A stretch of 64,000 bases of DNA, from the IMG/VR virus record IMGVR_UViG_3300030390_001781, positions 5,356-69,355 of that record. One strand, given 5' to 3'. The notes beneath the pieces are model-generated. The model did not search any database. It worked only from the letters and a program-made list of their open reading frames with translations, and was not told the DNA's origin. The position numbers were made by a program, and so were the translations under genes. This document shows, piece by piece, positions 1 to 64,000 of this stretch (the first letter of the stretch is position 1; the number at the start of each line of letters is the position of its first letter). The DNA comes from a virus.

Positions 1-1
1 T

Positions 2-1633
2 TATAGAGTAATAGTTAAAAACAGAGATCCTTTTATCGAGCGTATTGACCCACGAACTGTTATATACGATATTGATAGCGATAAGGAAACTTTACAAGAT
101 TGTAAATACGCTGGTTTAGATAATTGGTACACAGTAAATGAAATTGTAGATAGATTTCAATTAGAAGGTTCTGTAATAGATGAACTAGAAAAATTGGAAA
201 ATATGGAAGCAGACCAAGTTTTAGAATTTAATTCTGCATATGATGCTTATATGACTAGTGATAGTAAGGCATTAAAAATAAGAGTAGTAGAAATAGAATG
301 GAAGTCTTTAAAAACTATTAAGTATAAAGTATCACCTAACAAGTACGACGAAGAAATAGACTATTACAAAATGGTTAAAGACGACTACGTACCAAAAGAT
401 GGTGAAAATGTAGTTAAGAGAGTTATCAATGACGTAAGATACTGCATACAAGTTGGACATAAGATAATATTAAAATTTGGTAGAAGACCAAATATTATAA
501 GGCATGAAGACAATTACGCTAATTGTAAACTAAGCTTCTTTGGTGTTATTAGAAATGCTTTTAATCAATCAACACTTTCTGTAGTTGACAGTTTAAAAAA
601 CATACAACTACTTTACAATATAGTAAATTATCATATAGAATTAGCATTAGCTCGTTCAGGAGGTAAGGCGTTAGTGTATGATGTAGCACAAAAACCTAAA
701 GGAATGAAGCTTAACGATGTTCTTTATCATTTAAAGAATAGTGGTTTAGCTGTAATTAACACTAACGAAGAAGGTATGCAGACTCGTTCGTTCAATCAGT
801 TTCAACAAGTAGATTTAACACTATCACAATCGGTAGGACAGTTAATAAACTTAAAAGTAATGCTTGAGCAAACTGCTGACCAACTAACAGGTATTACTGC
901 AAGTAGAGCAGGTATTACTAAGTCTAGTGATGCTGTAGGTGTTAACGAAAGAAGTGTGATGCAATCAACTTTAATTACTGCACCTTTATTTGATATTCAT
1001 TATGAACTAATTGGAGATACATTAAATGCTGCTGCTAATTTATTTAGATACTGTTGGGCTGATGATGATAGAATGATGAACATATTTGGAGATATGGGTA
1101 TTGAAGTTTTTAAATGGGAAAAAACTTCTGCATTAGACGAGATAGGATTGTTTGTAGAAAACTCTGCTAAAGAATTATCTAAGAAACAGTCTATGTACTC
1201 TATGATGGATAGAATGGCTTCTACGGGTAGTCTTGACCCATTGTCTACTATGAAAGCATTAAATGCTGAAAGTGCCGTTGAAGTTGAAAAGATACTTACA
1301 GAAGGTATTGAGGTAATGCAACAGAAAGAACAAGCTAATCAAGAATCTATGCAACAAATTGAATCTCAGAAAAATGAGATTGAAGCACAGAAAATGCAAG
1401 TTCCTATTGAGGTTGCTAAGATTAATTCAGAAACAGATATTAGAGTTGCTGAAATGAAAATTAATGCAGACCAAGGAAAATTAGACCAAGAGCAAGAATT
1501 TAATTCTGATTCTCAAAGTGTTCAGCAACAAAATGAATTAGATAAAATGATGTTACAAAACTCTAATACTGAAGAAGAACAAATGATGCAACAAGGTATG
1601 CAACAAGGCATGCCAGAAGAAGGTGAGGCATAA
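2..1633 (+). CDS. portal protein (5'-truncated by window edge)
   Basis: Frame open from base 2 (YRVIVKNRDPFIERIDPR...), continuous with the 194..1633 ORF; QTADQLTGITASRAG / AVGVNERSVMQS segment and Gln-rich helical C-terminus typical of podovirus/crAss portals; upstream of scaffold and MCP. Confidence 0.85.
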   Translation, partial: YRVIVKNRDPFIERIDPRTVIYDIDSDKETLQDCKYAGLDNWYTVNEIVDRFQLEGSVIDELEKLENMEADQVLEFNSAYDAYMTSDSKALKIRVVEIEWKSLKTIKYKVSPNKYDEEIDYYKMVKDDYVPKDGENVVKRVINDVRYCIQVGHKIILKFGRRPNIIRHEDNYANCKLSFFGVIRNAFNQSTLSVVDSLKNIQLLYNIVNYHIELALARSGGKALVYDVAQKPKGMKLNDVLYHLKNSGLAVINTNEEGMQTRSFNQFQQVDLTLSQSVGQLINLKVMLEQTADQLTGITASRAGITKSSDAVGVNERSVMQSTLITAPLFDIHYELIGDTLNAAANLFRYCWADDDRMMNIFGDMGIEVFKWEKTSALDEIGLFVENSAKELSKKQSMYSMMDRMASTGSLDPLSTMKALNAESAVEVEKILTEGIEVMQQKEQANQESMQQIESQKNEIEAQKMQVPIEVAKINSETDIRVAEMKINADQGKLDQEQEFNSDSQSVQQQNELDKMMLQNSNTEEEQMMQQGMQQGMPEEGEA

Positions 1634-1662
1634 TAACAATTTTTTTTATAAATTTATAACCA

Positions 1663-2721
1663 ATGAACGAAGAGGAAAAAGTAAACGAAACAGAAGTAGT
1701 GCAAGAATCTACAACTGAACAAGAAACAACTGAGTCAAATGAAGAAGTAGAATACGCATTTAATCCTGATGCTTTTTTTACAGAACAAAATGAAACAGTT
1801 ACAGAAGAAAACAATAATGAACCAACCAACGTACAAAACAACAACGCTACTGAAGAAAGTAACGATAATGATTTTAGTTGGGATAAAGGTTTAGAGTATT
1901 TAAAAGAAGATGGGAAACAAGAAGGGAGCGACTCTAACAGTAGCAATAGTGATAACGATAGCAATGATATTCAAGTTGCTGATAGAAGCATAGAACCTAG
2001 CTTTGAAGACTTTTTCAAAGAAGTAGGTGTAGAGGTAAAAACAAAAGAAGAATTTAAAGAATATTATAAATCTTTACAGGAAGAGAACGAACTTTTGAAA
2101 AAAAGTTATCCAGAAAAGAATGAAAAGATTGATAATTTCCAAAATCTTATTAAATTAGAGGACAAAGAACTTGTTGAGCGAAGTTTAATCGCTGATGGAT
2201 TTGAAGGAGTAGAACTAGAAAATGCAATGGAAAGAATGTTGGATAACGACATGGTTGACATTGAAGCAAAGAAAGTCCGCAACACATTAAATAAGGCTAT
2301 AGCTTCTGAAAGGGAAGTTATTATAGACTCAAAACGAACTGAAACTGCAAAGCAAGAAAAAGATCGTGAAGACTCTATTAAAAGTCTTAATGACTATTTA
2401 AATTCAACAGAAAAAATGTTTGGGTTTAAAATAGCTAGTACTCCTGAAAAGACTAACGAAATTCGTAAGAGTCATCAAGAGTATATTGTTAGCGGGAAAT
2501 TCTTACAAAATATTACTCAATCAGAAAAAAATCTAGCAGATTGTGCTTGGCTTTGGGCTAACAAAGACGTTATCTTAAAAGCAATGCAAACAAAAGGTTT
2601 TAATAGTGGGAGAAAAGATGTGTTAAATCAAATCGGAAACCCTGATGTTAATGCTAATTCTAGAACGTTTGCAGACCCTAAAGGTAATGGTGAGTTTAAT
2701 CCTAACAAGTTTAACATGTAA
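1663..2721 (+). CDS. putative capsid scaffolding / head assembly protein
   Basis: Very acidic disordered N-terminus plus coiled coils, between portal and MCP. Confidence 0.55.
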   Translation: MNEEEKVNETEVVQESTTEQETTESNEEVEYAFNPDAFFTEQNETVTEENNNEPTNVQNNNATEESNDNDFSWDKGLEYLKEDGKQEGSDSNSSNSDNDSNDIQVADRSIEPSFEDFFKEVGVEVKTKEEFKEYYKSLQEENELLKKSYPEKNEKIDNFQNLIKLEDKELVERSLIADGFEGVELENAMERMLDNDMVDIEAKKVRNTLNKAIASEREVIIDSKRTETAKQEKDREDSIKSLNDYLNSTEKMFGFKIASTPEKTNEIRKSHQEYIVSGKFLQNITQSEKNLADCAWLWANKDVILKAMQTKGFNSGRKDVLNQIGNPDVNANSRTFADPKGNGEFNPNKFNM

Positions 2722-2753
2722 AACAAATTTTTATAAATTAAATAAAAAAGCAA

Positions 2754-4124
2754 ATGAAATATCACAAAGGTTCATACGGTAAAGAAACCGTACAGTCAAA
2801 CGCTTTAGTAACTAACTTACTAAAGTACCCAGAAATAGCAAAAACATTAATTAGACAATACCCACAGTATTCTTTAAATTACTTTGTAGATGGTACGTCA
2901 CGTTTTGCTAAAGAAGAAGTTATTGGAGACAACTCATTTAAGTGGGCAGTTTTAGGTCGTACAAACAGACCTTCTACTCTTACAGGTGCTTCTACAGGTA
3001 ACGGTGTAGCAAATGGTACATTTACTTTTGATACAGAAGAAAACTTTATAAATCCAAATGATATTGTAAGATTCCAAGATGGAACTTCTGCAATTATTAT
3101 TGGAGAGCCAACAATTGTTGTTGGAGGTTATAGATTTTCTGCAAAGCTACAAACTAATGATGCAACTAAAACAATAGCTGCAGCAAACTTTACTGCAGGT
3201 AAAACTGTTAACGCTGCTGGTTCTGCATTTACAGAAGGTTCTGAAAGAGGTTACGAAAACTCTGTTTACCCTGATTGGTATGTTAACTATACTAAGATTA
3301 GTAGAAAAGCAAAATCTATTACAGGTTCAGCTTTAACTGATATTACTTGGATAGAAAACAACGGAGAAAAACTTTGGTTCTTTACAGAACAAAAAATCAT
3401 GGAAGAAGATTTCTTGTATGAGAGAGAAGTTTCTGATTGGTATTCTCAATCAACAATGGACGTTAATGGAAACGCTAAAGTTTTTGATAGCAACGGAAAA
3501 CCTATTATCAGTGGTGATGGTATTTTGAAGCAAATTGATTCTGCTAACGTTGATACTTATAGTGGTACTCTTACAGAAGAAAGAATTACTGATTTCTTAG
3601 CTCAGTTATCTCTGAACACAGGAGAAATGAACTCTCATTGGATTGTTTACACTGGTACTGCAGGTAAAGTAGCTTTCCATAAAGCAATGAAAGAATTAGT
3701 ATATCCTTCAGGTAACTTAGTATATGATGCTAAAGTTGGAATGGAAACTGAGATTGGAGTTAACTTTACAACTTACAATGCGTTAGGAAGTAGATTAACA
3801 CTTGCTCATTGTCCTATCTTTGATGATCCAAACTTACATACTGACATTGACCCTCAGTCTGGTTATTTAAAAGAATCATTTAGAATGGTATTCTTAAACT
3901 TTGGACAAACTGATGGTGTTTCAAACATCGAAAGAAAAGTTAAAGGTGCAGGAGGAATTAATCGTTCTATGATTATTAAATATTTGCCTGGAATGGTTGA
4001 CCCATTCAATCAAGCGCAAATGATGGCTGTAAATTCAAGAGATAGTTTCTCTATGGAAATACTTTCAGAATCAGGAATGGTAGTTAGAAACCCATTATCT
4101 TGTGGACAATTAATTTTTGCATAA
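2754..4124 (+). CDS. major capsid protein (crAss-like, HK97 fold)
   Basis: 456 aa; AFTEGSERG, IISGDGILKQI, VYTGTAGKVAF, LAHCPIFDDP motifs resemble crAss-family MCPs; synteny. Confidence 0.85.
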   Translation: MKYHKGSYGKETVQSNALVTNLLKYPEIAKTLIRQYPQYSLNYFVDGTSRFAKEEVIGDNSFKWAVLGRTNRPSTLTGASTGNGVANGTFTFDTEENFINPNDIVRFQDGTSAIIIGEPTIVVGGYRFSAKLQTNDATKTIAAANFTAGKTVNAAGSAFTEGSERGYENSVYPDWYVNYTKISRKAKSITGSALTDITWIENNGEKLWFFTEQKIMEEDFLYEREVSDWYSQSTMDVNGNAKVFDSNGKPIISGDGILKQIDSANVDTYSGTLTEERITDFLAQLSLNTGEMNSHWIVYTGTAGKVAFHKAMKELVYPSGNLVYDAKVGMETEIGVNFTTYNALGSRLTLAHCPIFDDPNLHTDIDPQSGYLKESFRMVFLNFGQTDGVSNIERKVKGAGGINRSMIIKYLPGMVDPFNQAQMMAVNSRDSFSMEILSESGMVVRNPLSCGQLIFA

Positions 4125-4150
4125 CAAGTTAAAAACGAAAGAAAAAGAAA

Positions 4151-4876
4151 ATGGAAAAGTTAGCAAAAGCAGAAGTAAAAAATTTGACAAAAGGTTTACC
4201 TATATCAGGAGTAGTCGAAGTACGTTTAGTTGACCCTAAACGTACGGGTACTATTACCGTAAGAAGTTGTAATCAAGTTGACGATTTTGGTAATCATACT
4301 TGGCGACCATTTGTTGATTCAAATGGAAGTGAGAGAGTAGAAAAGATTACTAGAAAAAGAATATTAAGACTTACTAATGAAAATGATAGACTGTTATACG
4401 GTCAATTAATACATCATCCTCATTATGTTAATAGTCCTACTTCTGTCATAAAGTTGGTTAATTTAGAAGAAGGTGCAGTTGATTTTATTAATAAACGAGA
4501 GTTTAAAAATAAAGCTGAAACTATTATTTCTAAATCATCTGACAAAGAATTGATTTCACTTGTTAGGGTTCTCAAAATTAACATTAAGCCTAATAGTAGT
4601 TTTAATGTTATTAAAAGAGAGATTTATGAATTTATTGATAACTACGATAGCACAAAACGTAAAAGTAATGCAGAGTTATTATTAGAGGAATATAATTCAC
4701 CTGATTACCCTATTAAAGTTCTTTTAAGAAATGCAATAGCACAAAAGACTGTAATTGACTCATTGAATCGAATGATGTTTGGTTCTGTAAACATGGGTAC
4801 TACATTTGAAACTGCTGCAATATTTTTAAAAAACAATAAAGACATTGCAAACGAATTAGAAAAAGCTGTAGAATAA
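4151..4876 (+). CDS. conserved crAss-like protein downstream of MCP
   Basis: 241 aa directly after MCP; C-terminal IFLKNNKDIANELEK pattern; synteny. Confidence 0.55.
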   Translation: MEKLAKAEVKNLTKGLPISGVVEVRLVDPKRTGTITVRSCNQVDDFGNHTWRPFVDSNGSERVEKITRKRILRLTNENDRLLYGQLIHHPHYVNSPTSVIKLVNLEEGAVDFINKREFKNKAETIISKSSDKELISLVRVLKINIKPNSSFNVIKREIYEFIDNYDSTKRKSNAELLLEEYNSPDYPIKVLLRNAIAQKTVIDSLNRMMFGSVNMGTTFETAAIFLKNNKDIANELEKAVE

Positions 4877-5530
4877 ATGACTATTATAGAAATGCACAAA
4901 CTAGCCGATTTGCTTATTGATAAAGCAGATGCTCCTTGGTTTACTTCGGAGGAAAAGGATATGTTTATTAATCTAGCTATCAAACAAATTGTTGATGTAA
5001 ATTATCGAGAGTTTGAAAAAGATGAAGAGGTTCGTGCAAAACTTAATACAATAGTTAGAACTACAAACTTAGGTTCTGTTGCTCAAGTTAATTTAACTGC
5101 AATAACTGATTTTAGATATACACTAGCATTAAAAGGTACTGCTCCTGATAATTGTGGCAAATTAGTTTCTAGAAAAATATCTCCTGTACAATGGGATGAT
5201 GAAGCTGGAAATCAAAATGACCCATTTAATAAGAACAGTGATACAAACCTTGGATATGTACAAGAGAACATTGTTGGTACAGGCGACGTATTAAATATAT
5301 TAAGTGATACGACACCTACTAATGTAATCTTAGTTTTTCTAAAGACACCAGTTGATGTATTTAATGATACTGTCAATCCTGCTAACAATGTAAATTGTGA
5401 GTTGCCTGATAGTGTACATGAAGAAGTTGTTAATTTAGCTGTAAGAAAAATGTTAGTTACTACCGAAAGTCAAATTCAATATCAAACTCAAGCTAATGAG
5501 ATTGCAAGTGAAAATGAAAATAAAAGATAA
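4877..5530 (+). CDS. tail ring / head-tail connector protein
   Basis: EEKDMFINLA and CELPDSVHEEVVNLAV motifs typical of crAss ring proteins. Confidence 0.7.
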   Translation: MTIIEMHKLADLLIDKADAPWFTSEEKDMFINLAIKQIVDVNYREFEKDEEVRAKLNTIVRTTNLGSVAQVNLTAITDFRYTLALKGTAPDNCGKLVSRKISPVQWDDEAGNQNDPFNKNSDTNLGYVQENIVGTGDVLNILSDTTPTNVILVFLKTPVDVFNDTVNPANNVNCELPDSVHEEVVNLAVRKMLVTTESQIQYQTQANEIASENENKR

Positions 5531-5571
5531 AAAAACAATTTAAAAAAAAACAATAATTAAAATTTATTACA

Positions 5572-6306
5572 ATGGCAAGAGAAACATTCGCAATCGTAAC
5601 AGGAGCATTACCAACTAAAATAGTTGGTACTGATATTTTTCAACTTTCACCTGGTTATTCTATTAGTGGTGAATCATTAAGAAATGTAACTGCAATTAAT
5701 ATAATAGCAGCAACGGGAACTGCAGGTTCAGATTCAATTATTTTTTCAGGAACTTATGAAGTTGGAGATCAAGTTAAAGTAACAATTTCTTCAAACTTAA
5801 CAGCAAGTCAAAAATACAGAAAGACTTATACTGTTGATGTAAGTAAGTCTATTAAAAAATCTACAAACACACTTACTAACAGAGCAATAGCTGACGCTTT
5901 TGAAGCAAAGTTTGAAAGTGAAGTTAATGCTGGACTTATTGATTATCCAATAGCATCTGCTGTAGCATCTACAGTTGGAGCAACAGGTAAATTACTTATT
6001 ACTCAAAAAGGAGCTGACAAGAAAGGTCTTGAAACATTTGTTTACGCAAGTTCTGCTGCTGGTGTAGTTGCTTCAACTATTTCACAGACAGTTTACTCAG
6101 AAGGTCAGCCTGCTGATTTAAAAGAAGCGGGAATTGCTGCAGACGAAATTACTGCAGCTACATATACAACAACACTTGTAACTCTTAATATTGATGTTGC
6201 ACAACCTTTTATTGATTCAAAAGGAACTGTTGTAAAAGATTTAAAAATCTTTTCTAGTACTGCTGGATATACTGCTGCTTTGCAAGTATTAATTAATGCT
6301 TTATAA
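5572..6306 (+). CDS. putative auxiliary capsid (decoration) protein
   Basis: Ala/Thr/Gly-rich beta protein followed by a strong terminator; synteny. Confidence 0.5.
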   Translation: MARETFAIVTGALPTKIVGTDIFQLSPGYSISGESLRNVTAINIIAATGTAGSDSIIFSGTYEVGDQVKVTISSNLTASQKYRKTYTVDVSKSIKKSTNTLTNRAIADAFEAKFESEVNAGLIDYPIASAVASTVGATGKLLITQKGADKKGLETFVYASSAAGVVASTISQTVYSEGQPADLKEAGIAADEITAATYTTTLVTLNIDVAQPFIDSKGTVVKDLKIFSSTAGYTAALQVLINAL

Positions 6307-6340
6307 GAGTAGCTTTTAAACAATAATTTAATATTAATTT

Positions 6341-6376
6341 AAAAAAAGCTCGCAAGTTTATTGCGAGCTTTTTTTT
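6341..6376 (+). terminator. intrinsic terminator (bidirectional form)
   Basis: A7-GCTCGCAA-GTTTA-TTGCGAGC-T8 perfect stem with poly-T. Confidence 0.85.
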
Positions 6377-6378
6377 AT

Positions 6379-6386
6379 TAAATTTG
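6379..6386 (+). promoter_or_regulatory. candidate Bacteroidota sigma70 -7 box (TAAATTTG)
   Basis: Exact TAnnTTTG right after the terminator and 5 nt before ATG at 6392. Confidence 0.35.
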
Positions 6387-6391
6387 AAAGC

Positions 6392-7090
6392 ATGGCAACA
6401 TTAAATGAATTAGCATATAATATTAGAAATATAGCTAGGAGTGGTCAAGGTAATTCTGATGATGACCGTTTAACTATTGCACAAATAAAATTTTGGATAG
6501 GTTATTACAGAGCAGAAGGTGTTTTACAGACTACTAATTACGGAAAAGATATACACCCACAAATGGTACAAGACTTAGGTATTGTTCCATTAGTAGAAGT
6601 TGATGCAACTGATTCAGATTGCCCTACAGTACAATGGGGTTGTACAATAAAAAAAGTAGTTGTTCCAAAATTTGTAGACTTTCCTAAAGATAGAGCGATA
6701 GTATTTGTTGGAAAAATTGATAAAAGAGAACCATTTATTTTAGGTAATGCTGATACTGATTATTTTAAATCAGCTACTCAGTTTGGAAAAATGATGTCAA
6801 GAGTAACTGCTATTGGAAACAATATGTATTTTCAATTAAATAACAAAGATTTAGATTTAGAGTATGTTAACATTAGGGGTGTATTTGAAGACCCTACAAA
6901 AGTAGACCAATACGCTACAAGTGGTTGTAAGCCAGTTTGTTTTGATGATGCTACAAGTGAATACCCTATGCCTTTAAATCTTTACGTTTATGTTTTAACA
7001 AACATATTACAAAAAGAATTGCAATTTAATGAAGCTGCTGTAAATGACGAATTAAACAATGCAAGAAAAGACAATCAAAAGATGGGATAG
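6392..7090 (+). CDS. tail ring protein
   Basis: MATLNELAYNI start; LEYVNIRGVFEDP and EYPMP motifs of crAss ring proteins. Confidence 0.7.
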   Translation: MATLNELAYNIRNIARSGQGNSDDDRLTIAQIKFWIGYYRAEGVLQTTNYGKDIHPQMVQDLGIVPLVEVDATDSDCPTVQWGCTIKKVVVPKFVDFPKDRAIVFVGKIDKREPFILGNADTDYFKSATQFGKMMSRVTAIGNNMYFQLNNKDLDLEYVNIRGVFEDPTKVDQYATSGCKPVCFDDATSEYPMPLNLYVYVLTNILQKELQFNEAAVNDELNNARKDNQKMG

Positions 7091-7502
7091 TAAAGGTCGT
7101 ATAACTTTAATAGGTGTGTACGAAGAAGCTAAAAAAGAGATAGAAAGAGAACTTGCTAAAAGACCATATTTAAATAAACGTACAATAACGTTTAGAGAAT
7201 TTAGAAGTGTAGTGAAACCTTATTTAAGTTTCATAATAAACTATACAATGATGGGTTTTGAATATAAGTTGCCTAATAAATTTGGAAGTTTAAGAATTAT
7301 TAAAAAGAAAAACAACAAAAGGCAAAGGTATTACAAAGCTGATAGTGTTGATGATTTTTATACAAAAGGATATTGGCACGAATTGTATTGGTTTAGACCT
7401 GATAAATGGAAAGATATTAACGTGAAGTTAAGTCCTACTCAAACCAAAAAAATGATGAAACAAATCAATAGAGGTTATGAGTATGCTGACTTTACAGAAT
7501 AA
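7059..7502 (+). CDS. IHF/HU-like DNA-binding protein
   Basis: Basic; helix then GFEYKLPNKFGSLRIIKKK strand pattern; position before tail tubular gene as in crAss-like phages. Confidence 0.6.
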   Translation: MQEKTIKRWDSKGRITLIGVYEEAKKEIERELAKRPYLNKRTITFREFRSVVKPYLSFIINYTMMGFEYKLPNKFGSLRIIKKKNNKRQRYYKADSVDDFYTKGYWHELYWFRPDKWKDINVKLSPTQTKKMMKQINRGYEYADFTE

Positions 7503-7510
7503 ATAAAGAT

Positions 7511-8230
7511 ATGAATAGCGACAAAGTTTCTATAAGAAGAATTATTGGTGATGTAGCTGGTAACTTAGGTTTAAAAAATGTTAATCAGTACATAGATGAC
7601 TTTGCAAGGTGGTCTGTTGAAGCTGAAAACTTAATTGGAACAGATAACTCATATACACACAAAGAGTGCTTGTTGAAGGTTAAAAATATGAAGGCTACTT
7701 TGCCTGATGATTTAATTACTCTTAGTGGTTTAAAATATAACAATACTGAAATAGAGTTTAGTGATAAAAACTTTGCTATGTTTAATAAGAGTGCTTCTAA
7801 CGGAGGTTCAGTACACTTAGCTAACATATCAGCAGCAAAGTTAAATAACGCCAACACAAGACAAGAGAGTGCTGGTAGTACTTACAATCTTGTATTTACT
7901 TTAAAGAATAGATACATATACGTTAACAGTAAAGACATTACTGAATTTGGAATTAGTTACGAAGGTGTATCTATAGACGATGAAGGATTTCCTTTAATAG
8001 CTAAGAGTCATGAGTTAGCTGTATCTCATTATTTAATGTGGAAGTGTAAGTCTGTAGACTATTATAATGGTAAGATACCTAATCATATTTATAAAGAACT
8101 TGAATCAAGATGGTATTACTTATGCGCGCAAGCAAGAGGTAATGATGAAATGCCTAATCCTGCAAAGCTAGAGTATCTTGCAAATATGTTTAATCAGTTA
8201 CTTCCTTTACCAAATAAAAAATACTTTTAA
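7511..8230 (+). CDS. tail tubular / ring protein (P22 gp4-like)
   Basis: KATLPDD, IDDEGFPLI, WYYLCAQA motifs; precedes stabilisation protein. Confidence 0.7.
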   Translation: MNSDKVSIRRIIGDVAGNLGLKNVNQYIDDFARWSVEAENLIGTDNSYTHKECLLKVKNMKATLPDDLITLSGLKYNNTEIEFSDKNFAMFNKSASNGGSVHLANISAAKLNNANTRQESAGSTYNLVFTLKNRYIYVNSKDITEFGISYEGVSIDDEGFPLIAKSHELAVSHYLMWKCKSVDYYNGKIPNHIYKELESRWYYLCAQARGNDEMPNPAKLEYLANMFNQLLPLPNKKYF

Positions 8231-11200
8231 TGACACAGATTAGTAAAAATATTTTTAGCAAAGGTTTAAATCGAGATTACGACCCAACTAATGTTAGTGC
8301 TACTTCAATGGTAGATAACATTAATGGTAAGTTAATGTTTAACAAACGTGGTACACTTGATTGGGTAGAGGATAACGGTAACAAGTTGTCATTTACTTTA
8401 AACGGTAATAGTGGTGCTGATTTAAACAGATATGTACCAATAGGTTATGCTGGTAATGGTAATATAAAAATTATTTTTTCAGTTAGACAGAATTTATCTT
8501 TTTCTGAAATAGGAATTTTAGGAACTGATTTAGAAGGTAACGGAACTTATGCTACATTGTTTAACGATGCTAATGATCCAAACAATCAAAAATTAAATTT
8601 TAAAACTACAAACCAAATATGTGCTAGATTTCTTTATGAAAATAATGAAACAATAAGAGTGTATTGGGTTGATGGTGTAGAAACAGACAGTAATCCTCCT
8701 AGAGTATTTACTATAAAATATAATATTGCATTAGAAAAAAATGATGTAACAGCATATAGCATTGTAACAAACTCTGTACACAGTATTAATAGTCAGTCTG
8801 AATTTAATATAGGTATAATAAAATATAACAAAAGATTATCAGGAAGTATTTTAACAGGTGTATATCAATACACCTATAGACTTTTAACAGATGACGGTTA
8901 TGCTACTGGATGGGTTACTCCTACAAATAAAGTATTTGTAACTAGTGATAATTATAACACTACAAACTCAAATCTTTATGAGATGGAAGGTAGTGGTATT
9001 GATTCAGGCAAAGGAAATAGAATAGAAATAAAAGGTGTAGACGATAGATACAATAGAATACAAGTAGCTTATTTGTATTCAAAAACAAAAGCTATTGTCG
9101 ATGAATCTAATATATTTTCTGACACAGCAATTATTTCTGGTACAACAACTATGTCTTTTGACCATGTTGCTAATGTTGGAGAACCACTTATAACTGATAC
9201 TATAGCTCAAAGATTTCAAGGAATAGTAGCTGCTAAAACATTAGAAGTAAAAGATAGTGTTTTATATTATGGTAATATAATTGAAAATTTATTAAAAATA
9301 ACTTCTGCAGAATTAGAAACAATTTTATCAGGATTAGCAATAACTCCTAAGTTTAGAGATATGCGTTCTGATACTATAGGTCTTACTAGAAATACTACTC
9401 CTTTAGTTAATGCAGAGGGTGTAGCCCAAGGAACTATAAATAAACAAATGTATAATGGACAGCAAGAGCCATATAATGTTACAAATGATTATATAAACTA
9501 TAAAGGAACACAAACAGAGCATTTATTTACAGGTTATTTTAGAGGGGAAACATATAGGTTTGCAATAGTATTTTATGACAAATTAGGTTATCCGTATTTT
9601 GCTTTTCATTTAGCAGATTTTACTTTTCCTGACCAATACGATACTACTTATAAATGGAACAGATTAAAATTAGATGGAACTACTACAGGCGTAACAACAG
9701 CTAATTTAACTATTGCTGCTTCAACTACTAACGATTATCACCACACACCTTTAGTTGGAGAACCAGTATTACTTAATGACCCTTTGCACAATGATACTTA
9801 TTCTCATTTAAGAATAATGGGTATTGATGTAAGTGGTATAGATATAACTACTATAAAAGATAAAATAAGTGGTTTTAGTATTGTTAGAACTGATAGAGAT
9901 GCTACAATTATTAATCAAGGTTTAATAATGCCTACTTTAGTAGATGCAACAACTAATACAATAACAAGACCACATTTAACAAGTTTTCATAGATGGGATA
10001 ATACAAATCCTACACAGGCTAATCTTTCTAGAACTTTATTTAATCTGCATGAATATAATGGTTCTGTAAATAACAAATACAAAAGTAGACCAAATCAATC
10101 TGTTTTTTACTGTCCTGATTATGATTTTGATGAAACTACAATACCTACAGTACAAACTAGCGATACATTAAAAATAGTAGGTTCATGTTATAAAGCTCCA
10201 AATGAAACTTATGTTCAAGATTCAGGTGGTTCGTATAATGGCGCTCACATGACTTACATTGCTCAATTGCAAAGTTCTCCAAGAGAAAGTCCATGTGTTA
10301 TTAGTAAATGGTATAGATCATATAATCCATATCACGAAAGTCCTGCTGACTATTTTCCTCAATATGGTAGAAATGTAAATGGTATAGAATATCAAGTAAG
10401 ATTAGGTTTTCGTTCAACAGTAACAGCTTATGAAGGAAATTTAGATTTTCATAATGCTATACAATATAAAACAGGCTCTGCTCCAACTACTGAAGGTTTA
10501 ATTGCTCAATTAACTAGTTATTGGGGTTACGGAAAGAAAAACACCTTGTTGTACAAGCATGGAAATTTTACTGGAAATCAATCTGTAAGTCCATTTTTTA
10601 ATTACTCAGGAGGTACTAGTTCTTTAAATAGAAATACAGGTGGTGGTTCTTTAATAGCTAATTACGTAAAACAAAATACAACTGTTTATGGTGGATTGAC
10701 TATTAGTTCAATGCAACAAACAATTTTTTATTCTACAGGTCATTTTCAGCCAATAGGTAATTCAGATTTTCCTGAAGCAACAAATGATTTGTACAATAAC
10801 ATTGAAGTTTACGGTGGAGATTGTTATTTAGATTATTTTGGTTTTTTAAGAATATATGGTAGGTATGAAACTAATAATAGTGGTGATGATGTTTCTTATG
10901 GAGTAGTATTTCCATACGAAAGTACTATTAACCACACAATGCGTCAAGCTTCGTCATCGACAGAGCCTATGTACCCAAATGTTGGTCATAGAGGTTATAA
11001 TAGTTTTAACTCACAAGCAGCAAATGTTTTTGGAGGTTCTATTTTTGCTTCAGGTTTGTTTTATGATATTGTATCAGGAAATGCTTTATTTGAAGAGTTT
11101 AACTATAACGATGTGTTAACTTTTTCAGAGTTAACTAAATTTTTTAACACTCAACCATTTGCTTTTCAAAATGTAAATGAATATCCTATAAGATGGCGAC

Positions 11201-12573
11201 ATACATTAAATAAATATTATGGAGACCCTATAGACTCATGGAGGCAATTTGAAATTAATTCTTTTGAAGATTTAATGGGTGTTTATGGCGTAATAACAAG
11301 TTCGTCATTTTTATTTAATCAAATATATTCTTTTCAAGAAACAGGCTTTGGTAGACTAAGAGCATTTGATAGAGCAGCATTAGAAAGCGAAACAACACAA
11401 TCTTTAACAACAGGTGTAGGTCCAGCATTAGATGGAATAGATTATATATCTACTTCTGTAGGTAATCAGCATCAATGGTCATTGGTAAATACAGGAAAAG
11501 CTTTTTATTGGATAGACGTATTTAATGGAAAAGCTATGCGTTTTGCTCAAGATGGTTTAGCATACCTTTCTGATTTAAGAGGAATGCACTCATATTTTGA
11601 AAAAGAATCAAGTTTTTTTATAAACAAAGATAACCCTGCTTTAAATAATGGAATACTTGGAGCTTGGAACTCAAAAGATAGAGATGTTTATTGGACTTTT
11701 AACAGAGATGAATACATTACTTATAATGTTAATTTTTATATTATTAACGATGTTATTGATGCGTCAAGTTATTATGGAAACAATGAAACTGTTTTTGTTA
11801 ATTGGACTGGCTTAACTACTGTAGGTAATGGTTTGTTTTTACCTGTTGGTAATTCTACAAGTGGTAATAATTCCAATGTAATACAATATGTTAGTTTGTC
11901 AGGAACTTCTAACAACATGTTTGTTAACCAAAATAAAAACGGTGTAATTACAGGCTTAGTACAAATGCAAGCAAGTCAAAATTATATCTTTTTTAGAGAA
12001 TCAGAAAATGATGATTGGCAGTTTACTTCTTTTGGTACTGATAAGAGCAAAATAACGCCATTTAGAGCAACTGTAGTTTATTCTGAATACATAACTCAGT
12101 TTACACAATTTCATAGCTTTAAACCAAACTTTTACATTTGTCATAATAAGTTTATTTTAAGTGAACAAGCTAGTATAGTTTCTAAAGAGTTTTATGTTCA
12201 TGGACAAAATTTACTACACGCTAATTATTACGGTAAAGACAATAAAACAAGTTTAACAGTTACAGTAAGTGATAAAGGTGAGTTTGCAAAGTTGTTTGAT
12301 AATATAAGAGTTGCAATAAACAAACAAGGTGTTTCTAAAATGGATAAGTTTATTTTTTCTACAGAACAACAGAAAAGATTTTATAACGTACAATCAGACA
12401 CAAGAGTTAGATTTTTAGAAGATAACTTTAGACTCCCTATTAGAACCATGAAGCAACAAGACCGTATGAGAGGTAGGTGGTTGTCTATGATTTTTGAATT
12501 TGATAATAATACAAACTATCCAATTAAAATTGATAACTTAATAAATCATTATAGACTTTCTAACAGAAGATAA
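8230..12573 (+). CDS. tail stabilisation / muzzle protein (P22 gp10-like)
   Basis: 1447 aa beta-rich; FSKGLNRDYDP start, GVYQYTYRL, FRGETYRFAIVFYD, RMRGRW motifs of crAss Tstab. Confidence 0.8.
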   Translation: MTQISKNIFSKGLNRDYDPTNVSATSMVDNINGKLMFNKRGTLDWVEDNGNKLSFTLNGNSGADLNRYVPIGYAGNGNIKIIFSVRQNLSFSEIGILGTDLEGNGTYATLFNDANDPNNQKLNFKTTNQICARFLYENNETIRVYWVDGVETDSNPPRVFTIKYNIALEKNDVTAYSIVTNSVHSINSQSEFNIGIIKYNKRLSGSILTGVYQYTYRLLTDDGYATGWVTPTNKVFVTSDNYNTTNSNLYEMEGSGIDSGKGNRIEIKGVDDRYNRIQVAYLYSKTKAIVDESNIFSDTAIISGTTTMSFDHVANVGEPLITDTIAQRFQGIVAAKTLEVKDSVLYYGNIIENLLKITSAELETILSGLAITPKFRDMRSDTIGLTRNTTPLVNAEGVAQGTINKQMYNGQQEPYNVTNDYINYKGTQTEHLFTGYFRGETYRFAIVFYDKLGYPYFAFHLADFTFPDQYDTTYKWNRLKLDGTTTGVTTANLTIAASTTNDYHHTPLVGEPVLLNDPLHNDTYSHLRIMGIDVSGIDITTIKDKISGFSIVRTDRDATIINQGLIMPTLVDATTNTITRPHLTSFHRWDNTNPTQANLSRTLFNLHEYNGSVNNKYKSRPNQSVFYCPDYDFDETTIPTVQTSDTLKIVGSCYKAPNETYVQDSGGSYNGAHMTYIAQLQSSPRESPCVISKWYRSYNPYHESPADYFPQYGRNVNGIEYQVRLGFRSTVTAYEGNLDFHNAIQYKTGSAPTTEGLIAQLTSYWGYGKKNTLLYKHGNFTGNQSVSPFFNYSGGTSSLNRNTGGGSLIANYVKQNTTVYGGLTISSMQQTIFYSTGHFQPIGNSDFPEATNDLYNNIEVYGGDCYLDYFGFLRIYGRYETNNSGDDVSYGVVFPYESTINHTMRQASSSTEPMYPNVGHRGYNSFNSQAANVFGGSIFASGLFYDIVSGNALFEEFNYNDVLTFSELTKFFNTQPFAFQNVNEYPIRWRHTLNKYYGDPIDSWRQFEINSFEDLMGVYGVITSSSFLFNQIYSFQETGFGRLRAFDRAALESETTQSLTTGVGPALDGIDYISTSVGNQHQWSLVNTGKAFYWIDVFNGKAMRFAQDGLAYLSDLRGMHSYFEKESSFFINKDNPALNNGILGAWNSKDRDVYWTFNRDEYITYNVNFYIINDVIDASSYYGNNETVFVNWTGLTTVGNGLFLPVGNSTSGNNSNVIQYVSLSGTSNNMFVNQNKNGVITGLVQMQASQNYIFFRESENDDWQFTSFGTDKSKITPFRATVVYSEYITQFTQFHSFKPNFYICHNKFILSEQASIVSKEFYVHGQNLLHANYYGKDNKTSLTVTVSDKGEFAKLFDNIRVAINKQGVSKMDKFIFSTEQQKRFYNVQSDTRVRFLEDNFRLPIRTMKQQDRMRGRWLSMIFEFDNNTNYPIKIDNLINHYRLSNRR

Positions 12574-12575
12574 TT

Positions 12576-13433
12576 ATGGCAATATTTGAAGACAATAGAG
12601 AATTATCTACCCAAAAAAAGCATGTTGGAATGGATAAGGTAAAAGGATTTAAAAAAACTCTTTTATCTGTAATGGGTTACAAAGATACAGGAGAAAGAAA
12701 TGCTTGGGGAAGAACAGGAATAGCTGGAACTCTTGGTATGGCTACAGCAGGTGGCAGTAGGCTTTTAGCTAAAGGTCTTGCAAAAGGAAGTGATGCCCAT
12801 CAAGTTATGAAAGAAACAGATGATGAATATTTAAGTGCAGGATTAGCTAAAGGTAAATTCTTATACGAAAGTGGTAAAGCTGTTGCATCATTAATAGTAC
12901 CTGGTGCTGAAGGTGCTGAAAGTTTAATGAAAGGTGGCAAAACATCAACTACTCCTGACTTAGCTACAACTCCTATTAATAAAACAAGTAATATAGCAGA
13001 TAGTACTGCTGGTCAAAATCTTGCTAACATGATTACTCAACAAAGTAATCAAGATACTCAAGATGTTGTAAGTTCTAATGTTGATAGTATAATAGGAAAA
13101 AAATCTGATTCAGAACTACTTAAATCTATGGGTGATAACTATATGCTTGATGATAGTGGGGAAAAAATATATAAAGACGGATTTGGAGGTATCGTAGAAG
13201 ATATGACTCAAGAAGAGTATGATGCTAAAACGTTAGCTGATAAACAAGCTAAACGTAAAAAACAACAAGAACAAACTTCAAACCTTTTAGATAAAATACC
13301 TGTAATTGGTGGTGTTGCTAGTAGTGGTTTGGAATTAGTTGCTGCTCAAAAAAATTACACACAAGAAGCTGAAAAAGAAGCAATGAAGTTTAAAAGAAAA
13401 ACTGCGTCAGAAACAGCATTTAATTTATTATAG
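12576..13433 (+). CDS. putative cargo/ejection protein
   Basis: Gly/Ala-rich amphipathic segments; follows muzzle gene. Confidence 0.45.
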   Translation: MAIFEDNRELSTQKKHVGMDKVKGFKKTLLSVMGYKDTGERNAWGRTGIAGTLGMATAGGSRLLAKGLAKGSDAHQVMKETDDEYLSAGLAKGKFLYESGKAVASLIVPGAEGAESLMKGGKTSTTPDLATTPINKTSNIADSTAGQNLANMITQQSNQDTQDVVSSNVDSIIGKKSDSELLKSMGDNYMLDDSGEKIYKDGFGGIVEDMTQEEYDAKTLADKQAKRKKQQEQTSNLLDKIPVIGGVASSGLELVAAQKNYTQEAEKEAMKFKRKTASETAFNLL

Positions 13434-13435
13434 AC

Positions 13436-16270
13436 ATGGGAAAAATAGAAGAACAAAAAGAAATAGAAGGAGTAGATTATGAATTAGTTGTAATAGATGA
13501 TGAAGGTAATACAGAAAAACAATATCTAATAGACGGTATTCCAGTTGCAGGTGTTACTGCTGAACAATACCGTTTAAGAAAATATGAAAATATAGATATA
13601 GAAGGTATAGACTATATTATAAAAACAGATGAATCAGGAGATTCTTATAGAGAGTCAACAGTAATTACACCTGGTGGTGTTACAGCAGTAACAGAAATGG
13701 CTGATGGAGATCCTGATATGGTTGAATATTATATAAACAAAAAAATAGAAAATAGAGAAAAGTTTAAATACAAGCCAAAAGTAATAGATGAATATAAGGA
13801 TATTTTAAATAGTAATAATCTTCCAAAAGAAGGAATAGACTATAGGGTAGATAGTACTTATGCAGAAAATGAATTATTTACAAAAAGAATACCATTAGTA
13901 AATGGATTTGAAATTGATTCTCTTGAAGCAGAAGACGCTAGAATAGAAGAACAAAAAAAATATAGAGAAGCTTATATAGAAAAAAGAAAAAAACAATCAC
14001 AAGGTGTTAATAATGGACTTTTTGGAAAAGAAGGAAAAGATTGGGAATGGAGAGATATAGGTGGAAAAATTGTAAGAAAAGCAATTGGAACTGCTGATAA
14101 TGAAAAAGATTGGTCAGAGCGTGCTTTTGAAAATACAAGAGGGAAAAATGGTGTAGAAGGTATTGATTATGTAAACCATGTTGACTTGATGGGTATTTAT
14201 TATAAAGATAGTTATTATAAAGATACATTTAGATCGGAGTTTGATAAAAAAATAAATGATTCAAAAGAAAAATTTATTGTAAAAAACGAAGAAGACAAAA
14301 TAAAAGCTAAAAAAATTGCTGATGAAAAAGCAAAAAAGCAAGCTATAATAGACAAAGAAAATGCTAAAAAGAAAGCTGTAGCAGACAAAGAAAAAGCTGA
14401 AAAGAAAGCTGTAGCAGATAAAATAAAAGCTGAAAAAGAAGCTGCAATAAATAAAGCAAAAGCTGATGCTATACAATTAGAAAATGAAAAACTTGATGCT
14501 GCAAGAGAACAATTTAAAGATGAAGAAATAACAGCAGAAAAAAGTGCAATAGTTTATAATACTGACGGTACAATAAAAAATTATGAAACAACTATTACTA
14601 CTGACTCAGGAAGAACTCAAGTTATTACTAGCGACAAACCAGGTAAATTAAAAACTGCTTTTGGAGATACTTTTTTAACAATAGAAGACAGTCCTGATAG
14701 TTATAAAATTGACAAAGGAAATTTAGAAACAAAAAAATTACTAGATAAAGATATAGCAAAAAATAAATTTGAAGAATTAATTAATTTATCAAAAACTAAT
14801 AACGGTTTAAGTACTGATGAAATAAAATTAGCTGAAAAAGTTTATGATGTAAGAAAATTTCAACTTAAACAAGACAAACTTTTAGCCGAAAAAACTTATG
14901 AAAAATCAGACAAAGATAGTGATGAAGAAAAAATTGAAAATATTGAATCAGATGAAAATAGTTTAAAAAATATATTTGATTATGAAATCTTATTAAGAGA
15001 AGCTAGAAAAAGATTTGATGCACAAGGGGTAACTGCAAATAAATTATATAAACAAGCTAAAGAAGATTTAGAGTCTGGTGAAATTACATCTGAAGAATTT
15101 GAAAAAAGAGAAAACGCATATAACCAATGGGATAAGATACACGATAAACAAGGTGGAGCAATTAGTAGTCGTGAATCAGCTAGAGATAATGCTGCTAAAT
15201 ATGACGCAAACCCAAGTACAATAAAAAAAATGGGTTCTGAAACAATGCGATTATATATGAAAGCATTTGGTTCTGATGATGAATTTTTAAATGATTATTT
15301 AACTAATCAATCTGTTTCAGCAGATGAAAATGAAATTGTTGCTGAAAACGAAACTATTGAAGAAATAAAACCTCTAAAATCATTAGATAAAAAGAATACA
15401 AGAAAAAGTTCTTCAAATAGTATAGGTGTAAATAAAACAAGTAATCAAGTAGTTGATGAAAATGAAATAGTTAATGATTTCACAAATCAAAGTACATATA
15501 CTGATAATTCATATTATGATGAACAAATAGCTGAAATAGATGAACAGTTAAACAGTATGAATACTGCCGAAGAGTTTACTCCTGATTTATCAAGTCTTGA
15601 AAATAAAGATAAATATGGTAATTTAATATCTATGGCTGCTGATTTAGGAACTGGTTACATGGGCTTAAAAGGAGCTATGGAAGAAGTTCCTGAGTATCAA
15701 AAAGGAGAAATGTTTAATGCTTATACAGATGAAGCGTATAGGCAAAGAAACATGGGATTGTCTTCTGAAGAAATGGGATTGCGTAAACAATTAGCAGAGC
15801 GTGGTTTTGGATATGATGTTAAAAATATTAGAAGATTATCAGGAGGTTCTGCTGGTGTTGCTTTAGGAAATTTAGGTAGAGCGTCAGGAACTCTACAAAA
15901 TAGATATGCACAAATGGCAGCAGAAGATTCAGCTACTAGAAGATTAAATCAACAAAGATTTGATAGGGCGGCTTTATCAGATGAAAATTTTAACAGAAGG
16001 AAGTTTGAGGATAGTTTTAAAACAACTATGTTAAATAAAGAAATGGGTGCTCAACTTGTTCGTGATAAAATAAAAAACATGAATGAGCGTGCTGATTACG
16101 AAAAACAATTTGGTGAAGGAAGTATGTATAATGAACTTTCAAAAGAAATGTTAAAAGGTAAGCAGTATAATAATCAAGCTTTAAAAATGTCACAAGAATA
16201 TCAAAAAGAAAAACAAGAAAGTTTCTTAAAAGATAGAAGAAAAAGGCTTGAAGATAACAAAACTAAATAG
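13436..16270 (+). CDS. putative cargo/ejection protein with EGxDY repeats and a Lys/Ala-rich helical repeat
   Basis: 944 aa; coiled coils; C-terminal RLSGGSAGVALGNL segment; synteny. Confidence 0.5.
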   Translation: MGKIEEQKEIEGVDYELVVIDDEGNTEKQYLIDGIPVAGVTAEQYRLRKYENIDIEGIDYIIKTDESGDSYRESTVITPGGVTAVTEMADGDPDMVEYYINKKIENREKFKYKPKVIDEYKDILNSNNLPKEGIDYRVDSTYAENELFTKRIPLVNGFEIDSLEAEDARIEEQKKYREAYIEKRKKQSQGVNNGLFGKEGKDWEWRDIGGKIVRKAIGTADNEKDWSERAFENTRGKNGVEGIDYVNHVDLMGIYYKDSYYKDTFRSEFDKKINDSKEKFIVKNEEDKIKAKKIADEKAKKQAIIDKENAKKKAVADKEKAEKKAVADKIKAEKEAAINKAKADAIQLENEKLDAAREQFKDEEITAEKSAIVYNTDGTIKNYETTITTDSGRTQVITSDKPGKLKTAFGDTFLTIEDSPDSYKIDKGNLETKKLLDKDIAKNKFEELINLSKTNNGLSTDEIKLAEKVYDVRKFQLKQDKLLAEKTYEKSDKDSDEEKIENIESDENSLKNIFDYEILLREARKRFDAQGVTANKLYKQAKEDLESGEITSEEFEKRENAYNQWDKIHDKQGGAISSRESARDNAAKYDANPSTIKKMGSETMRLYMKAFGSDDEFLNDYLTNQSVSADENEIVAENETIEEIKPLKSLDKKNTRKSSSNSIGVNKTSNQVVDENEIVNDFTNQSTYTDNSYYDEQIAEIDEQLNSMNTAEEFTPDLSSLENKDKYGNLISMAADLGTGYMGLKGAMEEVPEYQKGEMFNAYTDEAYRQRNMGLSSEEMGLRKQLAERGFGYDVKNIRRLSGGSAGVALGNLGRASGTLQNRYAQMAAEDSATRRLNQQRFDRAALSDENFNRRKFEDSFKTTMLNKEMGAQLVRDKIKNMNERADYEKQFGEGSMYNELSKEMLKGKQYNNQALKMSQEYQKEKQESFLKDRRKRLEDNKTK
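14368..14445 (+). repeat. ~33-bp coding tandem repeat (KKAVADKEKAE-like)
   Basis: aaagaaagctgtagcagacaaagaaaaagctga followed by aaagaaagctgtagcagataaaataaaagctga. Confidence 0.6.
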
Positions 16271-16272
16271 AT

Positions 16273-16428
16273 ATGGCTACTAAAAAAGGATTGTATGCAA
16301 ACATACATGCAAAGAGAAAAAGAATAAAAAACGGTTCTGGAGAAAGTATGCGTAAACCAGGAAGTAAAGGTGCGCCGTCTGCAGCTAATTTTAAAAGAGC
16401 AAAAAAAACAGTTAAAAAAAGAAAGTAA
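16273..16428 (+). CDS. small very basic protein (51 aa; not in ORF track)
   Basis: Hand translation MATKKGLYANIHAKRKRIKNGSGESMRKPGSKGAPSAANFKRAKKTVKKRK*; fills the gap exactly. Confidence 0.75.
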   Translation: MATKKGLYANIHAKRKRIKNGSGESMRKPGSKGAPSAANFKRAKKTVKKRK

Positions 16429-16430
16429 TT

Positions 16431-16628
16431 ATGAAAGGCGTTAAACATTACAAAAGAGATGGAACTGAACACAAAGGTAGTACGCACAAAATGTCTAATG
16501 GCACTTTACATTCAAATAAATCTCACACTAAAACAAGTGTTAAATTATTTCATTTTAAAGAACTAAGCAAGACAGCTAAAAAGAAAGCTGAAAATTCAGT
16601 TAAGAAAAAAAAAGCTACTAGTAAATAA
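16431..16628 (+). CDS. small basic His-rich protein
   Basis: 65 aa, MKGVKHYKRDGTEHKGSTHKM...; tightly packed after the previous gene. Confidence 0.7.
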   Translation: MKGVKHYKRDGTEHKGSTHKMSNGTLHSNKSHTKTSVKLFHFKELSKTAKKKAENSVKKKKATSK

Positions 16629-16640
16629 AATAAAAAAACA

Positions 16641-18221
16641 ATGGGAGATTTCGGATTATACGCTGCATTATCAGGAACAGATAATTGGGCTCAAAAACGT
16701 CAAGACAAGGCTTCTAACTTAATGATGTTAGGACAAATGGAGCAACGTTCTCAACAAGAAGTTGCTGCACAAATGCAAGCTGAACAAGGTATTCAAGAGC
16801 AGTTAGATAAAATAAATGAATTTGATGTATTACCTGAAGATAAAAAAGATATTGAAGAAGCAGAGCAAAGGTCAAGACTAGGTATAATTAAAGGTATAAC
16901 TAAGTTTAATGGCGACCTTAGAAAATATATGGCTTCAGGTGGTTTAACTGATTTAGGAGAGTATAGAAGAGGTATTCTAAATTCTAGTGAAATGAAAAAC
17001 GCTGTACATAATAAAGGTCAATATGCACAGTATCTTGATGCTAAACAAAAAGATATGTTTGTTGGCTCTTCTGAAATTGAAGTTCCTGTTTTTGATTCTA
17101 AAGGAAATCCAAAAATGAAAGATGGTGAAATAGTTAGAGAAAGAAAAAGATTAACTATGGATCAACAATTAGCATTGAAAAAAAGAGGTATGCTTGATAG
17201 AATTAATGTTGGAATGATTGAAAAGAAAGGAAACGTTAATCCACAATTTTTTAAATCTAATTTTAAAGATGCTAGAAAGCCTTGGTCAAAAGATAATATA
17301 GTTACTGAAATGGACGTAAGAGAAGCTTTAAAATTACAAGGAATAAGTGATGAACAAGCAGATAAAATGTCTAGTGAGTATGGTAGAGGTTTGACTAATG
17401 AAAATGCTCTTAAATGGAAAGCAATGAACTACCTTGATTTAGAACTTACAAAGTCTAAAATAGCAGCACAAAAAGCAGCAGCAGCTAAATCACGAGCAGG
17501 TACTCGTTCAGCTAAAACTAGAATAACTAATACTATTCCTACTCAATATGCAAGACTAGAAGAAAGACCTAGCCGTATGTTGCCCAAGCATGGAAGAATG
17601 GGGAAAACAAATGCAAGAGGTGCTTCTTTATCTATAACTGCTGATGAAAATAAATTTTTTCAAGAAGCTATTAAAAGATTAAATCCACAAGCATTTGACG
17701 CACACTTTGAAGGAATGAGACCTGAAGACCAACAAGACGGACATGGTACATTTGATTTGCGTAATTCTAGAATAAATTTAAGAGAAAAAGTTTCTGTTTA
17801 TAATCCAATTACAAAACAGAATGAAGCAATGATACAAGCTGAAGTTTTTTATGATCTAAAAAATGCTACTGAATATATGAACTCTGTACAAAACAATTGG
17901 AAAGAACATACATATCAAATTAAAGATGTTTGGAATAAACAAGATGAAGAGTTTGAAACACGAACAATAGAAGGTTTTATTGGAAAAGTTTATATACCTA
18001 TAGATAACCTTGTAAAAGATAAAGGTATGATGACTGAATTGTCTAAAGATTTAAATAGAGGAACTAACATTGACAACTACCAACAAGGGGCAACAAATCA
18101 AAGTGTGAATGTAAACAATCAACAAAATATAAATGAGATGATTCAGTTTTTACAAACTGAAAAAGGAATTAGCTATGAAAAAGCTCAACAAATAGTGTAT
18201 CAAAGATTAAGTAATAATTAA
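16641..18221 (+). CDS. putative cargo/ejection protein
   Basis: 526 aa with N-terminal coiled coil, immediately before RNAP gene. Confidence 0.5.
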   Translation: MGDFGLYAALSGTDNWAQKRQDKASNLMMLGQMEQRSQQEVAAQMQAEQGIQEQLDKINEFDVLPEDKKDIEEAEQRSRLGIIKGITKFNGDLRKYMASGGLTDLGEYRRGILNSSEMKNAVHNKGQYAQYLDAKQKDMFVGSSEIEVPVFDSKGNPKMKDGEIVRERKRLTMDQQLALKKRGMLDRINVGMIEKKGNVNPQFFKSNFKDARKPWSKDNIVTEMDVREALKLQGISDEQADKMSSEYGRGLTNENALKWKAMNYLDLELTKSKIAAQKAAAAKSRAGTRSAKTRITNTIPTQYARLEERPSRMLPKHGRMGKTNARGASLSITADENKFFQEAIKRLNPQAFDAHFEGMRPEDQQDGHGTFDLRNSRINLREKVSVYNPITKQNEAMIQAEVFYDLKNATEYMNSVQNNWKEHTYQIKDVWNKQDEEFETRTIEGFIGKVYIPIDNLVKDKGMMTELSKDLNRGTNIDNYQQGATNQSVNVNNQQNINEMIQFLQTEKGISYEKAQQIVYQRLSNN

Positions 18222-18234
18222 TAAAATACTATAG

Positions 18235-18242
18235 TATATTTG
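18235..18242 (+). promoter_or_regulatory. candidate Bacteroidota sigma70 -7 box (TATATTTG)
   Basis: Exact TAnnTTTG 20 nt upstream of the RNAP ATG in a 41-nt intergenic gap. Confidence 0.45.
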
Positions 18243-18262
18243 TTATATATAAAAAACATCAA

Positions 18263-21200
18263 ATGGGAGAAACTAATAACTCTAATAACGCAACTTCTGA
18301 AAATCAAAGAGAAATAAATAATGAAGAGTATGCAGATGCGTTTAAATCGTTAGACGAAAATTTCAATATCCCTGATATAGCTCAATCTTTTTCAGACACA
18401 CAAGAACAAATAGACCCATTTAATGCTGGAATTGCTTTTCAAGAAGAATCACCAACTTTTACAGAGTTTGACCAAGGAGTTTTAGGAGATTTTATTAGTG
18501 GAGTATATAATACTTTAATTGTTGGTTCAGTAGAAGGTATGATTAATTTAGCTCCTACTATATCTAATGCAATTACAGAAACAGAAGTTGCAAACAATTG
18601 GATAGATAGTGTTAGTAAGTTTGCATATGAATTTGAACTTGGTTACTCTGATGATTTTTATAAGCCAATAGAGAAATTTGATGACATTAATGCTACTCAT
18701 TTTACTGCAGGATTAGGAAATGGAATTGGATTTGTTATAGGTATTGGAAAGTTTGCTAAAGCAGGTCAGTTACTTTCAAAATCAGGAAGATTAATAAGAA
18801 AAGGTGAGAAGTTACTTGAAGGAACAAGTAAAGCTTTTAAATCTGGTGCTAAAGCAAGAAATAGTATTGATGATATTGTAAAAGCAATATTTAAAAAAGG
18901 TAAAACATCAAAATTAAAAAAAGTACCAAAATTTAAAGAAGGCTTAAAAGGAAAGAAACGAGTTGACATGTTAAACAAGTTAAAAAAACTTGAACAAACA
19001 GGAGAAAGCTCATTAAAAAATTCAGCTCGTTTTGGTAGTTTTATGGGTGGAACTACTATGATGTATGGTATGGTTCAAGAAGAGGCTTTAGCAGCAGGCT
19101 TAGACCGTACTGATGCAGCAAGATTTGCTTTGACTGTAGCTGGTGTAGTTTCTTTAACAGAAGGTGCGGCTCTTGAAGCTGTTGGAGCAATACCTGCTTT
19201 AGCTGCTAAAAGACAAATAGTAAAAGCAGCAGCACAAAAAAGTTTTAAAGGGATGGCTGGAAAGCCTCCAAGCAAAATATTAGAAGCTTTTTTACCTAAA
19301 TATTCAAACGCTTTAAAAGCTGCAGATATAGCTAAGGGTGTAATGGTAGAATCTTTTCAAGAATTTACACAAACATATATTGAAGAAGGTGCTAAACAAT
19401 TTTACGATGTAGTTTTTGCAGATAAAGATGCTAAAGTAGGTAAAGGTAAATTTGGTCAAGAAGTATTTGATTTAGATGCTGATTCTTTTGGTGATTTCTT
19501 TTTAGACGGTGAAGATGCTACAAGAACTTTTACTAATAGTGTATTTGCAGGAATACTTGGTGGTATTATTGGTGGTGGAATGGCTGGTTTGCAACTTAAT
19601 GCAATTGGAGGTGAAAGAAATATTGGTAACGAAAGTGCTTTTAATTTAATTGCAGATGATGTTATAAATAAAAAAACAAAAAATAGAGATAAAATAAATC
19701 AAGCTTTAACTAAGGCTTACAACGACGATAATATTTCTAAGCAAGATATTGATGCAACAAACGAAATCTTAGACGAGATGGAAGCTTTTGTTCAAAAAAA
19801 CAATCTTGTAAAACAAGTTGAAGATCCTATTGCTCAATATCAAATGTTTAATCTTTTTAAAGCTGGTAAAGTTGTAGAGAGTAAAACAAAAACTAAAGAA
19901 CAATTAGAAAAAGAACTACAAGGTGAACTTGATAAAACTATAGAAGAAAGACTTATAGACCAAGAAAATAAAAATAGTTTATTTGATTTAATTTCAAGTG
20001 CTATTAATATAAATTACGAAGAAATATACAGAACAGAAAAAGCTGAAACTAAAGACCCAGATGAATTTAATGATAAGGTTTTAGCTTATCAGTATTTAGC
20101 TGAACAAGTTGATGGTAATGTTTTTACAACAGAAGAAGAAGTATTAGCTGAACTTGATAAAATATATAGTAGTGAATTTAAAAAACAATATCAAACTATA
20201 GAAAAAACTGTTAAGGAACAATTAGAAAAACAAGAAGAAAGAGGTGATTTCTTAAATGAAGTTGAAGAAGAAGAGTTTAACGAATTTAAAGATAATGGTA
20301 ACATATCTAAAAAAAGAATAAACTACTTAGCTCAAAAGTTAAAGAACAAAAAAGACTTTAATGAGTATGAGCAAAAAATGTATGATGCTAAAAAATCTGA
20401 AGTTGAACAAGCTCGTGATTTCTTTATAAAAGAAGAAAAGGAAGCTAAAGCTGAACAAGAAAAAGCTAAGGAAGAAAATAAGTTTAAACCTAATGAGGGA
20501 GAAAGAAAAAAAGAAGAAAAAGGAGAAAAAGAGGAAAATAAAGAAAAACCTTTTAATGAAGAAGAATATAAAAAGTATTTAGAAACATTAACTGAAGAGC
20601 AATTAAAGGAAGAGTTTGATAATGTAGTTACTAAATCTGATAGTAATGTAAAAGAAAAATTAGATTCTATAAATAAAGAAGATACAAGAAGAATAAAAAA
20701 CAAAAAGCCTACAGGTAAAACTAAGGAAGAGATAAAAGCTGAGAAAGAAGAAGCTAAAAAGAAAGCTAAAGAAAAGACAATAAAAGACAAAATAAATGAT
20801 ATCCTTAATATAGGGAAATCTAAAAAAAGTGGTAAAAACTATTCTAAAAAATCAGCTAAAGATGTAGGTCAAGACCTTTTTTCTGCAGTATTAGGAGCAA
20901 TGAAATCAGCACCTAATTATAATTCAGAAGAAGCTAAAACACTTTTTAAAGAATACGCTAAAACTGTACACCCTGATAAAAACAATCAAACTTCAGAAAG
21001 AGAAGCTTTAGCTACTGCAATTCTTTCGGCAATGACAGAAGCTAGGGATAAGGGGCGTGTAGATGTGTTAAAAAAATTAAAAGAACTTTTTGATACAGAA
21101 ATAGCTAAACTTCCTAAAGCAGAAAAAGAAACTAAAAAGAAAGAAGAGCAAAAGAAGAAAGAAAGAGAAGCTAAAGAGCAAGAAGAAGAACAAGAAAACA

Positions 21201-24200
21201 AGGAAAAAGAAGAAAGAGAAGAAGATAAATTAATTGAGGCTATAAAAAAAGAATCCAATTTTATATCCAAAAGTTATGAAAAGATAAAGATAATAGAAAA
21301 GGACTATGAGAATTCTTTTTTCTTTAAAAGATATAATAAGGAAGATGTAAAGTCTTTAGAAGAAGAAATAAAAGAAGCAAATGAAAGGATTGCATATTAT
21401 AAAGAAGAACAAAAAAAGAGAGCAGGAACTTCTACTACAACTGATACAACTACTGAACAAAAAACAGGAGAAGACGTAGAGGAAGAAACTACACCTACTA
21501 AGAAAAAGAAAATTGATTTAAGTAAATTGACCTCTGTAGATAAAGACCAATTAACACCTCCTGATGATCCTACCAATACTAATCCTAGCAATAATCCTAA
21601 TGGCAATACTCAAACTGATGAGGAAATAGAAAAAGAAACATTAGCAACACAAAAAGCAAACAAAAATGAAAAAACCGCAGATAAAGTTATCCCTAAAATT
21701 AATAACTTACCTAGTGGTGATATAAATTTAGAACAAAGAAAAAATATAACTTCTGAGATTAATGATTCACAAAAAATAATTGATAACAATGAACTTTTTG
21801 AAAACATAAAAGAACATTTTAAAAAAATGTTTCCTAAAATACCTGTTCAATTAGTTGATAAATTATTTAATAAATACGGAGTAGAAATATTAGGTCAAGT
21901 ATCTAAAGACGGAATTACTATTTCAGAAGAAGCTTATCAGAATACCTTAGTACACGAATTTGCACACGTTTATATAGATTTAATAGCAGATAAAGAAATT
22001 GTTAAAAATGCTTTAGAATGGATTAAAACTACAAAGTTTTTTCAATTAGCTAAACAGGCATATCCTAGTTATACAACGGAAAAACAAGCTATGGAAGCTT
22101 TAGTTCAAGCTATGTCTGAAAACTCTATACCTAAGCTTGAAGGTATGTTTTCTAATAGTCAATTAACTAAATGGGGTTCAATTGCTAAAAAGCTTTGGAG
22201 AACAATTAAGAGAATGTTTACTGGTGTTAATAAAAGAAACTATATTGATTTTTTATCAGATAGTTTAATTTATAATAGTAAGCCTATAATGGTTGAAACA
22301 AACTATTTAGAAAACAATGCTCTTGAACAAAGAAAAGCTATAGGGGTTGATGTTGCAAACTTTAATAATAATTTTTTATCTAGAAAAACTAAACAGTTTG
22401 TAATTAATTCTTTATTAAATGAAGATAAAAACATTACAGCCGTTAAGGTGTTATCTAATTTACGTATTGCTTTAATAAGCATAATGAATGATAACGAACA
22501 AACTTTTCCAACAGTAGCTTTAAACGCTAAGTACAATGAGCTAATAGATAGTGATAATAAAGTTATTGGTTACGATGTTAAATATAACGAGCTTTCTGAT
22601 AGTAAAAAAATAAGTGTATTATTAGAACAAACAGTTTATGAGTCAGGAGTTTCTTATTTAGAACATATGGCTTATGTTACAGAGCAGTTAGTTAAATTAC
22701 CTACAGAGGTAAAAGAAGATTTTATAGACGAACAGATAAATAGAGATCAAAATAAAGAAGAAGATACTGGAAAAGTAGAAAAAGAAAATATTAAAGGAGA
22801 TAAAAAGATGACTAGTAGTATCGCTTCTTTAATAGGTACACTAGTTGATTCTGATGGTAAAAAAATACATGAAGATTTAGTTTTTTCATATATAGCAAAA
22901 GTTGCACAAAATAGTGTTACAAATCAAGAAGTTGTTACAAAAATTAAAAATGATTCTAAGAAAGGTAATAATATTGCAAATGCTTTGCTTTCTACTTTAA
23001 TGGCTGCAAAACAATACGATAACAGTCAGAAAACAAATGTTTATCAAACTTTATTAATTGAAGTATTATCACAACAATCTGTAGTTTATAAATCTATTAA
23101 TATAAAAACAGAAAGTACAGGAGATAATAAAGTTGAAGTTTACAAAACAAGTGCTTCAAGAATAAAAGCAAACAGAACAAGAGAGTTTAAAAAAAGAATA
23201 CTTGACCCAAGATTTATATCACAGATTATTACTCGTGTTGGGAAAGGTGGAATGAATATCCAAGAAATAATAAATGAACGAATTAAAACAGGCAAAGGAT
23301 ATTTCTTACATAATCAATTAGGTACTTTTGATGTTCAGCAAGTAGATGCTATTGGAGAGTTATTATTTGGTTTAAACGAAGGAGAATTTGATGCTGTTCA
23401 TTATGTAAATTGGTTAATTAAATCAAAACAAAACGAAACAAGAAATAAAACAACTGGTGATTTAATTATTAGGGCTAGAGAATTAAATACAATTAATAAT
23501 ATTTCAGACCCAAAAGCTAAAAAACAAGCTGCTTCTAATTTCTTTATGGTTGAAATTTTAAACACATTTGGTGAGCAACAACAAAAGAAAAAAAATAAAG
23601 CAAACAAATCTAAAAACACTAGTGATGTTATTATGTCTGGTGGTGCTGTTAGTTCTTTAATGTCATTTGCAGCATTCCAATACGATGGTGATATACATAA
23701 TGCAAATATGTTTATTAACTCTTCAGGTAACTCTATAAGCACAACTAGATTAGGTTCATATTTAAATAGAGCCTTTACTAATATTGCAAAAAAGACAGAA
23801 GAAGCAAAAAAGAAAAACAATAAACAAATTACTGTAGAAGGTTTAGATGGTAGAAATAAAAAAGTGTTTTTGTTTAGAAACAATCCTGTCTTTGCAAAAT
23901 TAATGAATGACGGAATTGTAAATCAATTTATAGACGATGCTGTAAACTACGTAGGGGAAAAAGCAACTGAGCATGGGCAACAAAATGAAATTGATTTACT
24001 AATAACTCAATTAGCTTATTTTGCTACAAATCAAAATCGTGATTCCTACGACCAAAAGTTAATGATTAATGACCGTTCACATTCAAACTGGTTAAGTGTA
24101 AATAGATTAGATGCTAATCAAGCAAATACAGTTTTACTTCAACAAAGAAATGTTGACCAATCATTATTAAATGAAAACTATAAACTTCTTGATAAAGCAG

Positions 24201-27200
24201 GAAAGAAAAAATACTTAGAAGAGTTTAATAAAATTTCTTTAAACTATGCTTATGATGAAAAAGGAAAAGTTAAAGTTATAGCTTTTAAAACTGATTTTAT
24301 TAATAAAAAATTTCCTAGTGATTTTACTAAAAATCAAGTAGAAGGTTTTAACAAAAAAATAAAATCTATAGAGCAAGAGAAAAAAACAATAATTGACACT
24401 TTAAATAAAACAAAATTAACCAAAGCTTTTTCTAAAGACCATGTAGGAAATAAAAAACTTTATACAACTTTAGATAAATTAATAACTGCTTTTACTATTA
24501 ACGATAGAATAAATAGGTTAGCTATTAATGACATTGTTTCAGAACCAATAGCATATAGATTAGTAAAAGGAAAGTATAATAAAAAGAAAGGTAAAACAGT
24601 TTACACAGTAGATTCTTCTAACGTTATTAAGCGTAATAGTGGTTTTGATTCATTAGGAACTAAAGTTAATTTAAGTCATCAAAACACAAATAAAACTGTT
24701 AAGACTATTGTGTTTGAAATGAAAGATGACCAAGGAGAAGATATTTCCAATTCATTTTTATTTAGAGGAAGTCAAATGACTAAAGAAATACAAAAACAAC
24801 TAGGAGAAAGAAAGCTAAATAAAATTGGAGATAACTCTAAAGATGGTGAATACATGATAACTGAAGATGGTAGAAACATTTATCATAAAAACTCTTCTAT
24901 AAACTCTATGGAAAATGAAGAGGGTGAAAACAATCTTATTGCAATGGCAAAAGGTAGTATGGGTGAAAACTACAAAGAAAGTAGATTTTACAAAATGTAT
25001 GAAATGCTTCAAATGTTAGAAGAAGAGTATGGAGATGAATATCACATTCAAGTTATTGATGTAGAGTCAACTAAAGGTTCTAAGTTATACGATACACCTT
25101 CATCTATTGATAATTTATATAAAAACATAAAAGATAAAAATTGGAAAGCAATAGATAAATCTAGTTACATCTATGACAGTGAAAACTTTTACATACCATT
25201 TGATGAAAATAAAAAACTTTCAAAGAAAGAGTTAGCATTTCAAGAAGCAAGATTTGCTACACAGCTTGTAAAAATATTAACAAACTTTACTAATTCTGAT
25301 ATTGCTAAAGAAAACAGTCAAGAGTTAGAACAATTAATGGTTGAATTGCTAGAAGAGCAAATTGGATTAAATGAAAATTCTAATAATTACAAAGACTCTG
25401 TGTTAGGAAATGTTTTATTTCAAACAAATTCTATACTAATAGGTTTAAAAGATTCTATTGACCAATTGCAAGACCCTGATACAATTCAGATGCTTGACGA
25501 AATGATTGCATACAATAAATCAGAAGGTAAAAAACTAGATAAGGCAAGAAAAACAATTAAAAGACTTTCAGAAATTGAAGAAGGTTTAAGTAAGGAACAG
25601 CAAGAAGCTTTAACAAAAGCTGAAGATATTGTTAATAATAAAAAAACAATTAACAAAATTGATCACCCTGCTATGTTGCAACAGCTTAAACAAGTTATTA
25701 TCTCTAAGATAAAATCTAAAGGTGTTGATTTAAGACTTCCAGGTGCTTATTTAAAAATGGTTCCTGATATTGATGGCAGATTAAAAAGTGAAAGTTTAGG
25801 TGATAATGAAAATGAAATATTACTTCCTTGGAGTATGTTTGGAAAAACAAAAGAACAAGCTGAGAAGTTCTTAAAAGAACAAAATGAAAAAGGAGGTGTC
25901 TTTGTTCCTGGTGTTAGAGTTCCTGCGTCAGATGCAATCTCTACGCTTAATGCAAGAGTTGTAGGGTTTATAGATGATGCAAATATGGCTGTTCTTCCAC
26001 ATGGTTTTACAGTAAAATCTGATGCTGACCACGATGGAGATAAAGTGTTTATTTACAGAATGGATTTACAAACTAAAGAAGGTAAGACTGTTATAAAAGA
26101 AAATTCTAAAAAGAATAAGATTTATAATTTGATGAATGAATTAATGCAGACTGATGATTATAAAAAAAGAATTAAAGATGGTAGTATTAATCTTGATGTT
26201 TTTGAAAAGCAAGTAAAAGACATTAATGATGAATTAAAAGATTCAGGTCGAAAAGGTTTAAGAGAAGATTTTAATTTCGGAAGTGCTACTGAAATGAATG
26301 AAACAGATGCTCGTTTATCTTTTGGTGAAAAAGCTGTTGGTATTTTAGCTGTTGCTGGTAAGCTTAATGCTGCTTTGTATCAAGCAGGAGTTGTCTTTAA
26401 AGGTAATCCAAAGGTTACTATAATGGGTCAAGAAATAGATTTAGAAGAGATAGATGCTCCTAAGACTGCAAATGATATTGCAATGCTTTTACAAGCTGCT
26501 TTAGATATATCTAAGAAACCTGTTTTATTAACTGCAGGTATTAATGCAAGTAATATTAATGTTGTTGTAGCAATGCTTATAAGTGGTATTAAATTAAAAA
26601 ATGTTATTAAGTTTATTAACCAAGACAATATTATAGATTTTTATACAACTGATAACACGTCAGATAATTCTTACAACAAAAAGAAAAATAAAGACCAATT
26701 AAAAATTAATTTAAAAGACCGAATAATAAACGAAAAAAATACAGCTATACAAAAAGAGTTAGAAACTTTAATGTATTTTACAGAGTTAGGTAATGAGCTA
26801 AATACAGTAACTTCTATTGCTCAGTTAGATGGTAAAATACCTAATGACGGTTATTTATTAAGAGATGTTAAATCTGCTTTTAATTTAATTAAGAATAAAA
26901 ACAGTAAAACTAAATTAAGATATAATGAGTTAGCTAATAAACCTTTAAATCAACATTATGAAAAATTAGTAGATTTTGCTTTAGATACTTTATCTCATCA
27001 TTTTATTACAGAAAACGAAAGTTATTATAAAGAAATTGAACAAGTAAAGAAAAGTAGAGAAGCTTATGGCGTTAAAGAGTTTGATATGAAAACTGAAAAA
27101 CGTAGAATAGATGATATGTTTGCTTTAATGGTATCTCAAAAATTAGATATTGAAGAAGAAATATCTGCTTTAGAATATGGTGATTCTGATTCTCTACTAA

Positions 27201-28345
27201 TAAGGTTAGCCTCTATGGTTGCTTTTTCTCAAAAAGCTAAATTTCAAAATGTTAGTAATACAGAAAACGTATTACAAAAAAAATACATTAAAGCTCAAAA
27301 AGAATTAGTTCCTCAAGATAATACTTCTCAAAATAATGAACAGTATGAATTAGAAATGGCGTTCCGTAGTCTATCTATGAAAATAGAAGGTTTTAATGAA
27401 ACTTTTGGTAACATGATTTCTAATGAAGTTAAACAAGCAACATGGAATGAAAAAGGACAAACAACAGAAGGTATAACTAAAAAACAATATGTTAAGCAAT
27501 ATATTAAATCATTACAAGACCAAAACTTAGTAATACCTGTAACAGAAAATATGTTACCAAAATTAATAGACGTTGCTATTAAGTATGACGAATATTTAGA
27601 TAGTAATATGTCTGAAATGAATCGTTCTAAAGAAAGTGCTAAAAATAAGTTTTTACAATTACTGCAATTAACAACAGAAACAAATCCTTTAACAGACGTA
27701 GAAGAAAGGATATTAACTGGTAAAAATGATATACGTTATTTAACTACTACAGAAAAAAGATTGGCTAAAGAAGATTTTTTAAAACTTCCTTTAGAAACAC
27801 AAAAAGACTTTAAGGCTTATCAAATGTTAAAGTTTGGTTTAAGTAATAAACTAGGAAGTTTAATCAGTATTATGCCTAGTGATTTTACGGTTGAGTATTT
27901 AAAATATATTTCAAATATTAAATCAGACGGTGTTAAAGAAAATAAAATTTATGAATTAAATGATTTAGAAATTGCTGAAAATTATAATGATTTATATTAC
28001 CCATTAAAAAAGTATAAGAGTGCAAATAAATTAGTTGATAATGAAGGTCAGATATTAAAAGACATTAAAGATGTTAAAGAAAATAATGTTGTTTTCTTAA
28101 AAACTGAGTTAACTAAAAATAATGTAAAAACGTATCAAACAGTAAAAGGTAAACCTGGTGTTAGATTTGAAATTGAAGGAGATTCGAACATTTATGAATT
28201 TCAACAATATAATAAAGATGAAAGCATTGTATCAATAATAGACAAAGATTCAATGGCGAAAAAAACAAATGAATATACTACTTTTAGAACAGAGTCTTTA
28301 TCAGAAGCTAGTGATGTTGCTGATAATTTAGACGAAGCTTGTTAA
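18263..28345 (+). CDS. giant virion RNA polymerase polyprotein (two-barrel RNAP, zincin domain, hydrophobic N-terminal region)
   Basis: RVP...MAVLP...SDADHDGDKVF (DxDGD at 26027-26041); HEFAH at 21953-21967; Gly-rich hydrophobic helices in the first ~450 aa; position matches crAss-like vRNAP. Confidence 0.85.
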   Translation: MGETNNSNNATSENQREINNEEYADAFKSLDENFNIPDIAQSFSDTQEQIDPFNAGIAFQEESPTFTEFDQGVLGDFISGVYNTLIVGSVEGMINLAPTISNAITETEVANNWIDSVSKFAYEFELGYSDDFYKPIEKFDDINATHFTAGLGNGIGFVIGIGKFAKAGQLLSKSGRLIRKGEKLLEGTSKAFKSGAKARNSIDDIVKAIFKKGKTSKLKKVPKFKEGLKGKKRVDMLNKLKKLEQTGESSLKNSARFGSFMGGTTMMYGMVQEEALAAGLDRTDAARFALTVAGVVSLTEGAALEAVGAIPALAAKRQIVKAAAQKSFKGMAGKPPSKILEAFLPKYSNALKAADIAKGVMVESFQEFTQTYIEEGAKQFYDVVFADKDAKVGKGKFGQEVFDLDADSFGDFFLDGEDATRTFTNSVFAGILGGIIGGGMAGLQLNAIGGERNIGNESAFNLIADDVINKKTKNRDKINQALTKAYNDDNISKQDIDATNEILDEMEAFVQKNNLVKQVEDPIAQYQMFNLFKAGKVVESKTKTKEQLEKELQGELDKTIEERLIDQENKNSLFDLISSAININYEEIYRTEKAETKDPDEFNDKVLAYQYLAEQVDGNVFTTEEEVLAELDKIYSSEFKKQYQTIEKTVKEQLEKQEERGDFLNEVEEEEFNEFKDNGNISKKRINYLAQKLKNKKDFNEYEQKMYDAKKSEVEQARDFFIKEEKEAKAEQEKAKEENKFKPNEGERKKEEKGEKEENKEKPFNEEEYKKYLETLTEEQLKEEFDNVVTKSDSNVKEKLDSINKEDTRRIKNKKPTGKTKEEIKAEKEEAKKKAKEKTIKDKINDILNIGKSKKSGKNYSKKSAKDVGQDLFSAVLGAMKSAPNYNSEEAKTLFKEYAKTVHPDKNNQTSEREALATAILSAMTEARDKGRVDVLKKLKELFDTEIAKLPKAEKETKKKEEQKKKEREAKEQEEEQENKEKEEREEDKLIEAIKKESNFISKSYEKIKIIEKDYENSFFFKRYNKEDVKSLEEEIKEANERIAYYKEEQKKRAGTSTTTDTTTEQKTGEDVEEETTPTKKKKIDLSKLTSVDKDQLTPPDDPTNTNPSNNPNGNTQTDEEIEKETLATQKANKNEKTADKVIPKINNLPSGDINLEQRKNITSEINDSQKIIDNNELFENIKEHFKKMFPKIPVQLVDKLFNKYGVEILGQVSKDGITISEEAYQNTLVHEFAHVYIDLIADKEIVKNALEWIKTTKFFQLAKQAYPSYTTEKQAMEALVQAMSENSIPKLEGMFSNSQLTKWGSIAKKLWRTIKRMFTGVNKRNYIDFLSDSLIYNSKPIMVETNYLENNALEQRKAIGVDVANFNNNFLSRKTKQFVINSLLNEDKNITAVKVLSNLRIALISIMNDNEQTFPTVALNAKYNELIDSDNKVIGYDVKYNELSDSKKISVLLEQTVYESGVSYLEHMAYVTEQLVKLPTEVKEDFIDEQINRDQNKEEDTGKVEKENIKGDKKMTSSIASLIGTLVDSDGKKIHEDLVFSYIAKVAQNSVTNQEVVTKIKNDSKKGNNIANALLSTLMAAKQYDNSQKTNVYQTLLIEVLSQQSVVYKSINIKTESTGDNKVEVYKTSASRIKANRTREFKKRILDPRFISQIITRVGKGGMNIQEIINERIKTGKGYFLHNQLGTFDVQQVDAIGELLFGLNEGEFDAVHYVNWLIKSKQNETRNKTTGDLIIRARELNTINNISDPKAKKQAASNFFMVEILNTFGEQQQKKKNKANKSKNTSDVIMSGGAVSSLMSFAAFQYDGDIHNANMFINSSGNSISTTRLGSYLNRAFTNIAKKTEEAKKKNNKQITVEGLDGRNKKVFLFRNNPVFAKLMNDGIVNQFIDDAVNYVGEKATEHGQQNEIDLLITQLAYFATNQNRDSYDQKLMINDRSHSNWLSVNRLDANQANTVLLQQRNVDQSLLNENYKLLDKAGKKKYLEEFNKISLNYAYDEKGKVKVIAFKTDFINKKFPSDFTKNQVEGFNKKIKSIEQEKKTIIDTLNKTKLTKAFSKDHVGNKKLYTTLDKLITAFTINDRINRLAINDIVSEPIAYRLVKGKYNKKKGKTVYTVDSSNVIKRNSGFDSLGTKVNLSHQNTNKTVKTIVFEMKDDQGEDISNSFLFRGSQMTKEIQKQLGERKLNKIGDNSKDGEYMITEDGRNIYHKNSSINSMENEEGENNLIAMAKGSMGENYKESRFYKMYEMLQMLEEEYGDEYHIQVIDVESTKGSKLYDTPSSIDNLYKNIKDKNWKAIDKSSYIYDSENFYIPFDENKKLSKKELAFQEARFATQLVKILTNFTNSDIAKENSQELEQLMVELLEEQIGLNENSNNYKDSVLGNVLFQTNSILIGLKDSIDQLQDPDTIQMLDEMIAYNKSEGKKLDKARKTIKRLSEIEEGLSKEQQEALTKAEDIVNNKKTINKIDHPAMLQQLKQVIISKIKSKGVDLRLPGAYLKMVPDIDGRLKSESLGDNENEILLPWSMFGKTKEQAEKFLKEQNEKGGVFVPGVRVPASDAISTLNARVVGFIDDANMAVLPHGFTVKSDADHDGDKVFIYRMDLQTKEGKTVIKENSKKNKIYNLMNELMQTDDYKKRIKDGSINLDVFEKQVKDINDELKDSGRKGLREDFNFGSATEMNETDARLSFGEKAVGILAVAGKLNAALYQAGVVFKGNPKVTIMGQEIDLEEIDAPKTANDIAMLLQAALDISKKPVLLTAGINASNINVVVAMLISGIKLKNVIKFINQDNIIDFYTTDNTSDNSYNKKKNKDQLKINLKDRIINEKNTAIQKELETLMYFTELGNELNTVTSIAQLDGKIPNDGYLLRDVKSAFNLIKNKNSKTKLRYNELANKPLNQHYEKLVDFALDTLSHHFITENESYYKEIEQVKKSREAYGVKEFDMKTEKRRIDDMFALMVSQKLDIEEEISALEYGDSDSLLIRLASMVAFSQKAKFQNVSNTENVLQKKYIKAQKELVPQDNTSQNNEQYELEMAFRSLSMKIEGFNETFGNMISNEVKQATWNEKGQTTEGITKKQYVKQYIKSLQDQNLVIPVTENMLPKLIDVAIKYDEYLDSNMSEMNRSKESAKNKFLQLLQLTTETNPLTDVEERILTGKNDIRYLTTTEKRLAKEDFLKLPLETQKDFKAYQMLKFGLSNKLGSLISIMPSDFTVEYLKYISNIKSDGVKENKIYELNDLEIAENYNDLYYPLKKYKSANKLVDNEGQILKDIKDVKENNVVFLKTELTKNNVKTYQTVKGKPGVRFEIEGDSNIYEFQQYNKDESIVSIIDKDSMAKKTNEYTTFRTESLSEASDVADNLDEAC

Positions 28346-28371
28346 AGGTTAGAATTTAGTAAATTAGCAAT

Positions 28372-31300
28372 ATGAATTGTCCTATACCTACTAACCCACA
28401 ATGGAAAGCCTTAGTTAAAAAGAACGGAAGGAAAAAAGCTATGCAAATATATGTAGCTAATAACTATCAAGTTCCTGATGTAAAGAGCATACCTAAAACT
28501 ATGTTTGATGTTATTAAAGGATTTGCAGTTTCTCAAAGTTCTACTCTTCAAAGATTAAAAGACGACCCTGAATTAACTAGTAAGGTAATTAATGATTTAA
28601 AAAAAGCAATGCCTAATGTTATAATTAACAAGGAAGGTATTATAAAAGAAGATCGAACATTTGTACCATTAAAAGCTGGTGAGATGGGAGAGAGTATTAG
28701 AAACTCTTTACACTCTATGGTTGCTTGGGCTAATGACGCTTATTTAGAAACTCCACCACATGAGTATGCACACATATACATAGATATGTATCGTAATGCT
28801 CCAATGGTAAAAGAAGCTATTGAAAAATATGGAGAAGAAAAATTAGTTGAAAAAATTGGTAGATACTATACAGAACAATATACTGCACCTGGTTTTAAAA
28901 AGTGGGTACAGAAGTTTTGGAATATGTTAAGAGCAATGTTTGGACAACCTAACATTAGATACGAGTTATTTAAGTCTTTTAAAGACAATAAGCAACTCTC
29001 TACTGACACAACAAGAGGAACTGATATAGTTAGGTATCAAAAAATTAAAACTCCTTATAAAAGAAATGATACTGCTTATGTTGAAAATGAACAATTAAAA
29101 GCTCAAGTAGATTTTGATTCTCAACAGGCATATAATTATAAAAATGATACAAAGGGAATACAAAAGAAAGTAGCTTTAAAAAAGCTAGTTTTTGATTTAA
29201 TGAATAGTGATTATTATTCAAATAATAAAAATTATAATAAAATTACTTTAGACTCTTTAGTTCCTGGCGAACTAGCTTTTACTTTTGCCAACTTAGATAA
29301 ATCAGCAATAAAAGAATCTTTAATAGGTTTAAGAGAATTTTACAATAAGAAAATAGAAGACTTAAAAGAAGTTGATAAAGACCAAAGTAGTAAGTATAAA
29401 GAAGTAAACTTTTTTGACACAAATGATTTAAATAATATAAAGAATAGTTATTCTGTTGCAAATACTACTAATAGTGATGCAATACTTGCTTGGTCAATGT
29501 TTACATTATTAAAATTAGACAATCAAGGTGATAGGAATTTGTTACAACAATTTCAATGGGAAAAGTTTGGTATAAAAGAAGGAAGTAAAAAAGCTACAAA
29601 TGTTATAACAGAAGGAACTAAGTTAGCTAGAAATATTTACGATATACAAAAAAGAATAGAAAGAGTAAAGTGGCAAAAAAAGAATTTAGTATTACCTAAT
29701 GGTAAGTCAATAAGTATTGAAGCTGCTTCAAAAATATCTGAAAACGAAATTGAAAGTGCTTCAAAACAAAGAGAAGATTTTTGGTATAATAAAGGATTTA
29801 TTGGTCAAAACCCAGCATTAAAAAAGTTTTTTAAAGTTATAGTACAATTGTTAAATACTTATTTAAGTAACGCAAGACTGCAATCTAAATTTTTAAGTGG
29901 TCAATCAGACAGTGCTATTCAACAAATGCTTTATGAAGAGTTTGAGCATGCAAATCACGCTAAGTTAAAAATTAAACAAGCTGCATTATTATCTTTTAAC
30001 CAAGTGATAAAAAATAGTAAAAATTTAGATGGTAGTTTTTTTAAAAATCAAACTCAAGATATAAATCAATTATCTACAGTAGAAGTTGACCTTGGAGGAA
30101 AGAAGGTTAAATTAACAGAAGCTGAACTACTTAATCTTTATTTAATGATAAGGATGGATAGTTCTAAAGATGATTCAAGAAGTACAAAGGATCAGATTTT
30201 AGAAGACGGTATAGTTTTACAAAATGTTATTGAAGGTAGAGATTTAGCTACTAGAAAGTTTTTGCCAACATTAACTGATTTAAATAATATAAAATCTAAA
30301 ATAGAGTCTAATGAAAGAATGAAAAAAAATGTTGCGTTAATTGATACAACTATGAGTTTTCTATATGAAAAACTTAATAAAGCTCATGTAGATGAATTAG
30401 GTGTAGAGTTAAAAAACGTAAAAAATTATTTTCCAGTTTCTTACGGTTTGAAATCTGAAACCGATGTAAGAAACCGAAAGTCTATGGTAGATTTTATTGG
30501 TGCAAGATATGATAAGAAGACAGATAGGCAGCCTGTAAGAATAAGAGATACTTATCAAGTCGTAGAAAATTATACAGAAAGCGCAAGTCATTATTCAGCG
30601 TATGTTTTACCTATTACAAATGCAAGAAAATTAATTAAAAGTTTAAAACGTAAATATGAAAAAAACGTTTCAAGAAAAGATTATAAAACAATAAATGATT
30701 TAATAACTGCTTTAGAAGGTAACGTAAATAATCTAGAAGATAATTCAATACTTTATAGTTCTCAAGGTGCTAAAAAATCAGCAAAATTTTTTAATAAAAT
30801 AATGTCTAATTTTAGTACTTCTGTATTAGCATTAAACGTACCTACTATGTTTAAGCAACCTATTTCATATCAAGCAGCAGCAGAAGTTATTGATGTTAAA
30901 TTTTTGCAAATGGCTGGATGGGGAAAAGGAATGATTGCAGGTATAGGATATCAAGAAGTGTTTAATCAAATACATAAAAAAAAAATAGGAGACAATAACT
31001 CTATGTTTCCAATAGAGTTTAGAATGGACGATAGTAATCCATTATATGCAATAATGAAAAAATACTCTCCAATATTTGCAGAAAGATTTGAAGGAGCTAT
31101 AAGTAAAGAAACAGGAGAAGCTTTAATGGATAGCAGAATAGGAGATGACCTTATTAATATACCTTTTACAAAAGGTTTAAGAAAAGTTTTAGTAAATTCA
31201 TTTGGCTTTAAAGAAGGTGGTAATTTAGCAATATCTAAAAATGCTGCTATGAGTGGTATTAAAGCTTTTGATATTGCTACAGTTAGTTCTATATGGCAAG

Positions 31301-31971
31301 CAGTACAATTTGAAGCAGAAGAAGTGTTAGGTTTAACTAAAGCTGATGGTGATGCTTTTTATGAACACGTAGCAAGAAGAGCAGAAGAAATAGTAAAAAA
31401 AACACAACCTACTTTTGATACAAACAATAGGTCAGGTTTATCTAATGACAAAACATCTTTAGCTAGGTTTATAACTATGTTTGGTTCAGCTCGTAGTAAA
31501 TTAGCAATGTTAATGATTGAAGGTGCTGTAGATTTAATGAACAATCCTACTACAGAAAATAAACATAAATTTGTAAAACGTTCTGTAAATATAATGGTAT
31601 TGTCTGCTGCTGCTGTAGTTGTTGTTGACATTTTAAAAACATTAACATTGGGTACTGGCTTTGATGACCCTGAAGAAGATATACCTGAGTTTGCTGCATA
31701 CAAAATGATAAGTACAGTTTTAGGTAACTTTTATGGAATAAGTCAAATTGCTGATGTTGTTATTTCAAATATAGATGACGAGCCTTGGAGAAGACAAATA
31801 CAAGACCCTTTCTCAGCTTTAGCACAAGATGCTTCTGCTGTAATTTGGAATACATTTAATGGTGATTTTGACAAAGCTGCTTTAAAAGCTTTAGAAACAA
31901 CAATGAAAGCTACAGGAGCTCCTTTATCTCCTTACTTAATAATTAAGAATATTGTAAAAAGAACAAATTAA
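28372..31971 (+). CDS. large virion cargo protein with N-terminal zincin-like domain
   Basis: MNCP start, TPPHEYAHIYID (28759-28773), NYFP motif, hydrophobic helical C-terminus. Confidence 0.65.
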   Translation: MNCPIPTNPQWKALVKKNGRKKAMQIYVANNYQVPDVKSIPKTMFDVIKGFAVSQSSTLQRLKDDPELTSKVINDLKKAMPNVIINKEGIIKEDRTFVPLKAGEMGESIRNSLHSMVAWANDAYLETPPHEYAHIYIDMYRNAPMVKEAIEKYGEEKLVEKIGRYYTEQYTAPGFKKWVQKFWNMLRAMFGQPNIRYELFKSFKDNKQLSTDTTRGTDIVRYQKIKTPYKRNDTAYVENEQLKAQVDFDSQQAYNYKNDTKGIQKKVALKKLVFDLMNSDYYSNNKNYNKITLDSLVPGELAFTFANLDKSAIKESLIGLREFYNKKIEDLKEVDKDQSSKYKEVNFFDTNDLNNIKNSYSVANTTNSDAILAWSMFTLLKLDNQGDRNLLQQFQWEKFGIKEGSKKATNVITEGTKLARNIYDIQKRIERVKWQKKNLVLPNGKSISIEAASKISENEIESASKQREDFWYNKGFIGQNPALKKFFKVIVQLLNTYLSNARLQSKFLSGQSDSAIQQMLYEEFEHANHAKLKIKQAALLSFNQVIKNSKNLDGSFFKNQTQDINQLSTVEVDLGGKKVKLTEAELLNLYLMIRMDSSKDDSRSTKDQILEDGIVLQNVIEGRDLATRKFLPTLTDLNNIKSKIESNERMKKNVALIDTTMSFLYEKLNKAHVDELGVELKNVKNYFPVSYGLKSETDVRNRKSMVDFIGARYDKKTDRQPVRIRDTYQVVENYTESASHYSAYVLPITNARKLIKSLKRKYEKNVSRKDYKTINDLITALEGNVNNLEDNSILYSSQGAKKSAKFFNKIMSNFSTSVLALNVPTMFKQPISYQAAAEVIDVKFLQMAGWGKGMIAGIGYQEVFNQIHKKKIGDNNSMFPIEFRMDDSNPLYAIMKKYSPIFAERFEGAISKETGEALMDSRIGDDLINIPFTKGLRKVLVNSFGFKEGGNLAISKNAAMSGIKAFDIATVSSIWQAVQFEAEEVLGLTKADGDAFYEHVARRAEEIVKKTQPTFDTNNRSGLSNDKTSLARFITMFGSARSKLAMLMIEGAVDLMNNPTTENKHKFVKRSVNIMVLSAAAVVVVDILKTLTLGTGFDDPEEDIPEFAAYKMISTVLGNFYGISQIADVVISNIDDEPWRRQIQDPFSALAQDASAVIWNTFNGDFDKAALKALETTMKATGAPLSPYLIIKNIVKRTN

Positions 31972-31981
31972 ATAAATAGAG

Positions 31982-32890
31982 ATGAAACTAGATTTTACTA
32001 TAAGCAATGTAACTTGTTGTAGCAAGTATAAATTTTGCGATACAACTTGTGAAACAGAACCATGTGAAACTACAGCTTGTACTGATGGTTACGGTATAGG
32101 TACTAATATTACTAAATATCAAATAGGTAAAACAAGATTTAATGTAAAGTTTCCTGATGGAACTACGTATAGTGATGTAGATTTAAGTTTTGTACCAGCT
32201 ACTAAAGCATATGGTGAGTTCGCTCTTGCAAGTGGTAATCAAGGTACTGTTGTTGTAGATATAAACGGTGTAATTGTTTCTAATGTTATTTTTACAACTG
32301 ACATAGAAACGACTGTAGATTTACTAGTTAATACTGCTAACGGTAAAGCTCAAGACACAGGTTGGTACATGGAAAAAATAGGTACTAACAGAATTAAAGT
32401 TATATCTATGATTCCAGGAACTACTTATAACGGACTTGACCTTAACGTAGGTTTAAGTGGAAACTTAACTGTAGTAATGTATGACGTTTTAACTGCTTAT
32501 GGAGTAGGAACTTCAAACTGTTTTGAATTTGGTATAGCTGATTTATATACAACCAACACACCACCTGTTAATAATAGTGGTCCTGATTTTCAAGATGGTG
32601 TATATGAATTTACGTATATTATATATGATTCTAACAACCTAGAAATAGGAAGAGTAACAAAATGTATTCTTTTTGATTGTAATGTTAAGAGATGCGTTAA
32701 AGAGTCTATAATAAAACTAGCAGACGATTGTTGTAGTGATTGTAGTGAAGAGTTGACAGAAAAAGTTTTGTTAATTAAATCTAAAATTGAACAAGCAAAA
32801 GCACAAATTGAAAAAGGTTTAGGTGATTGTGCTAATAAAACTATTAAATCTGCTAATAAAATATGTACTAATATTTGTTTAGATTGTTAA
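31982..32890 (+). CDS. Cys-rich tail hub / fibre-attachment protein
   Basis: Cys clusters at both ends, FQDGVYEFTY motif; synteny. Confidence 0.5.
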   Translation: MKLDFTISNVTCCSKYKFCDTTCETEPCETTACTDGYGIGTNITKYQIGKTRFNVKFPDGTTYSDVDLSFVPATKAYGEFALASGNQGTVVVDINGVIVSNVIFTTDIETTVDLLVNTANGKAQDTGWYMEKIGTNRIKVISMIPGTTYNGLDLNVGLSGNLTVVMYDVLTAYGVGTSNCFEFGIADLYTTNTPPVNNSGPDFQDGVYEFTYIIYDSNNLEIGRVTKCILFDCNVKRCVKESIIKLADDCCSDCSEELTEKVLLIKSKIEQAKAQIEKGLGDCANKTIKSANKICTNICLDC

Positions 32891-32891
32891 T

Positions 32892-34361
32892 ATGGGAATT
32901 TACGTAATTACAATACCTTCTGCTGCTAATCTTCCTGCTAGATTAACAGAAACATCACGTTTAAAATTAGCTGTTGATAATACTTATTCAGTAGGTAATG
33001 AATATAGAAATCAAGAGTTATTTCTTTCTGATAGTACTACTACTGACCTTACAGTTCTTAATGGTACTATAATTTATAGTATTAAAAACTCTTTATATTA
33101 TTGGATAGGTTGGTCATTTGGTGGTTTAAATAGATTGTTTACTCTTGAAAAAGAAAGTGATTCTTGGAATTTTGTTAAAACTGTATCTAATCATCCAAGA
33201 ATGACAGGAAACCCTAATGCTTTTATTTACGCAAGTAAAGCTGATAAATATTATGCAATGGGTAGTGCAATTGGTGAGTATGATAATAATTTTGTACCAA
33301 CTCAAAAAGGTTATAATTTTGCTTTAGCAGATAGTTCATACGCTTATGATTCAAAAAGAAATTACATTATTTGTAATTCAGTTAGACCTGATGGTGGTGG
33401 AAATAGATGGTTAACTCAGTTACTTTTAGATTCTCCTACAACTGATGAAGGTCCTCTTTTAAATCAGTTTGCTAGAAATCATTTAGCTTTAATGACTAAC
33501 AATAGAATTAAGTTTTTAACTTATAGTTCATTTGATGATAATTATTATTTTACAGATGTATTTTCTATTGTAAGAATTAGTGCTGAAACTGGTGGTGGTC
33601 AAGCTGTAGTTCAAAAAGGAACTAATATGCTTGGTTTAATGATTGAAGAAGGTAGTTCTTTTGGTTATTATGCTTATCAAGATGTTAATGATGTAAAGAT
33701 TTCAAAATTTCATTTAACAAATTACTCTGATGTATATCCTATAGTAAACTTAGGAAACATTAGTAATTTTGTTTTTCTATATGTAGGTAAAGTAGTTTTA
33801 ATAAATTATAAGAAAACTGATTTAGATGTTCATTGGTCAACTATAGCTTACAATACAGATTTAACTTTAGATTTAACTTACGAAAAAAATCTTTATCATG
33901 TTAAAACTGGAACAACTTCATATCATTCAAGAGTTGCTCACAACATGTATCAATCATTAACCTCTCCTACTAAGTATTATATAAATAGTAATCCTTCACA
34001 AGTTGTAAGACCTTTAAGTAATGATGAAGTTAACATACATATTCCTGTACAAATAGGTGGCTTAGGTAATCCATTTCGTACAACTTCTCATATGCAGAAT
34101 ATAAATCCTGTTACTCCATATCCTACTGTAACTACACCTGCTGCTTTAGTAGATTGTTGTTTAGATGAACTTAAATGTGATATAAACACTAAGTTAGCGA
34201 GTAAGAGTTGTGAAGTAACTAACAGAGCAATAGTAGGTAAGCACTATGGTGGAATGGCTGACGATTCAGAATTATTAGAAGCATTACTTTGGATAACAAC
34301 TTTTGACTGTTTAACTTGTGATGAAATAGAAAAACTTAGATGTATAACTTCAAAAATATAA
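32892..34361 (+). CDS. tail hub/fibre-associated protein with beta-propeller-like middle and Cys-rich C-terminus
   Basis: C-terminal DCCLDELKC...DCLTCDEIEKLRC; aromatic beta-rich middle. Confidence 0.45.
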   Translation: MGIYVITIPSAANLPARLTETSRLKLAVDNTYSVGNEYRNQELFLSDSTTTDLTVLNGTIIYSIKNSLYYWIGWSFGGLNRLFTLEKESDSWNFVKTVSNHPRMTGNPNAFIYASKADKYYAMGSAIGEYDNNFVPTQKGYNFALADSSYAYDSKRNYIICNSVRPDGGGNRWLTQLLLDSPTTDEGPLLNQFARNHLALMTNNRIKFLTYSSFDDNYYFTDVFSIVRISAETGGGQAVVQKGTNMLGLMIEEGSSFGYYAYQDVNDVKISKFHLTNYSDVYPIVNLGNISNFVFLYVGKVVLINYKKTDLDVHWSTIAYNTDLTLDLTYEKNLYHVKTGTTSYHSRVAHNMYQSLTSPTKYYINSNPSQVVRPLSNDEVNIHIPVQIGGLGNPFRTTSHMQNINPVTPYPTVTTPAALVDCCLDELKCDINTKLASKSCEVTNRAIVGKHYGGMADDSELLEALLWITTFDCLTCDEIEKLRCITSKI

Positions 34362-34365
34362 AACA

Positions 34366-35082
34366 ATGAGTGACTGCGGATGCGGATGCAATGGGGCTGG
34401 AAATTGCACAGATAATTTAAACAGCAATACAAAAAATGCACAACTAACAGGAAACATTAATTATGATGGTTCTGCTATATCTTGTACAAGCGATACTAGT
34501 ATTAATGTAGCAAACGGAGAAGGTTTAAATTCTGTTTTACAAAAAGTACTTACTGCTTTGTGTCCAATAACTCAAGGAAATCAAAGTTATTTAGCTCACA
34601 CTAGTGTAGACAACAACCTTACTGCTGCTATTAACACTCCTCAAACATTAAATTCTTTTGAGTTTGACGGTGTAAATAATATTAAGGACAATGAAATGAT
34701 TAAAATTAAATACTCAGGAAGTCTTAGTACTGTAGCTTCTACGGGTGGTTTAACTATAAACTTTACTATTTTTGGAAAAGATTCTTCAGGTGCTACTACA
34801 ACTCCTGTAAATTTTATTAGTGCAAATGTTCCTGCAGGTCAAACAATAACAGATCAATTTGTTTATTCTGTAGAAATAATTAAAATTTCTAATACTATTT
34901 TACATTTTTCTGTAAATGGTAAAACAAGATTAGCTTCTATACCTATTAATATTAGCAATAATAATATTGGAATGGCTAACTTATCTGTATATGATTTAGT
35001 TATTAATGCTACTGCATCAAGAAATAATATTGGTGATGTTTTTAATCTAGATTATGTAAGCATGGAACACCTTAGACCTTAA
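34366..35082 (+). CDS. tail fibre/spike protein
   Basis: MSDCGCGCNGAGNC start, NGEGLNSVLQKVLTALC anchor-like motif, beta-sandwich C-terminus. Confidence 0.5.
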   Translation: MSDCGCGCNGAGNCTDNLNSNTKNAQLTGNINYDGSAISCTSDTSINVANGEGLNSVLQKVLTALCPITQGNQSYLAHTSVDNNLTAAINTPQTLNSFEFDGVNNIKDNEMIKIKYSGSLSTVASTGGLTINFTIFGKDSSGATTTPVNFISANVPAGQTITDQFVYSVEIIKISNTILHFSVNGKTRLASIPINISNNNIGMANLSVYDLVINATASRNNIGDVFNLDYVSMEHLRP

Positions 35083-35132
35083 TTATTTTTTAGTATTTTA
35101 GCTATATAACAATTTTATAAAAGAAAAAGAAA

Positions 35133-35591
35133 ATGGAAGCAATTGCAGAAGCACAGTTAGTGCAAGAAGAACAAAAGGTAACAAATGAAATCGTTTTAAT
35201 TTTAGGTAAAGCAATTATTGATTTATTAGAATCAACTCCTACAGTAAATGGGAAAATGCTTTATGCTTTAGGTAAGAATGAATCTAAGTTTGAGTCTATA
35301 GCTAAACAGTATAGACAGTATCAATTTGAATTGTTAGAAAAGTACGTTGAAAAAAATGAAGATAATTCTTTTAAAATTTTAACAGAAGAAGAAGCTAACG
35401 GAAATCCTAATAGGTTTGTTTTTAAAGGAGAAGATGAAGAGCAAAAGTATGAAAGTAAAATGACTGAATACTTAAAAGCTCCAATTGAAATTGAATTACA
35501 CAAAGTTGATAAAGCTTTATTTGAAATTTTAAATATCAATCCACAAAAAAATAGAAGCTTTACTATAATGGTAGATTTTTTATCAAAATAA
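35133..35591 (+). CDS. DUF1617-like helical phage protein
   Basis: YALGKNESKFESIAKQYRQYQFELLEKYVEKNED pattern common near tail fibre genes. Confidence 0.4.
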   Translation: MEAIAEAQLVQEEQKVTNEIVLILGKAIIDLLESTPTVNGKMLYALGKNESKFESIAKQYRQYQFELLEKYVEKNEDNSFKILTEEEANGNPNRFVFKGEDEEQKYESKMTEYLKAPIEIELHKVDKALFEILNINPQKNRSFTIMVDFLSK

Positions 35592-35594
35592 AAA

Positions 35595-36413
35595 ATGGAA
35601 GAGTTACTAAATAGAACTGATTACTTGCTTGAGTTAAAACCTCCAAAGAAAATTTTGGAAGTTGGAACTAAAAAAGATGGCTGGGCTAAAAAAGTTCAAG
35701 AGTGGTTAAATCTACATAGGTTTCATACTACTAAATTTAGTACTCGTGTTGACATAGATGATTGGTACGGAAACGCTACAGCATCAGCTGTAAAAGAGTT
35801 TCAGTCAATTAAAGGTATAGAGCAAACAGGTCAAGTAGATATGACTACTTGGCTTCGTTTGGTCGCCCCTATGAGAAGGGCTTTTAGAGAAGTAAAAGGT
35901 GAAGTTGATGTAAAGCTTAGATTAGTTGAATACATGCAACAGTTTTGTGAAGAACACCCTACAGAGATACACGCTAATAGTGGTCCTTGGGTAAGAGCCT
36001 TTATGAAGGGTAATGAAGGTGATTGGGCTGCTTGGTGTAATGGAGTTGTATCTACGGCATTAGATCATTCATGCGCTTCTTTAGGTATAGATATGCAAGA
36101 CATTATGAAGTGGTCATGGTCTTGTGAAGAAACTAAACAGTATGCTATAAAAGATAGTACTACTGCAACATATTACTCTCCTGAACAGTTAAAGAAAGGA
36201 GAAGCATCTCCAGAATTAGGAGATTTATTTTTGGTTATTAGAAAATCTGATAACCGAGCAAGGCACATTGGTGTTATAGAAAAAGTAGAAGAAAGTATTG
36301 CATCTTGTATAGAGGGTAATACAAATGACGAAGGTAGCCGAGAAGGTTATGAACTTTGTAAAAGAAAACGAAATTTATCCAATGGCAATTACGGTATAAT
36401 TAAATTAAAATAA
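35595..36413 (+). CDS. endolysin: peptidoglycan-binding domain + CHAP amidase
   Basis: IDDWYGNATASAVKEFQ...TGQVDMTTW (PG_binding_1); AWC...HIGVI...IEGNT (CHAP Cys/His). Confidence 0.85.
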   Translation: MEELLNRTDYLLELKPPKKILEVGTKKDGWAKKVQEWLNLHRFHTTKFSTRVDIDDWYGNATASAVKEFQSIKGIEQTGQVDMTTWLRLVAPMRRAFREVKGEVDVKLRLVEYMQQFCEEHPTEIHANSGPWVRAFMKGNEGDWAAWCNGVVSTALDHSCASLGIDMQDIMKWSWSCEETKQYAIKDSTTATYYSPEQLKKGEASPELGDLFLVIRKSDNRARHIGVIEKVEESIASCIEGNTNDEGSREGYELCKRKRNLSNGNYGIIKLK

Positions 36414-36422
36414 ATTGCTATT

Positions 36423-36782
36423 ATGGGAAATCTAGACCCTAGAAATACTACAGAGTTTTTACTACAAGAAAACAATCGACTAGTTACAAATCTTATTAGT
36501 GTATCAGGTGGAGGTTCAGCAAGTACTTCTGCTACAAGTAGTGTATCTTCTAGCGCAACTTCTGTACAACTTTTAGCAGCTAATACAAGTAGAGTAGAAG
36601 GTGTTATTACAAACGAAAGTACAGCTATTCTTTATGTTAAGTTAGGAACTGGTGCAACTACTACAGATTATAGTATTAGTGTAAGTCCTAGTGAAACATT
36701 AATTATTGATAAATACAACGGTGTTATACATGGTGTGTGGTCTGCTGTAAATGGTAATGCAAGAATAACAGAAACTTCATAA
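36423..36782 (+). CDS. small virion beta-sandwich protein
   Basis: VQLLAANTSR...LYVKLG...IHGVW pattern seen before tail fibre genes. Confidence 0.5.
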   Translation: MGNLDPRNTTEFLLQENNRLVTNLISVSGGGSASTSATSSVSSSATSVQLLAANTSRVEGVITNESTAILYVKLGTGATTTDYSISVSPSETLIIDKYNGVIHGVWSAVNGNARITETS

Positions 36783-36791
36783 AAACTAGCT

Positions 36792-39629
36792 ATGTACAAA
36801 TTAGGAGATTATATTTCAAAATCACAAAAAGGTGTAGCTGATGGTATTGCTACGCTTGATAATACAGGTAATGTTCCTGCTTCTCAATTAACTAATGCTT
36901 CAGCAGCAGATTCAATTTACACAGCAAACGGGACAACGGGAGCGAGAACGGTTACAAGTACGGGAGATTTAACTTTTGCAACGGGTACGAATGATTTTAT
37001 TATTGATAATAATTCTCTTTTTAAAATACACGAAACGGGTTACATTCAAAATATTTCAGTTGATGGTATTAATTTACTTAATTTAAGTAACACAGCAGGA
37101 ACAAGAGAACTTTCATTAGCAGGTAATACTTTTACAGTTAAAGCAGTTGAAACTAATTTTTGGAATCAAAACACAACTACTCGTTTAAGAATTGAACACC
37201 TTCGACCTAAAGTTGAATGGATTTTAAATGGTAGCATTGTTCATACTATAAGTGGTCAATACCGAACTAAATTTTATGTTGACGGATATACAAATGCGAG
37301 TCAATTTTTTATAATTGGTGCTAACGATTTAGTAGGAAGTGAAGATATTTCTTTGCAAGGTGAAACTATTATAAAAGGACAAGGAACTTCAACGGGTTCA
37401 ACTTTGGCACTTTATGACAATGATTCAACGCCTAATAAAACTTGGGAATGGCTCGATAATGGAAATGTAAACATTGGTCAAAATAGTATTGTTGATTTAG
37501 ACAATAAAAAAATAACTTTTGATGCAGGTACTTTAGCAAGTGGAACGAGTAATGATTTAGGATTAATTATTGATGGTTCAAATATTACTAGAACGGGTTC
37601 TACTTCATCACCATTGTTAAGAGTAGATGGAGATTTAGGTACAGTTTTTACCGTTAATAGTGGGGGGTATTTTAACACTGTTTCGGATTATACCGATTTT
37701 ATTGCTCTAATGAAAAACAGAGCAGGCACAAGAGGTTTTTTACTAAAGGGTACTTTATGCGATTTAGCGTCGACAAATTTCAGACACGTTGGGGCTTTAA
37801 ACAATACGGCAAACAGAATTGACCAATATGTATCAAGTAACTTCCAACAGTGGGCAATGGTTGATAATAACGTCACTAATCATTGGATAAGAAACGGCGA
37901 TTCATTTGCACAAGCATCTTTTTTTATAGAAGGAATAACGGGAAGGGGTTTCAATGTTGGGGGAGGTTTACCAATAGGAACGGAAGATATTAGCTTACAA
38001 GGTGAAACGCTTATATCTAAAAAATTAGAACTATCTACTACAACAGATGGTTTTCTAATGCCTAGGCTAACAACTGCTCAAAAAAATGCAATAAGTTCTC
38101 CCGATACCAACTTAATGTTATTTGATACGGACTTAAATAGTTTACAAAGGTATAATGGTTCAGCTTGGGTTGATGTTTCTAGTGGAGGCGATTCAATTTA
38201 TACGGCAGACGGAACATTGTCAGGAAATCGAGTACTTGATATAAACAACAAAACCCTTGAATTTAAAAACGGTTCAACAGAGTTATACGCTACTAATGAC
38301 CACGGTTCACACGTTTTTGACGGTGACGGAGGGGTGAACAATTTTTTGTTTTTTAGAAAAGGAGGAACGGATATATTTAGGTTAGGAGCAGGAAGTCAAG
38401 GAGTGGTAAATACAAATTTATTTGCTTTTCGTAATGGTGCGGTAAGCACTAATGATAGAATGGAAATAAACTTGGCTGAAGATAATCACTTCGGTTGGTT
38501 CAATAGTTCAGACACGGAAGGACATAGAATAAGATACGGAAGTTTTAACCACGTAGGTTTTTTTCTTGATGGGGCTTTTGGGTGGAAAGGTTTTACAGTT
38601 GGGGGTGTAAATAGGGTAGCAAGTGAGGATATTTCTTTGCAAGGCTCAACATTAATCAAAGGTCAAGGTACTTCTACGGGTACAACTTTAGCACTTTATA
38701 ACAACGATTCAACACCAAGTAAGACTTGGGAATGGTTGGATAATGGAAATGTAAACATTGAGCAAGATAGTACAGTTGATTTAGACGGAAACAAATTAAC
38801 TTTTGATTGTGGCGACAATGTGGACGGGGGGTTATTAATTGATGCTTCGGCATATACGGGAGCAGACGACCCCGTTTTAAAAATAAACGGAGTTAGCAAT
38901 AGTTTTACAATAACCGAAAAAGGCTATATGTCTAACACTTCTATTCAAGGAAGTAACTGTTTTTTATTTAATAACTCATCGGGAACGGCAGGAATACAAA
39001 TTGGGGCAAACGGGCATTTATACGCAAGTAGTAACTTTCTTTTTCAAGCAGGGGCAACGGCTACAAATAGAATTAAATTGTATCAAGGGCGAACCATTCA
39101 AATGGAAGAAGGTTCGGGGAGTACATTAGTTCATTGGTTAAGGGTTGGAGATTCAAGGGCAGCACATTTTTTTAGAAATGGAGTAGTTGACAATGGTTTT
39201 ATTGTTGGGGCAAGTGCAAAAATTGGAACGGAAGATATTAGTTTACAAGGTGCAACATTAATAAATGATACTTTGGATATGAATAACAACCGTATATTAA
39301 ATGCAGTTGTTAATCCATCAGTCCAAGAAACAACAAGTTCGGCAACCTTTACAATAAATTCAGACCAACAAAGTGATGGTGTTTTAACAGCTATGGCAGC
39401 AGCTACAACAATAGCAGCTCCAACTGGTACACCTGTACAAAGTCAAAGTTTAATATTTAGATTTAAAGACAATGGAACGGCTAGAGCAATTACTTGGAAC
39501 GCTATTTTTAGAGCGATTGGAATTACTTTACCAACTACAACAACAGCAAGTAAATTACTTTACGTAGGCTGTAAATACAATTATACAGATACTAAATGGG
39601 ATGTTGTAAGCGTACAAGAAGAAGCATAA
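36792..39629 (+). CDS. tail fibre / receptor-binding protein with internal duplication
   Basis: KGVADGIATLDNTGNVPASQL anchor; GFLMPRLTTAQKNAI motif; four EDISLQG repeats; C-terminal TKWDVVSVQEEA domain. Confidence 0.75.
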   Translation: MYKLGDYISKSQKGVADGIATLDNTGNVPASQLTNASAADSIYTANGTTGARTVTSTGDLTFATGTNDFIIDNNSLFKIHETGYIQNISVDGINLLNLSNTAGTRELSLAGNTFTVKAVETNFWNQNTTTRLRIEHLRPKVEWILNGSIVHTISGQYRTKFYVDGYTNASQFFIIGANDLVGSEDISLQGETIIKGQGTSTGSTLALYDNDSTPNKTWEWLDNGNVNIGQNSIVDLDNKKITFDAGTLASGTSNDLGLIIDGSNITRTGSTSSPLLRVDGDLGTVFTVNSGGYFNTVSDYTDFIALMKNRAGTRGFLLKGTLCDLASTNFRHVGALNNTANRIDQYVSSNFQQWAMVDNNVTNHWIRNGDSFAQASFFIEGITGRGFNVGGGLPIGTEDISLQGETLISKKLELSTTTDGFLMPRLTTAQKNAISSPDTNLMLFDTDLNSLQRYNGSAWVDVSSGGDSIYTADGTLSGNRVLDINNKTLEFKNGSTELYATNDHGSHVFDGDGGVNNFLFFRKGGTDIFRLGAGSQGVVNTNLFAFRNGAVSTNDRMEINLAEDNHFGWFNSSDTEGHRIRYGSFNHVGFFLDGAFGWKGFTVGGVNRVASEDISLQGSTLIKGQGTSTGTTLALYNNDSTPSKTWEWLDNGNVNIEQDSTVDLDGNKLTFDCGDNVDGGLLIDASAYTGADDPVLKINGVSNSFTITEKGYMSNTSIQGSNCFLFNNSSGTAGIQIGANGHLYASSNFLFQAGATATNRIKLYQGRTIQMEEGSGSTLVHWLRVGDSRAAHFFRNGVVDNGFIVGASAKIGTEDISLQGATLINDTLDMNNNRILNAVVNPSVQETTSSATFTINSDQQSDGVLTAMAAATTIAAPTGTPVQSQSLIFRFKDNGTARAITWNAIFRAIGITLPTTTTASKLLYVGCKYNYTDTKWDVVSVQEEA

Positions 39630-39659
39630 ATAAATAAATAAATAAGTAAATAAAAAGCT

Positions 39660-40016
39660 ATGATTAAGAATAAAATACATTATCAGATTACAGGAGATTT
39701 AGTTGCTGATTACGGAGTAACAGTAAGCAATCCAATTATTAAAATAGCAGTATCAGACAGAGGAGTGATTTCTGATGGATTGTTAAAATGTGAATACAAT
39801 ATTTACATTTCTAATGAATCTTATTCAAGTGGTAAATACTTTTTTAAGGCTGAGAAGGAAGGAGAAAGATTAATTAATTTTAACTTTCCAATTGCTGATG
39901 TACCAAATTGGGGTATTCAAAGCTATAAAGAAGATCAGAGAAAGATTATTGCTGATACTTTTGGATTTGATGTTGCAAGTGTTGTATTGGTTGAAGAGCC
40001 AGAAGAAACAGAATAA
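39660..40016 (+). CDS. hypothetical (possible fibre chaperone)
   Basis: 118 aa directly after the fibre gene. Confidence 0.5.
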   Translation: MIKNKIHYQITGDLVADYGVTVSNPIIKIAVSDRGVISDGLLKCEYNIYISNESYSSGKYFFKAEKEGERLINFNFPIADVPNWGIQSYKEDQRKIIADTFGFDVASVVLVEEPEETE

Positions 40017-40018
40017 TT

Positions 40019-40300
40019 ATGATAACAATAATTAGTAAAATAGAACTAGAAGGTTCTGATTATCTAAAATATACAGATATCGGTCATACTCAAGACGTTA
40101 ATATTATTAATCAAATTAACGAAGATTATGATGCTTCATTAGGTTTGTTTTTAGGAGAAAACAGAACAAAGCTTGAACTTGGAATTGTAAGTGTAAGTGC
40201 TTTTTTTGCTAACACTCCTTTTGTAACTGAAGCTAGAACTCAAGTAGAAGATACAGAAAGTTTAGGTTTAATTGAAGTAACTGATATAAATCAATTATAA
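40019..40300 (+). CDS. hypothetical protein
   Basis: 93 aa acidic ORF, translationally coupled. Confidence 0.55.
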   Translation: MITIISKIELEGSDYLKYTDIGHTQDVNIINQINEDYDASLGLFLGENRTKLELGIVSVSAFFANTPFVTEARTQVEDTESLGLIEVTDINQL

Positions 40301-40965
40301 TGGCTGTACCAACTAAAGGAAATACAACAAACTCTAGTTCTACTCCTGGTGCTAATTTTAAAAACTACACTCATAATCAAAATTCAGGTAGTAATGGTTT
40401 AGTTGTAGTTCAACTATCTATGACTAATAGTAGAACTTTTACAACAGCTACTTATGGTGGTCAATCTATGACTTTGTTATATCAAATTAACAGAAGTGGA
40501 TTAGGTCAAAGAATGGCTTTTTTTTACTTAGAAAACCCTCCAACTGGAAGTAACACTTTAAGAGTTAATTTTAATAATTCAGTTTGGAATGGTGTAAGTG
40601 TACATATTAGAAGCTTTACAGATAGTGGTGGTATTGGTGCATCTGTTAGAACAGGAGGAAGTTCAACTCCTCACACTCAAAGTTTAACTGTTGAACAAGA
40701 TTCTTTAATAATGATAACTTCTTGTTGTGTAAATGTTATTTTAACTCAGCAGATACCAACAGGAACAAATCAAAGTTTTACTACACACAATGTTAATAGA
40801 CAAGTAGCAACAGGAGCTATATCTTCTAATGCAGGTCATAGTGCAGGAGCTATATCGTTAAGAGCAACATCAGGAAGTGGTAATTTAACTTTAGATAGAA
40901 CAGAAATAAAAGGACTAGGAGGAGGTGGTGGCACAAATAATGGCAACTTCTTTTTAGTTATGTAA
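40300..40965 (+). CDS. beta-sandwich virion / fibre-tip protein
   Basis: Thr/Ser/Gly-rich; TYGGQSMT, FYLENPPTGSN; ends GNFFLVM. Confidence 0.5.
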   Translation: MAVPTKGNTTNSSSTPGANFKNYTHNQNSGSNGLVVVQLSMTNSRTFTTATYGGQSMTLLYQINRSGLGQRMAFFYLENPPTGSNTLRVNFNNSVWNGVSVHIRSFTDSGGIGASVRTGGSSTPHTQSLTVEQDSLIMITSCCVNVILTQQIPTGTNQSFTTHNVNRQVATGAISSNAGHSAGAISLRATSGSGNLTLDRTEIKGLGGGGGTNNGNFFLVM

Positions 40966-41057
40966 AAACAATATAATATTATTAACGTAGAAATAATAAA
41001 TAGATTTCACTTTGTAGTAATAGTATAAAAAACTTATTTTTAGTAAAACCAAGTGAA

Positions 41058-41414
41058 ATGAATTTATTTCTGCTCAATGCAAAAGCTAATGTTTCGGTTA
41101 CAGATGTTGATTTACCGATTATGGTTGTCGCTCAATTGGTTATTTTTGTAGGATCGCTTGTTGGTTTTTGGTTTAATATAAAAAACAAAACAGCTATGAA
41201 TACAAGGTTAAATAAAGAATTAAAAGAAAAACTAACTGAGCATATGGCTGAATCAGTTAAAAAAATAGACTCTTATAGACATGATTGTAACGAAGCTTAT
41301 ACAAAGCTAGAAACTAAAATGTGTGTAATGGAAAAGCAAGTAAATAACATAACTGTAGGAATAGCTAATATTGAAGGCTACATGAAAGCAATGTGTGACA
41401 AAAATAAAAAATAA
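41058..41414 (+). CDS. putative holin/membrane protein (1 TM + coiled coil)
   Basis: IMVVAQLVIFVGSLVGFWF TM followed by coiled coil. Confidence 0.5.
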   Translation: MNLFLLNAKANVSVTDVDLPIMVVAQLVIFVGSLVGFWFNIKNKTAMNTRLNKELKEKLTEHMAESVKKIDSYRHDCNEAYTKLETKMCVMEKQVNNITVGIANIEGYMKAMCDKNKK

Positions 41415-41418
41415 TATT

Positions 41419-41481
41419 ATGGCAAAGAAAAAAGTAAAAAAACCAAAAAAACCTAAAACAAAAACAAAAACAGGTTATTAA
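41419..41481 (+). CDS. tiny Lys-rich peptide (20 aa; not in ORF track)
   Basis: MAKKKVKKPKKPKTKTKTGY*, AT-rich leader TATTATG. Confidence 0.4.
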   Translation: MAKKKVKKPKKPKTKTKTGY

Positions 41482-41510
41482 ATAAATTGTTAATTTTTAA
41501 ATTTTAAATC

Positions 41511-41621
41511 ATGGGTTACGGAGGAAGTAAAAAACCAGTAAAAGGATTAGTAGTATTAACTAAGCCAAAAAGTTACGGAGGAACTAAGAACAATACATAT
41601 ATTAGACCTCAACCAAAATAA
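41511..41621 (+). CDS. small basic peptide (36 aa; not in ORF track)
   Basis: MGYGGSKKPVKGLVVLTKPKSYGGTKNNTYIRPQPK* with internal YGG repeat. Confidence 0.5.
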   Translation: MGYGGSKKPVKGLVVLTKPKSYGGTKNNTYIRPQPK

Positions 41622-41628
41622 TCAAACA

Positions 41629-41835
41629 ATGAAAAAATTGTTAGGATTAGCCAAAATGTTTTTCTTTAAAGAAGGAGCAGTAGAAAAAACTGTTGATGGT
41701 ATTGAAAAGATTGGCAAATTAAGGCTTGATAGAAAGAAAGTTACTTTGTGTATCGTTATTGTACTAGCTATATTAACAATATTCGGTGTTATCAGCGAAG
41801 AAACTTTTATAGAATTATTTAAAGACGTTAATTAA
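41629..41835 (+). CDS. putative holin-like membrane protein
   Basis: VTLCIVIVLAILTIFGVI TM segment. Confidence 0.5.
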   Translation: MKKLLGLAKMFFFKEGAVEKTVDGIEKIGKLRLDRKKVTLCIVIVLAILTIFGVISEETFIELFKDVN

Positions 41836-41850
41836 TTTTAACGTCTTTAA
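41819..41850. terminator. 13-bp inverted repeat, possible terminator
   Basis: TTAAAGACGTTAA-ttaatt-TTAACGTCTTTAA spanning the stop codon of 41629..41835. Confidence 0.45.
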
Positions 41851-41867
41851 TTAGATAGAAAAAGAAA

Positions 41868-42089
41868 ATGACTGAAATAATTGAGGTAAAAGTAGTAAAT
41901 AAGAAAGGCGACTCACAAGATTACGTTATCAATAAAGATAAAGTAACTTACTTTAGAGGCTATGTCGAAACTAGCTTTGAGGTAAAGAGTCAACCTAAAC
42001 TTAAAACTGCTGTATATCTAATGGGAAGTACTAAAGCTTTGATATTAGATATAAGTTATGACGAATTTAAAAGGAAATTTCAGTTATAA
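41868..42089 (+). CDS. hypothetical small beta protein (last + strand gene)
   Basis: 73 aa ORF convergent with DnaJ gene. Confidence 0.55.
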   Translation: MTEIIEVKVVNKKGDSQDYVINKDKVTYFRGYVETSFEVKSQPKLKTAVYLMGSTKALILDISYDEFKRKFQL

Positions 42090-42123
42090 AAACCATTCCT
42101 CAAGCATAAAAGCTTAAAAAATT

Positions 42124-42723
42124 TTATTCTTCTAGCATTATTTTTGAATTAGGATTGTCTTGATACGAATAATAAAATTCGTGGTTCTTGTATATTTCAT
42201 TTATTAACTCGTCGAACATTTCTATTTCTACTGACAATTCATTTTCATTGTTTTGCAACTCTTCTATTTTAAATATAAAATTTTCATAAAAAAACTGTGG
42301 ATTGCAATTTTCTTTTTTGTGAATTTTCTTATAGAAGTTTCTAAGCATTTCTACTTTATTAGCAATTTCTTTTTTCTTGTCTTTAAGCTTCATCATCATT
42401 TTGTTTAACTCTCCGATAACATCGCTTAATGTTTGAAATTGTGATTCAGTAATAACATTTACTATCAGTCCTTCAAAAACAGATTTAAAATATTCTATTT
42501 TTATCTTTTCAGTAATCTCTGTAGTACTTCCAGTAATATCATAAGTTTGTCTACGCTTAGAATTAGACAACACATTATAAGCTTCTTTAATAGCCTTAAA
42601 TTCTTTTTCTTTACCTTTTATTAAGTCAGGGTGATTGAGTTTAACTAGCCGTTTATAGGCTAGTTTAATCTCTTTATCAGTAGCTTTTTTATCTACTTCT
42701 AATAATTCATATAAGTCTTTCAT
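42124..42723 (-). CDS. DnaJ (J-domain) protein
   Basis: DLYELLEV...EIKLAYKRLVKLNHPD...FKAIKEAYNVLSN..RRQTYD canonical J-domain plus coiled coil. Confidence 0.9.
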   Translation of the reverse strand: MKDLYELLEVDKKATDKEIKLAYKRLVKLNHPDLIKGKEKEFKAIKEAYNVLSNSKRRQTYDITGSTTEITEKIKIEYFKSVFEGLIVNVITESQFQTLSDVIGELNKMMMKLKDKKKEIANKVEMLRNFYKKIHKKENCNPQFFYENFIFKIEELQNNENELSVEIEMFDELINEIYKNHEFYYSYQDNPNSKIMLEE

Positions 42724-43100
42724 TATTTTGAATCTTTAATATTACCAATTATAACTGCTCTTTCGTTTAATGGAAACAACATACGTTCTCCATGACCTTC
42801 GTACATTTTAAGTCTAAACATTCCCATTATCTTATTAAAACAAACTACCCATTTTTTAGGAGTTTCGTCTTCATAATTTATTTCAATAATATCATTTTCA
42901 AAAATCTCATTAGACATAGAGTCTTTTAAAAATGTATTTTGACATATACTTCTTTGCTTAATGTTATAAGCATTACCTGAATTATCAATAACTTCTGTTA
43001 GTTTTAATCCTTCTTTTCCTTCCCAAGAATACTTAGGAGCGCCTATAACCCATTCTCTAGGAATATCATCTCTACGCGCTTTAACTAAAATATTTTTCAT
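42723..43100 (-). CDS. YopX family protein
   Basis: ICQNTFLKD...EIFENDII...VIIGNI; start taken at MKNILVKARR, downstream of the terminator. Confidence 0.75.
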   Translation of the reverse strand: MKNILVKARRDDIPREWVIGAPKYSWEGKEGLKLTEVIDNSGNAYNIKQRSICQNTFLKDSMSNEIFENDIIEINYEDETPKKWVVCFNKIMGMFRLKMYEGHGERMLFPLNERAVIIGNIKDSK

Positions 43101-43110
43101 AATTAATTTT

Positions 43111-43146
43111 AAAAAAAGTAGCAACAGCATTACGCTATTGCTACTT
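43111..43146 (-). terminator. intrinsic terminator
   Basis: Minus strand AAGTAGCAATAGCG-TAAT-GCTGTTGCTAC-T7. Confidence 0.75.
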
Positions 43147-43150
43147 ATGG

Positions 43151-43429
43151 TTACTTAATATCAGCTACACTTGCTCTAGTTCTAAATACGTTAGAATTAA
43201 ATTCTTTCATAAACTTACGACTGTAGTATGGCTTATAATCATTATTAATCTTAAAATCTTCACCACGTGTTTCTATGGTTGTGTACCATCTTATTTGATT
43301 AAAGATAGCTTCTGCTGAATACTTTTGATAACCAGCATTCATTACTTGTTTAGTAAAATAACAAAACAATCTAAAAACTTCAGGATTGTTAGCGTGATAC
43401 TCTTCAAATTCCTCTCTAGTTTTTGCCAT
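43151..43429 (-). CDS. conserved phage protein (HTH-like)
   Basis: FEEYHANNPEVF...YSAEAIFNQIRW...FKINNDYKPYYSR pattern. Confidence 0.6.
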   Translation of the reverse strand: MAKTREEFEEYHANNPEVFRLFCYFTKQVMNAGYQKYSAEAIFNQIRWYTTIETRGEDFKINNDYKPYYSRKFMKEFNSNVFRTRASVADIK

Positions 43430-43430
43430 T

Positions 43431-44288
43431 TTAATACAATGTTTGACTAATGAATTTTCTACTTACATCTAAATCAGGATTAGACAAATGATAAGTCAAG
43501 TCTTTTAAACCTTGAGTGTATTTTTCTCTACCTCTGTCTAAAAATGAACTGTCTGCTTTAAATACACCTACATTATAAGGGTACATAGTTTCTACTACAA
43601 CAAAGTAATAGTCTTTAACATCAACAATATCACAATATAATGCAGCAGCTTGATCATAGTCATACATTCTACAACTTTTAGCAAATTCCATTGCATTAGA
43701 ACTTGTAGTCTTTAAATCAACGACAAAGTTATCAAACTTTATACCATCAACTTTACACTTAACTTTAGTTCCGTTAAAATCATTAGTATAAATGTTTTCT
43801 ACTAAATCACAAGCTTTAATTAAATTTGTTGCTTCATCTATTTTAGAAAATGATGCAAACATTTTATCTAAGTTGTTCATTTCATCTCTCGATAAAATAG
43901 TCATTCCTTCAGCAGATGGCTTAATTTCTTCTTCATACCATTGCTTATACTTTTTAGTCATTCTAGGTTTTTTACCACCTATCTCTTCGCACATTTCTTC
44001 ATCGTCAAATACAAAATATCTAATACCAAATTCTTCTGGTTCTAAAACCATACAATGAAACGCACTACCAATATCAAAAGCCTTTGATGACTTTTTAAGT
44101 TCTCCATTTAGGTAACACATATAATTTCTTATACCACCTTTTTGGAATTGTTTTAGCATTGAATTGGATATATAGTCCTTTTCATCAAAATACCAACTGT
44201 CGTCCTTATCAATTCTTCTTTTTTGATTTGGGTCGGTTTTTTTCAAATGCTCTAAATAATCTTTTGCTTGTTCGCTACTTGTTATCAT
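43431..44288 (-). CDS. RecE/exonuclease VIII-like PD-(D/E)XK nuclease (DUF3799)
   Basis: ISNSMLK, FDIGSAFHCMVLEPEEF, KCKVD, VDLKTT, YDYDQAALY. Confidence 0.85.
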   Translation of the reverse strand: MITSSEQAKDYLEHLKKTDPNQKRRIDKDDSWYFDEKDYISNSMLKQFQKGGIRNYMCYLNGELKKSSKAFDIGSAFHCMVLEPEEFGIRYFVFDDEEMCEEIGGKKPRMTKKYKQWYEEEIKPSAEGMTILSRDEMNNLDKMFASFSKIDEATNLIKACDLVENIYTNDFNGTKVKCKVDGIKFDNFVVDLKTTSSNAMEFAKSCRMYDYDQAAALYCDIVDVKDYYFVVVETMYPYNVGVFKADSSFLDRGREKYTQGLKDLTYHLSNPDLDVSRKFISQTLY

Positions 44289-44766
44289 TTACCTTTACTT
44301 TTTCAATTAAACTTTTTACTTCTTCTATTAACTGTTCTGTTTGTTGCTCTAACTTTATTGCTTCAAACTTTAATGCGTTTTTACTCATATACTCCAACGG
44401 AATTTCTTCTTTTGGATTTATTCGTGGTTTTTTCTTTTTTGGAAATAAATTATTAATAGCATCAATATCTATAATTTCCCAATCAATTTGTTTTTGTTTA
44501 ACAAATTCAATTAATAAATCAGCGTCTAATAAGACATCTCTAATTTCAGAAAGACTAATTGGTATTGTATCAACACTTTCTTTGTCTTTATAAAATTCTA
44601 CAATTTCATCAACAAAAGCTTTAGGAATTTCTTCTTTAGCTTTTAGTTTATCCACTAACTTGTTTAGTGAATATTTGCTGTACTTAAATTTTGTTACTGC
44701 TGTACTAACATACTCATTTGATTGATTGTGTAAAATCACATAACCTCTGTCGAAGCTATCAATCAT
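44275..44766 (-). CDS. hypothetical protein
   Basis: ORF track 44275..44844; start taken at MIDSF, coupled to the upstream stop. Confidence 0.55.
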   Translation of the reverse strand: MIDSFDRGYVILHNQSNEYVSTAVTKFKYSKYSLNKLVDKLKAKEEIPKAFVDEIVEFYKDKESVDTIPISLSEIRDVLLDADLLIEFVKQKQIDWEIIDIDAINNLFPKKKKPRINPKEEIPLEYMSKNALKFEAIKLEQQTEQLIEEVKSLIEKVKVNDNK

Positions 44767-45385
44767 TATGTGTTTTTGCTTGTACCTCATTAACAAACTG
44801 TTCCAGGTTTCTAACTTTAAATTTGATTTTTCTGAGTTTTGCACTTTTATCGGTTATTAAAAATCGAGTTGGCACAAAGTACTTTTTAAATAAGCTTGGT
44901 AATTTAACGAGATTAACAAATACTGCTTCTCGTTGAAAAAGCCAATTCATTTTTACTTTAGTGTACCTAGTCATGTTATTTTGGTCAAAATCAGGTTTAA
45001 CTTCAAAGACAGTAATTACATCAATGCCTCTAATTGTTCCTATAAACATAGTTTGTGATTGACCTTTCATCAACTTATCCTTAGTGTTTAATGTTTCTAC
45101 AAAAACACCTAAAGCTTTTTGTGTCCAATGGACTACAAAATCAGGAGTATAAACCAATCCTTTTTGAATTGTTTCCTCTCCTTTGGTTGTTTTTAATTTT
45201 GTTTTTAATTGCTCTTGTTTTACAAATGACTTTGTAACTGCATCAGACAACTCGTAAGTGTACGGTTCGTATAAAACATTACTTACATAGCCAGCATTGT
45301 AAAGGTCTACTAAAAACCAATAAAAAAACCTTTCTTCTTTCGACTGAAAATCATTAGTATTAACTCTTGGAAATAAATCGTTCAT
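44759..45385 (-). CDS. PD-(D/E)XK endonuclease (DUF1064 / resolvase-like)
   Basis: FQSKEE, YEP, YTPDF, FEVK catalytic pattern. Confidence 0.7.
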   Translation of the reverse strand: MNDLFPRVNTNDFQSKEERFFYWFLVDLYNAGYVSNVLYEPYTYELSDAVTKSFVKQEQLKTKLKTTKGEETIQKGLVYTPDFVVHWTQKALGVFVETLNTKDKLMKGQSQTMFIGTIRGIDVITVFEVKPDFDQNNMTRYTKVKMNWLFQREAVFVNLVKLPSLFKKYFVPTRFLITDKSAKLRKIKFKVRNLEQFVNEVQAKTHND

Positions 45386-45393
45386 AATAAAAA

Positions 45394-45424
45394 TCAAAGA
45401 GCAAAGGGAAAACCAATGCTCTTT
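45394..45424 (-). promoter_or_regulatory. motif stem-loop upstream of PD-(D/E)XK nuclease
   Basis: + tcAAAGAGCAaagggaaaaccaaTGCTCTTT. Confidence 0.6.
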
Positions 45425-45430
45425 ATAAAT

Positions 45431-45814
45431 TTAATGGTTTGCAATAACTTTTTTCATAACCTCACTAAATCTTTCTTCATATTCTTCAGTACCGTACATA
45501 TTGTTTATGTCATCAAATAACTTCTTTAAAAAGAATAAATTATATAACATATCTTCTCCATGTATAGGTTCTAAGTTTATAGTTAAAACTGTAAAACAAT
45601 CATCGTTATAAATACAATCCCAACTAGAAACTATATAATTAATAGATTTAAATAACACAATAAATTCTTCATGTATTACGTCTTCAAATTCTTCTTTTAA
45701 TACTTCAAAAGAAACTTTAAATTTTATTTCTTTGCTATTAATACCAAAGTTATTAGGTAGTTTAATTTTCTTAAACTCCTCTATTAGCTTTCCACGCTTC
45801 GTAAATGTTAACAT
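45431..45814 (-). CDS. hypothetical protein
   Basis: 127 aa ORF in the - strand operon. Confidence 0.5.
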   Translation of the reverse strand: MLTFTKRGKLIEEFKKIKLPNNFGINSKEIKFKVSFEVLKEEFEDVIHEEFIVLFKSINYIVSSWDCIYNDDCFTVLTINLEPIHGEDMLYNLFFLKKLFDDINNMYGTEEYEERFSEVMKKVIANH

Positions 45815-45935
45815 TATCTTCTATTTTATTAAATATTTCTTCTATCCTGTCTTCAAAAGGATAAAACTTTTCTAAATCAAATTTTAATTCAACATTATCA
45901 GCAATCTCTTCTATTTTTTCTTCTATGCTTAACAT
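45771..45935 (-). CDS. small acidic protein (54 aa; not in ORF track)
   Basis: MLSIEEKIEEIADNVELKFDLEKFYPFEDRIEEIFNKIEDNVNIYEAWKANRGV*; overlaps the stop of the NinB-like gene. Confidence 0.45.
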   Translation of the reverse strand: MLSIEEKIEEIADNVELKFDLEKFYPFEDRIEEIFNKIEDNVNIYEAWKANRGV

Positions 45936-46369
45936 ATTTGATTAATAAAATTATCTTGGTTTGGGTCTGGTATTATAATATCTTTTTCTGCAAAAGCATT
46001 TTGTAATCTTTTGTAAAACTCGTTAAACTCCTCTACAGTCATGTCAGAAGTTCTTTTTTGCTTTACTTCTAAAACATTATGTCCAAACAACATTTTAGAT
46101 TCTAACTTAATACCATCAGTTATATTCAAAGCTAATGCGTGAGCAGTATCTTTTGCTAACACTTCACCACTTTGTTGCTCTATGCCTTTTATAATCGTTG
46201 GAATAGCAACTCCCCAATACCATCTATTCTGTCTATCACTACGTTTTCTTACAAGTTTTTGTATTCTAACAGAAACATTTTTACCTTCTAAACTTTGTAC
46301 TTGTAATTCTAATATTTCTCTGTTAAAGAAAATTATTTGTCCTTGTTCTACTTTTGCTATATACTCCAT
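45929..46369 (-). CDS. NinB/Orf-like recombination protein
   Basis: RSDRQNRWYWGV and TSDMTVEEFNEFY..LQ...I.IPDP motifs. Confidence 0.7.
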   Translation of the reverse strand: MEYIAKVEQGQIIFFNREILELQVQSLEGKNVSVRIQKLVRKRSDRQNRWYWGVAIPTIIKGIEQQSGEVLAKDTAHALALNITDGIKLESKMLFGHNVLEVKQKRTSDMTVEEFNEFYKRLQNAFAEKDIIIPDPNQDNFINQIC

Positions 46370-46370
46370 A

Positions 46371-46404
46371 AAAAAGAAAAGGAAGCTTTTACACTTCCTT
46401 TTTT
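46371..46404 (-). terminator. intrinsic terminator after SSB gene
   Basis: AAAAGGAAG-loop-CTTCCTTTT flanked by A/T tracts. Confidence 0.55.
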
Positions 46405-46408
46405 GTAT

Positions 46409-47065
46409 TTACATTATTGAATCAAAAGGATCACTACTTTCTTTAGTTAAGAAATCCTCTTCTTTTTCTACTCCTCCATGTAATTTATCCCAATAAGACT
46501 TAGCATCGTCATATGCTTTTCTTCTTTTAGGATTTAATGGAATGATTTTTTGAATGTCATTCATACTTTTGTTAATTGTATTGTTAGGGTGTTCTACAAT
46601 GCTAACTTTAGTAAAGTTCTTTAATAAAGGTTCTTTACTATCTCTATCAACTATAAAAGCTTCTTCTAATACTATAACAATTTTAACTTGTTTACTTAGT
46701 AAATCAGCACATAGCTTTTGTCTATTTGCTTTATAACTAGGATAATCAGTTGCTTCACAACTTTCGCATAATCTTTTAAAGATTGAACCTTTAACTTCAT
46801 TTGCTTTTTCATTAAAACTAGGGTGTGGCAAAACTGCTTTATACCTAATAATATCACCAGCATTTTCAGCTGATTTAGCTTTGTTTTGACTTGCTGTTGT
46901 AAGCAATCTAAAAACAATATCAAACATTTCTGCATCAGGTGTTTTACCAAATGCTCCTTGTTTATAATCTACACTTTCTATTACTGCTAAAGCAATGTCA
47001 GGGTGTTGTGCGTAACTTGGAGTTGACTTCAACTCTGATTTTTGAACTAAATCGAATGCATCCAT
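46409..47065 (-). CDS. putative single-stranded DNA-binding protein (DUF669-like)
   Basis: Directly after Sak4; OB-fold-like strand pattern and acidic C-terminus (EEDFLTKESSDPF). Confidence 0.55.
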   Translation of the reverse strand: MDAFDLVQKSELKSTPSYAQHPDIALAVIESVDYKQGAFGKTPDAEMFDIVFRLLTTASQNKAKSAENAGDIIRYKAVLPHPSFNEKANEVKGSIFKRLCESCEATDYPSYKANRQKLCADLLSKQVKIVIVLEEAFIVDRDSKEPLLKNFTKVSIVEHPNNTINKSMNDIQKIIPLNPKRRKAYDDAKSYWDKLHGGVEKEEDFLTKESSDPFDSIM

Positions 47066-47087
47066 TTTTACTACTTTTTAAATTTTA

Positions 47088-47774
47088 CTATAAATAATTA
47101 TCAATACTAGGTAACTCTTCATTTGTCTCAAAATACTTTTCACAACGTTCTTGAAATAAGTTTAAATCGTTTGGAATGTACTCAGGTGCTAAACCTAAAG
47201 GTGTCTTAGCTGAAACTGTACTGTATTTAGAATTTTTGTTTGTTAAAAATACATACTTAAACTCTGAATCTTGTTCTTCAACAGTTGAGTACAATACATT
47301 TACAAACTCTTTTTCAATAGACTTTTTCCATCTATTACCTTGTACTACAGCATATCTTTCAGATATACCTTCAGCACTTTCAATAACTTGGTCAATAGAA
47401 ATCATAGCAACATACTTATCTAAAGAAGATTTTGACTTCTTAAATACTTCAGATAAAGTTTGATTGTATAAATTCCATTTGTCAAAACCACCTCCCGTTA
47501 CACGTTCAGCGTGTTCATCAATCATTTCTATCAAAGACGTTAATGACTCAACTACTATATGAGTTATTTTATCGCTTTTTAAAGCCTTTTCAAAAGCTTT
47601 GTCAAACTGTGGATAGTTATGTATCGCAAAGTTCATTTTAAAATCTTTACCTTCTCTAAACGGCAACGTTTTTCTCTCTGTATTAAAGATAATTGTTGTG
47701 TCTTTGGGTAAATTTCTGATACTAGAAGATTTTCCTGTACCAGATGGTCCTAGAATTAGCGTGTTTGGCTTCAT
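47088..47774 (-). CDS. Sak4-like AAA ATPase (AAA_24) ssDNA-annealing protein
   Basis: ILGPSGTGKSSS Walker A, IVVES Walker B, SAKTPLG, IPNDL. Confidence 0.85.
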   Translation of the reverse strand: MKPNTLILGPSGTGKSSSIRNLPKDTTIIFNTERKTLPFREGKDFKMNFAIHNYPQFDKAFEKALKSDKITHIVVESLTSLIEMIDEHAERVTGGGFDKWNLYNQTLSEVFKKSKSSLDKYVAMISIDQVIESAEGISERYAVVQGNRWKKSIEKEFVNVLYSTVEEQDSEFKYVFLTNKNSKYSTVSAKTPLGLAPEYIPNDLNLFQERCEKYFETNEELPSIDNYL

Positions 47775-47775
47775 G

Positions 47776-48006
47776 TTAATTTAAAAATAAAAGTTGATAA
47801 TCGTCGTTTTCTTGTGCGAATTTTAATTGTTCTTTTGTTTCTACTTTTTGTAAAAAACCTGTTTCTAAATGATACCATAAAGCAGGTTTTAAAAGTTTTT
47901 CCTTGTCGTTTAATGTTTTTATTCCCAACTCTATCAGCTGCCTACAAACTTTTTCAAAGTCATTACTGTTCTCAATAACGCTTTTTTTAATTATAAGTCT
48001 AAACAT
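47776..48006 (-). CDS. hypothetical protein
   Basis: ORF track 47776..48018; start taken at MFRLII, downstream of a TAnnTTTG box. Confidence 0.5.
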   Translation of the reverse strand: MFRLIIKKSVIENSNDFEKVCRQLIELGIKTLNDKEKLLKPALWYHLETGFLQKVETKEQLKFAQENDDYQLLFLN

Positions 48007-48019
48007 ATCTCCTACCATA

Positions 48020-48027
48020 CAAATGTA
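48020..48027 (-). promoter_or_regulatory. candidate Bacteroidota sigma70 -7 box (TACATTTG)
   Basis: Exact TAnnTTTG on - strand upstream of the Sak4/SSB/nuclease operon. Confidence 0.4.
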
Positions 48028-48054
48028 ATTAATTTACAATAAAATTCATAACTT

Positions 48055-48234
48055 TTAGTTCTCTTTTTTTTTCAAAAACATGAAATAACCTTTGAAATTT
48101 ATTTCACGTTTTTGTTTTAATAATTTTCTTACAGAGTTCCAAAAAGCTTTGATTATTATCGTTACTATAACTGCTTTAAGTTTAGTGTTTTTGCACACTA
48201 ATTGCTGAATTTGCCAATATTTGGATTTTTGCAT
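48055..48234 (-). CDS. short HU/IHF-like protein (59 aa; not in ORF track)
   Basis: MQKSKYWQIQQLVCKNTKLKAVIVTIIIKAFWNSVRKLLKQKREINFKGYFMFLKKKEN*: two helices then INFKGYFMF strand, like HU/IHF. Confidence 0.5.
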   Translation of the reverse strand: MQKSKYWQIQQLVCKNTKLKAVIVTIIIKAFWNSVRKLLKQKREINFKGYFMFLKKKEN

Positions 48235-49582
48235 TTTCTTTAAAATCGCTTATGAATTTAACATACTTACTAACGTAGTTTGCATAAACAGTTCCAACGC
48301 CAGTACTTCTACCCTTTGCAATAATAATCTCAACATCAGTTTCTAACTCAGGTATTCCTCTTTCTTGCATTTCATAATAAGCAGGTCTATATGGAAATAT
48401 AACCATGTCTGCGTCTTGTTCTATTGCACCCGACTCACGTAAATCTGAAAGCATAGGTCTTTTGTTTGGTCTAGCATTAACTTGTCGATTTAACTGACTT
48501 AACGCTATAACTACAATCTTTAACTCTGCTGCAACTTCTTTCAACGACCTAGATATAGAAGCAATTTCTTGCTCTCTGTTACCAGATTTAGACTTAAATG
48601 ATATTAACTGCAAGTAATCTATAATAACTAGCTTAGAACCATGTCTAATGACTTGTTTTCTAATCTGATTAATAATTTTACCTAGTTTTCTTGAAGTATC
48701 ATCTATAAAATAATTTCTAGATTTAAACGTATTTACGGTTTTTTGTACTTGACCTTTATCAATACTATCTAAAGATTTATCTCTAAACTTATACATTTCA
48801 ATACAACTATATGAACTAATTAATCTCTTAGTTAATTCTAAATCTGTCATTTCTAAACTAAAGAAAAGAGGATTAACGTTGTCAAACATGATGTTGTTTT
48901 TAAATATCTCTAATGCAAATGCTGTTTTACCCATTGAAGGTGCGCCAGCTATAATTATTAGATTATTTAAATCAAACTGATAAATAAATGAATCTAAACA
49001 AGGTATGCCACTTCTGACTCCTAGTGAAACTTCACTTTCTAAATCATTAATAAAATTAATCATAGATTTCTCTACGTTAAAATCTTCAACTTCTGCTAAT
49101 TCTTGAATATCTAATAGACTTTTATGTATAGATTGTATAATTTCTATACCGTCTTGACTATCATTACACATTTCGCTAATATTTCTCGATAATGAGAATA
49201 ATTCTCGTCTTTGTGTATAACCATTCAATATTTTAACATGATCTTTTATGTTTTTATCAGTATCAGCTTTATCACATATCATTTCTAAATAACTAATGAG
49301 ATTGATTTCGCTTTTTACATTTGATAAAATGACATATTTTTTTCTAATTAGCATATCTGTAACAGTAGTAATATCTATTTTAGATACTTTACTTAAATCA
49401 GATATAGCAGCATAGATTAATCTTGTTTCAGTAGTTGAAAAGTCTTTCACAGAAACACTATCAGATAATAAATAGTAAGTATCTCCGTAATTAATAAAAG
49501 TGCCTAAAACAGCTTCTTCTATCTCTACATTCGTTTGCCCAATAAAATTCGGTAAGTTGTCAAAACTTAACTGTTCTCCCAT
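48182..49582 (-). CDS. dnaB: replicative DNA helicase DnaB
   Basis: IEEAVLG, IIAGAPSMGKT, FSLEM, IIDYLQLI, ALSQLNR, LSDLRESGAIEQDAD. Confidence 0.95.
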   Translation of the reverse strand: MGEQLSFDNLPNFIGQTNVEIEEAVLGTFINYGDTYYLLSDSVSVKDFSTTETRLIYAAISDLSKVSKIDITTVTDMLIRKKYVILSNVKSEINLISYLEMICDKADTDKNIKDHVKILNGYTQRRELFSLSRNISEMCNDSQDGIEIIQSIHKSLLDIQELAEVEDFNVEKSMINFINDLESEVSLGVRSGIPCLDSFIYQFDLNNLIIIAGAPSMGKTAFALEIFKNNIMFDNVNPLFFSLEMTDLELTKRLISSYSCIEMYKFRDKSLDSIDKGQVQKTVNTFKSRNYFIDDTSRKLGKIINQIRKQVIRHGSKLVIIDYLQLISFKSKSGNREQEIASISRSLKEVAAELKIVVIALSQLNRQVNARPNKRPMLSDLRESGAIEQDADMVIFPYRPAYYEMQERGIPELETDVEIIIAKGRSTGVGTVYANYVSKYVKFISDFKENAKIQILANSAISVQKH

Positions 49583-49603
49583 AATAAATAATGAATTAAA
49601 TAA

Positions 49604-49624
49604 CCAAGCCACAAAGGGAAAACC
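49604..49624 (-). promoter_or_regulatory. motif copy upstream of dnaB
   Basis: + ccaagccacaaagggaaaacc. Confidence 0.65.
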
Positions 49625-49627
49625 AAA

Positions 49628-49792
49628 CTAATGTTCGGTTTCCTTTATGTCTTTACAATTACTTTCAACTGATTTTGAATTTTTCTCACAGTTTTTAATT
49701 TTTACAATTGATACAACTGATATTCCTATAGTTGTTATTGCTATTGTAAAAAGTAGTAGAAATAAATTTCTTCTAAATTTAATCAATTCCAT
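49628..49792 (-). CDS. small membrane protein (54 aa; not in ORF track)
   Basis: MELIKFRRNLFLLLFTIAITTIGISVVSIVKIKNCEK...; overlaps the ThiF stop. Confidence 0.45.
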   Translation of the reverse strand: MELIKFRRNLFLLLFTIAITTIGISVVSIVKIKNCEKNSKSVESNCKDIKETEH

Positions 49793-50529
49793 TGAATACT
49801 TTTTGAAGATAATGTTTCTAATGAAACATAAATACCTTTGTAAATCATTTGTTCTTTTGTTAATAGCTCGTCTAAAAGATTAAGTCCATGACTAGCAAGT
49901 AAAGGATTCATAAACAACTTTTGTTTTGATATAGCTTCTGCTATAGAGCAACTAGGTTCATTTAAATCTTCTTTAGTTTTTAAATAATCTTTAGGAAAAC
50001 CATAACTAGCTGTTTCTGTTTTAACATTTTTTCCAGGAACGTAACTAACATATACTTGTCCGTAATCATAACTGTTACCAAAATCAACAATATAAACACC
50101 TTCTCCGTAATTTATATCTTGTCCTTTTATTTTATGAGAAACATAGTTGTAAACTTGTTTTCTTACTTTCATGTTATCAGGACACAATATAATTACTTGT
50201 GTTTCTTTGATTTTTTTAACATCATATTCATCTTCATAAGCATTCCAATCAAAGCCATAATTTCTGTTAATATTACTAACAATAGTTTTAGCTTTACTTT
50301 CTCCTATTTCATCGTCGTTATATAGTTGTCTTACTGTGTTAGACTCACTTATAACGTCAGGGTCATAAACATTTACATTTATGCCTTGACTATTCATTAC
50401 AACTTCATTATGTACTAAATTTAGTTTTGCTAAACCTTGTAAAACATAAGAACCTGTACCTCCAACGCCTATTAAGTCTATCTTAATAGGCGATAAAGGA
50501 TTAGAGAGAAACCTTTTTGTTAAGTGCAT
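49783..50529 (-). CDS. PRTRC system ThiF family protein (E1-like)
   Basis: IGVGGTGS, YDPDVISESNTVRQ, DFGN, PSCSIAEAISKQKLFMN. Confidence 0.9.
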   Translation of the reverse strand: MHLTKRFLSNPLSPIKIDLIGVGGTGSYVLQGLAKLNLVHNEVVMNSQGINVNVYDPDVISESNTVRQLYNDDEIGESKAKTIVSNINRNYGFDWNAYEDEYDVKKIKETQVIILCPDNMKVRKQVYNYVSHKIKGQDINYGEGVYIVDFGNSYDYGQVYVSYVPGKNVKTETASYGFPKDYLKTKEDLNEPSCSIAEAISKQKLFMNPLLASHGLNLLDELLTKEQMIYKGIYVSLETLSSKSIQWN

Positions 50530-51205
50530 TTAATACGTTTTTAATTTTTTTACCACTATCAATATGATTTTGACTTTGTTCTTTTTCAGTCATTTCATAA
50601 AATAAGTTTGTATCAAATTGTAAACCTGACTGCAAATGATTGTTGAAATTAGAGTTCCAAAATAAATCATGAAGATTAGTTTTAAGCATTCTTAAACTTT
50701 TAAAAACATAATCTCTTCCTTTTAAAGAATTTCCCCAACATATTTTACCATCGTCATAAACATTAGGAGTAGCTAATCTATAAAGTTTAGTTTCTAAATG
50801 TCTAAATTTCTTATAAGCATAAACATAAACTTCATTACCGTCATATACCCAAAAAGTACTAGGACAATAATAAATTTCATTTTTAGTACCCATAGAAATT
50901 ATTCTTTTACTAGGTTTGTCTGTCCACGCTATTAAAGTGTTTTCAGGAGAATTATCTAGCCAAAAAAATGTATTAGGCTTACAGTCTACATTAATTGCAA
51001 TGTTTGTACCTTTTTCAACAACTAAATCTTTTAAGAAATTAATTGTTTTTATGCTAGCAGGCTTACCTACTAGCATTTTACCATTTTTATCTATATCTCT
51101 TACTTCTACATAATCATTACCTTCATTATTATTATAAAAAATCATTGTTTTTTTAGGTAATAAATTTTGTATTGGTTTAAATACAGCGTTTTCTAAATCT
51201 GCCAT
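50501..51205 (-). CDS. PRTRC system protein B (prokaryotic E2 family D)
   Basis: YVEVRDIDKNGKM, TKLYRLATPNVYDDGKICWGN, FWNSNFNNH. Confidence 0.85.
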   Translation of the reverse strand: MADLENAVFKPIQNLLPKKTMIFYNNNEGNDYVEVRDIDKNGKMLVGKPASIKTINFLKDLVVEKGTNIAINVDCKPNTFFWLDNSPENTLIAWTDKPSKRIISMGTKNEIYYCPSTFWVYDGNEVYVYAYKKFRHLETKLYRLATPNVYDDGKICWGNSLKGRDYVFKSLRMLKTNLHDLFWNSNFNNHLQSGLQFDTNLFYEMTEKEQSQNHIDSGKKIKNVLNALNKKVSL

Positions 51206-52203
51206 AAGTAATCTATTAATTTTTTAATGTATTGAACTGTTTTAAATTGTTTTGTAGTATTTACAATTCCATCTAAAGAGTACTCTTTTTTATAAATTAG
51301 TCTTTCAAATTCATAGTTATTCCAGTAGTCGTTTAAATGATGCTCATACTCTTTAAAAATCTCATCATCTTTAGGTAAAAGACACATATAATTTTGAAAA
51401 GGAATAATTTCTTCGTTTTCAATATCTTCTATTTTTGTAACTAAATCAGAGAATTTAAAATCATTACAACTATAACTGTTGTAATGATTAATCATTTTTA
51501 ACATGATTTTTGCTTGAGGACAATGATTAGGATTTTCCATTATGTAATCGTAATGCCAATCATTATTCCCTTTAACAAATTCATTTATACACTGCTGTAA
51601 TTTTTTATCATATTCTGCAATGTAATCAGATTCATTTATTTCTAAATCTAAATCTTCATTTTCATCACTAAGACAGTATTCTAAAGTCATACGAAAAGTA
51701 ACATTAGTATTAATAGTTGGATAGTCATACTTAATAACTAAACTTCCAATTACATACCTTATTATCTTTTTAAGATTTTCGTCTTCTACATTATCAATAC
51801 AATCAAAAGTAAAACAATTGCCAACCTCTGGTTCCTCATGATATAAAATAATTGATTTACCGTCAAAAGTTATATTGTCATAATTGAAATATTCTTTTTC
51901 TGATTTTAATAAATCATTTAAATTAGAGTTTAAAAAGTTGATTAACTGTTCTTGGTTAAAATTTGAAATACATTTTAAGTCTATATCAGTATATTTGTGT
52001 AACACACTTAATAAAGACAATAGAAGATTCTCAATTTTATCAATTCTAAATTTGTCTAATACAGAAATTACAGGGTAAAACGTGAGGTTCCTTTCGGAAC
52101 CTTTATACGTTTTTCTTCTTTTGACTCGTTTAGGATTCTTGAGCACATTTTTGTATGTAACGCATTGTCCAACATAACGCATCTTTTCTTTTCTTTTTTG
52201 CAT
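51193..52203 (-). CDS. PRTRC system protein F-like
   Basis: Between protein C and protein B; basic N-terminus and acidic helical body as in Bacteroidota PRTRC loci. Confidence 0.5.
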   Translation of the reverse strand: MQKRKEKMRYVGQCVTYKNVLKNPKRVKRRKTYKGSERNLTFYPVISVLDKFRIDKIENLLLSLLSVLHKYTDIDLKCISNFNQEQLINFLNSNLNDLLKSEKEYFNYDNITFDGKSIILYHEEPEVGNCFTFDCIDNVEDENLKKIIRYVIGSLVIKYDYPTINTNVTFRMTLEYCLSDENEDLDLEINESDYIAEYDKKLQQCINEFVKGNNDWHYDYIMENPNHCPQAKIMLKMINHYNSYSCNDFKFSDLVTKIEDIENEEIIPFQNYMCLLPKDDEIFKEYEHHLNDYWNNYEFERLIYKKEYSLDGIVNTTKQFKTVQYIKKLIDYLWQI

Positions 52204-52271
52204 ATCTCTAATACTTTTTCAACTACCCTTTTAGGTAATGATTCGTAAACCTTGTTAATTAAACTTTTCAT
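52068..52271 (-). CDS. small basic protein overlapping the protein F start
   Basis: ATGA overlap with protein C stop; 136-nt overlap with the next ORF. Confidence 0.4.
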   Translation of the reverse strand: MKSLINKVYESLPKRVVEKVLEICKKEKKRCVMLDNALHTKMCSRILNESKEEKRIKVPKGTSRFTL

Positions 52272-52474
52272 CCTTTTGTTCCTATTTTAGTTTCAAACGT
52301 ATATTCAATTTTGTTGTTCACTACGTTAGGTTCAGATAAATGAGAGTTTACTAACTCTGGATAAGAGTTTGCATAAAAATCCAAAACTTGTTTTAAAGTA
52401 AAGTTTTGATTAGGATCTGAAAGCATAAGTTCTTTGAACTTAAATACTCTTTCTAGTCTTTCTGTTTTAGCCAT
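52268..52474 (-). CDS. PRTRC system protein C (prokaryotic ubiquitin-like)
   Basis: LERVFKF...LSDP...VLDFYANSYPEL...YTFETKIGTKG. Confidence 0.92.
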   Translation of the reverse strand: MAKTERLERVFKFKELMLSDPNQNFTLKQVLDFYANSYPELVNSHLSEPNVVNNKIEYTFETKIGTKG

Positions 52475-53075
52475 TAAAATTAATTTTTTTGTATCTATCT
52501 TCCATCATTGATTCAATTTGCTCAGGAGTTAATTGTTTAGATTCAATAACTTTAGGCTCTGCTGGTGCTGTGTAAGCTTGTTCTTGAAATAAACCAACAC
52601 TTTTGTTGTTGTCATCAAGTTTTTGCTTACAAGACTTAGCTAAGGAGCTTTCTGAGTCAATCTTTAAAGCTTCATCAATTAACTTTTGTGCTTCTTTAAA
52701 AGATTTTTCTTCAATTAGTTTATCAATACCTTCTAATTTCTTTTTCACTTTTTCGTTAAGAGTTTTTTGTTTTTTCTTCTTCTCTTCTGCCATTTTTGAC
52801 TCTGCTTTCATCTTTTCTGCCGAATTGATAAAATCATTCATGTTGGTTGTTACTTGTGAAATTTTAGGTAATTGATTTTCTAAAGATTTACTTAACTCTT
52901 CTAATACACTTTGAACATCTGTACCTGTAACAATAAACGGTACAATTAACTTCGCACTTTCGTCTGAAGTTTTTGGCTTTGGCAATACTGAAACAGTAAA
53001 TTCATCGCCAATTTTCTTGAATGCTACAACAACATCAATGTTGTCTAGCTTTTCTAAAATTTGTGTAAATATCAT
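52467..53075 (-). CDS. PRTRC system protein E
   Basis: MIFTQI...TVSVLPK...DESAKLIVPFIVTG; TPR-like helices; SVGLF clamp-binding-like motif. Confidence 0.85.
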   Translation of the reverse strand: MIFTQILEKLDNIDVVVAFKKIGDEFTVSVLPKPKTSDESAKLIVPFIVTGTDVQSVLEELSKSLENQLPKISQVTTNMNDFINSAEKMKAESKMAEEKKKKQKTLNEKVKKKLEGIDKLIEEKSFKEAQKLIDEALKIDSESSLAKSCKQKLDDNNKSVGLFQEQAYTAPAEPKVIESKQLTPEQIESMMEDRYKKINFNG

Positions 53076-53090
53076 AGTTTTAAATTTTAA

Positions 53091-53133
53091 TTATCAAGCC
53101 ACAATGGGATATACCCACTGTAGCTTTTGATAA
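53091..53133 (-). promoter_or_regulatory. motif stem-loop upstream of the PRTRC operon
   Basis: + ttatcaagccacaatggg-atata-cccactgtagcttttgataa. Confidence 0.75.
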
Positions 53134-54030
53134 TTAAGCGTAAACTAATTTAGAAATTTCACTAAATGCTTTGTTGTCTAATTTTTGACCTGAACCAATC
53201 ATTTTACTTTCCATTAAATCTTTATTTCCAGGTAAATCTCTATTAGTATAAGAGGTTACTCCTGAAAATAATCCCCATAAAGTTTGACCTTTTTGAGAAG
53301 ATTCTTCAGCAATACGAAGAGTTAAATTCTTTGCTTTGTTTATAGAATTTGTAGAATACTTTTCTCTCGCTTCTTCGCTAGTCATTTCTACATCAACACC
53401 TACTAAGCTTTTGATTAAGCGCTTAATATCGTTAGGTTTAGATTCTATATCATTCATTCTTGTAAAGGTTTCGTAAAGGCTTAATTCTGACTCTTTAAAG
53501 TCATCAATACCAAACATAATAGTGTCTATTTTTTCACGCATAGTTTTAGTATGTCTTACTTTATGAGCTAAATCTCTATAAGCTTTATGAAAAATATTAC
53601 TACAGCTAATAGTTTTGTTAGTCATTCCTAATCCTACTCCTGAACTACCATCATGACTATTTGTTATAGTTATGTATTTATCAATTTGATCGTTGTTAAG
53701 ACCAATATTCTTGATAGAGCCGCTATCAATTTGCATAAATACTTTACGACCATCTTGTAAAGCACCTCCTTTTACAATATCTCCACCTAATTTTGTGGCA
53801 ATTTCGTGAGTTAATTCTGCTAAATCCCAATTCTGAAATATTTCATAACTGTCTTTACAAGTCATAAACTCTTTGTCAATATCTGACCTACGAATAGATA
53901 AATAATTTGATTCAATCCCTTCTCTAGTGAAAAGATTTTCTTTTTTGACTTCCCAAAAAAGATTGTGTTGTTCTAACAAGTCCATTACCATTTGTCCTTT
54001 GTTTTCAACTTCGTTAATTTGATTTTCCAT
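53134..54030 (-). CDS. DUF932 family protein (phage/plasmid-like, TIGR03299)
   Basis: YEIFQN, GALQDGRKVF, TNSHDGS, CSN, RHT, TLWGLFSGVTSY. Confidence 0.88.
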   Translation of the reverse strand: MENQINEVENKGQMVMDLLEQHNLFWEVKKENLFTREGIESNYLSIRRSDIDKEFMTCKDSYEIFQNWDLAELTHEIATKLGGDIVKGGALQDGRKVFMQIDSGSIKNIGLNNDQIDKYITITNSHDGSSGVGLGMTNKTISCSNIFHKAYRDLAHKVRHTKTMREKIDTIMFGIDDFKESELSLYETFTRMNDIESKPNDIKRLIKSLVGVDVEMTSEEAREKYSTNSINKAKNLTLRIAEESSQKGQTLWGLFSGVTSYTNRDLPGNKDLMESKMIGSGQKLDNKAFSEISKLVYA

Positions 54031-54050
54031 AATAAATTAAATTTTAAATA

Positions 54051-54082
54051 ACCAAAACACAAGGGGAAACAAGTGTTTTGGT
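54051..54082 (-). promoter_or_regulatory. motif stem-loop upstream of DUF932
   Basis: + ACCAAAACACaaggggaaacaaGTGTTTTGGT. Confidence 0.7.
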
Positions 54083-54090
54083 AAAAAAAA

Positions 54091-54270
54091 CTAAATGATT
54101 TTTAAAATTAAATCCCTAATTAAAGATGAAACATGAATATTATTATCATTACAATAATCTTTAAGTTTTTTTGATTCAGACTTAGTTAAATAAGTAAGTG
54201 TTCTTTTACTTTTTTGTTCTTCTTCATCTATTTTTTGAAAACCTTTTAAACCTTTTTTAGTAAATCCCAT
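54091..54270 (-). CDS. ribbon-helix-helix-like DNA-binding protein (59 aa; not in ORF track)
   Basis: ...KRTLTYLTKSESKKLKDYCNDNNIHVSSLIRDLILKII* fits strand-helix-helix RHH pattern. Confidence 0.6.
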   Translation of the reverse strand: MGFTKKGLKGFQKIDEEEQKSKRTLTYLTKSESKKLKDYCNDNNIHVSSLIRDLILKII

Positions 54271-54271
54271 T

Positions 54272-54523
54272 TTAAATTATTTTTTTAGTTTTTTTATCAA
54301 ATCTAATTTCTTTTAGTATTTCATTATCAACACTAAATTTAAAAATGATTTCGTTATCAACTTCTCTTCTAGTTGTACATATTTGTGCAATTTCATGAGA
54401 GTTTTTTGCACTTGTACCTACCATAATAGTTTGTGTACTCGTGTCTTTTGCTCCAAAAGATTTATCTGACTTGTAAATACAAGCTTCTACTTTTGTCCAT
54501 ATTGGGTAACTTCTACTTGCCAT
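54272..54523 (-). CDS. hypothetical phage protein
   Basis: 83 aa, SRSYPIW..VEACIYKS. Confidence 0.55.
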   Translation of the reverse strand: MASRSYPIWTKVEACIYKSDKSFGAKDTSTQTIMVGTSAKNSHEIAQICTTRREVDNEIIFKFSVDNEILKEIRFDKKTKKII

Positions 54524-54525
54524 AA

Positions 54526-55386
54526 TTAAAATATATATCTGATTTTATTCCATTTAATAATGCTATCATGAAGTTTTATAAACGATTGAATATAATCACG
54601 TTTTAAATTGTGTTCATATCTAATGTTTGTACCTCCATAGCTAGAAACTTTGCTTTCTTGGTTTTCTGGTGTCCATAACAAACTTTCTCCTTTTTTGTCG
54701 TTTGTAACATTTTTATAATGTTTTTTTTCGTTGTGAGTTAAAAAGATTACTTCGCATTTTACTTGGTCTTTGTAATCAATATAATCATTACAAAGTTGAA
54801 ATAAATACTTATAGTCTTTTAACCAATCAGGATAAACAACAACAGGACTAAAGTTTAAATGAACATCATATCCTGCATCAATAAAAGCGTTTACAGCTTT
54901 TATTCTATCAATAATTTTAGGTGTGCCTGGCTCAAGATAATCTGAAATCTTTTGAGGCATTAAGCTAAATCTAATTCTTACTTTACCATTTGGGTTATAA
55001 TTAATAAACTCAATAGGTATAATTTTAGTGGCTAGAGTAGCCATAGCTATAGGATGATTTTTAAAGAAATCAAAAATCTTTTCCCAATCGTGATACTTTC
55101 TATGCAAAGCAAAATCTTCATTACAAGCTATATCGTATGTCATATAGCTTTCATGAGTTTGATTAGGTTTGCTAGCATTAGCTACAAAGTAAGAATGATT
55201 GTTAATTTCACTTAAAATCTGATTAACGTTTTTAGAAACAGTTAAACCTTTTTCTAAATGTCGTTTCATATAACAATAAGTACAGTCTAATAAACAACCA
55301 TAACCAAAAGAAGGAGTAATATAATCACTACTCCTTCCTGATTCTCTTATTGTCATAGTCTTTCGGTCTACATATCCAACTATCAT
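54526..55386 (-). CDS. spore photoproduct lyase-like radical SAM protein
   Basis: YGCLLDCTYCYM (CxxxCxxC), ATK, RIRFSLMP, RIKAVN..IDAGYDVHLNFSPV. Confidence 0.82.
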   Translation of the reverse strand: MIVGYVDRKTMTIRESGRSSDYITPSFGYGCLLDCTYCYMKRHLEKGLTVSKNVNQILSEINNHSYFVANASKPNQTHESYMTYDIACNEDFALHRKYHDWEKIFDFFKNHPIAMATLATKIIPIEFINYNPNGKVRIRFSLMPQKISDYLEPGTPKIIDRIKAVNAFIDAGYDVHLNFSPVVVYPDWLKDYKYLFQLCNDYIDYKDQVKCEVIFLTHNEKKHYKNVTNDKKGESLLWTPENQESKVSSYGGTNIRYEHNLKRDYIQSFIKLHDSIIKWNKIRYIF

Positions 55387-55580
55387 TTTTTAGATAAAAC
55401 ATATTCATTATAACCTACTTGAAAAAATATTTTATCATATTTCCTAATAGCTGTTCCATATTGATTACGGTATTTATAATAAAACCTTGGAACACCACCA
55501 ATTATCCATTCTTCACTATCTTGTGACGGAGAAATAGAATTTAAATATTCTTCGTATTCTTTTTTTGTTGTCTTTTTCAT
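55383..55580 (-). CDS. hypothetical protein
   Basis: 65 aa coupled ORF; YGTAIRKYDKIFFQVGYNEY. Confidence 0.55.
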   Translation of the reverse strand: MKKTTKKEYEEYLNSISPSQDSEEWIIGGVPRFYYKYRNQYGTAIRKYDKIFFQVGYNEYVLSKK

Positions 55581-55981
55581 ATCCCTTCCATTAATAAATG
55601 TTTTTTGTAATCTCTGTGTTCTTGTTCTTCGATTAAATTATTAATTGCATCACGACAAATATGAATACCTTTATTTTGAAAGTATTCAAGATATTTCAGT
55701 ACTCTATCTTCAAGTACCTCTATAGCTTGCTCATATCTTTTCTGAGAGCGTCTTTTACAAGGCAATAAAGTATCTCCAAAGCCTGTAAATGCAGTAAATG
55801 ATTCTATTTTAAAATCACCTTTGTCTTCAATTTCAACAGGAACTACGTTAACTCTATAACCTGTTTCTCTACGTTCATTTGTAGCCCAATTAATACTTTC
55901 GCTAGGTTTTAAGTAACTAATACTAAATTTAATTTTTACAGACGGCTTGTCTGTATCAACATACATTTTGTAATTTTCCAT
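55577..55981 (-). CDS. hypothetical protein
   Basis: 134 aa; preceded by a motif copy. Confidence 0.6.
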   Translation of the reverse strand: MENYKMYVDTDKPSVKIKFSISYLKPSESINWATNERRETGYRVNVVPVEIEDKGDFKIESFTAFTGFGDTLLPCKRRSQKRYEQAIEVLEDRVLKYLEYFQNKGIHICRDAINNLIEEQEHRDYKKHLLMEGI

Positions 55982-56004
55982 AATTTATTTTTTAAAGTTA
56001 AACA

Positions 56005-56036
56005 TCAAGGCACAACGGGTAATCCCATTGTGCCTT
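56005..56036 (-). promoter_or_regulatory. motif stem-loop
   Basis: + tcaaggcacaacggg-taat-cccattgtgcctt. Confidence 0.75.
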
Positions 56037-56110
56037 AACTGAACTTTAAAAAACTACTAATGCTTAACTAGTAATGCCTTAAATTCTCCATTAGCTTGGA
56101 GAGTTTTATT

Positions 56111-56278
56111 TTAATCTTTTAAAACTTTAAATTCTGTAGATATGTGATCTGAAGAATCTAAAATAATATCTTCATCATGATATCTTTGACTTAAGATAAC
56201 ATTAGCTTCGGCTTCACTATTAGCTTCTACTTCAATAACTTTAGATAAAGTTTCAATTATTTCTACACTAAATTTCAT
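56111..56278 (-). CDS. DpnD/PcfM-like small protein (55 aa; not in ORF track)
   Basis: MKFSVEIIETLSKVIEVEANSEAEANVILSQRYHDEDIILDSSDHISTEFKVLKD*. Confidence 0.65.
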   Translation of the reverse strand: MKFSVEIIETLSKVIEVEANSEAEANVILSQRYHDEDIILDSSDHISTEFKVLKD

Positions 56279-56609
56279 CTAACAAATTTGTTTGATAAAA
56301 TTTATTAACTAACGCTTTTACTTTTTGAGATTGCATCTTTTTAAGATAAGCACCTCTAAGTATAGTTACAAGTAATTTTTCAAGATTTTGTTTTCTGTCA
56401 TCACCTGTATGAAAAGATATCCATTTGTTTCCAGTATCAAATTCTTCATAGTTACTAATACATTCTTGAATAATTATATGTTCTTGAACTTCATAAGTAT
56501 TTATACCAAGAGCCATATCTAATTCACGAATAAATTCATCTACAATATCATCGATTTGCTTTTTACATCGATCTAAAATTGCTTTTTCTAAATCTTTTAC
56601 GTTATTCAT
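56268..56609 (-). CDS. hypothetical protein
   Basis: 113 aa ORF. Confidence 0.55.
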   Translation of the reverse strand: MNNVKDLEKAILDRCKKQIDDIVDEFIRELDMALGINTYEVQEHIIIQECISNYEEFDTGNKWISFHTGDDRKQNLEKLLVTILRGAYLKKMQSQKVKALVNKFYQTNLLDEI

Positions 56610-56614
56610 AATTA

Positions 56615-56821
56615 TTAATTTATACAGATTTCATCAGCTTCATCTAAATCATAAGCTGAACTTCTTGAATCACCAATCTTAGTTATCATAGTTGGACTAC
56701 TAATAGTGTAATGCCAATTATTACCTTCAGGATCGCTAGCGTAGACTACAGGTAGTTCTTTAGCTTCTGGATTAGCTTTTAAAAAGTCATTTAAGCCTTC
56801 TACGTATTCTTCTAAATTCAT
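56615..56821 (-). CDS. hypothetical protein
   Basis: 68 aa; LPVVYASDPEGN motif. Confidence 0.6.
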   Translation of the reverse strand: MNLEEYVEGLNDFLKANPEAKELPVVYASDPEGNNWHYTISSPTMITKIGDSRSSAYDLDEADEICIN

Positions 56822-57081
56822 AGCTTACCATTTTTAAGTTCTACAGAATCACATTCCTTATCAGCAAATTTCTTTAGTTTCCATAATAATCCATGATTAA
56901 TTATACTTTCAAAATAATTTGCTCCCATAAAAGGTGTTTTTCCTTTAGCTTCTAAAGCTTTAACATCTTCCTTGTGTTTTTCATTAGCAATTTTTAATCC
57001 TTCTATAAGAATAAAAACTTCTAATCCATTAAGTAAGTCATTTTGTTCTAAAACAACTTCTTCATTTTTTTCTTTTACCAT
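56818..57081 (-). CDS. hypothetical protein
   Basis: Start reassigned to MVKEK, 17 nt below a motif copy. Confidence 0.55.
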   Translation of the reverse strand: MVKEKNEEVVLEQNDLLNGLEVFILIEGLKIANEKHKEDVKALEAKGKTPFMGANYFESIINHGLLWKLKKFADKECDSVELKNGKL

Positions 57082-57148
57082 AATAAATAGTTTTAAATTC
57101 AAAACACAAAGGGAAAAAGGCAGTCTTTAGCATAAGAGGTGATAAAAT

Positions 57149-57182
57149 GTAGGGCAATAGACATATCTGCCTATCACCCTAC
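57149..57182 (-). terminator. RNA hairpin / intrinsic terminator
   Basis: Minus strand GTAGGGTGATAGGCA-GATA-TGTCTATTGCCCTAC: 15-bp stem fully paired only with G.U on this strand, followed by ATTTTAT. Confidence 0.65.
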
Positions 57183-57203
57183 TACTATTTACTATGGTTA
57201 AAA

Positions 57204-57491
57204 TTATTTATACTTTTCTAAATAAAAATTATATGACTTATCTCCATAAATCATATAATAATATTCATAATTGTAATGTTTCTTGAATTGACTGTGAGTT
57301 AGTTTTCCAGAAAAATATTTATATTCATTCACAAAAAACATAGAGAAAAACATACATAAAGTTGATACAATAAAAAATATAAAACTTATTGTATATTCTT
57401 CTATTAATAATGCTTTCCAACTACTTATGTGCAAAACAATAAATAATATAAATGCTGATATTGCTGTATATATTGAAAATTGCTTTTTCAT
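57204..57491 (-). CDS. small 2-TM membrane protein
   Basis: Two hydrophobic segments, Tyr-rich tail. Confidence 0.55.
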   Translation of the reverse strand: MKKQFSIYTAISAFILFIVLHISSWKALLIEEYTISFIFFIVSTLCMFFSMFFVNEYKYFSGKLTHSQFKKHYNYEYYYMIYGDKSYNFYLEKYK

Positions 57492-57808
57492 AATCTGTTT
57501 ATTGAAGGAATGTAAATATCCATGTTAACTACTTGTTTGCCGAATTTACTACAAGTACACATTAATTTATCTCCTTTGATAAATATTTTGTGTTTTAAAG
57601 GTATTCCTGTTGCTTTATGTGTCAAAGGCTTTCCTGTCTTTGAACTTATCATATAGAAACCGTTTACCTTTCCCTTGTCGTTAAATATCAAAGATAGGTT
57701 GTGTTTAAAGTACTCCGTTAGAAGTCTATTGAATAGAACACCTGCTCTTTTTCTATCAAAAGATACCTTAATATCTTTTAGTTCTCTTAAATCTTTTAAT
57801 GTTTCCAT
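57488..57808 (-). CDS. hypothetical basic protein
   Basis: Start taken at METLK (TTTACTATG leader). Confidence 0.55.
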   Translation of the reverse strand: METLKDLRELKDIKVSFDRKRAGVLFNRLLTEYFKHNLSLIFNDKGKVNGFYMISSKTGKPLTHKATGIPLKHKIFIKGDKLMCTCSKFGKQVVNMDIYIPSINRL

Positions 57809-57857
57809 AGTAAATAGAATTAAATGTTTAAATAAAGAATTAACCAAAATTTTGTAA

Positions 57858-58139
57858 TCAAGAGATATTATCATCGTGTTTTTCTTTTACAATTCTAATA
57901 AACTCTTTCATTTCATCAGTATCGTCAATGTTTTCAGCATGTTTGAAAATAAGATTCAACAAATCTCTTCTAAAATTGTGTACACCTATTTGTTTAGTGT
58001 AAAAATCTCTTAAAAATTCTGCATTGACTATACTATCAGCCCTAAGATTATTAATCTCTGAGTTGATTTCTTCATCTTGAGTTTCTAACCTTGTTAGAAG
58101 GTCTTTAAGCTCAAAATAATGCTTTATAAATAACTTCAT
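57858..58139 (-). CDS. hypothetical coiled-coil protein
   Basis: Start taken at MKLFIK, 16 nt below a motif copy. Confidence 0.55.
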   Translation of the reverse strand: MKLFIKHYFELKDLLTRLETQDEEINSEINNLRADSIVNAEFLRDFYTKQIGVHNFRRDLLNLIFKHAENIDDTDEMKEFIRIVKEKHDDNIS

Positions 58140-58154
58140 AGTAAATAGTTTAAA

Positions 58155-58192
58155 ATCAAAGCACAAAGGGTAATAATCCTTTGCACTTTGAT
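58155..58192 (-). promoter_or_regulatory. motif stem-loop
   Basis: + atcaaagcacaaagggtaataatcctttgcactttgat. Confidence 0.75.
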
Positions 58193-58211
58193 ACAATCCA
58201 CAATTAAACAA

Positions 58212-59489
58212 TTAAATGTTGTAGCTATTTACCTTCTTTGCGTAATTAATAAGCAAGTTTATTGCCTCTAATTGAAATTCAGGTGTACAATCTCTGACAT
58301 CATATTCTAAATGAATATATTCTTCAATGATTGTATTTACTACATCATGTAAACCTCTTTCAAGTCCTTTTTCTGACAATACTATTTGATTATCCTTGTG
58401 ATTAGCATAACCTAATATTCTTGAATTAGAAAAATTACCTACAGCAATATCAAATTTGTTAGGCAATTTACATTCAGCTAAGAAATTTTCAGCCTCATGT
58501 ATAGTATTCATTTGAAGTTGACTAGGTTTAGATACAACTCTGTACTGAATACCTCTATCTTTATCAAATCTTAAATCTGCTAACTTTTCATTACTAGTTA
58601 ACTTAGAACTAAGAAAAGAATAAAGACTTTCTGGAAGAAAAGTATATCCTGTTACTTCGTTTACACTTAACAAAGATATTAAACCTGTTGGTTGTACATT
58701 AATCTCGTTACAAACTTCTATAAACTCTTTTGAAGGGTTAACTCCATAAGGTCTTTCAAATTCGTACTCTAAACTGCTAGAGATAAGATTAGTAAGAATA
58801 TTTTTAATAATATTTTTGTCTTTACACGTTAATATTATTTTCCATATTTCTCTAGTTACTTCCCAATTATAAACACAAACTCTTGACTCGTTTATACTAA
58901 CCTTTGGTATGTCATAGTTATATACAGATTCTTTGTTGGTTTCGTAACATTTGATTCCTTTTCTGTAAATAACAGTACTACCTTGTTTTTCATAAATCTT
59001 ACCATGTTCGTTTTCATAAATAACATGGTCTTCATCAGCAAAATACAAACTAAAGTCTTTAGTAACCATGTCTATAAGTTCATCAGTCAAACTAATATAA
59101 ATATGAGTTTTACCTTTAACTCCTTTGATTTTAGTAGTGCAATTTAACTCTGCATTACCTTCGTCTAAAGCATTAGAATAAAACTCTCTAATAGCTTGCC
59201 ATAGCTTCCATTCTTTACCCATTTTAGTAGTTATAGAAGTAGCTTCATTGTTAATGTGAATTACATTAAAGACTTGATCACTAAATGTTTCTTCTTTAGT
59301 CGATACAGATATTTCTTTCTCGCCTGAAAAAATTCTTACTGTGTGATTGTTTCTTAATAAATACGCTAAAGCATACTTATTGCCCGTTCCGAACTGTCCG
59401 ATAGTTTCATCGCCAGTCTTAGTAGATGCACCTACAAGAGTAAAAGCCTTGTAGTTAATCTCGTTGTCATTAGAAATTCTTAAATACAT
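58212..59489 (-). CDS. GHKL (HSP90/MORC-like) ATPase domain protein
   Basis: GASTK...IGQFGTGNKYA (G2 box) and AIREFYSNALDE (N box); C-terminal TIIEEYIH. Confidence 0.7.
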   Translation of the reverse strand: MYLRISNDNEINYKAFTLVGASTKTGDETIGQFGTGNKYALAYLLRNNHTVRIFSGEKEISVSTKEETFSDQVFNVIHINNEATSITTKMGKEWKLWQAIREFYSNALDEGNAELNCTTKIKGVKGKTHIYISLTDELIDMVTKDFSLYFADEDHVIYENEHGKIYEKQGSTVIYRKGIKCYETNKESVYNYDIPKVSINESRVCVYNWEVTREIWKIILTCKDKNIIKNILTNLISSSLEYEFERPYGVNPSKEFIEVCNEINVQPTGLISLLSVNEVTGYTFLPESLYSFLSSKLTSNEKLADLRFDKDRGIQYRVVSKPSQLQMNTIHEAENFLAECKLPNKFDIAVGNFSNSRILGYANHKDNQIVLSEKGLERGLHDVVNTIIEEYIHLEYDVRDCTPEFQLEAINLLINYAKKVNSYNI

Positions 59490-59635
59490 AATAAATAAAT
59501 TTAAAGTTCAAAACACAAAGGGAAACAAAAAGGCTAAATGTTAATTTTAGACTAAAAAATGCAGTCCATAACACCGTAGGTTATAATGCAAGTTAGTGGG
59601 TTATTTGACAAAAAAAAAGTAATAATTTTAAGTAA

Positions 59636-59675
59636 ATTCAAAGTACAAAGGGTGTTAACTCTTTGTACTTTGAAT
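59636..59675 (-). promoter_or_regulatory. motif stem-loop
   Basis: + attcaaagtacaaagggt-gtta-actctttgtactttgaat. Confidence 0.75.
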
Positions 59676-59676
59676 A

Positions 59677-59898
59677 TTAATAATCTAAGTTTTGATACCA
59701 TTGATATTCAATGTCTTCTTGTTCTTGACGCATTTGTTCTTCAAAGAAAGCATTTTCTATGTTACCTAATTTTTTCTTTTTAGGTTTACTTGAAGGTATT
59801 TGTGCATATTTTGCTAAATACTTAATTAAACGTATTAGTTGTTTTCTAGAACAACCGTCTAAGTTGAATTTCTGTTCATCAATTTGTAAAATCTCCAT
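59677..59898 (-). CDS. hypothetical early protein
   Basis: 73 aa, flanked by motif copies on both sides. Confidence 0.65.
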   Translation of the reverse strand: MEILQIDEQKFNLDGCSRKQLIRLIKYLAKYAQIPSSKPKKKKLGNIENAFFEEQMRQEQEDIEYQWYQNLDY

Positions 59899-59912
59899 AA
59901 TAATATAGTTTT

Positions 59913-59946
59913 AAAGTTCATAGCACATTGGGTGTGCTATAAACTT
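59913..59946 (-). promoter_or_regulatory. motif stem-loop
   Basis: + aaagttcatagcaca-ttggg-tgtgctataaactt. Confidence 0.8.
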
Positions 59947-59950
59947 AATA

Positions 59951-60241
59951 TTATTTTAACTCTTTTTTAGTTAGTTCCCATGAGTTAAATAATACAAATA
60001 ATGGTATAGTTCTTTTTAAGATTAATATTTCATCATCTGTTGGTTTGTTAGATTCATCTATATTGCCGTCATTACCTAATGGAGAATAATAGAATTTAAT
60101 TACCCTTTTGTTGATAATTGCAATACCGAAAAAGTGAGGTATTTTATAGATTTTATCATGAAGATGTTTATCAAGAATAAACATTTCACAACCGTCTGCT
60201 TTGATTTCTAACTTTTGCGTTTTGTAAATTTCAATTTGCAT
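59951..60241 (-). CDS. hypothetical early protein
   Basis: 96 aa, flanked by motif copies. Confidence 0.65.
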   Translation of the reverse strand: MQIEIYKTQKLEIKADGCEMFILDKHLHDKIYKIPHFFGIAIINKRVIKFYYSPLGNDGNIDESNKPTDDEILILKRTIPLFVLFNSWELTKKELK

Positions 60242-60254
60242 AATATTTTAGTTT

Positions 60255-60294
60255 AAAGTTCAAAGCACAACGGGTGTTGTGCCTTGAATACTTT
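60255..60294 (-). promoter_or_regulatory. motif stem-loop
   Basis: + aaagttcaaagcacaac-gggt-gttgtgccttgaatacttt. Confidence 0.8.
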
Positions 60295-60296
60295 TA

Positions 60297-61040
60297 TTAC
60301 ATTGCTGATTTGATAATCGCAGAGCCAATTTTACCTTGACTTCTAGGTGCTAGTTTTACCATAACTGTTGGGTGTTCTTGGTAAACTTCTGTAAGTGCTG
60401 TTCTGAATCTAGAAACTAAGTCTTCTATTTTAAGACGGTTTTCTAAAGTCCATACTTTCACTTCTACGCATTCATTAGCAAGATAATCTTTGCCTTTGAC
60501 TTCAAATACTAAACCTTCTTGGTCTGTATAGTCTTCTAACTTCATGTATTTGTTTAGAATTAAATCAAATGGAGAAGTCCATCTTGAACTATACTTTTCA
60601 GCAATTACTTTAAGAGTTTTAATGTAATCTCTTACAGTACTATAAGAAGCGTATGCTACTTGATTACCTCTAAGTAAAATAGAGATATTATCAGGTAATC
60701 TTACGAAGCTATCATCGCCTACAGTATCGCAAATCTTGTATAAGACTTGTTTATTATCATTGATTTGAGAATAAGAATGATACTGTATTTTTACAAGTGC
60801 GTCTGCGTCTTTTGGTACAAACCAATTTACGGCAGTTCTACTTGGCTCAGAAGCCAGTTCTTTGAAGTCATCTGCATAATCATTAAACATAGCGTTGATT
60901 ATATCTTCGGCTACATTTATATGCGTTGACGTTGTAGGAACTGTAGCATTAGCTTCTACATTTGTTTTTACGCTGTTGTTTTCAGCGTTTGCTTCAGCAA
61001 CTCCTTGAGTTACTTTTGCATTTTCAGTAATATTTGTCAT
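60297..61040 (-). CDS. hypothetical early protein
   Basis: Start taken at MTNITEN; flanked by motif copies. Confidence 0.65.
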   Translation of the reverse strand: MTNITENAKVTQGVAEANAENNSVKTNVEANATVPTTSTHINVAEDIINAMFNDYADDFKELASEPSRTAVNWFVPKDADALVKIQYHSYSQINDNKQVLYKICDTVGDDSFVRLPDNISILLRGNQVAYASYSTVRDYIKTLKVIAEKYSSRWTSPFDLILNKYMKLEDYTDQEGLVFEVKGKDYLANECVEVKVWTLENRLKIEDLVSRFRTALTEVYQEHPTVMVKLAPRSQGKIGSAIIKSAM

Positions 61041-61041
61041 A

Positions 61042-61070
61042 TCAAGGCACAAAGGGTGAATGTGCCTTGA
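61042..61070 (-). promoter_or_regulatory. motif stem-loop abutting a start codon
   Basis: + TCAAGGCACAaagggtgaaTGTGCCTTGA. Confidence 0.75.
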
Positions 61071-61116
61071 AAAGAAAACGAAATATCTGTACCAAATAAC
61101 AAAGGGAAATAAAGTC

Positions 61117-61200
61117 TTAGCAAAGATTAACATACATACTAAATGCTAATAAGATGGCTGTTAGTACAATGATTAATGCAAATCTGTAAATGTTATACAT
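61117..61200 (-). CDS. tiny single-TM peptide (27 aa)
   Basis: MYNIYRFALIIVLTAILLAFSMYVNLC*; ATG 20 nt below a motif copy. Confidence 0.5.
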   Translation of the reverse strand: MYNIYRFALIIVLTAILLAFSMYVNLC

Positions 61201-61215
61201 AACTATAAAGTTTAT

Positions 61216-61251
61216 AAAGTTCAAGACACATTGGGTGTGTCTTGATACTTT
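61216..61251 (-). promoter_or_regulatory. motif stem-loop
   Basis: + aaagtTCAAGACACA-ttggg-TGTGTCTTGAtacttt. Confidence 0.85.
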
Positions 61252-61472
61252 TAGCATACTTGTATTTTTACTTGTTGATACGTTAGTGTATTGCAATCTA
61301 TCCAATCGTGATAGTCATTTTTACTGTTGTCTATTACAGTTACGTTGTTTTTTGTATCAACAATTAATGTTAAATCGAAGTAGATTTCTGTTACGTCTTC
61401 TGCATAACTTGCTACTTTTGGTTTAACTTCTGTTTTAGGGTTTCTAAGTACTGCTTTGTTTACAAATGTCAT
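61251..61472 (-). CDS. hypothetical early protein
   Basis: 73 aa, flanked by motif copies. Confidence 0.65.
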   Translation of the reverse strand: MTFVNKAVLRNPKTEVKPKVASYAEDVTEIYFDLTLIVDTKNNVTVIDNSKNDYHDWIDCNTLTYQQVKIQVC

Positions 61473-61485
61473 AATAAATATATTT

Positions 61486-61529
61486 AAAGTTCAAGACGCA
61501 TTGGGAAACCCTAACACGCCTTATACTTT
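61486..61529 (-). promoter_or_regulatory. motif stem-loop
   Basis: + aaagttcaagacgcattggg-aaa-ccctaacacgccttatacttt. Confidence 0.7.
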
Positions 61530-61695
61530 ATGATTTAAGTGTAAACCATATAAATGCACCTGTTGACACACAAAGTGCTGTTACACAAGCTAAGAATTGA
61601 TAATGATTTAGATTGAAACGAGATATTGTCATTAATGTGTAAATACTAATTAATGCAAGTATAAGCGTTACAATTTTTTTGATAAAAATCAGCAT
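61528..61695 (-). CDS. small 2-TM membrane protein
   Basis: MLIFIKKIVTLILALISIYTLM...; flanked by motif copies. Confidence 0.6.
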   Translation of the reverse strand: MLIFIKKIVTLILALISIYTLMTISRFNLNHYQFLACVTALCVSTGAFIWFTLKS

Positions 61696-61710
61696 AATAT
61701 ATAATTTTAT

Positions 61711-61759
61711 AAAGTTCAAGACACAACGGGAAAAATAACAACTCGTTATGTCTTTAACT
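61711..61759 (-). promoter_or_regulatory. motif stem-loop
   Basis: + aaagttcaagacacaacggg-aaaaataacaa-ctcgttatgtctttaact. Confidence 0.75.
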
Positions 61760-61761
61760 AT

Positions 61762-61938
61762 TTATTTAGATGAAGTTAATTGAGTGAACGCCAGTTCACG
61801 ATCGCATTGTTCTGCAAATTGAGCAATTACTAAATCATCAATTTCTTTTTGTAGTTGTGGTTTACATGAAGTACAACCAAAGTTTGGCAAGTCTTTATCT
61901 TCATTTGGAAGATAGTTTGCTGTTTTACAATCACACAT
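61762..61938 (-). CDS. small Cys-rich early protein (58 aa; not in ORF track)
   Basis: MCDCKTANYLPNEDKDLPNFGCTSCKPQLQKEIDDLVIAQFAEQCDRELAFTQLTSSK*; ATG 18 nt below a motif copy. Confidence 0.65.
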   Translation of the reverse strand: MCDCKTANYLPNEDKDLPNFGCTSCKPQLQKEIDDLVIAQFAEQCDRELAFTQLTSSK

Positions 61939-61951
61939 AATTAATAGTTTA

Positions 61952-61982
61952 AAAGTTCAAGCCACATTGGGCTTGATACTTT
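61952..61982 (-). promoter_or_regulatory. motif stem-loop
   Basis: + aaagtTCAAGCC-acattg-GGCTTGAtacttt. Confidence 0.85.
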
Positions 61983-61984
61983 AA

Positions 61985-62263
61985 TTAGAAAGGCATATCA
62001 TCAGGAATTGGTTGACTATTTTCTGTTGATAGTTCTTGATAATACTCTTCATCAAATTGAAATGATTGTGCTGAATAAATTTCTTTGTCGATATTATTAT
62101 CGGCACAATACTTATCATATCGCTGAAGTAACGCTTTGTGTTCGCATATCATTTGTAAACATTCTGCGATACATTCTTCTTCAGCACATATTTTATTTTC
62201 AATATGAAAATCTTTTTCCATTTGCTCAATTGTTGTTTGAGCATACATTGTTAATTTTAGCAT
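61985..62263 (-). CDS. acidic early protein ending PDDMPF
   Basis: 92 aa, flanked by motif copies. Confidence 0.65.
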   Translation of the reverse strand: MLKLTMYAQTTIEQMEKDFHIENKICAEEECIAECLQMICEHKALLQRYDKYCADNNIDKEIYSAQSFQFDEEYYQELSTENSQPIPDDMPF

Positions 62264-62277
62264 GACTATAAGTTTAT

Positions 62278-62307
62278 AAGTTCAAGCCACATTGGGCTTG
62301 ATACTTT
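62278..62307 (-). promoter_or_regulatory. motif stem-loop (identical 30-mer to the 61953 copy)
   Basis: + aagttcaagccacattgggcttgatacttt. Confidence 0.85.
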
Positions 62308-62504
62308 TAGAATGGTAAATCTTCATCATCAATTTCGATTTCATCAATCGTAAGATTGTCATAATGATAGTCGTGATTAGATTCACAACAAACGAAAGTT
62401 TGTTCTTCCTCGAACATTTCAGGTGGTCCATATTGCACAAGACCGTCTGAGTCTAAATATTCAACGAAACCTAAATTCATAGCAATTCTTTCTCTGTTAG
62501 TCAT
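62307..62504 (-). CDS. acidic early protein ending DEDLPF
   Basis: 65 aa, flanked by motif copies. Confidence 0.65.
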   Translation of the reverse strand: MTNRERIAMNLGFVEYLDSDGLVQYGPPEMFEEEQTFVCCESNHDYHYDNLTIDEIEIDDEDLPF

Positions 62505-62518
62505 AATATAAAGTTTAT

Positions 62519-62556
62519 AAGTTCAATACACATTGGGAAATGTGTATTGATACTTT
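62519..62556 (-). promoter_or_regulatory. motif stem-loop
   Basis: + aagtTCAATACACATT-ggga-AATGTGTATTGAtacttt. Confidence 0.85.
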
Positions 62557-62557
62557 G

Positions 62558-62800
62558 TTAGAATGGATTGTTATAATCGTAAACCATTCTACACTTGCAT
62601 TTATGCGAGAAATGATACATTTCATTTTGTGCTATGCGTAAATTTTCTTGAAGATTTACACTTGTTTCTATACAAGTGTTATCATCATTATGAAACGCAT
62701 AACGTAATGTTGCTACTTCTGCAATAGACATAGCAAGTTCTGTTATTGATTCTTTAGTTAACCAATTAGCATTTTTCGCATTGAAATCTTTGTTAGTCAT
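62558..62800 (-). CDS. early protein ending YNNPF
   Basis: Start taken at MTNKDF, 19 nt below a motif copy. Confidence 0.6.
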   Translation of the reverse strand: MTNKDFNAKNANWLTKESITELAMSIAEVATLRYAFHNDDNTCIETSVNLQENLRIAQNEMYHFSHKCKCRMVYDYNNPF

Positions 62801-62814
62801 AATATATAAGTTAT

Positions 62815-62848
62815 AAAGTTCAATGCACATTGGGTGCATTGATACTTT
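62815..62848 (-). promoter_or_regulatory. motif stem-loop
   Basis: + aaagtTCAATGCAC-attgg-GTGCATTGAtacttt. Confidence 0.85.
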
Positions 62849-62849
62849 A

Positions 62850-63149
62850 TTACAACATACCTAATTGAATGTAATGATGAAGACAATTGAAATCTTTGAT
62901 ACCTTCATAACTATCATAGTTAAGGTCAATAACAAGTTTTACAAATCTGTCTAAATCATTACAATCGTAGCCACAAATTTCAGCTACGTCTACAAGTATG
63001 AAGATATTATCAAGATGTTCTTGATAATTGTCAAATGATAACGATACAACTTTGCTAGATATTAGCAATGGTTTTATACGTAAGTTCATATCTAAGCTTT
63101 TAGACTGAACTGCCTCAACAAATTCCTCGTAAGGATAATTACCTTTCAT
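62850..63149 (-). CDS. hypothetical early protein
   Basis: 99 aa, flanked by motif copies. Confidence 0.65.
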   Translation of the reverse strand: MKGNYPYEEFVEAVQSKSLDMNLRIKPLLISSKVVSLSFDNYQEHLDNIFILVDVAEICGYDCNDLDRFVKLVIDLNYDSYEGIKDFNCLHHYIQLGML

Positions 63150-63161
63150 AATAAATGATTT

Positions 63162-63200
63162 AAAGTTCAGAGCACATTGGGAAATGTACTCTGAAACTTT
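63162..63200 (-). promoter_or_regulatory. motif stem-loop
   Basis: + aaagttcagagcacatt-ggga-aatgtactctgaaacttt. Confidence 0.85.
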
Positions 63201-63448
63201 TAGAATGGTAAGTCATCAAATTCATCGGCTACTAAAGTAGTTTCTAATCTATGTTTACCATGATTAGGTTTAATGTTTGATAACTTAAAGTTAAATTTGT
63301 TAGGTTCATGAGAATACTCTAGAAGCAACATACTTAACGATTGGTTTAACCAATCTATCTTACCTGTACAATCATCACATTCCATACATGGATATGTAAC
63401 ATTATCATCAGGACAATACTGTCCATGTTTACAATCAATAAAACACAT
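63200..63448 (-). CDS. Cys-rich early protein ending FDDLPF
   Basis: Start taken at MCFIDCKHGQYC...CMECDDC. Confidence 0.6.
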   Translation of the reverse strand: MCFIDCKHGQYCPDDNVTYPCMECDDCTGKIDWLNQSLSMLLLEYSHEPNKFNFKLSNIKPNHGKHRLETTLVADEFDDLPF

Positions 63449-63470
63449 AATATATAAGTTTAAGTTAATA

Positions 63471-63500
63471 TTCAATGCACATAGGGAAATGTACATTGAA
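63471..63500 (-). promoter_or_regulatory. motif stem-loop
   Basis: + ttcaatgcacat-agggaa-atgtacattgaa. Confidence 0.8.
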
Positions 63501-63506
63501 CTTTGT

Positions 63507-63674
63507 TTAGTCAAGGTCATTGTCTATAAGCCATCTTTTAAATGATACTTGACAATTAACAGGACAATAAGAACAATATTCAAGATATTGCTTTATTAAT
63601 TCTTCTTGATAAGATTTACCGTCTTCATTTAAAGACGATAAATGTTTTTCACAATAAATACTTGCGTTACTCAT
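63507..63674 (-). CDS. small Cys-containing early protein (55 aa; not in ORF track)
   Basis: MSNASIYCEKHLSSLNEDGKSYQEELIKQYLEYCSYCPVNCQVSFKRWLIDNDLD*; ATG 24 nt below a motif copy. Confidence 0.6.
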   Translation of the reverse strand: MSNASIYCEKHLSSLNEDGKSYQEELIKQYLEYCSYCPVNCQVSFKRWLIDNDLD

Positions 63675-63697
63675 ATCTATAAAGTTTAAAGTTAATA

Positions 63698-63728
63698 TTC
63701 AAAGCACATTGGGTTACCAATTACTTGA
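63698..63728 (-). promoter_or_regulatory. motif copy with imperfect stem-loop
   Basis: + ttcaaagcacattgg-gtta-ccaattacttga. Confidence 0.7.
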
Positions 63729-64000
63729 CATTGTCAAATAAAATGACTAACTTCTTCGCTCTACTACGTTACTAAACGTTTTTTTGTCTTACACAAACGA
63801 TACAACCAAACATTGGAAATGTATATCGTACAAACGTAGGAAGATACATAGCTCGCTAGGAAGACATTGTGAAACGCTATCGAACATAGAGAATTGCTGA
63901 ATGTCAATCAAACCACATTGGGAAACAATAACAACAGAGAACTTAAGGGGGGGTATAAAGAAAAATTATTTTTTTAATTTTTATTTTATTAACAGACCTC

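Follow-up and report, generated by a model that had tools for sequence, protein, structure and literature searches.

What is a ubiquitin-like conjugation cassette doing among the replication genes of a crAss-like phage, and is it an invention of that phage? The cassette lies at positions 49783–53075, on the minus strand of the window (the 64,000-nucleotide stretch of viral DNA analysed here), with DUF932 upstream and DnaB downstream. Its carrier is an uncultured marine phage, whose crAss-like identity, proposed in an earlier note on this DNA, is confirmed by matches to the Pfam families Crass_capsid, CrAss_Ring_1, CrAss_Ring_2 and crAss_MUZ. Judged from its sequence, the cassette is an intact Bacteroidota-type variant of PRTRC, inside the replication module of the phage. 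The find is real yet not unprecedented, because this trimmed version is normal on Bacteroidota mobile DNA. We consider it probable (roughly 60%) that the cassette performs E1/E2/Ubl conjugation.

All five genes that the earlier note had described (E, C, F, B and ThiF) were found in place on the minus strand, as were the two flanking genes, both with profile matches. The DUF932 protein (298 aa; 53134–54030, minus strand) matched PF06067 with 78.1 bits and TIGR03299 with 73.2 bits, and the DnaB-family replicative helicase (48182–49612, minus strand) matched TIGR00665 with 328 bits and DnaB_C with 263.9 bits. Neighbouring genes overlap by 8 nt (E/C), 13 nt (F-position/B) and 29 nt (B/ThiF), while the gap between C and F is occupied by a sixth ORF (52068–52271). 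The spacer between DUF932 and E contains an inverted repeat (hairpin) at about 53091–53130, with both arms found in the sequence and no strand assigned. Hence, the 'early motif' claimed at 53091 exists as a repeat, but we saw no sign of a promoter role; one copy of a related hairpin, at 56004–56039, is listed as terminator-like. The interval between ThiF and DnaB holds a hydrophobic ORF of 54 aa (49628–49792, minus strand), which is weakly conserved (tblastn matches over part or all of its length in 6 of the 13 related loci, 35–88% identity) and had no family match in profile searches.

Synteny of the block DUF932-E-C-ORF67-F-B-ThiF-DnaB holds over the covered part of every one of the 13 related marine loci; DUF932 itself is in place in ten, and the other three do not reach it. 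All six cassette ORFs are intact in each related phage locus that covers them. The cassette genes are all under purifying selection, with pN/pS per gene of 0.15–0.52 across eight phages whose F proteins are up to 50% different. Contigs from two marine RNA libraries span E, C and part of F at ≥99% identity, which is a weak hint of expression, as RNA libraries can contain DNA.

The three proteins at the heart of the cassette have the features of a conjugation pathway. Protein C (68 aa; 52268–52474, minus strand) is ubiquitin-like, scoring 80.6 bits against Prok_Ub and 67.7 bits against TIGR03738 (cut-off 45.95). Its free C-terminus, already pointed out in the earlier note, reads ETKIGTKG followed by the stop codon in 8 of 8 phage copies, and its pN/pS is 0.15. 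Since the codon of Gly68 (52271–52273) directly precedes the stop, the Ubl is translated in its mature form. The E2-like protein B (234 aa; 50501–51205, minus strand) matched Prok-E2_D with 52.9 bits (GA 25) and contains the motif quoted previously, NVYDDGKICWGN. Its predicted catalytic Cys156 (50738–50740) and downstream His190 (50636–50638) are invariant, even in comparison with protein B of phage Dina at 20% identity, and they match the Cys plus downstream His reported for type 6d E2 proteins in PMC1779556. Its score against TIGR03737 was 41 bits, under the cut-off of 131, and it is therefore a divergent PRTRC member.

The ThiF-type E1 (248 aa; 49783–50529, minus strand) passed the cut-off of TIGR03736 (144.75 bits) with 168.6 bits. 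It has the expected GVGGTGS and EPSCS motifs, and its features comprise GxGGxG at residues 21–26, D56/D58, N64, R67, Q68, K79, D118 and the conserved P192-S193-C194; the invariant residues are common to the ThiF of Dina. Residues 8–129 of its profile align to the active adenylation domain of UBA6/UBA1 (E 2.8e-9). It is by its invariance that Cys194 (49948–49950) becomes the putative catalytic residue, as the alignment to solved E1s ends at residue 129. In line with the earlier claim, the enzymes have kept their catalytic and adenylation residues.

The 336-aa protein in the F position (51193–52203, minus strand) had been called PRTRC F, which our results do not support, as its position is all that agrees. 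It had no match in Pfam, NCBIfam or PHROGs, neither it nor seven relatives matched TIGR03742 at E-values up to 1, and hhalign against five canonical F proteins gave a probability of 0.2%; it is thus not recognisable as a canonical PRTRC_F. Family HMMs assigned E, C, B and ThiF but left F unassigned. A comparison by hhalign with the F-position family of Bacteroidota cassettes gave a probability of 96.4% (E 1.4e-9), and on this profile evidence the protein is a homologue of that unnamed family. It is predicted (AF2 pLDDT 75.5) to be mostly helical, with a basic, disordered N-terminus; we found no known fold or catalytic motif (best PDB Z 4.4) and just five representatives among 1.84 billion proteins.

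The sixth gene, overlooked by the earlier note, is conserved in all relatives. ORF67 (67 aa; 52068–52271, minus strand) is unannotated; its ATG overlaps the stop codon of the Ubl (ATGA), and its final 136 nt are shared with the beginning of the F-position gene, which is read in a different frame. All 10 distinct phage sequences keep it open over its 67 codons. Within the overlap, the ORF67 frame had a pN/pS of 0.36, compared to 1.17 for the frame of F and 0.78 for the remaining one, and nucleotide diversity was 0.167, as opposed to 0.305 and 0.331 in the flanks. An ORF occurs in the equivalent place and frame in all 12 Bacteroidota loci, where this is again the most constrained frame. Profile searches gave no family match for ORF67. 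It also bears on annotation: two RefSeq-annotated cassettes have no gene called there.

As had been noted, the window lacks JAB, ParB and PRTRC_D, and none of the three was detected anywhere in the whole 69,355-bp record. Neither TIGR03735 nor PF14464 matched a JAB protein A in the record, in searches whose controls gave PF14464 matches in 11 of 14 genomes and TIGR03735 matches in none. Moreover, the overlap of B and ThiF leaves no space for a JAB gene between them. Likewise, PF02195 and TIGR03739 found no ParB family member or protein D in the whole record.

How does this gene content compare to known systems? Canonical PRTRC (ParB-related, ThiF-related cassette) is defined by NCBIfam TIGR03734–03742 and corresponds to operon type 6d in the catalogue of Iyer, Burroughs and Aravind (2006). 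The cassette of Polaromonas naphthalenivorans pPNAP01 shares with the window the order E-C-F-B-ThiF and a homologous E, Ubl (ending ..G.KG), E2 (Cys plus downstream His) and E1. Unlike the window, pPNAP01 also encodes a ParB, upstream of the cassette, and a JAB protein A, whose gene separates B from ThiF; its F belongs to TIGR03742. ThiF, C, B and E thus place the window cassette in PRTRC, whereas F, JAB and ParB/D do not.

The JAB-less cassettes of Bacteroidota, such as those of Bacteroides stercorirosoris (L007) and the Parabacteroides distasonis plasmid NZ_OY725769.1, have five genes in the same order as the window. They too have a Ubl with Gly as its last residue and a small ORF across the start of F in the equivalent frame, and their ThiF is 33–36% identical to that of the window. 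They differ in being carried by conjugative or plasmid elements instead of a virion-encoding phage, in an often much longer E (up to 362 aa) and in a weakly similar small ORF of 45–77 aa. The window has the elements of this variant: E, C, an F-position protein of the ~340–390-aa kind, B and ThiF, with B abutting ThiF. All four Bacteroidota loci annotated with HMMs (L007, L010, L012, L023) and two RefSeq-annotated Bacteroidota plasmids have the JAB-less order; we found no published name for the variant. Since Bacteroidota conjugative transposons and plasmids share this layout, it is not a phage invention, and the 'minimal' pathway that the earlier note attributed to the phage is simply the usual Bacteroidota form, with five genes and neither JAB nor ParB.

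The description of PRTRC as mostly a matter of plasmids and ICEs also needs revision, because phages are known as well; Ralstonia phage Dina is annotated as a carrier, and prophage cases have been published. The cassettes of the cultured phages Dina (NC_055026), YO105_4 and Burkholderia phage BgVeeders33 follow the order E-C-F-B-ThiF, are annotated as PRTRC in RefSeq, and have a ThiF 28–29% identical to that of the window. However, these are proteobacterial, small, temperate-type phages and not crAss-like, with JAB protein A and a canonical F, and their Ubl carries a C-terminal extension of 62–66 aa, whereas the window Ubl ends at Gly.

More distant systems share parts of this chemistry. Bil (BilABCD) and the Cap2/Cap3 proteins of type II CBASS likewise have E1 and E2 (plus a Ubl in Bil) with catalytic cysteines, as described in PMC11601596. 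According to the definition given there, Bil includes a JAB, and its large E1 contains adenylation domains in tandem; the window, which has no JAB and whose E1 is one ThiF domain 248 aa long, falls outside it. Cap2 of CBASS is an E2-E1 fusion, whereas the window E2 is separate. Furthermore, Bil and CBASS serve the defence of the host, whereas the cassette consists of phage genes. Bub ('6E', DUF6527) is a sister class in the 2006 catalogue whose biochemistry followed years later; its E1 and E2 have no catalytic cysteines and use oxyester intermediates. In contrast, Cys156 and Cys194 are conserved in the window, which has no DUF6527 match. The crAss-like phage crAss001 also has an E1-like gene in its replication region, gp76, together with gp77, a weak JAB-like metalloprotease. 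Yet, in gp76 (383 aa) the ThiF domain makes up the C-terminal half and is about 25% identical to the window ThiF. Genes for Prok_Ub, Prok-E2_D and PRTRC_E are missing from crAss001, whose system is a different one. We found no biochemical study of any PRTRC system in the portions of the literature searched.

If the cassette conjugates, the 68-aa Ubl would be made with its free C-terminal Gly, adenylated by the ThiF-type E1 and loaded onto Cys194. It would then move to Cys156 of the E2-like protein and from there to a lysine on its target, be it one protein or several. The E2 and the F-position protein would provide recognition, and E may dock the complex on the host sliding clamp. As it has no JAB, the cassette itself would not reverse the tagging. 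The sequences show the gene content, family assignments, conserved catalytic residues, synteny, purifying selection and relative rates, whereas each biochemical step, the roles of F, E and ORF67, docking on the clamp and the target are inferred. The rates of evolution bear on recognition. F (pN/pS 0.52) and B (0.43) evolve at ≥2 times the rate of C, ThiF and E, and the most variable segment of B is residues 161–180, immediately past the Cys. These fast-evolving proteins are likely the target-recognition parts. For the E2, a recognition role fits a preprint reporting that PRTRC protein B of a Phocaeicola prophage is a mutational hotspot diversified by a retroelement.

The same pattern would also be expected if the phage, as the earlier note had proposed, used its Ubl to tag host immune proteins, inactivating or mislocalising them, with E2 and F tracking changing targets. 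The variable segment just after the catalytic Cys agrees with this, as does the role of characterised bacterial E1/E2/Ubl systems (Bil, CBASS) in phage-host conflict, according to PMC11601596. Still, we regard such counter-defence as unlikely: every relative has the cassette between DUF932 and DnaB, within the replication module, and it is borne by conjugative transposons and plasmids too, with no defence gene linked. Alternatively, the cassette might protect the resident element by tagging proteins of competing phages or mobile elements on their entry into the cell, like Bil in bacteria. Its fast-evolving recognition parts and its presence in phages, prophages, conjugative transposons and plasmids would suit that role. 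This is quite unlikely, as profile scans of the phage gave no integrase and no sign of lysogeny, a lytic phage gains little from exclusion, and the tight linkage to DUF932 and DnaB would be left unexplained.

It is very unlikely that the ThiF-like enzyme only adenylates or thiocarboxylates a beta-grasp protein, like ThiF-ThiS or MoeB-MoaD, without conjugation. Related crAss phage genes are annotated as 'thiamine biosynthesis protein' and the window ThiF weakly matches ThiF/MoeB models, but these matches, at 25–30 bits, are far under the cut-offs, an E2-fold protein with invariant Cys and His always accompanies ThiF, and we found no linked gene for a rhodanese, a cysteine desulfurase or a cofactor. 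Finally, a functionless, decaying piece of a recently captured Bacteroidota mobile element, as the location of the nearest cellular relatives on Bacteroidota mobile elements and the missing JAB, ParB and protein D might suggest, is extremely improbable given six ORFs intact across the covering loci, the pN/pS values above and the absence of the same genes from the bacterial version.

Conjugation thus remains the preferred reading, and protein E offers a lead on where it may take place. Protein E (202 aa; 52467–53075, minus strand) matched PF19556 with 55.5 bits (GA 26) and scored 32.2 bits against TIGR03741, under the cut-off of 37.95. It consists of a small N-terminal alpha/beta domain, a long Lys/Glu-rich helix and then a ..GLF peptide (residues 159–163; 52587–52601; context KSVGLFQ), located at the start of a low-confidence segment (AF2 mean pLDDT of protein E 67, residues 162–181 <50). 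The SVGLF that the earlier note had likened to a clamp-binding motif is thus present, and its conserved LF resembles such a motif. L162 is kept in ≥90% of 16 E proteins; in a set of 12, the L is invariant and the F is kept in ≥90%. The LF stays conserved although the tails of E otherwise vary. The clamp-binding consensus is given as QL[S/D]LF in PMC3716654, with which SVGLF agrees at 3 of 5 positions, the conserved Gln being missing. Furthermore, dnaN lies within or adjoining the cassette, though in only 2 of the 18 bacterial loci (L012, L016). Together, the peptide and these dnaN-bearing cassettes hint at docking on the sliding clamp, and protein E may be an adaptor whose ..GLF peptide docks the machinery on the clamp of the host. 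We detected no clamp, DNA polymerase or primase in the whole 69-kb record, which likewise favours the clamp idea; the phage, which has DnaB, seems to depend on the host replisome.

Ubiquitination of PCNA in eukaryotes is the comparison for clamp-centred ubiquitin signalling. Possibly, though we hold this to be unlikely, PRTRC is its prokaryotic counterpart: E would tether E1, E2 and Ubl to the beta clamp by its LF, the Ubl would be joined to the clamp itself or to replisome proteins bound to it, and the mobile element would thereby seize the host replisome or re-programme it, with the overprinted and as yet unannotated gene of 45–77 aa between Ubl and F as a further component.

The find is tempered by the annotations that public genomes already contain for this type of cassette, and by the uncultured state of the phage. 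Yet, PRTRC (type 6d) was catalogued as early as 2006, and its sister classes CBASS, Bil and Bub each proved mechanistically informative. A compact cassette of six genes, lying between DUF932 and DnaB in a phage that seems to rely on the replisome of its host, with a fast-evolving E2 and partner and a possible clamp adaptor, narrows the search for the target. If the clamp is indeed where the cassette acts, an incoming phage equipped with DnaB might seize or re-programme the replisome of its host.

Judged from its protein families, the source phage is a distant crAss-like phage. In its 69,355-bp record, of which the window covers bases 5356-69355 and which CheckV rates as complete, Pfam recovered Crass_capsid (177.9 bits), CrAss_Ring_1, CrAss_Ring_2 and the crAss muzzle protein (319 bits), and the capsid protein is 25–29% identical to the capsids of crAss-like phages. 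Genes for replication and early functions form a minus-strand block from ~42 kb onward, with DnaJ, YopX, a PD-(D/E)XK exonuclease, a NinB-like protein, Sak4, DnaB, DUF932, a spore-photoproduct-lyase-like (SPL-like) radical SAM protein and a DpnD/PcfM-like protein. Inside this module and on the same strand lie the genes of the PRTRC-like cassette: E (52467-53075), the ubiquitin-like C (Ubl; 52268-52474), the gene at the F position (51193-52203), the E2-like B (50501-51205) and the E1 ThiF (49783-50529), with overlaps of 8 to 29 nt between adjacent cassette genes. Families of DNA polymerase, primase, clamp or integrase were not detected with Pfam or PHROGs in the whole record (window plus bases 1-5400). 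The Pfam scan was run on a greedy selection of non-overlapping ORFs, with a minimum length of 70 aa in the window and 60 aa in the first 5.4 kb, so that unrecognised genes are possible. A DNA polymerase is usually encoded by crAss-like phages.

Several neighbouring genes deserve mention. The gene of the radical SAM protein (54526-55386; PF20903, 86.6 bits) ranks with the best conserved in the relatives, with 93–97% identity where covered. The early region holds both a DpnD/PcfM-like protein (56111-56278) and DUF932 (53134-54030), and the latter retains its position beside the cassette in related phages. Between ThiF and DnaB is a hydrophobic ORF of 54 aa (49628-49792), which overlaps the end of ThiF by 10 nt and is patchily conserved in relatives. 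Further away, an ORF of 3360 aa (18263-28345) matched nothing in Pfam or PHROGs; by its size and place, it might be a crAss-type virion RNA polymerase or cargo protein.

An earlier note had described a PRTRC cassette with intact motifs in a crAss-like phage, and had named an HMM search as the check on its families. The assignment held for four of the five genes and failed for the F-position protein. ThiF reached 168.6 bits on TIGR03736 (cut-off 144.75), while C reached 67.7 bits on TIGR03738 (cut-off 45.95) and 80.6 bits on Prok_Ub. B and E were assigned by Pfam, with 52.9 bits on Prok-E2_D (GA 25) and 55.5 bits on PRTRC_E (GA 26), whereas both fell short of the corresponding TIGRFAMs (B, 41 against 131 on TIGR03737; E, 32.2 against 37.95 on TIGR03741).

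The motifs are indeed conserved in relatives. The Ubl ends in ETKIGTKG followed directly by the stop codon in all eight phage copies, leaving a free GTKG end. In the E2, Cys156 (..GKICWGN..) and His190 are unchanged in all aligned sequences, even in protein B of Ralstonia phage Dina, which is 20% identical. This is the same arrangement of a Cys and a downstream His as was described for the E2 of type 6d operons by Iyer, Burroughs and Aravind (PMC1779556). Compared to the ThiF of Dina, the E1 has kept GxGGxG, D56, D58, N64, R67, Q68, K79, D118 and P192-S193-C194. Over residues 8-129, the E1 profile matched human UBA6 and yeast UBA1 in their active adenylation domain (E 2.8e-9); because this alignment ends short of Cys194, a catalytic role of that residue is suggested by its invariance.

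The F-position protein (336 aa) was taken as F of the PRTRC operon in the earlier note, a membership that we reject. None of the seven members of its family matched TIGR03742, even at E up to 1, and this model works, because the canonical F proteins of Dina and Ralstonia score 204–353 bits on it. BLASTP against Dina F gave E 0.82, and hhalign gave a probability of 0.2% against canonical F, although here a joint 14-sequence profile was compared with one of only five close sequences, so that remote homology is possible. The protein matched nothing in Pfam, NCBIfam or PHROGs, and only five relatives turned up when 1.84 billion representative proteins were searched in full with HMMER. Its AlphaFold model (pLDDT 75.5; residues 1-55 disordered) had no Foldseek match in the PDB at E up to 0.001, scored at best Z 4.4 in the wide VIA search and gave no usable match in the ESM Atlas; in BFVD it matched one uncharacterised phage protein (E 5e-8). 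The start codon is genuine, as the N-terminal motifs MQK..VGQ..ER.NTF are kept in relatives at 25–28% identity. A counterpart does exist in bacteria: the phage profile matched the unnamed protein of ~370–390 aa that occupies the same slot in Bacteroidota cassettes (96.4% probability, E 1.4e-9, 286 columns).

Bacteroidota also carry the same gene layout. A ThiF profile scan of one genome per prokaryotic species found 18 loci, of which 12 are labelled Bacteroidota, 4 Ralstonia, 1 Desulfocapsa and 1, a short MAG contig, Lachnospiraceae. Their ThiF proteins are 29–37% identical to that of the window, with those from Bacteroidota closest as a group. NCBIfam annotation of six loci revealed the order E, C, unmatched protein, B, ThiF, without the JAB peptidase (protein A), in four Bacteroidota loci (L007, L010, L012, L023), and B abuts ThiF in three of these; in L012, of Sphingobacterium mizutaii, a gap of ~440 nt with a 72-aa ORF intervenes. 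The Desulfocapsa locus also lacks protein A, while a Ralstonia locus (L018) has both canonical F and protein A. The other 12 loci follow the same two patterns by ORF sizes alone. In RefSeq annotation, the JAB-less layout occurs on plasmids of Parabacteroides distasonis and Tunicatimonas pelagia, and the full layout ParB-E-C-F-B-A-ThiF on Polaromonas pPNAP01, which thus has the ParB and JAB protein that the window cassette lacks. Bacteroidota carriers include conjugative transposons, with topoisomerase, DUF3945, DUF4099 and DUF4121 beside the Bacteroides stercorirosoris cassette (L007) and TraM, TraO and DUF4138 beside that of L023.

The earlier observation that JAB, ParB and protein D are missing from the window can be extended to the entire 69,355-bp record, in which JAB (TIGR03735, PF14464), ParB (PF02195), PRTRC_D (TIGR03739) and DnaN (TIGR00663) were all undetectable; for JAB, PF14464 was positive in 11 of 14 control genomes and TIGR03735 in none, which makes the latter search weak on its own. 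The interpretation that the phage had adopted a minimal pathway is not borne out. The genes missing in the phage are also missing in the annotated Bacteroidota loci and RefSeq plasmids, and hence what the phage has is the usual variant of Bacteroidota and not a reduction specific to phages. An alternative explanation might be that JAB is dispensable wherever the Ubl is made in mature form, in contrast to a precursor in JAB-containing cassettes, but this fails on pPNAP01, where JAB is present yet the Ubl ends in AVGAKG-stop. In three Ralstonia loci (L018, L019, L021) and in phage Dina, the Ubl reading frame runs on past ..G[TR]KG for 62–66 codons, with its stop 4 nt inside F; because of this extension, these JAB-containing cassettes make a Ubl precursor.

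A search of 50,697 GenBank phage records returned five with the Ubl (Dina twice, YO105_4, BgVeeders33 and one faecal fragment) and one with the E2. Dina has the order E-C-F-B-A-ThiF in RefSeq and therefore carries the protein A that the window cassette lacks. A PRTRC cassette in a Burkholderia gladioli prophage is mentioned in a 2026 paper (PMC13366799), the relevant passage of which states its function as unstudied, and an excerpt of a 2026 bioRxiv preprint ties a recurrent mutational hotspot in the PRTRC protein B of a Phocaeicola vulgatus prophage to a diversity-generating retroelement. The ThiF genes of crAss001-like gut phages, judged by their architecture, belong to a different system. 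In crAss001, gp76 has 383 aa with ThiF in its C-terminal half only, and its neighbour gp77 is a weakly JAB-like 'metalloprotease' (20.4 bits, below GA 25); the flanks have no annotated Prok_Ub or E2 gene, and the two neighbours scanned had no Pfam match.

Relatives of the phage comprise 6 viral and 11 metagenome loci, several of which are one contig in two collections, with E2 proteins 59–78% identical; the source of each is IMG/VR or a record with a marine, Tara or JGI label. All 13 related loci compared are collinear as far as covered (DUF932, E, C, ORF67, F, B, ThiF, DnaB, Sak4), and none has a gene between B and ThiF.

ORF67 is a sixth gene (52068-52271, minus strand; 67 codons), whose ATG overlaps the Ubl stop and of which 136 nt lie inside the F gene, read in a different frame. 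All ten distinct phage sequences keep it open, with constant length and stop position. Within the overlap, the ORF67 frame has the lowest pN/pS (0.36, against 1.17 for the F frame and 0.78 for the third), and nucleotide diversity (0.167) is half that of the flanks (0.305 and 0.331). An ORF of 45–77 codons in the same place and frame relation occurs in all 12 Bacteroidota loci examined and in pPNAP01, and the small-ORF frame is again the most constrained in two bacterial groups (0.55 vs 0.78; 0.51 vs 1.31). The open small ORF should be read with the caveat that the region is rich in purines and that stop codons are scarce in each of its frames, and the weak similarity between phage and bacterial small ORFs (11–25% identity) might simply stem from homology of the overlapping F frame. 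We read ORF67 as a putative overprinted small gene on the disordered N-terminus of the F-position protein, although neither Pfam nor NCBIfam offered a family for it. Production of F by a -1 frameshift from ORF67 would fit the frames, but no canonical slippery heptamer was seen and the position of the F ATG is conserved in all copies. That ORF67 is the split-off counterpart of the Ralstonia Ubl extension is unsupported (hhalign 0.1%).

The overlap also contains a perfect 8-bp stem with a GAAA loop (52084-52103; sense GGTTCC GAAA GGAACC). The most divergent relative retains at least 5 bp of this stem. The structure may be an RNA element, or a simple consequence of double coding. Two long hairpins in spacers of the minus-strand early operon (53091-53130 and 56004-56039) are related, both with ..TTGTG[GC]CTTGAT, and may be terminators, processing sites or operators. 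The early motif noted previously at 53091 thus survives as a hairpin with one related copy; two pattern searches returned no more than these two hairpins, which does not amount to a repeated promoter motif, and a sigma-70 promoter scan found 52 sites where 52.3 were expected, an uninformative result.

Protein E might dock on the sliding clamp. Its tails are poorly conserved but for a short peptide, which reads KSVGLFQ in the window, EGSLFG in Bacteroides, GGLFG in Prevotella, QGSLLF in Sphingobacterium and RQMSLV in Ralstonia. Of 16 sequences, at least 90% retain L162, which stands at the start of the sole long low-confidence segment of the E model. An extract from PMC3716654 gives the clamp-binding consensus as QL[S/D]LF and the E. 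coli Pol II peptide as QLGLF; the window peptide shares G-L-F with the latter but lacks the Gln. A dnaN gene lies in or adjoins the cassette at 2 of the 18 bacterial loci. In L012 it sits between the Ubl and F-position genes of a JAB-less cassette (3326-4420 of that locus) and is a second, divergent copy, 33–37% identical to the nearest other clamps found; in the Desulfocapsa locus (L016), dnaN precedes the cassette and recJ follows it. Together with a phage that has DnaB but showed no polymerase, primase or clamp among the ORFs scanned, these observations make clamp docking by E a reasonable, if doubtful, hypothesis.

Every gene scored is under purifying selection. Pooled over the window and seven loci (DnaB not included), pN/pS was 0.12 for Sak4, 0.15 for C, 0.20 for ThiF, 0.23 for E, 0.26 for DUF932, 0.43 for B, 0.49 for ORF67 and 0.52 for the F-position gene. 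The E2 and the F-position protein accumulate non-synonymous changes at least twice as fast as the other cassette proteins C, ThiF and E, and the most variable stretch of the E2, residues 161-180, directly follows the catalytic loop.

Marine samples from 10 studies had the stretch, or part of it, in 20 listed runs, although 4 of these rows may represent the source sample. Two metatranscriptome libraries had contigs of at least 99% identity, X19 (52270-52985, over C and E) and X23 (51413-51570 and 52508-52658), while the RNA libraries X21, X22 and X24 had next to none of the stretch. Cassette regions that lack a contig in X19 and X23 are uninformative. As RNA libraries can carry DNA, these contigs are only a weak hint of expression.

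The cassette is real, intact and under selection. It is not a full canonical PRTRC member, because four defining parts are absent; as far as the sequence can tell, it would work like the canonical system. We consider active Ubl conjugation, with the E2 and the F-position protein as recognition parts, the probable function (at roughly 0.6) of what is a Bacteroidota-type, JAB-less and ParB-less PRTRC/6d variant, carried by a marine crAss-like phage among its replication genes.

What the first reader, a model, noticed from the sequence alone, without database searches (positions are those of the whole stretch)
53091..63500. Stem-loops covary and fold on the coding strand (G.U bias, conserved bulge, invariant CCC)
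Seen: the variable stem bases change in compensating pairs between copies (GACACA/TGTGTC, TACACA/TGTGTA, TGCAC/GTGCA, TAGCACA/TGTGCTA, GGCACA/TGTGCC, AGTACA/TGTACT, AAACAC/GTGTTT). Counted by hand, about a dozen stem mismatches are A.C on the + strand, i.e. G.U/G.T wobbles on the - (mRNA-sense) strand (copies at 53091, 56005, 58155, 59913, 60255, 61486, 61711, 63162, 63471). The ~3 opposite cases all face the invariant GGG/CCC. Many copies keep a single unpaired base near the stem base (AAAGT-TCAA vs TTGA-T-ACTTT). Loop length varies from 3 to 13 nt while the CCC-nn-TGTG-nn-TTGA spacing is fixed. Inference: there are two overlapping constraints, a linear sequence read by a protein and a hairpin formed in the transcript or non-template strand. 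This argues against a simple N4-type template-strand hairpin promoter. It fits an RNA terminator/processing hairpin overlapping a promoter, or an attC-like site with an extrahelical base.
Basis: partly seen in the sequence, partly recalled or inferred. Interest (0 to 1): 0.8.

Follow-up and report, generated by a model that had tools for sequence, protein, structure and literature searches.

The report
Promoter-hairpin gene junctions, crAss-like phage
Every early and replication gene unit of this uncultured marine phage is headed by the same short DNA box, most likely the start signal for the RNA polymerase the phage carries in its particle, and half of that box doubles as one arm of an RNA hairpin that closes the preceding gene.

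Summary
The window is most of a complete 69-kb marine phage. Its 3360-aa structural-arm protein contains a crAss-type (phi14:2 gp66-like) RNA polymerase.

On the minus strand, 22 copies of CCCnnTGTGnnTTGA head every transcription unit of the early/replication arm, plus one degenerate copy. The ATG usually lies 17-19 nt downstream. In 18 window copies, upstream bases pair with TGTGnnTTGA.

Five related phage contigs carry the same arrays. Covariation is strong: 11 of 15 pairs show double changes, and 0 of 500 shuffles reach the observed score. RNAalifold finds a consensus fold only on the coding strand. Single-sided changes are mostly G.U wobbles, although the G/T-rich fixed arm partly forces that.

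Copies without a hairpin keep the box and lie where no gene ends just upstream. The stem travels with the upstream gene when genes are shuffled.

Best reading (about 0.5): this is a composite unit. The box is a DNA promoter, probably for the virion polymerase. The hairpin is an RNA 3'-end element of the preceding gene, as in the PeSL cassettes of T4-like phages, but here it overlaps the promoter.

An N4-type template-strand hairpin and an attC-like site are not supported. No transcript data exist. This scan noted similar box-plus-hairpin elements in other marine crAss-like phages.

The parts
63908..63922 (-). Box copy without hairpin. It lies inside the ~153-bp terminal direct repeat, 79 nt from the record's right end. 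No credible ORF follows.
63699..63713 (-). Box copy without motif hairpin; heads the first early gene (ATG 63674). Preceded by the conserved palindrome TTGACAnTGTCAA.
63467..63504 (-). Hairpin plus box (box 63472-63486); ATG 63448.
63162..63200 (-). Hairpin plus box (box 63167-63181); ATG 63149. The 5' arm starts at the stop codon of the ...DDLPF gene.
62813..62850 (-). Hairpin plus box (box 62820-62834); ATG 62800.
62519..62555 (-). Hairpin plus box (box 62523-62537); ATG 62504.
62275..62309 (-). Short hairpin plus box (box 62282-62296). Two C of the CCC are paired; ATG 62263.
61949..61984 (-). Short hairpin plus box (box 61957-61971); ATG 61938.
61708..61764 (-). Long-loop hairpin (11 nt) plus box (box 61716-61730); ATG 61695.
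61485..61530 (-). Hairpin with 4 G.U plus box (box 61491-61505, TGCG variant with a compensating 5' arm); ATG 61472.
61213..61253 (-). Hairpin plus box (box 61221-61235); ATG 61200 of a 27-aa ORF.
61034..61078 (-). Hairpin plus box (box 61042-61056). The ATG of the 247-aa gene lies 1 nt after TTGA (61040), as in 5 of 5 phages.
60255..60294 (-). Hairpin plus box (box 60260-60274); ATG 60241.
59911..59948 (-). Hairpin plus box (box 59918-59932); ATG 59898. A relative has the same stem and upstream gene but a different downstream gene.
59633..59679 (-). Near-perfect 21-pair hairpin plus box (box 59638-59652, TGTA variant). No ORF follows; a T9 run and ~115 nt of non-coding DNA follow.
59508..59522 (-). 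Box copy without hairpin; heads the 425-aa gene (ATG 59489).
58155..58192 (-). Hairpin plus box (box 58156-58170); ATG 58139.
57099..57113 (-). Box copy without motif hairpin; ATG 57081. A separate 15-pair hairpin at 57149-57182 lies upstream.
56003..56041 (-). Hairpin plus box (box 56005-56019); heads the operon starting at ATG 55981.
54051..54082 (-). Hairpin (12-nt loop) plus box (box 54052-54066, TTGG variant); heads the DUF932 gene (ATG 54030).
53087..53137 (-). Hairpin plus box (box 53094-53108); heads the PRTRC-like operon (ATG 53075).
49599..49660 (-). Box (49604-49618, TTGG variant) inside a hairpin in a different register; heads the DnaB operon (ATG 49582).
45384..45434 (-). Degenerate copy (box 45394-45408, 2 mismatches, TGCT with a compensating 5' arm); heads the last minus-strand unit.
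18263..28345 (+). 3360-aa ORF whose C-terminal part is homologous to the crAss-like virion RNA polymerase gp66 (DADHDGD at aa 2587). I infer, but have not shown, that it reads the box.

Best explanation
Each junction is a composite unit that acts on two molecules.

(1) On duplex DNA, the box CCCnnTGTGnnTTGA (extended consensus TTtCCCwwTGTGyyTTGA-AyTTTAAA) is a phage-specific promoter. Its most likely reader is the crAss-type two-barrel RNA polymerase in the 3360-aa virion-arm protein. Transcription probably starts within a few bases after TTGA. That gives 5' leaders of 15-22 nt, and a leaderless mRNA for the 247-aa gene.

(2) In RNA that reads in from the gene upstream, bases just after that gene's stop codon pair with TGTGnnTTGA (often also AAAGU with ACUUU). 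The resulting hairpin of 10-22 pairs ends or stabilises the upstream transcript.

The box arm is frozen by the polymerase. Only nn and the 5' arm can therefore evolve, which produces the covariation and the G.U wobbles on the coding strand. Because all junctions share the box, it also serves as a crossover point for swapping gene cassettes between related phages.

Shown: the repeat, its distribution, covariation, strand asymmetry, conservation in relatives, and polymerase homology.

Inferred: promoter function, which enzyme reads it, the start site, and that the hairpin acts in RNA as a terminator or stabiliser.
For: Distribution.
- All 22 copies (<=1 mismatch) are on the - strand between 49604 and 63922. 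One degenerate copy lies at 45394.
- Each transcription unit of the early/replication arm begins with a copy.
- The complete genome has 21 forward and 0 reverse matches, and 0 for the reversed-pattern control.
- The complete 70.7-kb relative has 15 forward copies, all within a 17-kb arm.

Register.
- The ATG lies 17-19 nt after TTGA in 44 of the 68 copies that have an ATG-led ORF within 30 nt; 8 further copies have none.
- The 247-aa gene's ATG lies 1 nt after TTGA in 5 of 5 phages.

Linear constraint.
- CCC, G7, T13 and G14 are invariant in 75 of 75 distinct copies.
- 15 of 76 copies keep the box without a hairpin.
- Single-sided core changes fall 24 on the 5' arm and 1 on the box arm.

Hairpin and strand.
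- On 46 sequences, 85.3% of cells are paired against 76.6% when shuffled (0 of 500 shuffles), and 27-45% when the partner is slid. 11 of 15 pairs show double changes.
- Inner helix: WC 376, G.T 42, A.C 0, other 10.
- RNAalifold: sense -7.05 kcal/mol, reverse complement no structure.
- Sense RNA folds average -17.5 against -14.9 kcal/mol and are more stable in 41 of 61 hairpins.
- In orthologue sets, single-sided 5'-arm core changes are 19 G.T, 4 transversion-type and 1 A.C. The background ts fraction is 0.48 (p = 0.002).

The hairpin belongs to the upstream gene.
- Hairpin with an ORF stop within 50 nt: 50 copies. Hairpin without: 11. No hairpin with an adjacent ORF: 1. No hairpin without: 14 (Fisher p = 8e-8, copies not independent).
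- The same 27-aa downstream gene carries four different stems in four phages.
- The same stem and upstream gene precede different downstream genes.

The enzyme.
- A profile of the ORF's C-terminal part hits only PDB 6VR4 (phi14:2 gp66 RNAP), E = 1.4e-11, with DADHDGD aligned to DFDID.
- No sigma region 2 is found in the genome.
- Sigma-70-like sites are not enriched: 113 against 113.7.
- The Bacteroidota-type pattern is not enriched: 4 against 5.65.
- A 2023 review states that crAss-like vRNAPs drive both the regulatory and replication modules (PMC10136315, passages read). That matches the arm where the box occurs.
Against: - No transcript 5' or 3' ends are available for this uncultured phage.
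- The sequence after the stem (A-y-TTTAAA) is not a canonical U-tract. The simple terminator scan flags only 1 motif hairpin on the sense strand but 5 on the + strand.
- Most of the G.U bias is forced by the G/T-rich fixed arm. Outside the core, G.T 17 against A.C 14. At the free positions 10-11 the ratio is only 7:1 (p = 0.07).
- DNA energy parameters also favour the sense strand (-10.8 against -9.9; 38 of 61). RNA and coding-strand DNA therefore cannot be told apart.
- 20 of 61 hairpins fold no better on the sense strand.
- 11 of 61 hairpin copies have no ORF of >=40 aa ending within 50 nt.
- One conserved hairpin copy (59638) heads no ORF.
- For phi14:2, the only studied enzyme of this family, early transcripts showed no common upstream motif, and the enzyme preferred single-stranded DNA (preprint 10.1101/2020.03.07.982082, passages read). 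A sequence-specific duplex promoter is therefore unprecedented for this family.
- The six sequences compared are close relatives, so counts are not independent.
Confidence: 0.5

Rival explanations
1. Coding-strand DNA hairpin as part of the promoter. The inverted repeat extrudes, the non-template strand locks into the more stable hairpin, and the template strand, weakened by A.C mismatches, stays single-stranded. The box is then presented to a polymerase that, like gp66, prefers single-stranded templates.
For: - Selection acts on the coding strand.
- DNA parameters also favour that strand.
- gp66 transcribed single-stranded or denatured DNA efficiently, did not transcribe double-stranded M13 DNA, and transcribed native phi14:2 DNA only weakly (preprint 10.1101/2020.03.07.982082, passages read).
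- N4 shows that a virion polymerase can depend on an extruded hairpin (PMC13492108, passages read).
Against: - The head-of-region copies, which should be the first promoters used, have no hairpin in the window or in 5 of 5 relatives.
- 14 of 15 hairpin-less copies lie where no gene ends upstream, which a promoter-intrinsic hairpin does not predict.
- Loops of up to 17 nt, bulges and wobbles make cruciform extrusion unfavourable (inference from general DNA physics, not computed).
- The stem travels with the upstream gene.
Confidence: 0.12
2. RNA-only element. The arm is transcribed as long polycistronic RNA, and the box plus hairpin is a processing site, a binding site for an RNA-binding protein, or a translation-control signal. 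It is not a promoter.
For: - The fold is on the coding strand.
- The register to the ATG is fixed.
- T7 uses intergenic RNase III hairpins between genes (recalled, not checked here).
Against: - In hairpin copies TGTGnnTTGA is base-paired, while in 15 of 76 copies it is single-stranded. One RNA-binding protein is unlikely to read both states.
- Box copies sit upstream of the first gene and in the terminal repeat, where nothing needs processing, and no other promoter-like repeat heads the arm.
- The 247-aa gene's ATG lies 1 nt after the box in 5 of 5 phages, which breaks any fixed-distance translation signal.
- No Rfam family matches.
Confidence: 0.15
3. N4-type promoter: a hairpin extruded on the template (+) strand and recognised by shape.
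For: - The genome is about 70 kb with a giant virion protein and early genes at one end, as in N4 (PMC13492108, passages read).
- The inverted repeats lie upstream of the genes.
Against: - The polymerase is gp66-like (two-barrel), not T7-like.
- There are 22 or more copies over 19 kb, not three.
- Stems have 10-22 pairs and loops 3-17 nt.
- Wobble and ts/tv patterns show selection on the other strand. The reverse-complement alignment has no consensus fold.
- 15 of 76 copies lack the hairpin.
Confidence: 0.04
4. Recombination site as the primary function: an attC-like folded site or a dedicated cassette-junction site.
For: - Gene content differs between relatives, with break points at the box.
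- A bulged base is present in 22 of 61 hairpins.
- PeSLs are linked to shuffling (PMC4122927, passages read).
Against: - The complete genome has no tyrosine recombinase; the control rang in 14 of 14 genomes.
- Orientation and register to the ATG are strict.
- The box is kept where there is no hairpin.
- Ordinary homologous recombination at a shared 20-25-bp box is enough to explain the shuffling.
Confidence: 0.05
5. Operator for a dimeric DNA-binding protein that reads the inverted repeat in duplex DNA.
For: The arms contain CACA...TGTG, which resembles half-sites of CRP/FNR-type operators (recalled).
Against: - The spacer between the arms varies from 3 to 17 nt.
- The arms covary at free positions instead of keeping one half-site sequence.
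- One arm is far less conserved than the other, 24:1.
- 15 of 76 copies have only one arm.
Confidence: 0.03

Closest known systems
PeSLs (promoter-early stem-loops): composite terminator/promoter motifs between small early ORFs of T4-like phages (PMC4122927, passages read; PMC2839356, search listing and abstract start only)
   Same: - A repeated stem-loop plus promoter unit lies between small, mostly unknown early genes.
- The stem sequence varies while the promoter is kept.
- The unit is associated with modular gene shuffling between close relatives.
   Different: - PeSL promoters are host sigma-70 type (-35, N17, -10), and the stem-loop lies beside the promoter.
- Here no sigma-70-like or Bacteroidota-like pattern fits.
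- The box is phage-specific, and its upstream half is itself the 3' arm of the hairpin.
- The host phage is crAss-like and carries its own polymerase.
Coliphage N4 early promoters P1-P3, read by the injected vRNAP (PMC13492108, passages read)
   Same: - A virion-carried polymerase.
- Early genes at one genome end.
- Inverted repeats just upstream of start sites.
- The enzyme family is poor on plain duplex DNA.
   Different: - N4 has three promoters, recognised mainly by shape as a supercoil-extruded hairpin that continues into the single-stranded template carrying the start site. The enzyme is T7-like.
- Here there are 22 or more copies, a sequence-invariant box, long variable loops, selection on the coding strand, and a two-barrel enzyme.
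phi14:2 gp66, the crAss-like virion RNA polymerase (PDB 6VR4; preprint 10.1101/2020.03.07.982082, passages read)
   Same: - The window's 3360-aa ORF is homologous across the catalytic double-psi barrel (E = 1.4e-11; DADHDGD against DFDID).
- The gene lies in the structural arm.
   Different: - For phi14:2, early transcripts had no detectable common upstream motif.
- Here a strong box heads every unit of the arm.
- The protein is 3360 aa against about 2180-2194 aa.
- The genome is 69 kb, smaller than phi14:2's. The roughly 100-kb figure for phi14:2 is recalled, not checked here.
Thermus phage P23-45 virion two-barrel RNAP and its conserved AT-rich pre-early promoter (preprint 10.1101/2022.12.01.518664, passages read)
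   Same: It is a precedent for a virion-delivered, sigma-less two-barrel polymerase that starts at a strongly conserved short linear motif repeated before pre-early genes.
   Different: The motif is different and no overlapping hairpin is described. The polymerase is fused to a tape-measure protein.
Integron attC sites (features recalled, not checked in a paper here)
   Same: Imperfect inverted repeats at cassette ends, folded on one strand, with unpaired bases.
   Different: - No integron integrase or any tyrosine recombinase.
- The conserved core differs.
- The bulge is inconsistent (22 of 61).
- The register to the next ATG is fixed.

Membership tests
N4-type hairpin promoter | The hairpin forms on the template strand and is recognised mainly by shape. 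| tested here: not met
   Selection acts on the coding strand. RNAalifold gives -7.05 on the sense alignment and no fold on the reverse complement. Single-sided changes are 19 G.T, 4 transversion-type and 1 A.C. The box sequence is invariant.
N4-type hairpin promoter | Read by a T7-like single-subunit virion RNAP. | tested here: not met
   The only PDB relative of the giant ORF is the two-barrel gp66. The PF00940 search of the genome found nothing, but its control rang nowhere, so that search is uninformative.
N4-type hairpin promoter | A few copies (three) near the leading genome end. | tested here: not met
   22 copies plus 1 degenerate copy spread over 45.4-63.9 kb.
PeSL composite terminator/promoter | A stem-loop followed by an early promoter, repeated between small early ORFs. 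| tested here: inconclusive
   The architecture fits. Promoter and terminator activity are untested.
PeSL composite terminator/promoter | The promoter part is a host sigma-70-type -35/N17/-10. | tested here: not met
   Sigma-70-like sites: 113 against 113.7 in shuffles. The ATG lies 17-19 nt after TTGA, which leaves no room for a -10 element and a leader.
PeSL composite terminator/promoter | Junctions of gene gain, loss or replacement between close relatives. | tested here: met
   One downstream gene carries four different stems and upstream neighbours. An identical stem and upstream gene precede different downstream genes. The quantitative trend is weak: mean 34-mer identity is 0.64 against 0.57.
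Integron attC | A partner tyrosine recombinase (IntI). | tested here: not met
   PF00589 gives 0 matches in the complete genome; the control rang in 14 of 14 genomes.
Integron attC | Conserved extrahelical bases on the folded strand. | tested here: inconclusive
   A single unpaired 5'-arm base at the same place occurs in 22 of 61 hairpins and is absent in 34.
Intrinsic (rho-independent) terminator | A G+C-rich stem directly followed by a U-tract. | tested here: inconclusive
   The stems are stable (mean -17.5 kcal/mol). The tail is A-y-UUUAAA. Only 1 motif hairpin passes the simple scan on the sense strand. The termination rules of this polymerase family are unknown.
Known RNA families (Rfam 15) | A match to any covariance model. 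| tested here: not met
   0 matches at E <= 1 over 40000-64000, both strands.
crAss-like virion RNAP (gp66 family), for ORF 18263-28345 | A catalytic DxDxD loop in a double-psi beta-barrel homologous to gp66. | tested here: met
   A profile of 19 sequences hits only 6VR4_A, E = 1.4e-11. R-x-P...SDADHDGDK aligns to R-I-P...GSDFDIDK. 64 relatives were found at E <= 0.001, 37 of them at E <= 1e-30; many are 2500-4800 aa long.
crAss-like virion RNAP (gp66 family), for ORF 18263-28345 | Packaged in the virion and injected. | not testable with these tools
   Only the gene's position inside the structural arm speaks for it.

The most novel reading that the evidence does not exclude
The box is the long-sought promoter of a crAss-type two-barrel virion RNA polymerase, and the coding-strand hairpin is mechanistically part of initiation. 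By folding on the non-template strand, with the template-strand counterpart weakened by A.C mismatches, it would hand this single-strand-preferring enzyme an exposed template. That would be a mirror image of the N4 solution, evolved independently.
Probability: 0.12. Interest if true: 0.85.

Novelty: new variant of a known kind. Interest (0 to 1): 0.6.

Why it matters
crAss-like phages are among the most abundant phages known. In the papers I could search, no start signal for their injected polymerase is described. The phi14:2 preprint found no early motif (passages read). The 2023 Crassvirales review never uses the word promoter. My searches found nothing further.

This clade offers a sharp 15-23-nt consensus. 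The window holds 22 natural variants, and six related phage sequences together hold 76 copies. These include natural box-only and box-plus-hairpin versions and natural compensatory mutants. The question therefore becomes directly testable with a recombinant polymerase domain and synthetic templates.

The overlap of a frozen promoter half with an evolving RNA stem is also a clean natural example of two selective constraints, on two molecules, written into the same bases. It shows how a shared junction can drive cassette shuffling in a phage early region.

Tried and rejected
- Near-identity search of the early region against GenBank phages found no match. tblastn of the polymerase core found only the uncultured crAss-like phage cr8_1, at 31% identity. 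tblastn of the 425-aa gene found only distant (about 25%) hits in unrelated phages.
- More distant relatives: a 44%-identical polymerase contig (L021/G006) carries only the structural arm, so it says nothing about the box. I did not test whether the box changes with polymerase lineage.
- Host-type promoters were rejected. Sigma-70-like sites are not enriched, and the Bacteroidota-type TTTG-N17-21-TAnnTTTG is not enriched. The host is unknown.
- There are no tRNAs and no Rfam matches.
- Whole-protein searches of the giant ORF with Pfam, PHROGs and the PDB were blank. Only the profile search worked.
- RNA evidence: no RNA holder is listed among 24 runs. The four RNA runs from the same samples hold next to none of the sampled words.
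- I did not run structure prediction, complex prediction or the protein atlas. The profile hit made them unnecessary.
- I could not see the published Nature version of the phi14:2 paper (not held). Its Supplementary Table 4 (primer-extension end points) and Supplementary file 1 could bear on whether phi14:2 early 5' ends share any motif.
- The ortholog-pair test of whether the stem follows the upstream or the downstream gene is noisy, because repeated boxes inflate local similarity. I use it only through explicit examples.

Full report
WHAT THE WINDOW IS

The window is bases 5356-69355 of a 69,355-bp virus record rated 100% complete. The record's ends repeat about 153 bp with one mismatch.

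The + strand, from 1 to about 41 kb, carries the structural arm. It includes a portal, a major head protein and large virion proteins, and a 3360-aa ORF at 18263-28345.

The - strand, from about 64 kb down to 41 kb, carries:
- tiny early genes;
- a GHKL-like 425-aa gene;
- a spore-photoproduct-lyase-like gene;
- DUF932;
- a PRTRC-like ThiF/E2 operon;
- DnaB;
- an AAA_24 ATPase;
- a PDDEXK nuclease;
- DnaJ.

The DNA occurs in marine metagenomes.

THE OBSERVATION

The pattern gives 25 matches against 3.0 +/- 1.7 in shuffles. At <=1 mismatch there are 22 copies of CCCnnTGTGnnTTGA, all on the - strand between 49604 and 63922. One degenerate copy lies at 45394.

In 18 of the 22 copies, bases upstream pair with the box. 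Stems have 10-28 pairs and loops 4-12 nt.

I used a hairpin finder that treats G.T and A.C alike. All four A.C cells face the CCC.

The "conserved bulge" is only partly true. It is present in 22 of 61 hairpins across relatives.

RELATIVES AND COVARIATION

An exact-pattern scan of IMG/VR returned 11 contigs. Six carry 2-5 exact matches each, and relaxing to <=1 mismatch shows arrays in seven. One of them is a complete 70.7-kb genome with 15 forward copies confined to a 17-kb arm. The reversed-pattern controls gave 0 in the array-bearing contigs.

I dropped two contigs that duplicate others: L013 (about the same as L014) and L009 (about the same as L011).

A covariance model built from 14 window copies retrieved 46 sense-strand copies at E <= 1.5e-5 from six sources. 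On that alignment:
- 85.3% of cells pair, against 76.6% when shuffled (0 of 500 shuffles reach this);
- only 27-45% pair when the partner is slid;
- 11 of 15 pairs show changes on both sides;
- the covariation score is 0.360 against 0.199 (0 of 500).

This alignment is fitted to the model, so it leans towards the structure. For that reason I repeated the counts on all 76 box copies, whether or not they have a hairpin, with the symmetric finder.

WHICH STRAND

The inner helix of the 46-copy alignment has WC 376, G.T 42, A.C 0 and other 10.

On all 76 copies, the core has WC 560, G.T 61, A.C 2 and other 14. Outside the core, G.T 17 against A.C 14.

This exposes a caveat. The fixed arm is all G/T, so any transition in the free arm must yield G.T on the - strand. 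The fair test is therefore transitions against transversions.
- Background substitutions between these phages are 48% transitions (1903 of 3984).
- In orthologue sets, single-sided 5'-arm changes in the core are 19 G.T, 1 A.C and 4 transversion-type (p = 0.002 for 19 of 24).
- At the free positions 10-11 the ratio is 7 G.T to 1 A.C.

RNAalifold on the same alignment gives -7.05 kcal/mol, with 8 pairs of which 6 show double changes. Its exact reverse complement gives no structure at all.

Single-sequence folds are more stable on the sense strand in 41 of 61 hairpins with RNA parameters and in 38 of 61 with DNA parameters.

So the fold is selected on the coding strand. Whether it forms as RNA or as coding-strand DNA cannot be decided from sequence.

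THE LINEAR CONSTRAINT

- CCC, G7, T13 and G14 are invariant in 75 of 75 distinct copies. That set was selected at <=1 mismatch. The consensus extends to A-y-TTTAAA.
- 15 of 76 copies keep the box with no motif hairpin.
- Single-sided core changes fall 24:1 on the 5' arm.
- When TGTG does change (TGTT, TGTA, TGCG, TGCT), the 5' arm compensates.

A pure RNA stem would let both arms drift. Here one arm is frozen.

THE HAIRPIN GOES WITH THE UPSTREAM GENE

The 5' arm begins at or within a few bases of the preceding stop codon.

Across the 76 copies:
- 50 have a hairpin and an ORF stop within 50 nt;
- 11 have a hairpin without one, several of them following ORFs shorter than 40 aa;
- 14 have neither;
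- 1 has an ORF but no hairpin.
Fisher p = 8e-8, but the copies are related.

The hairpin-less window copies are these:
- the copy in the terminal repeat;
- the copy before the first gene;
- two copies behind non-coding stretches, one of which has its own 15-pair hairpin at 57149-57182.

The head-of-region copies lack the hairpin in all five relatives as well.

When gene order differs between phages, the stem follows the upstream neighbour. The same 27-aa gene is preceded by four different stems in four phages. The 59918 stem with its upstream gene precedes a different gene in L014. The exchange point is therefore inside the shared box.

WHO READS THE BOX

The 1101-aa C-terminal part of the giant ORF has 64 relatives at E <= 0.001, many of them 2500-4800 aa long. 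A 19-sequence profile hits one PDB entry only: 6VR4, the phi14:2 gp66 DNA-dependent RNA polymerase. The E-value is 1.4e-11, and R-x-P...SDADHDGDK aligns to R-I-P...GSDFDIDK.

The genome has no sigma region 2 and no tyrosine recombinase.

A 2023 review states that crAss-like virion polymerases drive the regulatory and replication modules independently of the host enzyme (PMC10136315, passages read). That is exactly the arm where the box occurs, and the structural arm has none.

That this polymerase reads the box is an inference.

MECHANISM PROPOSED

The ATG lies 17-19 nt after TTGA in 44 of the 68 copies with a nearby ATG-led ORF. The 247-aa gene starts 1 nt after TTGA in 5 of 5 phages, and the later ATG is out of frame.

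If that copy is a promoter, its mRNA is leaderless and the start site lies within a base or two of TTGA. The box would then occupy about -16 to -2, and A-y-UUUAAA would be the start of the leader.

Transcripts that start at a box lack both arms of the inner stem. Only RNA arriving from upstream can fold the hairpin, at its own 3' end. I therefore read each junction as a stop-or-stabilise and restart unit.

RIVALS

- A coding-strand DNA hairpin that helps a single-strand-preferring enzyme open the promoter is attractive. It fails to explain why the first promoters and every copy without an upstream gene lack the hairpin.
- An RNA-only processing or translation signal fails on the box-only copies, on the copy in the terminal repeat, and on the +1 ATG.
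- An N4-type template-strand hairpin fails on strand, copy number, geometry and enzyme class.
- An attC-like site lacks a recombinase.
- A dimeric-protein operator fails on spacer variability and arm asymmetry.

COMPARISON WITH WHAT IS KNOWN

The closest described thing is the PeSL of T4-like phages, a composite terminator/promoter repeat tied to modular shuffling (PMC4122927, passages read). Here the promoter part is not host-type, the phage carries its own two-barrel polymerase, and the stem overlaps the promoter.

P23-45 shows that a virion two-barrel polymerase can use a conserved linear motif (preprint, passages read).

For the crAss-like enzyme itself, the only study I could read found no early motif (preprint, passages read). 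Searches found no later report.

Notes from this scan, which I did not check, describe box-plus-hairpin candidates in other marine crAss-like phages. One of them was read the same way.

LIMITS

- No transcript data exist.
- The six sequences are close relatives.
- The host is unknown.
- Terminator activity is not shown, and the tail after the stem is not a classical U-tract.

Noticed in passing
window 63848-64000 and genome bases 1-153: The record's two ends repeat about 153 bp with one mismatch in a G-run. A hairpin-less box copy lies inside the repeat, pointing into the early arm. This could be a true terminal repeat or an assembly overlap of a circular or permuted genome. The complete relative's record starts at a different point.
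   Followed up: partly
window 63727-63745 (- strand): The palindrome TTGACA-n-TGTCAA lies about 15 nt upstream of the first gene's box. It folds as a 9-pair, 3-nt-loop hairpin and is kept in all five relatives. It occurs once per genome. It could be an operator or a distinct first-start signal.
   Followed up: partly
window 59523-59637 and 57114-57203 (- strand): There are two non-coding stretches between box copies. The first follows an ORF-less box copy and a T9 run, a layout kept in three relatives. The second holds a strong hairpin at 57149-57182 (fold z-score -2.6 for the stretch) with alternative pairings. They may be small RNAs or separate terminators.
   Followed up: partly
window 61985-63448 (- strand): Four consecutive small early proteins end in ...DDLPF, ...NNPF, ...EDLPF and ...DDMPF. 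These endings resemble the acidic C-terminal tip of bacterial SSB. The translations were confirmed; the function was not examined.
   Followed up: partly
window 49783-53075 (- strand): A PRTRC-like set (ThiF E1-like, prokaryotic E2 family D, PRTRC protein E) lies inside the phage replication arm, headed by a box copy.
   Followed up: partly
window 18263-28345 (+): The 3360-aa ORF carries DADHDGD instead of the DFDxD of described crAss-like polymerases. Its relatives range up to 5920 aa. The N-terminal two-thirds has no family, PHROG or PDB match.
   Followed up: partly
window 61092-61106 (- strand): A degenerate box (CCCTTTGTTATTTGG) lies 36 nt upstream of the 61042 copy and is also kept in relatives. 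It may be a decayed or weak copy.
   Followed up: no
window 54526-55386 and 42124-42723 (- strand): A spore-photoproduct-lyase-like radical-SAM gene and a DnaJ-domain gene are present in the phage. No DNA polymerase or primase was recognised among the ORFs I scanned.
   Followed up: no

Follow-up and report, generated by a model that had tools for sequence, protein, structure and literature searches.

Relation to described systems

The T4-type phages RB49/phi1, T4/PST, and KVP40/nt-1 contain promoter-early stem-loops (PeSLs). According to the portions of the reports available, these are composite promoter/stem-loop cassettes, which bracket tiny early genes, have the stop codon of the preceding gene as their starting point, and mediate shuffling (PMC2839356, PMC4122927). 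A second related case is the virion two-barrel RNA polymerase of the Thermus phage P23-45, which has its own promoter motif, as described in the accessible part of that study (10.1101/2022.12.01.518664). We analyzed a 64,000-nt stretch of viral DNA (the window; positions 5,356 to 69,355 of IMG/VR record IMGVR_UViG_3300030390_001781). In the window, a conserved signal of 26 bases precedes each small early gene and each replication operon.

As far as the PeSL reports could be compared, both systems have a short composite motif, repeated dozens of times before tiny genes of unknown function, with the upstream stop codon as its beginning and the next start codon as its end. In both, the stem-loop overlaps the promoter (a putative one here), the stems contain G-T pairs, and the motifs delimit the indels, replacements, and shuffling seen among close relatives. 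However, the promoters of PeSLs conform to the sigma-70 consensus, and their activity with the host RNA polymerase was demonstrated, whereas the core here is unlike host promoters and belongs to one clade. The core itself also forms the hairpin 3' arm in nearly all copies, which sets the element apart from the PeSLs. The PeSL phages are T4-type myoviruses, while this phage is crAss-like. For the present element, any promoter, terminator, or mini-circle activity would be a prediction from sequence. Of known systems, the PeSLs of T4-type phages come nearest, a precedent that the sequence-only reading did not name. Because PeSLs were known, the element is not the undescribed kind of punctuation that a sequence-only reading of the window had proposed; it counts as a new form because its putative promoter is not host-like. 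With P23-45, the likenesses are a phage-specific conserved motif before the first genes, its assignment (tentative here) to a virion-borne two-barrel polymerase, and its absence from relatives without the matching enzyme. TSS sequencing and ChIP located the P23-45 motif, which is rich in A and T, whereas ours was derived computationally; the available part of that report mentions neither a hairpin nor cassette shuffling (10.1101/2022.12.01.518664).

The best explanation, with a probability of about 0.55, is that the element is a phage-specific promoter overlapping a terminator-like RNA hairpin at the 3' end of the upstream gene, with an injected giant polymerase as the likely reader. This equals the fused terminator and virion-polymerase promoter suggested in the sequence-only reading, although we infer both the promoter activity and the termination. 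The array, the hairpins, the shuffling, and the crAss-like assignment of that reading were upheld; its undescribed system, its integron-like interpretation, and its N4 analogy were not.

Sequence and position of the motif

The consensus of the motif is TTWCCCWWTGTGnnTTGA(ACTTTAAA), with 22-24 copies from 45.4 to 63.9 kb, on the minus strand only (Table 1). With up to two mismatches, CCCWWTGTGNNTTGA gave 29 matches against 4.06 expected, a number reached in 0/100 shuffles. All 13 exact matches and 8 of the 9 one-mismatch matches lie on the minus strand at 49.6-63.9 kb; the sole plus-strand one-mismatch match comes from the mirror arm of a palindromic copy. With a looser regular expression, 22 copies were listed on the minus strand between 63921 and 49617. 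The covariance model R1, of the kind advised in the sequence-only reading, was trained on 18 copies and searched with filters off. Every match at E<=1e-3 fell within 45.4-63.7 kb, and the plus-strand arm (1-42 kb) gave none. Copies are found in the minus arm only, on its coding strand, where they head every small gene and operon; no copy occurs within coupled operons, along the plus arm, or past the last gene of the minus arm. A different hairpin, which does not carry the motif, stands after that last gene.

Table 1. Motif copies of the minus arm and the candidate polymerase gene (positions in the window)
Feature	Position	Strand	Evidence
First motif copy, head of arm	63908..63922	-	exact CCCWWTGTGNNTTGA-pattern match
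Element before 55-aa ORF 63507..63674	63687..63744	-	R1 43.3 bits
Hairpin element, 82-aa ORF	63460..63515	-	R1 51.4 bits; fold -15.1 kcal/mol
Hairpin element, 99-aa ORF 62850..63149	63155..63210	-	R1 57.8 bits; z -7.34
Hairpin element, 80-aa ORF	62808..62858	-	R1 49.3 bits
Hairpin element, 65-aa ORF 62307..62504	62511..62566	-	R1 57.1 bits; z -6.41
Hairpin element, 92-aa ORF 61985..62263 (cassette F23)	62270..62325	-	R1 44.8 bits
Hairpin element, 58-aa ORF 61762..61938	61945..62000	-	R1; 30-nt twin of 62270..62325 copy
Element, 55-aa ORF; long loop with small extra hairpin and T-run	61704..61772	-	R1 44.8 bits
Wobble-paired hairpin element, 73-aa ORF 61251..61472	61479..61540	-	R1 41.7 bits
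Hairpin element, 27-aa ORF	61209..61261	-	R1 52.0 bits; z -7.48
Hairpin element, 247-aa ORF with ATG directly 3' of TTGAT	61030..61086	-	R1 45.4 bits
Hairpin element, 96-aa ORF 59951..60241	60248..60303	-	R1 52.1 bits; z -6.90
Hairpin element, 73-aa ORF 59677..59898	59906..59958	-	R1 52.4 bits
Orphan palindromic element, no ORF behind	59626..59689	-	R1 40.8 bits
Hairpin-less copy, 425-aa GHKL-type ATPase gene 58212..59489	59496..59560	-	exact pattern; R1 29.5 bits; z +0.47
Long palindromic element, operon head	58144..58207	-	R1 46.5 bits; z -6.82
Hairpin-less copy	57087..57145	-	pattern and R1; terminator-like hairpin directly upstream, 57149-57182
Long palindromic element, operon head	55993..56054	-	R1 44.0 bits; z -7.43
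Hairpin element, DUF932 gene 53134..54030	54040..54097	-	R1 46.5 bits; Pfam
Hairpin element, PRTRC/E2/ThiF operon	53082..53137	-	R1 40.5 bits; Pfam
Copy before dnaB	49592..49671	-	one-mismatch pattern; R1 E 0.028
Weak degenerate copy, operon start	45382..45442	-	R1 27.7 bits, E 0.0011; two-mismatch pattern
Giant 3360-aa ORF, candidate virion RNA polymerase	18263..28345	+	SDADHDGD at aa 2587, HEFAH at aa 1231

Each of the 14 ORFs (27-247 aa) at 63.7-59.9 kb has its own copy, and these ORFs fall into 14 different blastp families. The cassette-like array of unrelated, singly bracketed small genes that had been proposed for 63.9-59.5 kb is thus borne out, but its limit at 59.5 kb is not, as the motif heads operons down to 45.4 kb. 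Against the 24 copies of that reading, 22-24 are counted here, about four of them without a hairpin. The two copies noted earlier as identical over 30 nt (62295 and 61970) are so. The first copy of the arm has no fold and no credible ORF behind it, and is below R1 detection at E<=1.

Spacing was measured in 143 distinct copies, taken from the window together with relatives. An ATG lies within 46 nt past TTGA in 136 of them; it starts 17-19 nt after TTGA in 79/136 and 16-24 nt after it, the range given in the sequence-only reading, in 103/136. These position rules and the tight ATG distance would fit a promoter. In the 3' arm, CCC, T53, G54, T60, and G61 are invariant in 98/98 distinct copies, and their 5' partners vary between C and T. 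Of the two arms, the 3' arm is the more conserved, and it is retained in the hairpin-less copies. It appears to be recognized by its sequence, beyond pairing alone.

Hairpin structure and proposed mechanism

RNAfold predicted a clear hairpin in 18/22 copies of the window, and none in about four. The z-scores of the seven hairpins tested were -4.9 to -7.5, against +0.47 for the hairpin-less copy at 59521. In an alignment fitted to the covariance model, from which both of the following pair counts were taken, 96.7% of the paired cells could pair (25-47% in slid controls), and two-sided changes occupied 89 cells versus 20.8 in shuffles, equalled in 0/500 shuffles. The hairpins are, as claimed earlier, real, and they covary; the counts indicate that they are under selection. 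The 5' arm adjoins the upstream stop codon in most copies; the first base of the stop codon lies 8-12 nt before the 9-bp stem in 55/93 hairpin copies with an upstream ORF, in agreement with the sequence-only reading. A Watson-Crick-only arm search found 34 copies with 8/9 pairs, in which the odd pair was G.T in 32, A.C in one, and another mismatch in one. Because the odd pairs are G.T wobbles, the fold was assigned to the coding strand, although the G.T excess is partly built in, the constrained 3' arm being rich in G and T. The 9-bp arms are separated by loops of 5-27 nt. In 26/97 hairpins, an outer AAAGU/ACUUU helix lengthens the stems to 14-17 bp and leaves a conserved bulge of 1 nt, and ACUUU pairs with an upstream AAAGU in 40/97. 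The motif hairpins carry no U-tract of an intrinsic terminator, as ACUUUAAA comes after the stem; termination is therefore an assumption.

The hairpin-less copies preserve the 3' half and its spacing. They are preceded either by no gene or by a separate hairpin with a GC stem and a T-run, at 57149-57182 and 49.6 kb in the window and as GGCT..AGCC plus a T-run in relatives. In the dnaB copy, this upstream hairpin with TTTT replaces the complementary 5' arm (RNAfold). A gene after a separate hairpin would need a start signal within ~40 nt, a stretch in which nothing but the motif is conserved.

These copies bear on two alternatives. The first is punctuation of the RNA only, in which long polycistronic RNAs from a few head starts would be cut into single-gene messages at the hairpins, as processing or stability sites for an RNase III-like or other nuclease, as in the T7 early region. 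The selected coding-strand fold with its tolerated G.U pairs, the 14-17 bp stems with the bulge, the presence of one element in nearly every gene-pair gap, and the tendency of the hairpin to accompany the upstream gene, as a 3' end structure would, all agree with it. It is nevertheless unlikely, as the hairpin-less copies, which would be of no use to a double-strand-specific nuclease, keep the 3'-arm sequence and the spacing, the invariant bases of the other copies are locked in a stem and ill-suited to single-strand RNA recognition, and some copies directly follow terminator-like hairpins. At E<=1, 56-64 kb matched no Rfam family or ribozyme except at chance level (one match).

The second alternative is a structural promoter of the N4 type, in which supercoiling would drive the inverted repeat out as a DNA hairpin, and the polymerase would recognize this rather than the duplex sequence. 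In the available portion of the N4 report, that phage likewise injects a giant polymerase (a predicted property here), and its early promoters have an inverted repeat that mixes conserved with freely covarying stem bases (PMC4496689). The inverted repeats in the window are long and stable, and the available part of the phi14:2 study states that gp66 in vitro transcribes only single-stranded or denatured DNA. However, the N4 promoters number three and lie at one end of the genome, versus more than 20 copies over a 19-kb arm; their hairpins form on the template strand with stems of 5-7 bp and loops of 3 nt, versus 9-17 bp and longer loops on the coding strand; and the N4 enzyme is T7-like, whereas the candidate here is two-barrel and gp66-like (PMC4496689). 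On the template strand, the odd pairs would become C.A mismatches, and the hairpin-less copies (~4/22, at operon starts) keep the signal. The N4-type promoter is therefore considered less probable still than cutting of the RNA.

In the preferred reading, a promoter overlapping the 3' hairpin of the upstream gene, the promoter would be the conserved 3' half, TTWCCCWWTGTGnnTTGA plus ACTTTAAA, recognized as DNA. The start of transcription would lie in ACTTTAAA or just past it, leaving an AT-rich leader of ~10-18 nt. The 5' half, (TAA)AAGT(A)TCAAnnCAC, would be part of the upstream gene. Since it is complementary to the promoter core, the upstream transcript entering the element might fold into an RNA hairpin of 9-17 bp, which may end the upstream message or shield its 3' end, and may keep transcription from upstream out of the following promoter. 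Each small early gene would thereby be its own transcription unit, with one such start per replication/recombination operon.

Candidate reading polymerase

The major capsid protein shares 25-29% identity with those of crAss-like phages and FpV4, and the giant ORF matches phi14:2 gp66 structurally; both indicate, as the sequence-only reading held, that this marine phage is crAss-like. A Foldseek search with residues 2150-3000 of the giant ORF gave 6VR4_A as the sole significant match (E 5.8e-4). VIA-align of its core to the phi14:2 virion RNA polymerase gave Z 16.6 and rmsd 4.1 over 365 aligned residues, with a poor structure model (mean pLDDT 52.9; <50 around DHDGD). By this modelling, the product is a predicted two-barrel structural homologue of gp66. 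In the available portion of the phi14:2 study, the virion enzyme, which resists rifampicin, transcribes the early genes of the replication module, and no common motif was found before the early transcripts of this homologous enzyme. FpV4, the nearest cultured relative checked, has neither the motif nor an obvious substitute.

The giant polymerase would be injected and read the promoter; it is the most likely reader. This link is drawn because other candidates are absent, and from nothing else. Six-frame genome searches found no sigma-70 region 2 and no T7-type RNA polymerase, the positive controls of the latter search giving no signal, and Pfam found no sigma or RNA polymerase domain in 26 minus-arm proteins.

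Alternatively, the host RNA polymerase might start here with a phage or host factor, the motif being bound by an unrecognized sigma-like or activator/repressor protein and the virion enzyme being uninvolved. The full palindromes at 58169, 56018, 53107, and 59651 resemble dimer operators, a conserved palindrome (TTGACAATGTCAA) stands before the element 63687..63744 at the array head, and many of the small early proteins have no known function. However, most copies have only a half-site and a short arm, the sigma-70 search was negative, and the motif already precedes the very first genes, ahead of any phage-made factor. The arm shows no enrichment of sigma-70-type sites (113 versus 117.6 expected). 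The 21-nt motif had just five singleton matches in 596 Gb of prokaryote genomes, with no bacterial genome enriched, and is confined to one phage clade. The signal thus seems to resemble no host promoter, and this explanation is about as unlikely as RNA punctuation. Four metatranscriptome runs gave a few short low-depth contigs, none covering the small-gene array.

Cassette shuffling in related phages

Folded repeats between single genes also occur as the RNase III sites among T7 early genes and the attC sites of integrons, the latter moving at the 3' end of their cassettes. Neither accounts for a 3' arm that stays conserved in sequence where the hairpin is missing.

The motif is kept in related marine contigs, where single-gene cassettes are permuted, gained, and lost at the elements, as the comparison of relatives proposed earlier was to reveal; cassette F23, for example, is missing from the relative L002 (indel by blastn). 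The mobile unit is the ORF plus its 3' hairpin. The variable stem bases are identical in 109/160 pairs with the same upstream and different downstream genes, in 56/164 pairs of the reverse kind, and in 950/5623 background pairs, which suggests that they move together with the gene upstream. Identical copies (26 and 30 nt) stand on either side of two singleton cassettes; such copies occur in 2/166 adjacent and 0/771 non-adjacent pairs.

The mobile unit, with its hairpin at the 3' end as in attC cassettes, and the identical flanking copies would suit a dedicated attC-like recombination site whose main role is cassette mobility. This is highly improbable. Unlike integrons, the phage encodes no integrase, and no tyrosine or serine recombinase was found in the complete genome, against the integron-like interpretation proposed earlier. 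The element also heads conserved, unshuffled operons. Because intergenic DNA is little besides the element, breakpoints necessarily fall within it. The phage's own recombination proteins, among them the PDDEXK nuclease and AAA_24/Sak4-like protein, could work on the shared sequence. Since ~25 nt are nearly identical in all copies, ordinary homologous recombination between them might insert, delete, and permute the units of ORF plus hairpin, and shuffling may be a by-product, as with the T4-type PeSLs. The orphan element is followed by ~110 nt of non-coding DNA, a layout kept in relatives; ORF-less ('none') cassettes are recorded for W, L001, L014, L022, L028, and L033.

Sequence and placement of the element

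A sequence-only reading of this DNA had described a cassette-like array of elements down to 59.5 kb. The array is confirmed here, and it reaches further than that: 22 minus-strand copies were identified, together with a weaker one (see the table). With up to two mismatches, the strict pattern gave 29 matches against 4.06 expected, and none of 100 shuffles equalled this number. A covariance model was built and scanned, as the sequence-only reading had suggested. With filters off, all window matches at E ≤ 1e-3 fell within 45.4-63.7 kb and the plus arm was empty; the plus-strand matches were mirror images of palindromic copies. The relatives also carry arrays.

Aligning 98 distinct copies, drawn from the window and from 21 related contigs, gave the consensus TTW-CCC-WW-TGTG-nn-TTGA-A-C-TTTAAA, in which CCC, TG, and TTG are invariant. 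Most copies have (TAA)AAGT(A)TCAAnnCAC on the 5' side of the core, which is complementary to GTGnnTTGA. An ATG starts 17-19 nt past the TTGA in 79 of the 136 copies with a nearby ATG. The upstream stop codon lies 8-12 nt ahead of the 9-bp stem in 55/93 hairpin copies with an upstream ORF. The element is present only ahead of a same-strand gene, with one orphan copy as the sole exception. Coupled genes inside operons do not have it, and the arm ends with an unrelated hairpin.

Features of the window and neighbour-order swaps among related contigs
Feature	Position	Strand	Observation
Element copies (22)	63921 to 49617	-	CC[N]WTG[YR..]TTG[AG]
Weaker element copy	45.4 kb	-
Copies with no complementary 5' arm	63921, 59521, 57112, 49617	-
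Separate hairpins ahead of hairpin-less copies	57149-57182		another before 49617
Orphan palindromic element	59651	-
Slot after the orphan	59522-59650	-	~110 nt without ORF; T9 run and small hairpins
Arm head	63715-63930	-	hairpin-less first copy (63921), then ~200 nt without credible ORF
Degenerate motif-like repeat	near 63870		TTTCACAATGTC
Degenerate motif-like repeat	near 63815		TTTCCAATGTTTGG
Palindrome ahead of first gene-proximal element			TTGACAATGTCAA
D(D/L/M)PF C-termini	62307-62325, 63200-63217, 61985-62000	-	right before an element
Plus arm	1-41.4 kb	+	portal, major capsid, other virion proteins, 3360-aa ORF
Minus arm	42.1-64 kb	-	DnaB, PDDEXK nuclease, AAA_24/Sak4-like protein, PRTRC/E2/ThiF set, DUF932, radical-SAM SPL-like protein
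Giant ORF	18263..28345	+	3360 aa
PRTRC_E, prokaryotic E2 family D, ThiF/E1-like genes	49783-53075	-	one motif-headed operon (Pfam)
Spore-photoproduct-lyase-like radical SAM protein	54526-55386	-	PF20903, E 1.9e-24
Unrelated hairpin at arm end	~41.82-41.85 kb
Perfect inverted repeat	41810-41850		AAAGACGTTAA...TTAACGTCTTT
Repeat shared by genome ends	63848-64000 (vs genome 1-153)		~153 nt; single G-run difference, AAAGGGGGG vs AAGGGGGGG
Order swap			F15-F8 vs F8-F15
Order swap			F6-F13 vs F13-F6
Order swap			F10-F7 vs F7-F10
Order swap			F4-F14 vs F14-F4
Order swap			F7-F12 vs F12-F7

The ORF-less stretch behind the orphan copy is followed by a hairpin-less copy heading an ATPase gene. The same slot, an element and then no ORF, between the protein families F5 and F2 was also found in five related contigs (L001, L014, L022, L028, and L033). 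The slot may serve as a decoy start or encode a small non-coding RNA. At the arm head, the palindrome together with its flank is found again in L001, L006, L007, L011, and L018. In phage phi14:2, too, early non-coding regions are highly transcribed. The C-termini of several unrelated tiny proteins read D(D/L/M)PF right before an element, in the window and in L047 (near 12760). These endings presumably resemble the C-terminal tail of SSB; a gene product of the Flavobacterium phage FpV4 ends similarly, in EDLPF.

Hairpin structure and strand

In the RNAalifold prediction for 18 window copies, the stem has 9 bp, and five of its pairs show compensatory changes. In the model-fitted alignment of the 98 distinct copies, which leans towards structure, 96.7% of the cells were paired (25-47% in slid controls); in the same structure-leaning alignment, both sides had changed in 89 cells, compared with 20.8 in shuffles (0/500 reached 89). 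Because of this leaning, the 5' arms, the complementary stretches at the end of the upstream gene, were also located with Watson-Crick matches as the only guide. In the 34 copies where eight of the nine pairs were Watson-Crick, the odd pair was G.T in 32, A.C in one, and another mismatch in one. Transversions are not tolerated, but transitions are if they leave a wobble pair on the coding strand; the fold is therefore under selection on that strand, in the form of either RNA or non-template DNA. Composition explains some of the raw G.T excess, since the constrained arm is G/T-rich; the G.T:A.C ratios over all stems (72:1 and 89:5) were set aside, and the comparison with transversion mismatches was relied on instead.

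Seven hairpins had folding z-scores of -4.9 to -7.5, and stems of 9-17 bp are present. An outer AAAGT/ACTTT helix with all 5 bp was found in 40/97 hairpins, 26 of them with a 1-nt bulge. An ORF stop lies within 60 nt of 78/96 hairpin copies and of 23/45 others; these counts are indicative only, since the two hairpin classifiers file 6-bp or wobble-rich hairpins wrongly as lacking a hairpin.

Promoter reading of the element

The two arms are unequal: the 3' arm, which is the conserved half of the motif, is nearly invariant, and its partners drift between C and T. Four window copies and many copies in the relatives have no complementary 5' arm; these hairpin-less copies retain the 3' half, ACTTTAAA, and the spacing. 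They sit where no gene ends just upstream, or directly behind a separate GC-stem hairpin with a T-run, which in several relatives reads GGCT..AGCC plus T-run. Should these separate hairpins act as terminators, a start signal for the following gene must lie within about 40 nt, and no conserved sequence other than the motif is present in that interval. Transcription is unlikely to start upstream of the hairpin, where the DNA is the coding end of unrelated genes. We consider the element likely to be a composite promoter/hairpin cassette, with a probability of roughly 0.55; the promoter activity is a prediction from conservation and placement.

The alternatives were compared with the same data. 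An RNase III site of the T7 early type might account for the 9-17 bp stems, yet the 3' arm is conserved even where the hairpin is missing. An intrinsic terminator would have a GC-rich stem followed directly by a U-tract; the motif hairpins have ACTTTAAA after the stem instead. A terminator scan flagged a single motif hairpin on the coding strand, and the canonical-looking sites were the separate hairpins upstream of hairpin-less copies. The sequence-only reading had proposed a fused terminator and virion RNA polymerase promoter. The composite of promoter and hairpin is likely, and reading by the virion polymerase is plausible; termination by the motif hairpins, which lack a U-tract, is presumed.

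Host-type promoters were also considered. Sigma-70-like sites were not enriched (113 found vs 117.6 expected), and the sigma-70 geometry does not fit, because the 17-19 nt between TTGA and ATG are too short for a -10 box and a leader. No sigma-70 region 2 was recognisable in the genome. Bacteroidetes promoters have a TTTG/TAnnTTTG layout, and the motif does not fit it. TAnnTTTG boxes showed no sense-strand enrichment in the plus (structural) arm (window 1-41400; 42 sense vs 44 antisense), and a box within 120 nt upstream was found in only 2 of the 13 listed plus-arm gene starts, namely those with an upstream gap of at least 25 nt. A 21-nt form of the motif gave 5 singletons only in 596 Gb of prokaryote genomes; within IMG/VR it was confined to this phage clade. 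Four metatranscriptome runs from the same samples gave only a few short low-depth contigs on 45000-63990 and none in 59.6-64 kb, which is neutral on expression.

Cassette shuffling among relatives

The first ORF behind each copy was clustered into families (F-numbers) by blastp at E ≤ 1e-4. The array is conserved in its downstream part (F1-F0-..-F5-orphan-F2-F3-F11-F9-F17) and variable in its upstream part, with five neighbour-order swaps between contigs. The 92-aa cassette F23 of the window is absent from the related contig L002, exactly between two copies identical over 30 nt; in L016, a pair identical over 26 nt flanks another singleton cassette. Identical flanking copies were found in 2/166 adjacent pairs and in 0/771 non-adjacent pairs. 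With different upstream neighbours, homology began within -30..+20 of the anchor in 77 of 124 binned cassette pairs (129 compared); with the same upstream neighbour, it continued for more than 100 nt in 45 of 63 (70 compared). In cassettes from different contexts, the shared homology stops inside the elements. The swaps and the F23 gap bear out the earlier expectation that gene gain, loss, and order changes in relatives break at the elements, although the intergenic DNA contains little besides the element, which in part dictates where these breakpoints fall.

The variable stem bases were identical in 109/160 pairs with the same upstream and a different downstream gene, 56/164 pairs in the converse case, and 950/5623 background pairs; phylogenetic independence is lacking among the pairs. 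These bases follow the upstream gene; thus, the mobile unit is an ORF together with its 3' hairpin. Tyrosine and serine recombinases (PF00589 and PF00239) had no matches in the genome, which CheckV rates as 100% complete, and the controls gave matches. Homologous recombination on about 25 shared nucleotides is therefore the simplest mechanism. The earlier idea of a recombination site holds in that the relatives' cassettes shuffle at the elements; its integron-like form, with attC sites and cassettes, was rejected, since there is no IntI-type tyrosine recombinase gene.

The T4-type phages have promoter-early stem-loops (PeSLs), described in the cited accounts as repeated units of a promoter and an overlapping stem-loop, which run from the upstream stop codon, precede small genes without a known function, and form the seams where indels, replacements, and mini-circles occur (PMC2839356, PMC4122927). 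The array described here is likewise a repeated intergenic composite ahead of small early ORFs, running from the upstream stop codon, with predicted promoter activity, and gene gain, loss, and reordering among the relatives are bounded by the motifs. There are also differences. A host sigma-70 consensus (-35/-10) was not found here, and the motif is not host-like; the promoter core doubles as the 3' arm of the hairpin; and the phage is crAss-like, not T4-type. The array is thus the PeSL design of T4-type phages in a crAss-like phage with a predicted promoter that is not host-like, and the earlier description of it as an undescribed punctuation system is not upheld. The principle that promoter/hairpin repeats serve as recombination seams for shuffling small early genes is thereby found in a phage group far removed from the T4 type and, probably, with a polymerase that is not the host's. 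This would suggest a general solution rather than a peculiarity of T4.

Candidate reader of the motif

The giant ORF is located in the structural arm, with the portal/capsid genes on one side and tail-like genes on the other. Only 7 homologues were identified among 5.8 billion proteins; they share 37-57% identity (P0008 being the most distant, 37%), are 3342-3840 aa long, and none is named. The sequence RVPAS...SDADHDGD (SDADHDGD at aa 2587) is invariant across 8 homologues. The literal DFDxD is absent, and DHDGD is found where the crAss-like enzymes carry DFDxD. No sequence-level match was obtained in PDB, Pfam, or PHROGs. An AlphaFold model of aa 2150-3000 was of low confidence (pLDDT 52.9), and only its top match was used. 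The sole significant Foldseek match was the phi14:2 virion RNA polymerase (6VR4_A, E 5.8e-4); VIA-align with this chain gave Z 16.6, rmsd 4.1, and 365 aligned residues (next chain 6.9), covering 6VR4_A residues 1121-1864 around the catalytic motif. On the modelled structure, the giant ORF fits a crAss-like virion RNA polymerase of the gp66 family, with a two-barrel core, a DxDxD motif, and similarity to 6VR4. From the structural-arm position of its gene, the protein is predicted to be packaged in the virion, injected, and early-transcribing. A zincin-like HEFAH is also present at aa 1231.

In the phi14:2 study, the virion enzyme transcribes early, replication-module genes; a virion polymerase is thus the most economical candidate reader, and it is plausible that the motif is read by it. 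In that study, the early transcripts had no upstream motif in common, and in vitro the enzyme worked on single-stranded DNA only. A more specific proposal is that the motif is the first promoter consensus for a gp66-like virion RNA polymerase and that its hairpin has a dual role: as RNA it would end the upstream message, and as DNA the strand-asymmetric inverted repeat would be stable only on the non-template strand, because a G.T pair there is a C.A mismatch on the template, and would leave the template single-stranded. We regard this as improbable. No early promoter consensus or comparable array in crAss-like phages was found in the literature searched, which lay outside the subscription journals.

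The N4 virion polymerase promoter is described as a template-strand hairpin with a 5-7 bp stem and a 3-nt loop (PMC4496689). Such a promoter was rejected here: the stems have at least 9 bp and enclose loops of 5-27 nt, measured between the 9-bp arms; on the coding strand, G.T accounts for 32 of the 34 single odd pairs; and hairpin-less copies exist. The N4 polymerase is also a T7-like single-subunit enzyme, whereas the giant ORF matches the two-barrel gp66. A T7-like polymerase (PF00940) had no matches in the genome, but the control genomes gave none either.

This marine clade provides a concrete candidate promoter for a crAss-type virion polymerase, as a sharply defined 26-nt candidate signal with more than 20 natural variants per genome. 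Since some variants have the hairpin and some do not, one recombinant protein and a set of synthetic templates would allow a direct in vitro test of how the polymerase is targeted.

Relatives and genome organization

No near relatives among GenBank phages were found, either with the array DNA or with the protein core of the giant ORF as query, and the 425-aa ATPase matched only unrelated YuA-like and other phages at ~25% identity. The IMG/VR motif search gave only six stretches, three from contigs already in the set and three new ones, also with arrays. A profile search with a 247-aa array protein found no new IMG/VR relatives. The metagenome motif search gave 30 stretches, of which 16 were taken: 15 with at least three motif-strand copies, and L019, a copy of L011 that was not used further. 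The other 14 (L013, L015, L017, L021, L024, L025, L027, L029, L034, L035, and L037-L040) were left out; 13 of them had two copies or fewer and were taken as chance or unrelated. Duplicates (L003, L008-L010, L019, L026, and L038) were excluded from the model search and the cassette counts. FpV4, the nearest cultured phage with this architecture, is likewise laid out in two arms and encodes a giant virion protein of its own. Its best covariance-model match had E 0.036, and neither a repeat family nor a shared upstream 8-mer was found in it.

The virus record has 69,355 bp (window, bases 5356-69355) and was found in marine metagenomes. The genome has two arms, with a run of tiny ORFs at the upstream end of the minus arm. 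The capsid protein is 25-29% identical to those of crAss-like phages and FpV4. No tRNAs were found, and no Rfam family reached the gathering score in the whole window; at E ≤ 1, 56-64 kb gave one chance-level match, and no ribozyme was identified there. The repeat shared by the genome ends could stem from a circular assembly or represent a short terminal repeat; the record is labelled 'linear'. The perfect inverted repeat where both arms converge is unrelated to the motif and is probably a bidirectional terminator. The replication arm also encodes the spore-photoproduct-lyase-like protein and a ubiquitin-like conjugation set (PRTRC_E/E2/ThiF), which is unusual for a phage.
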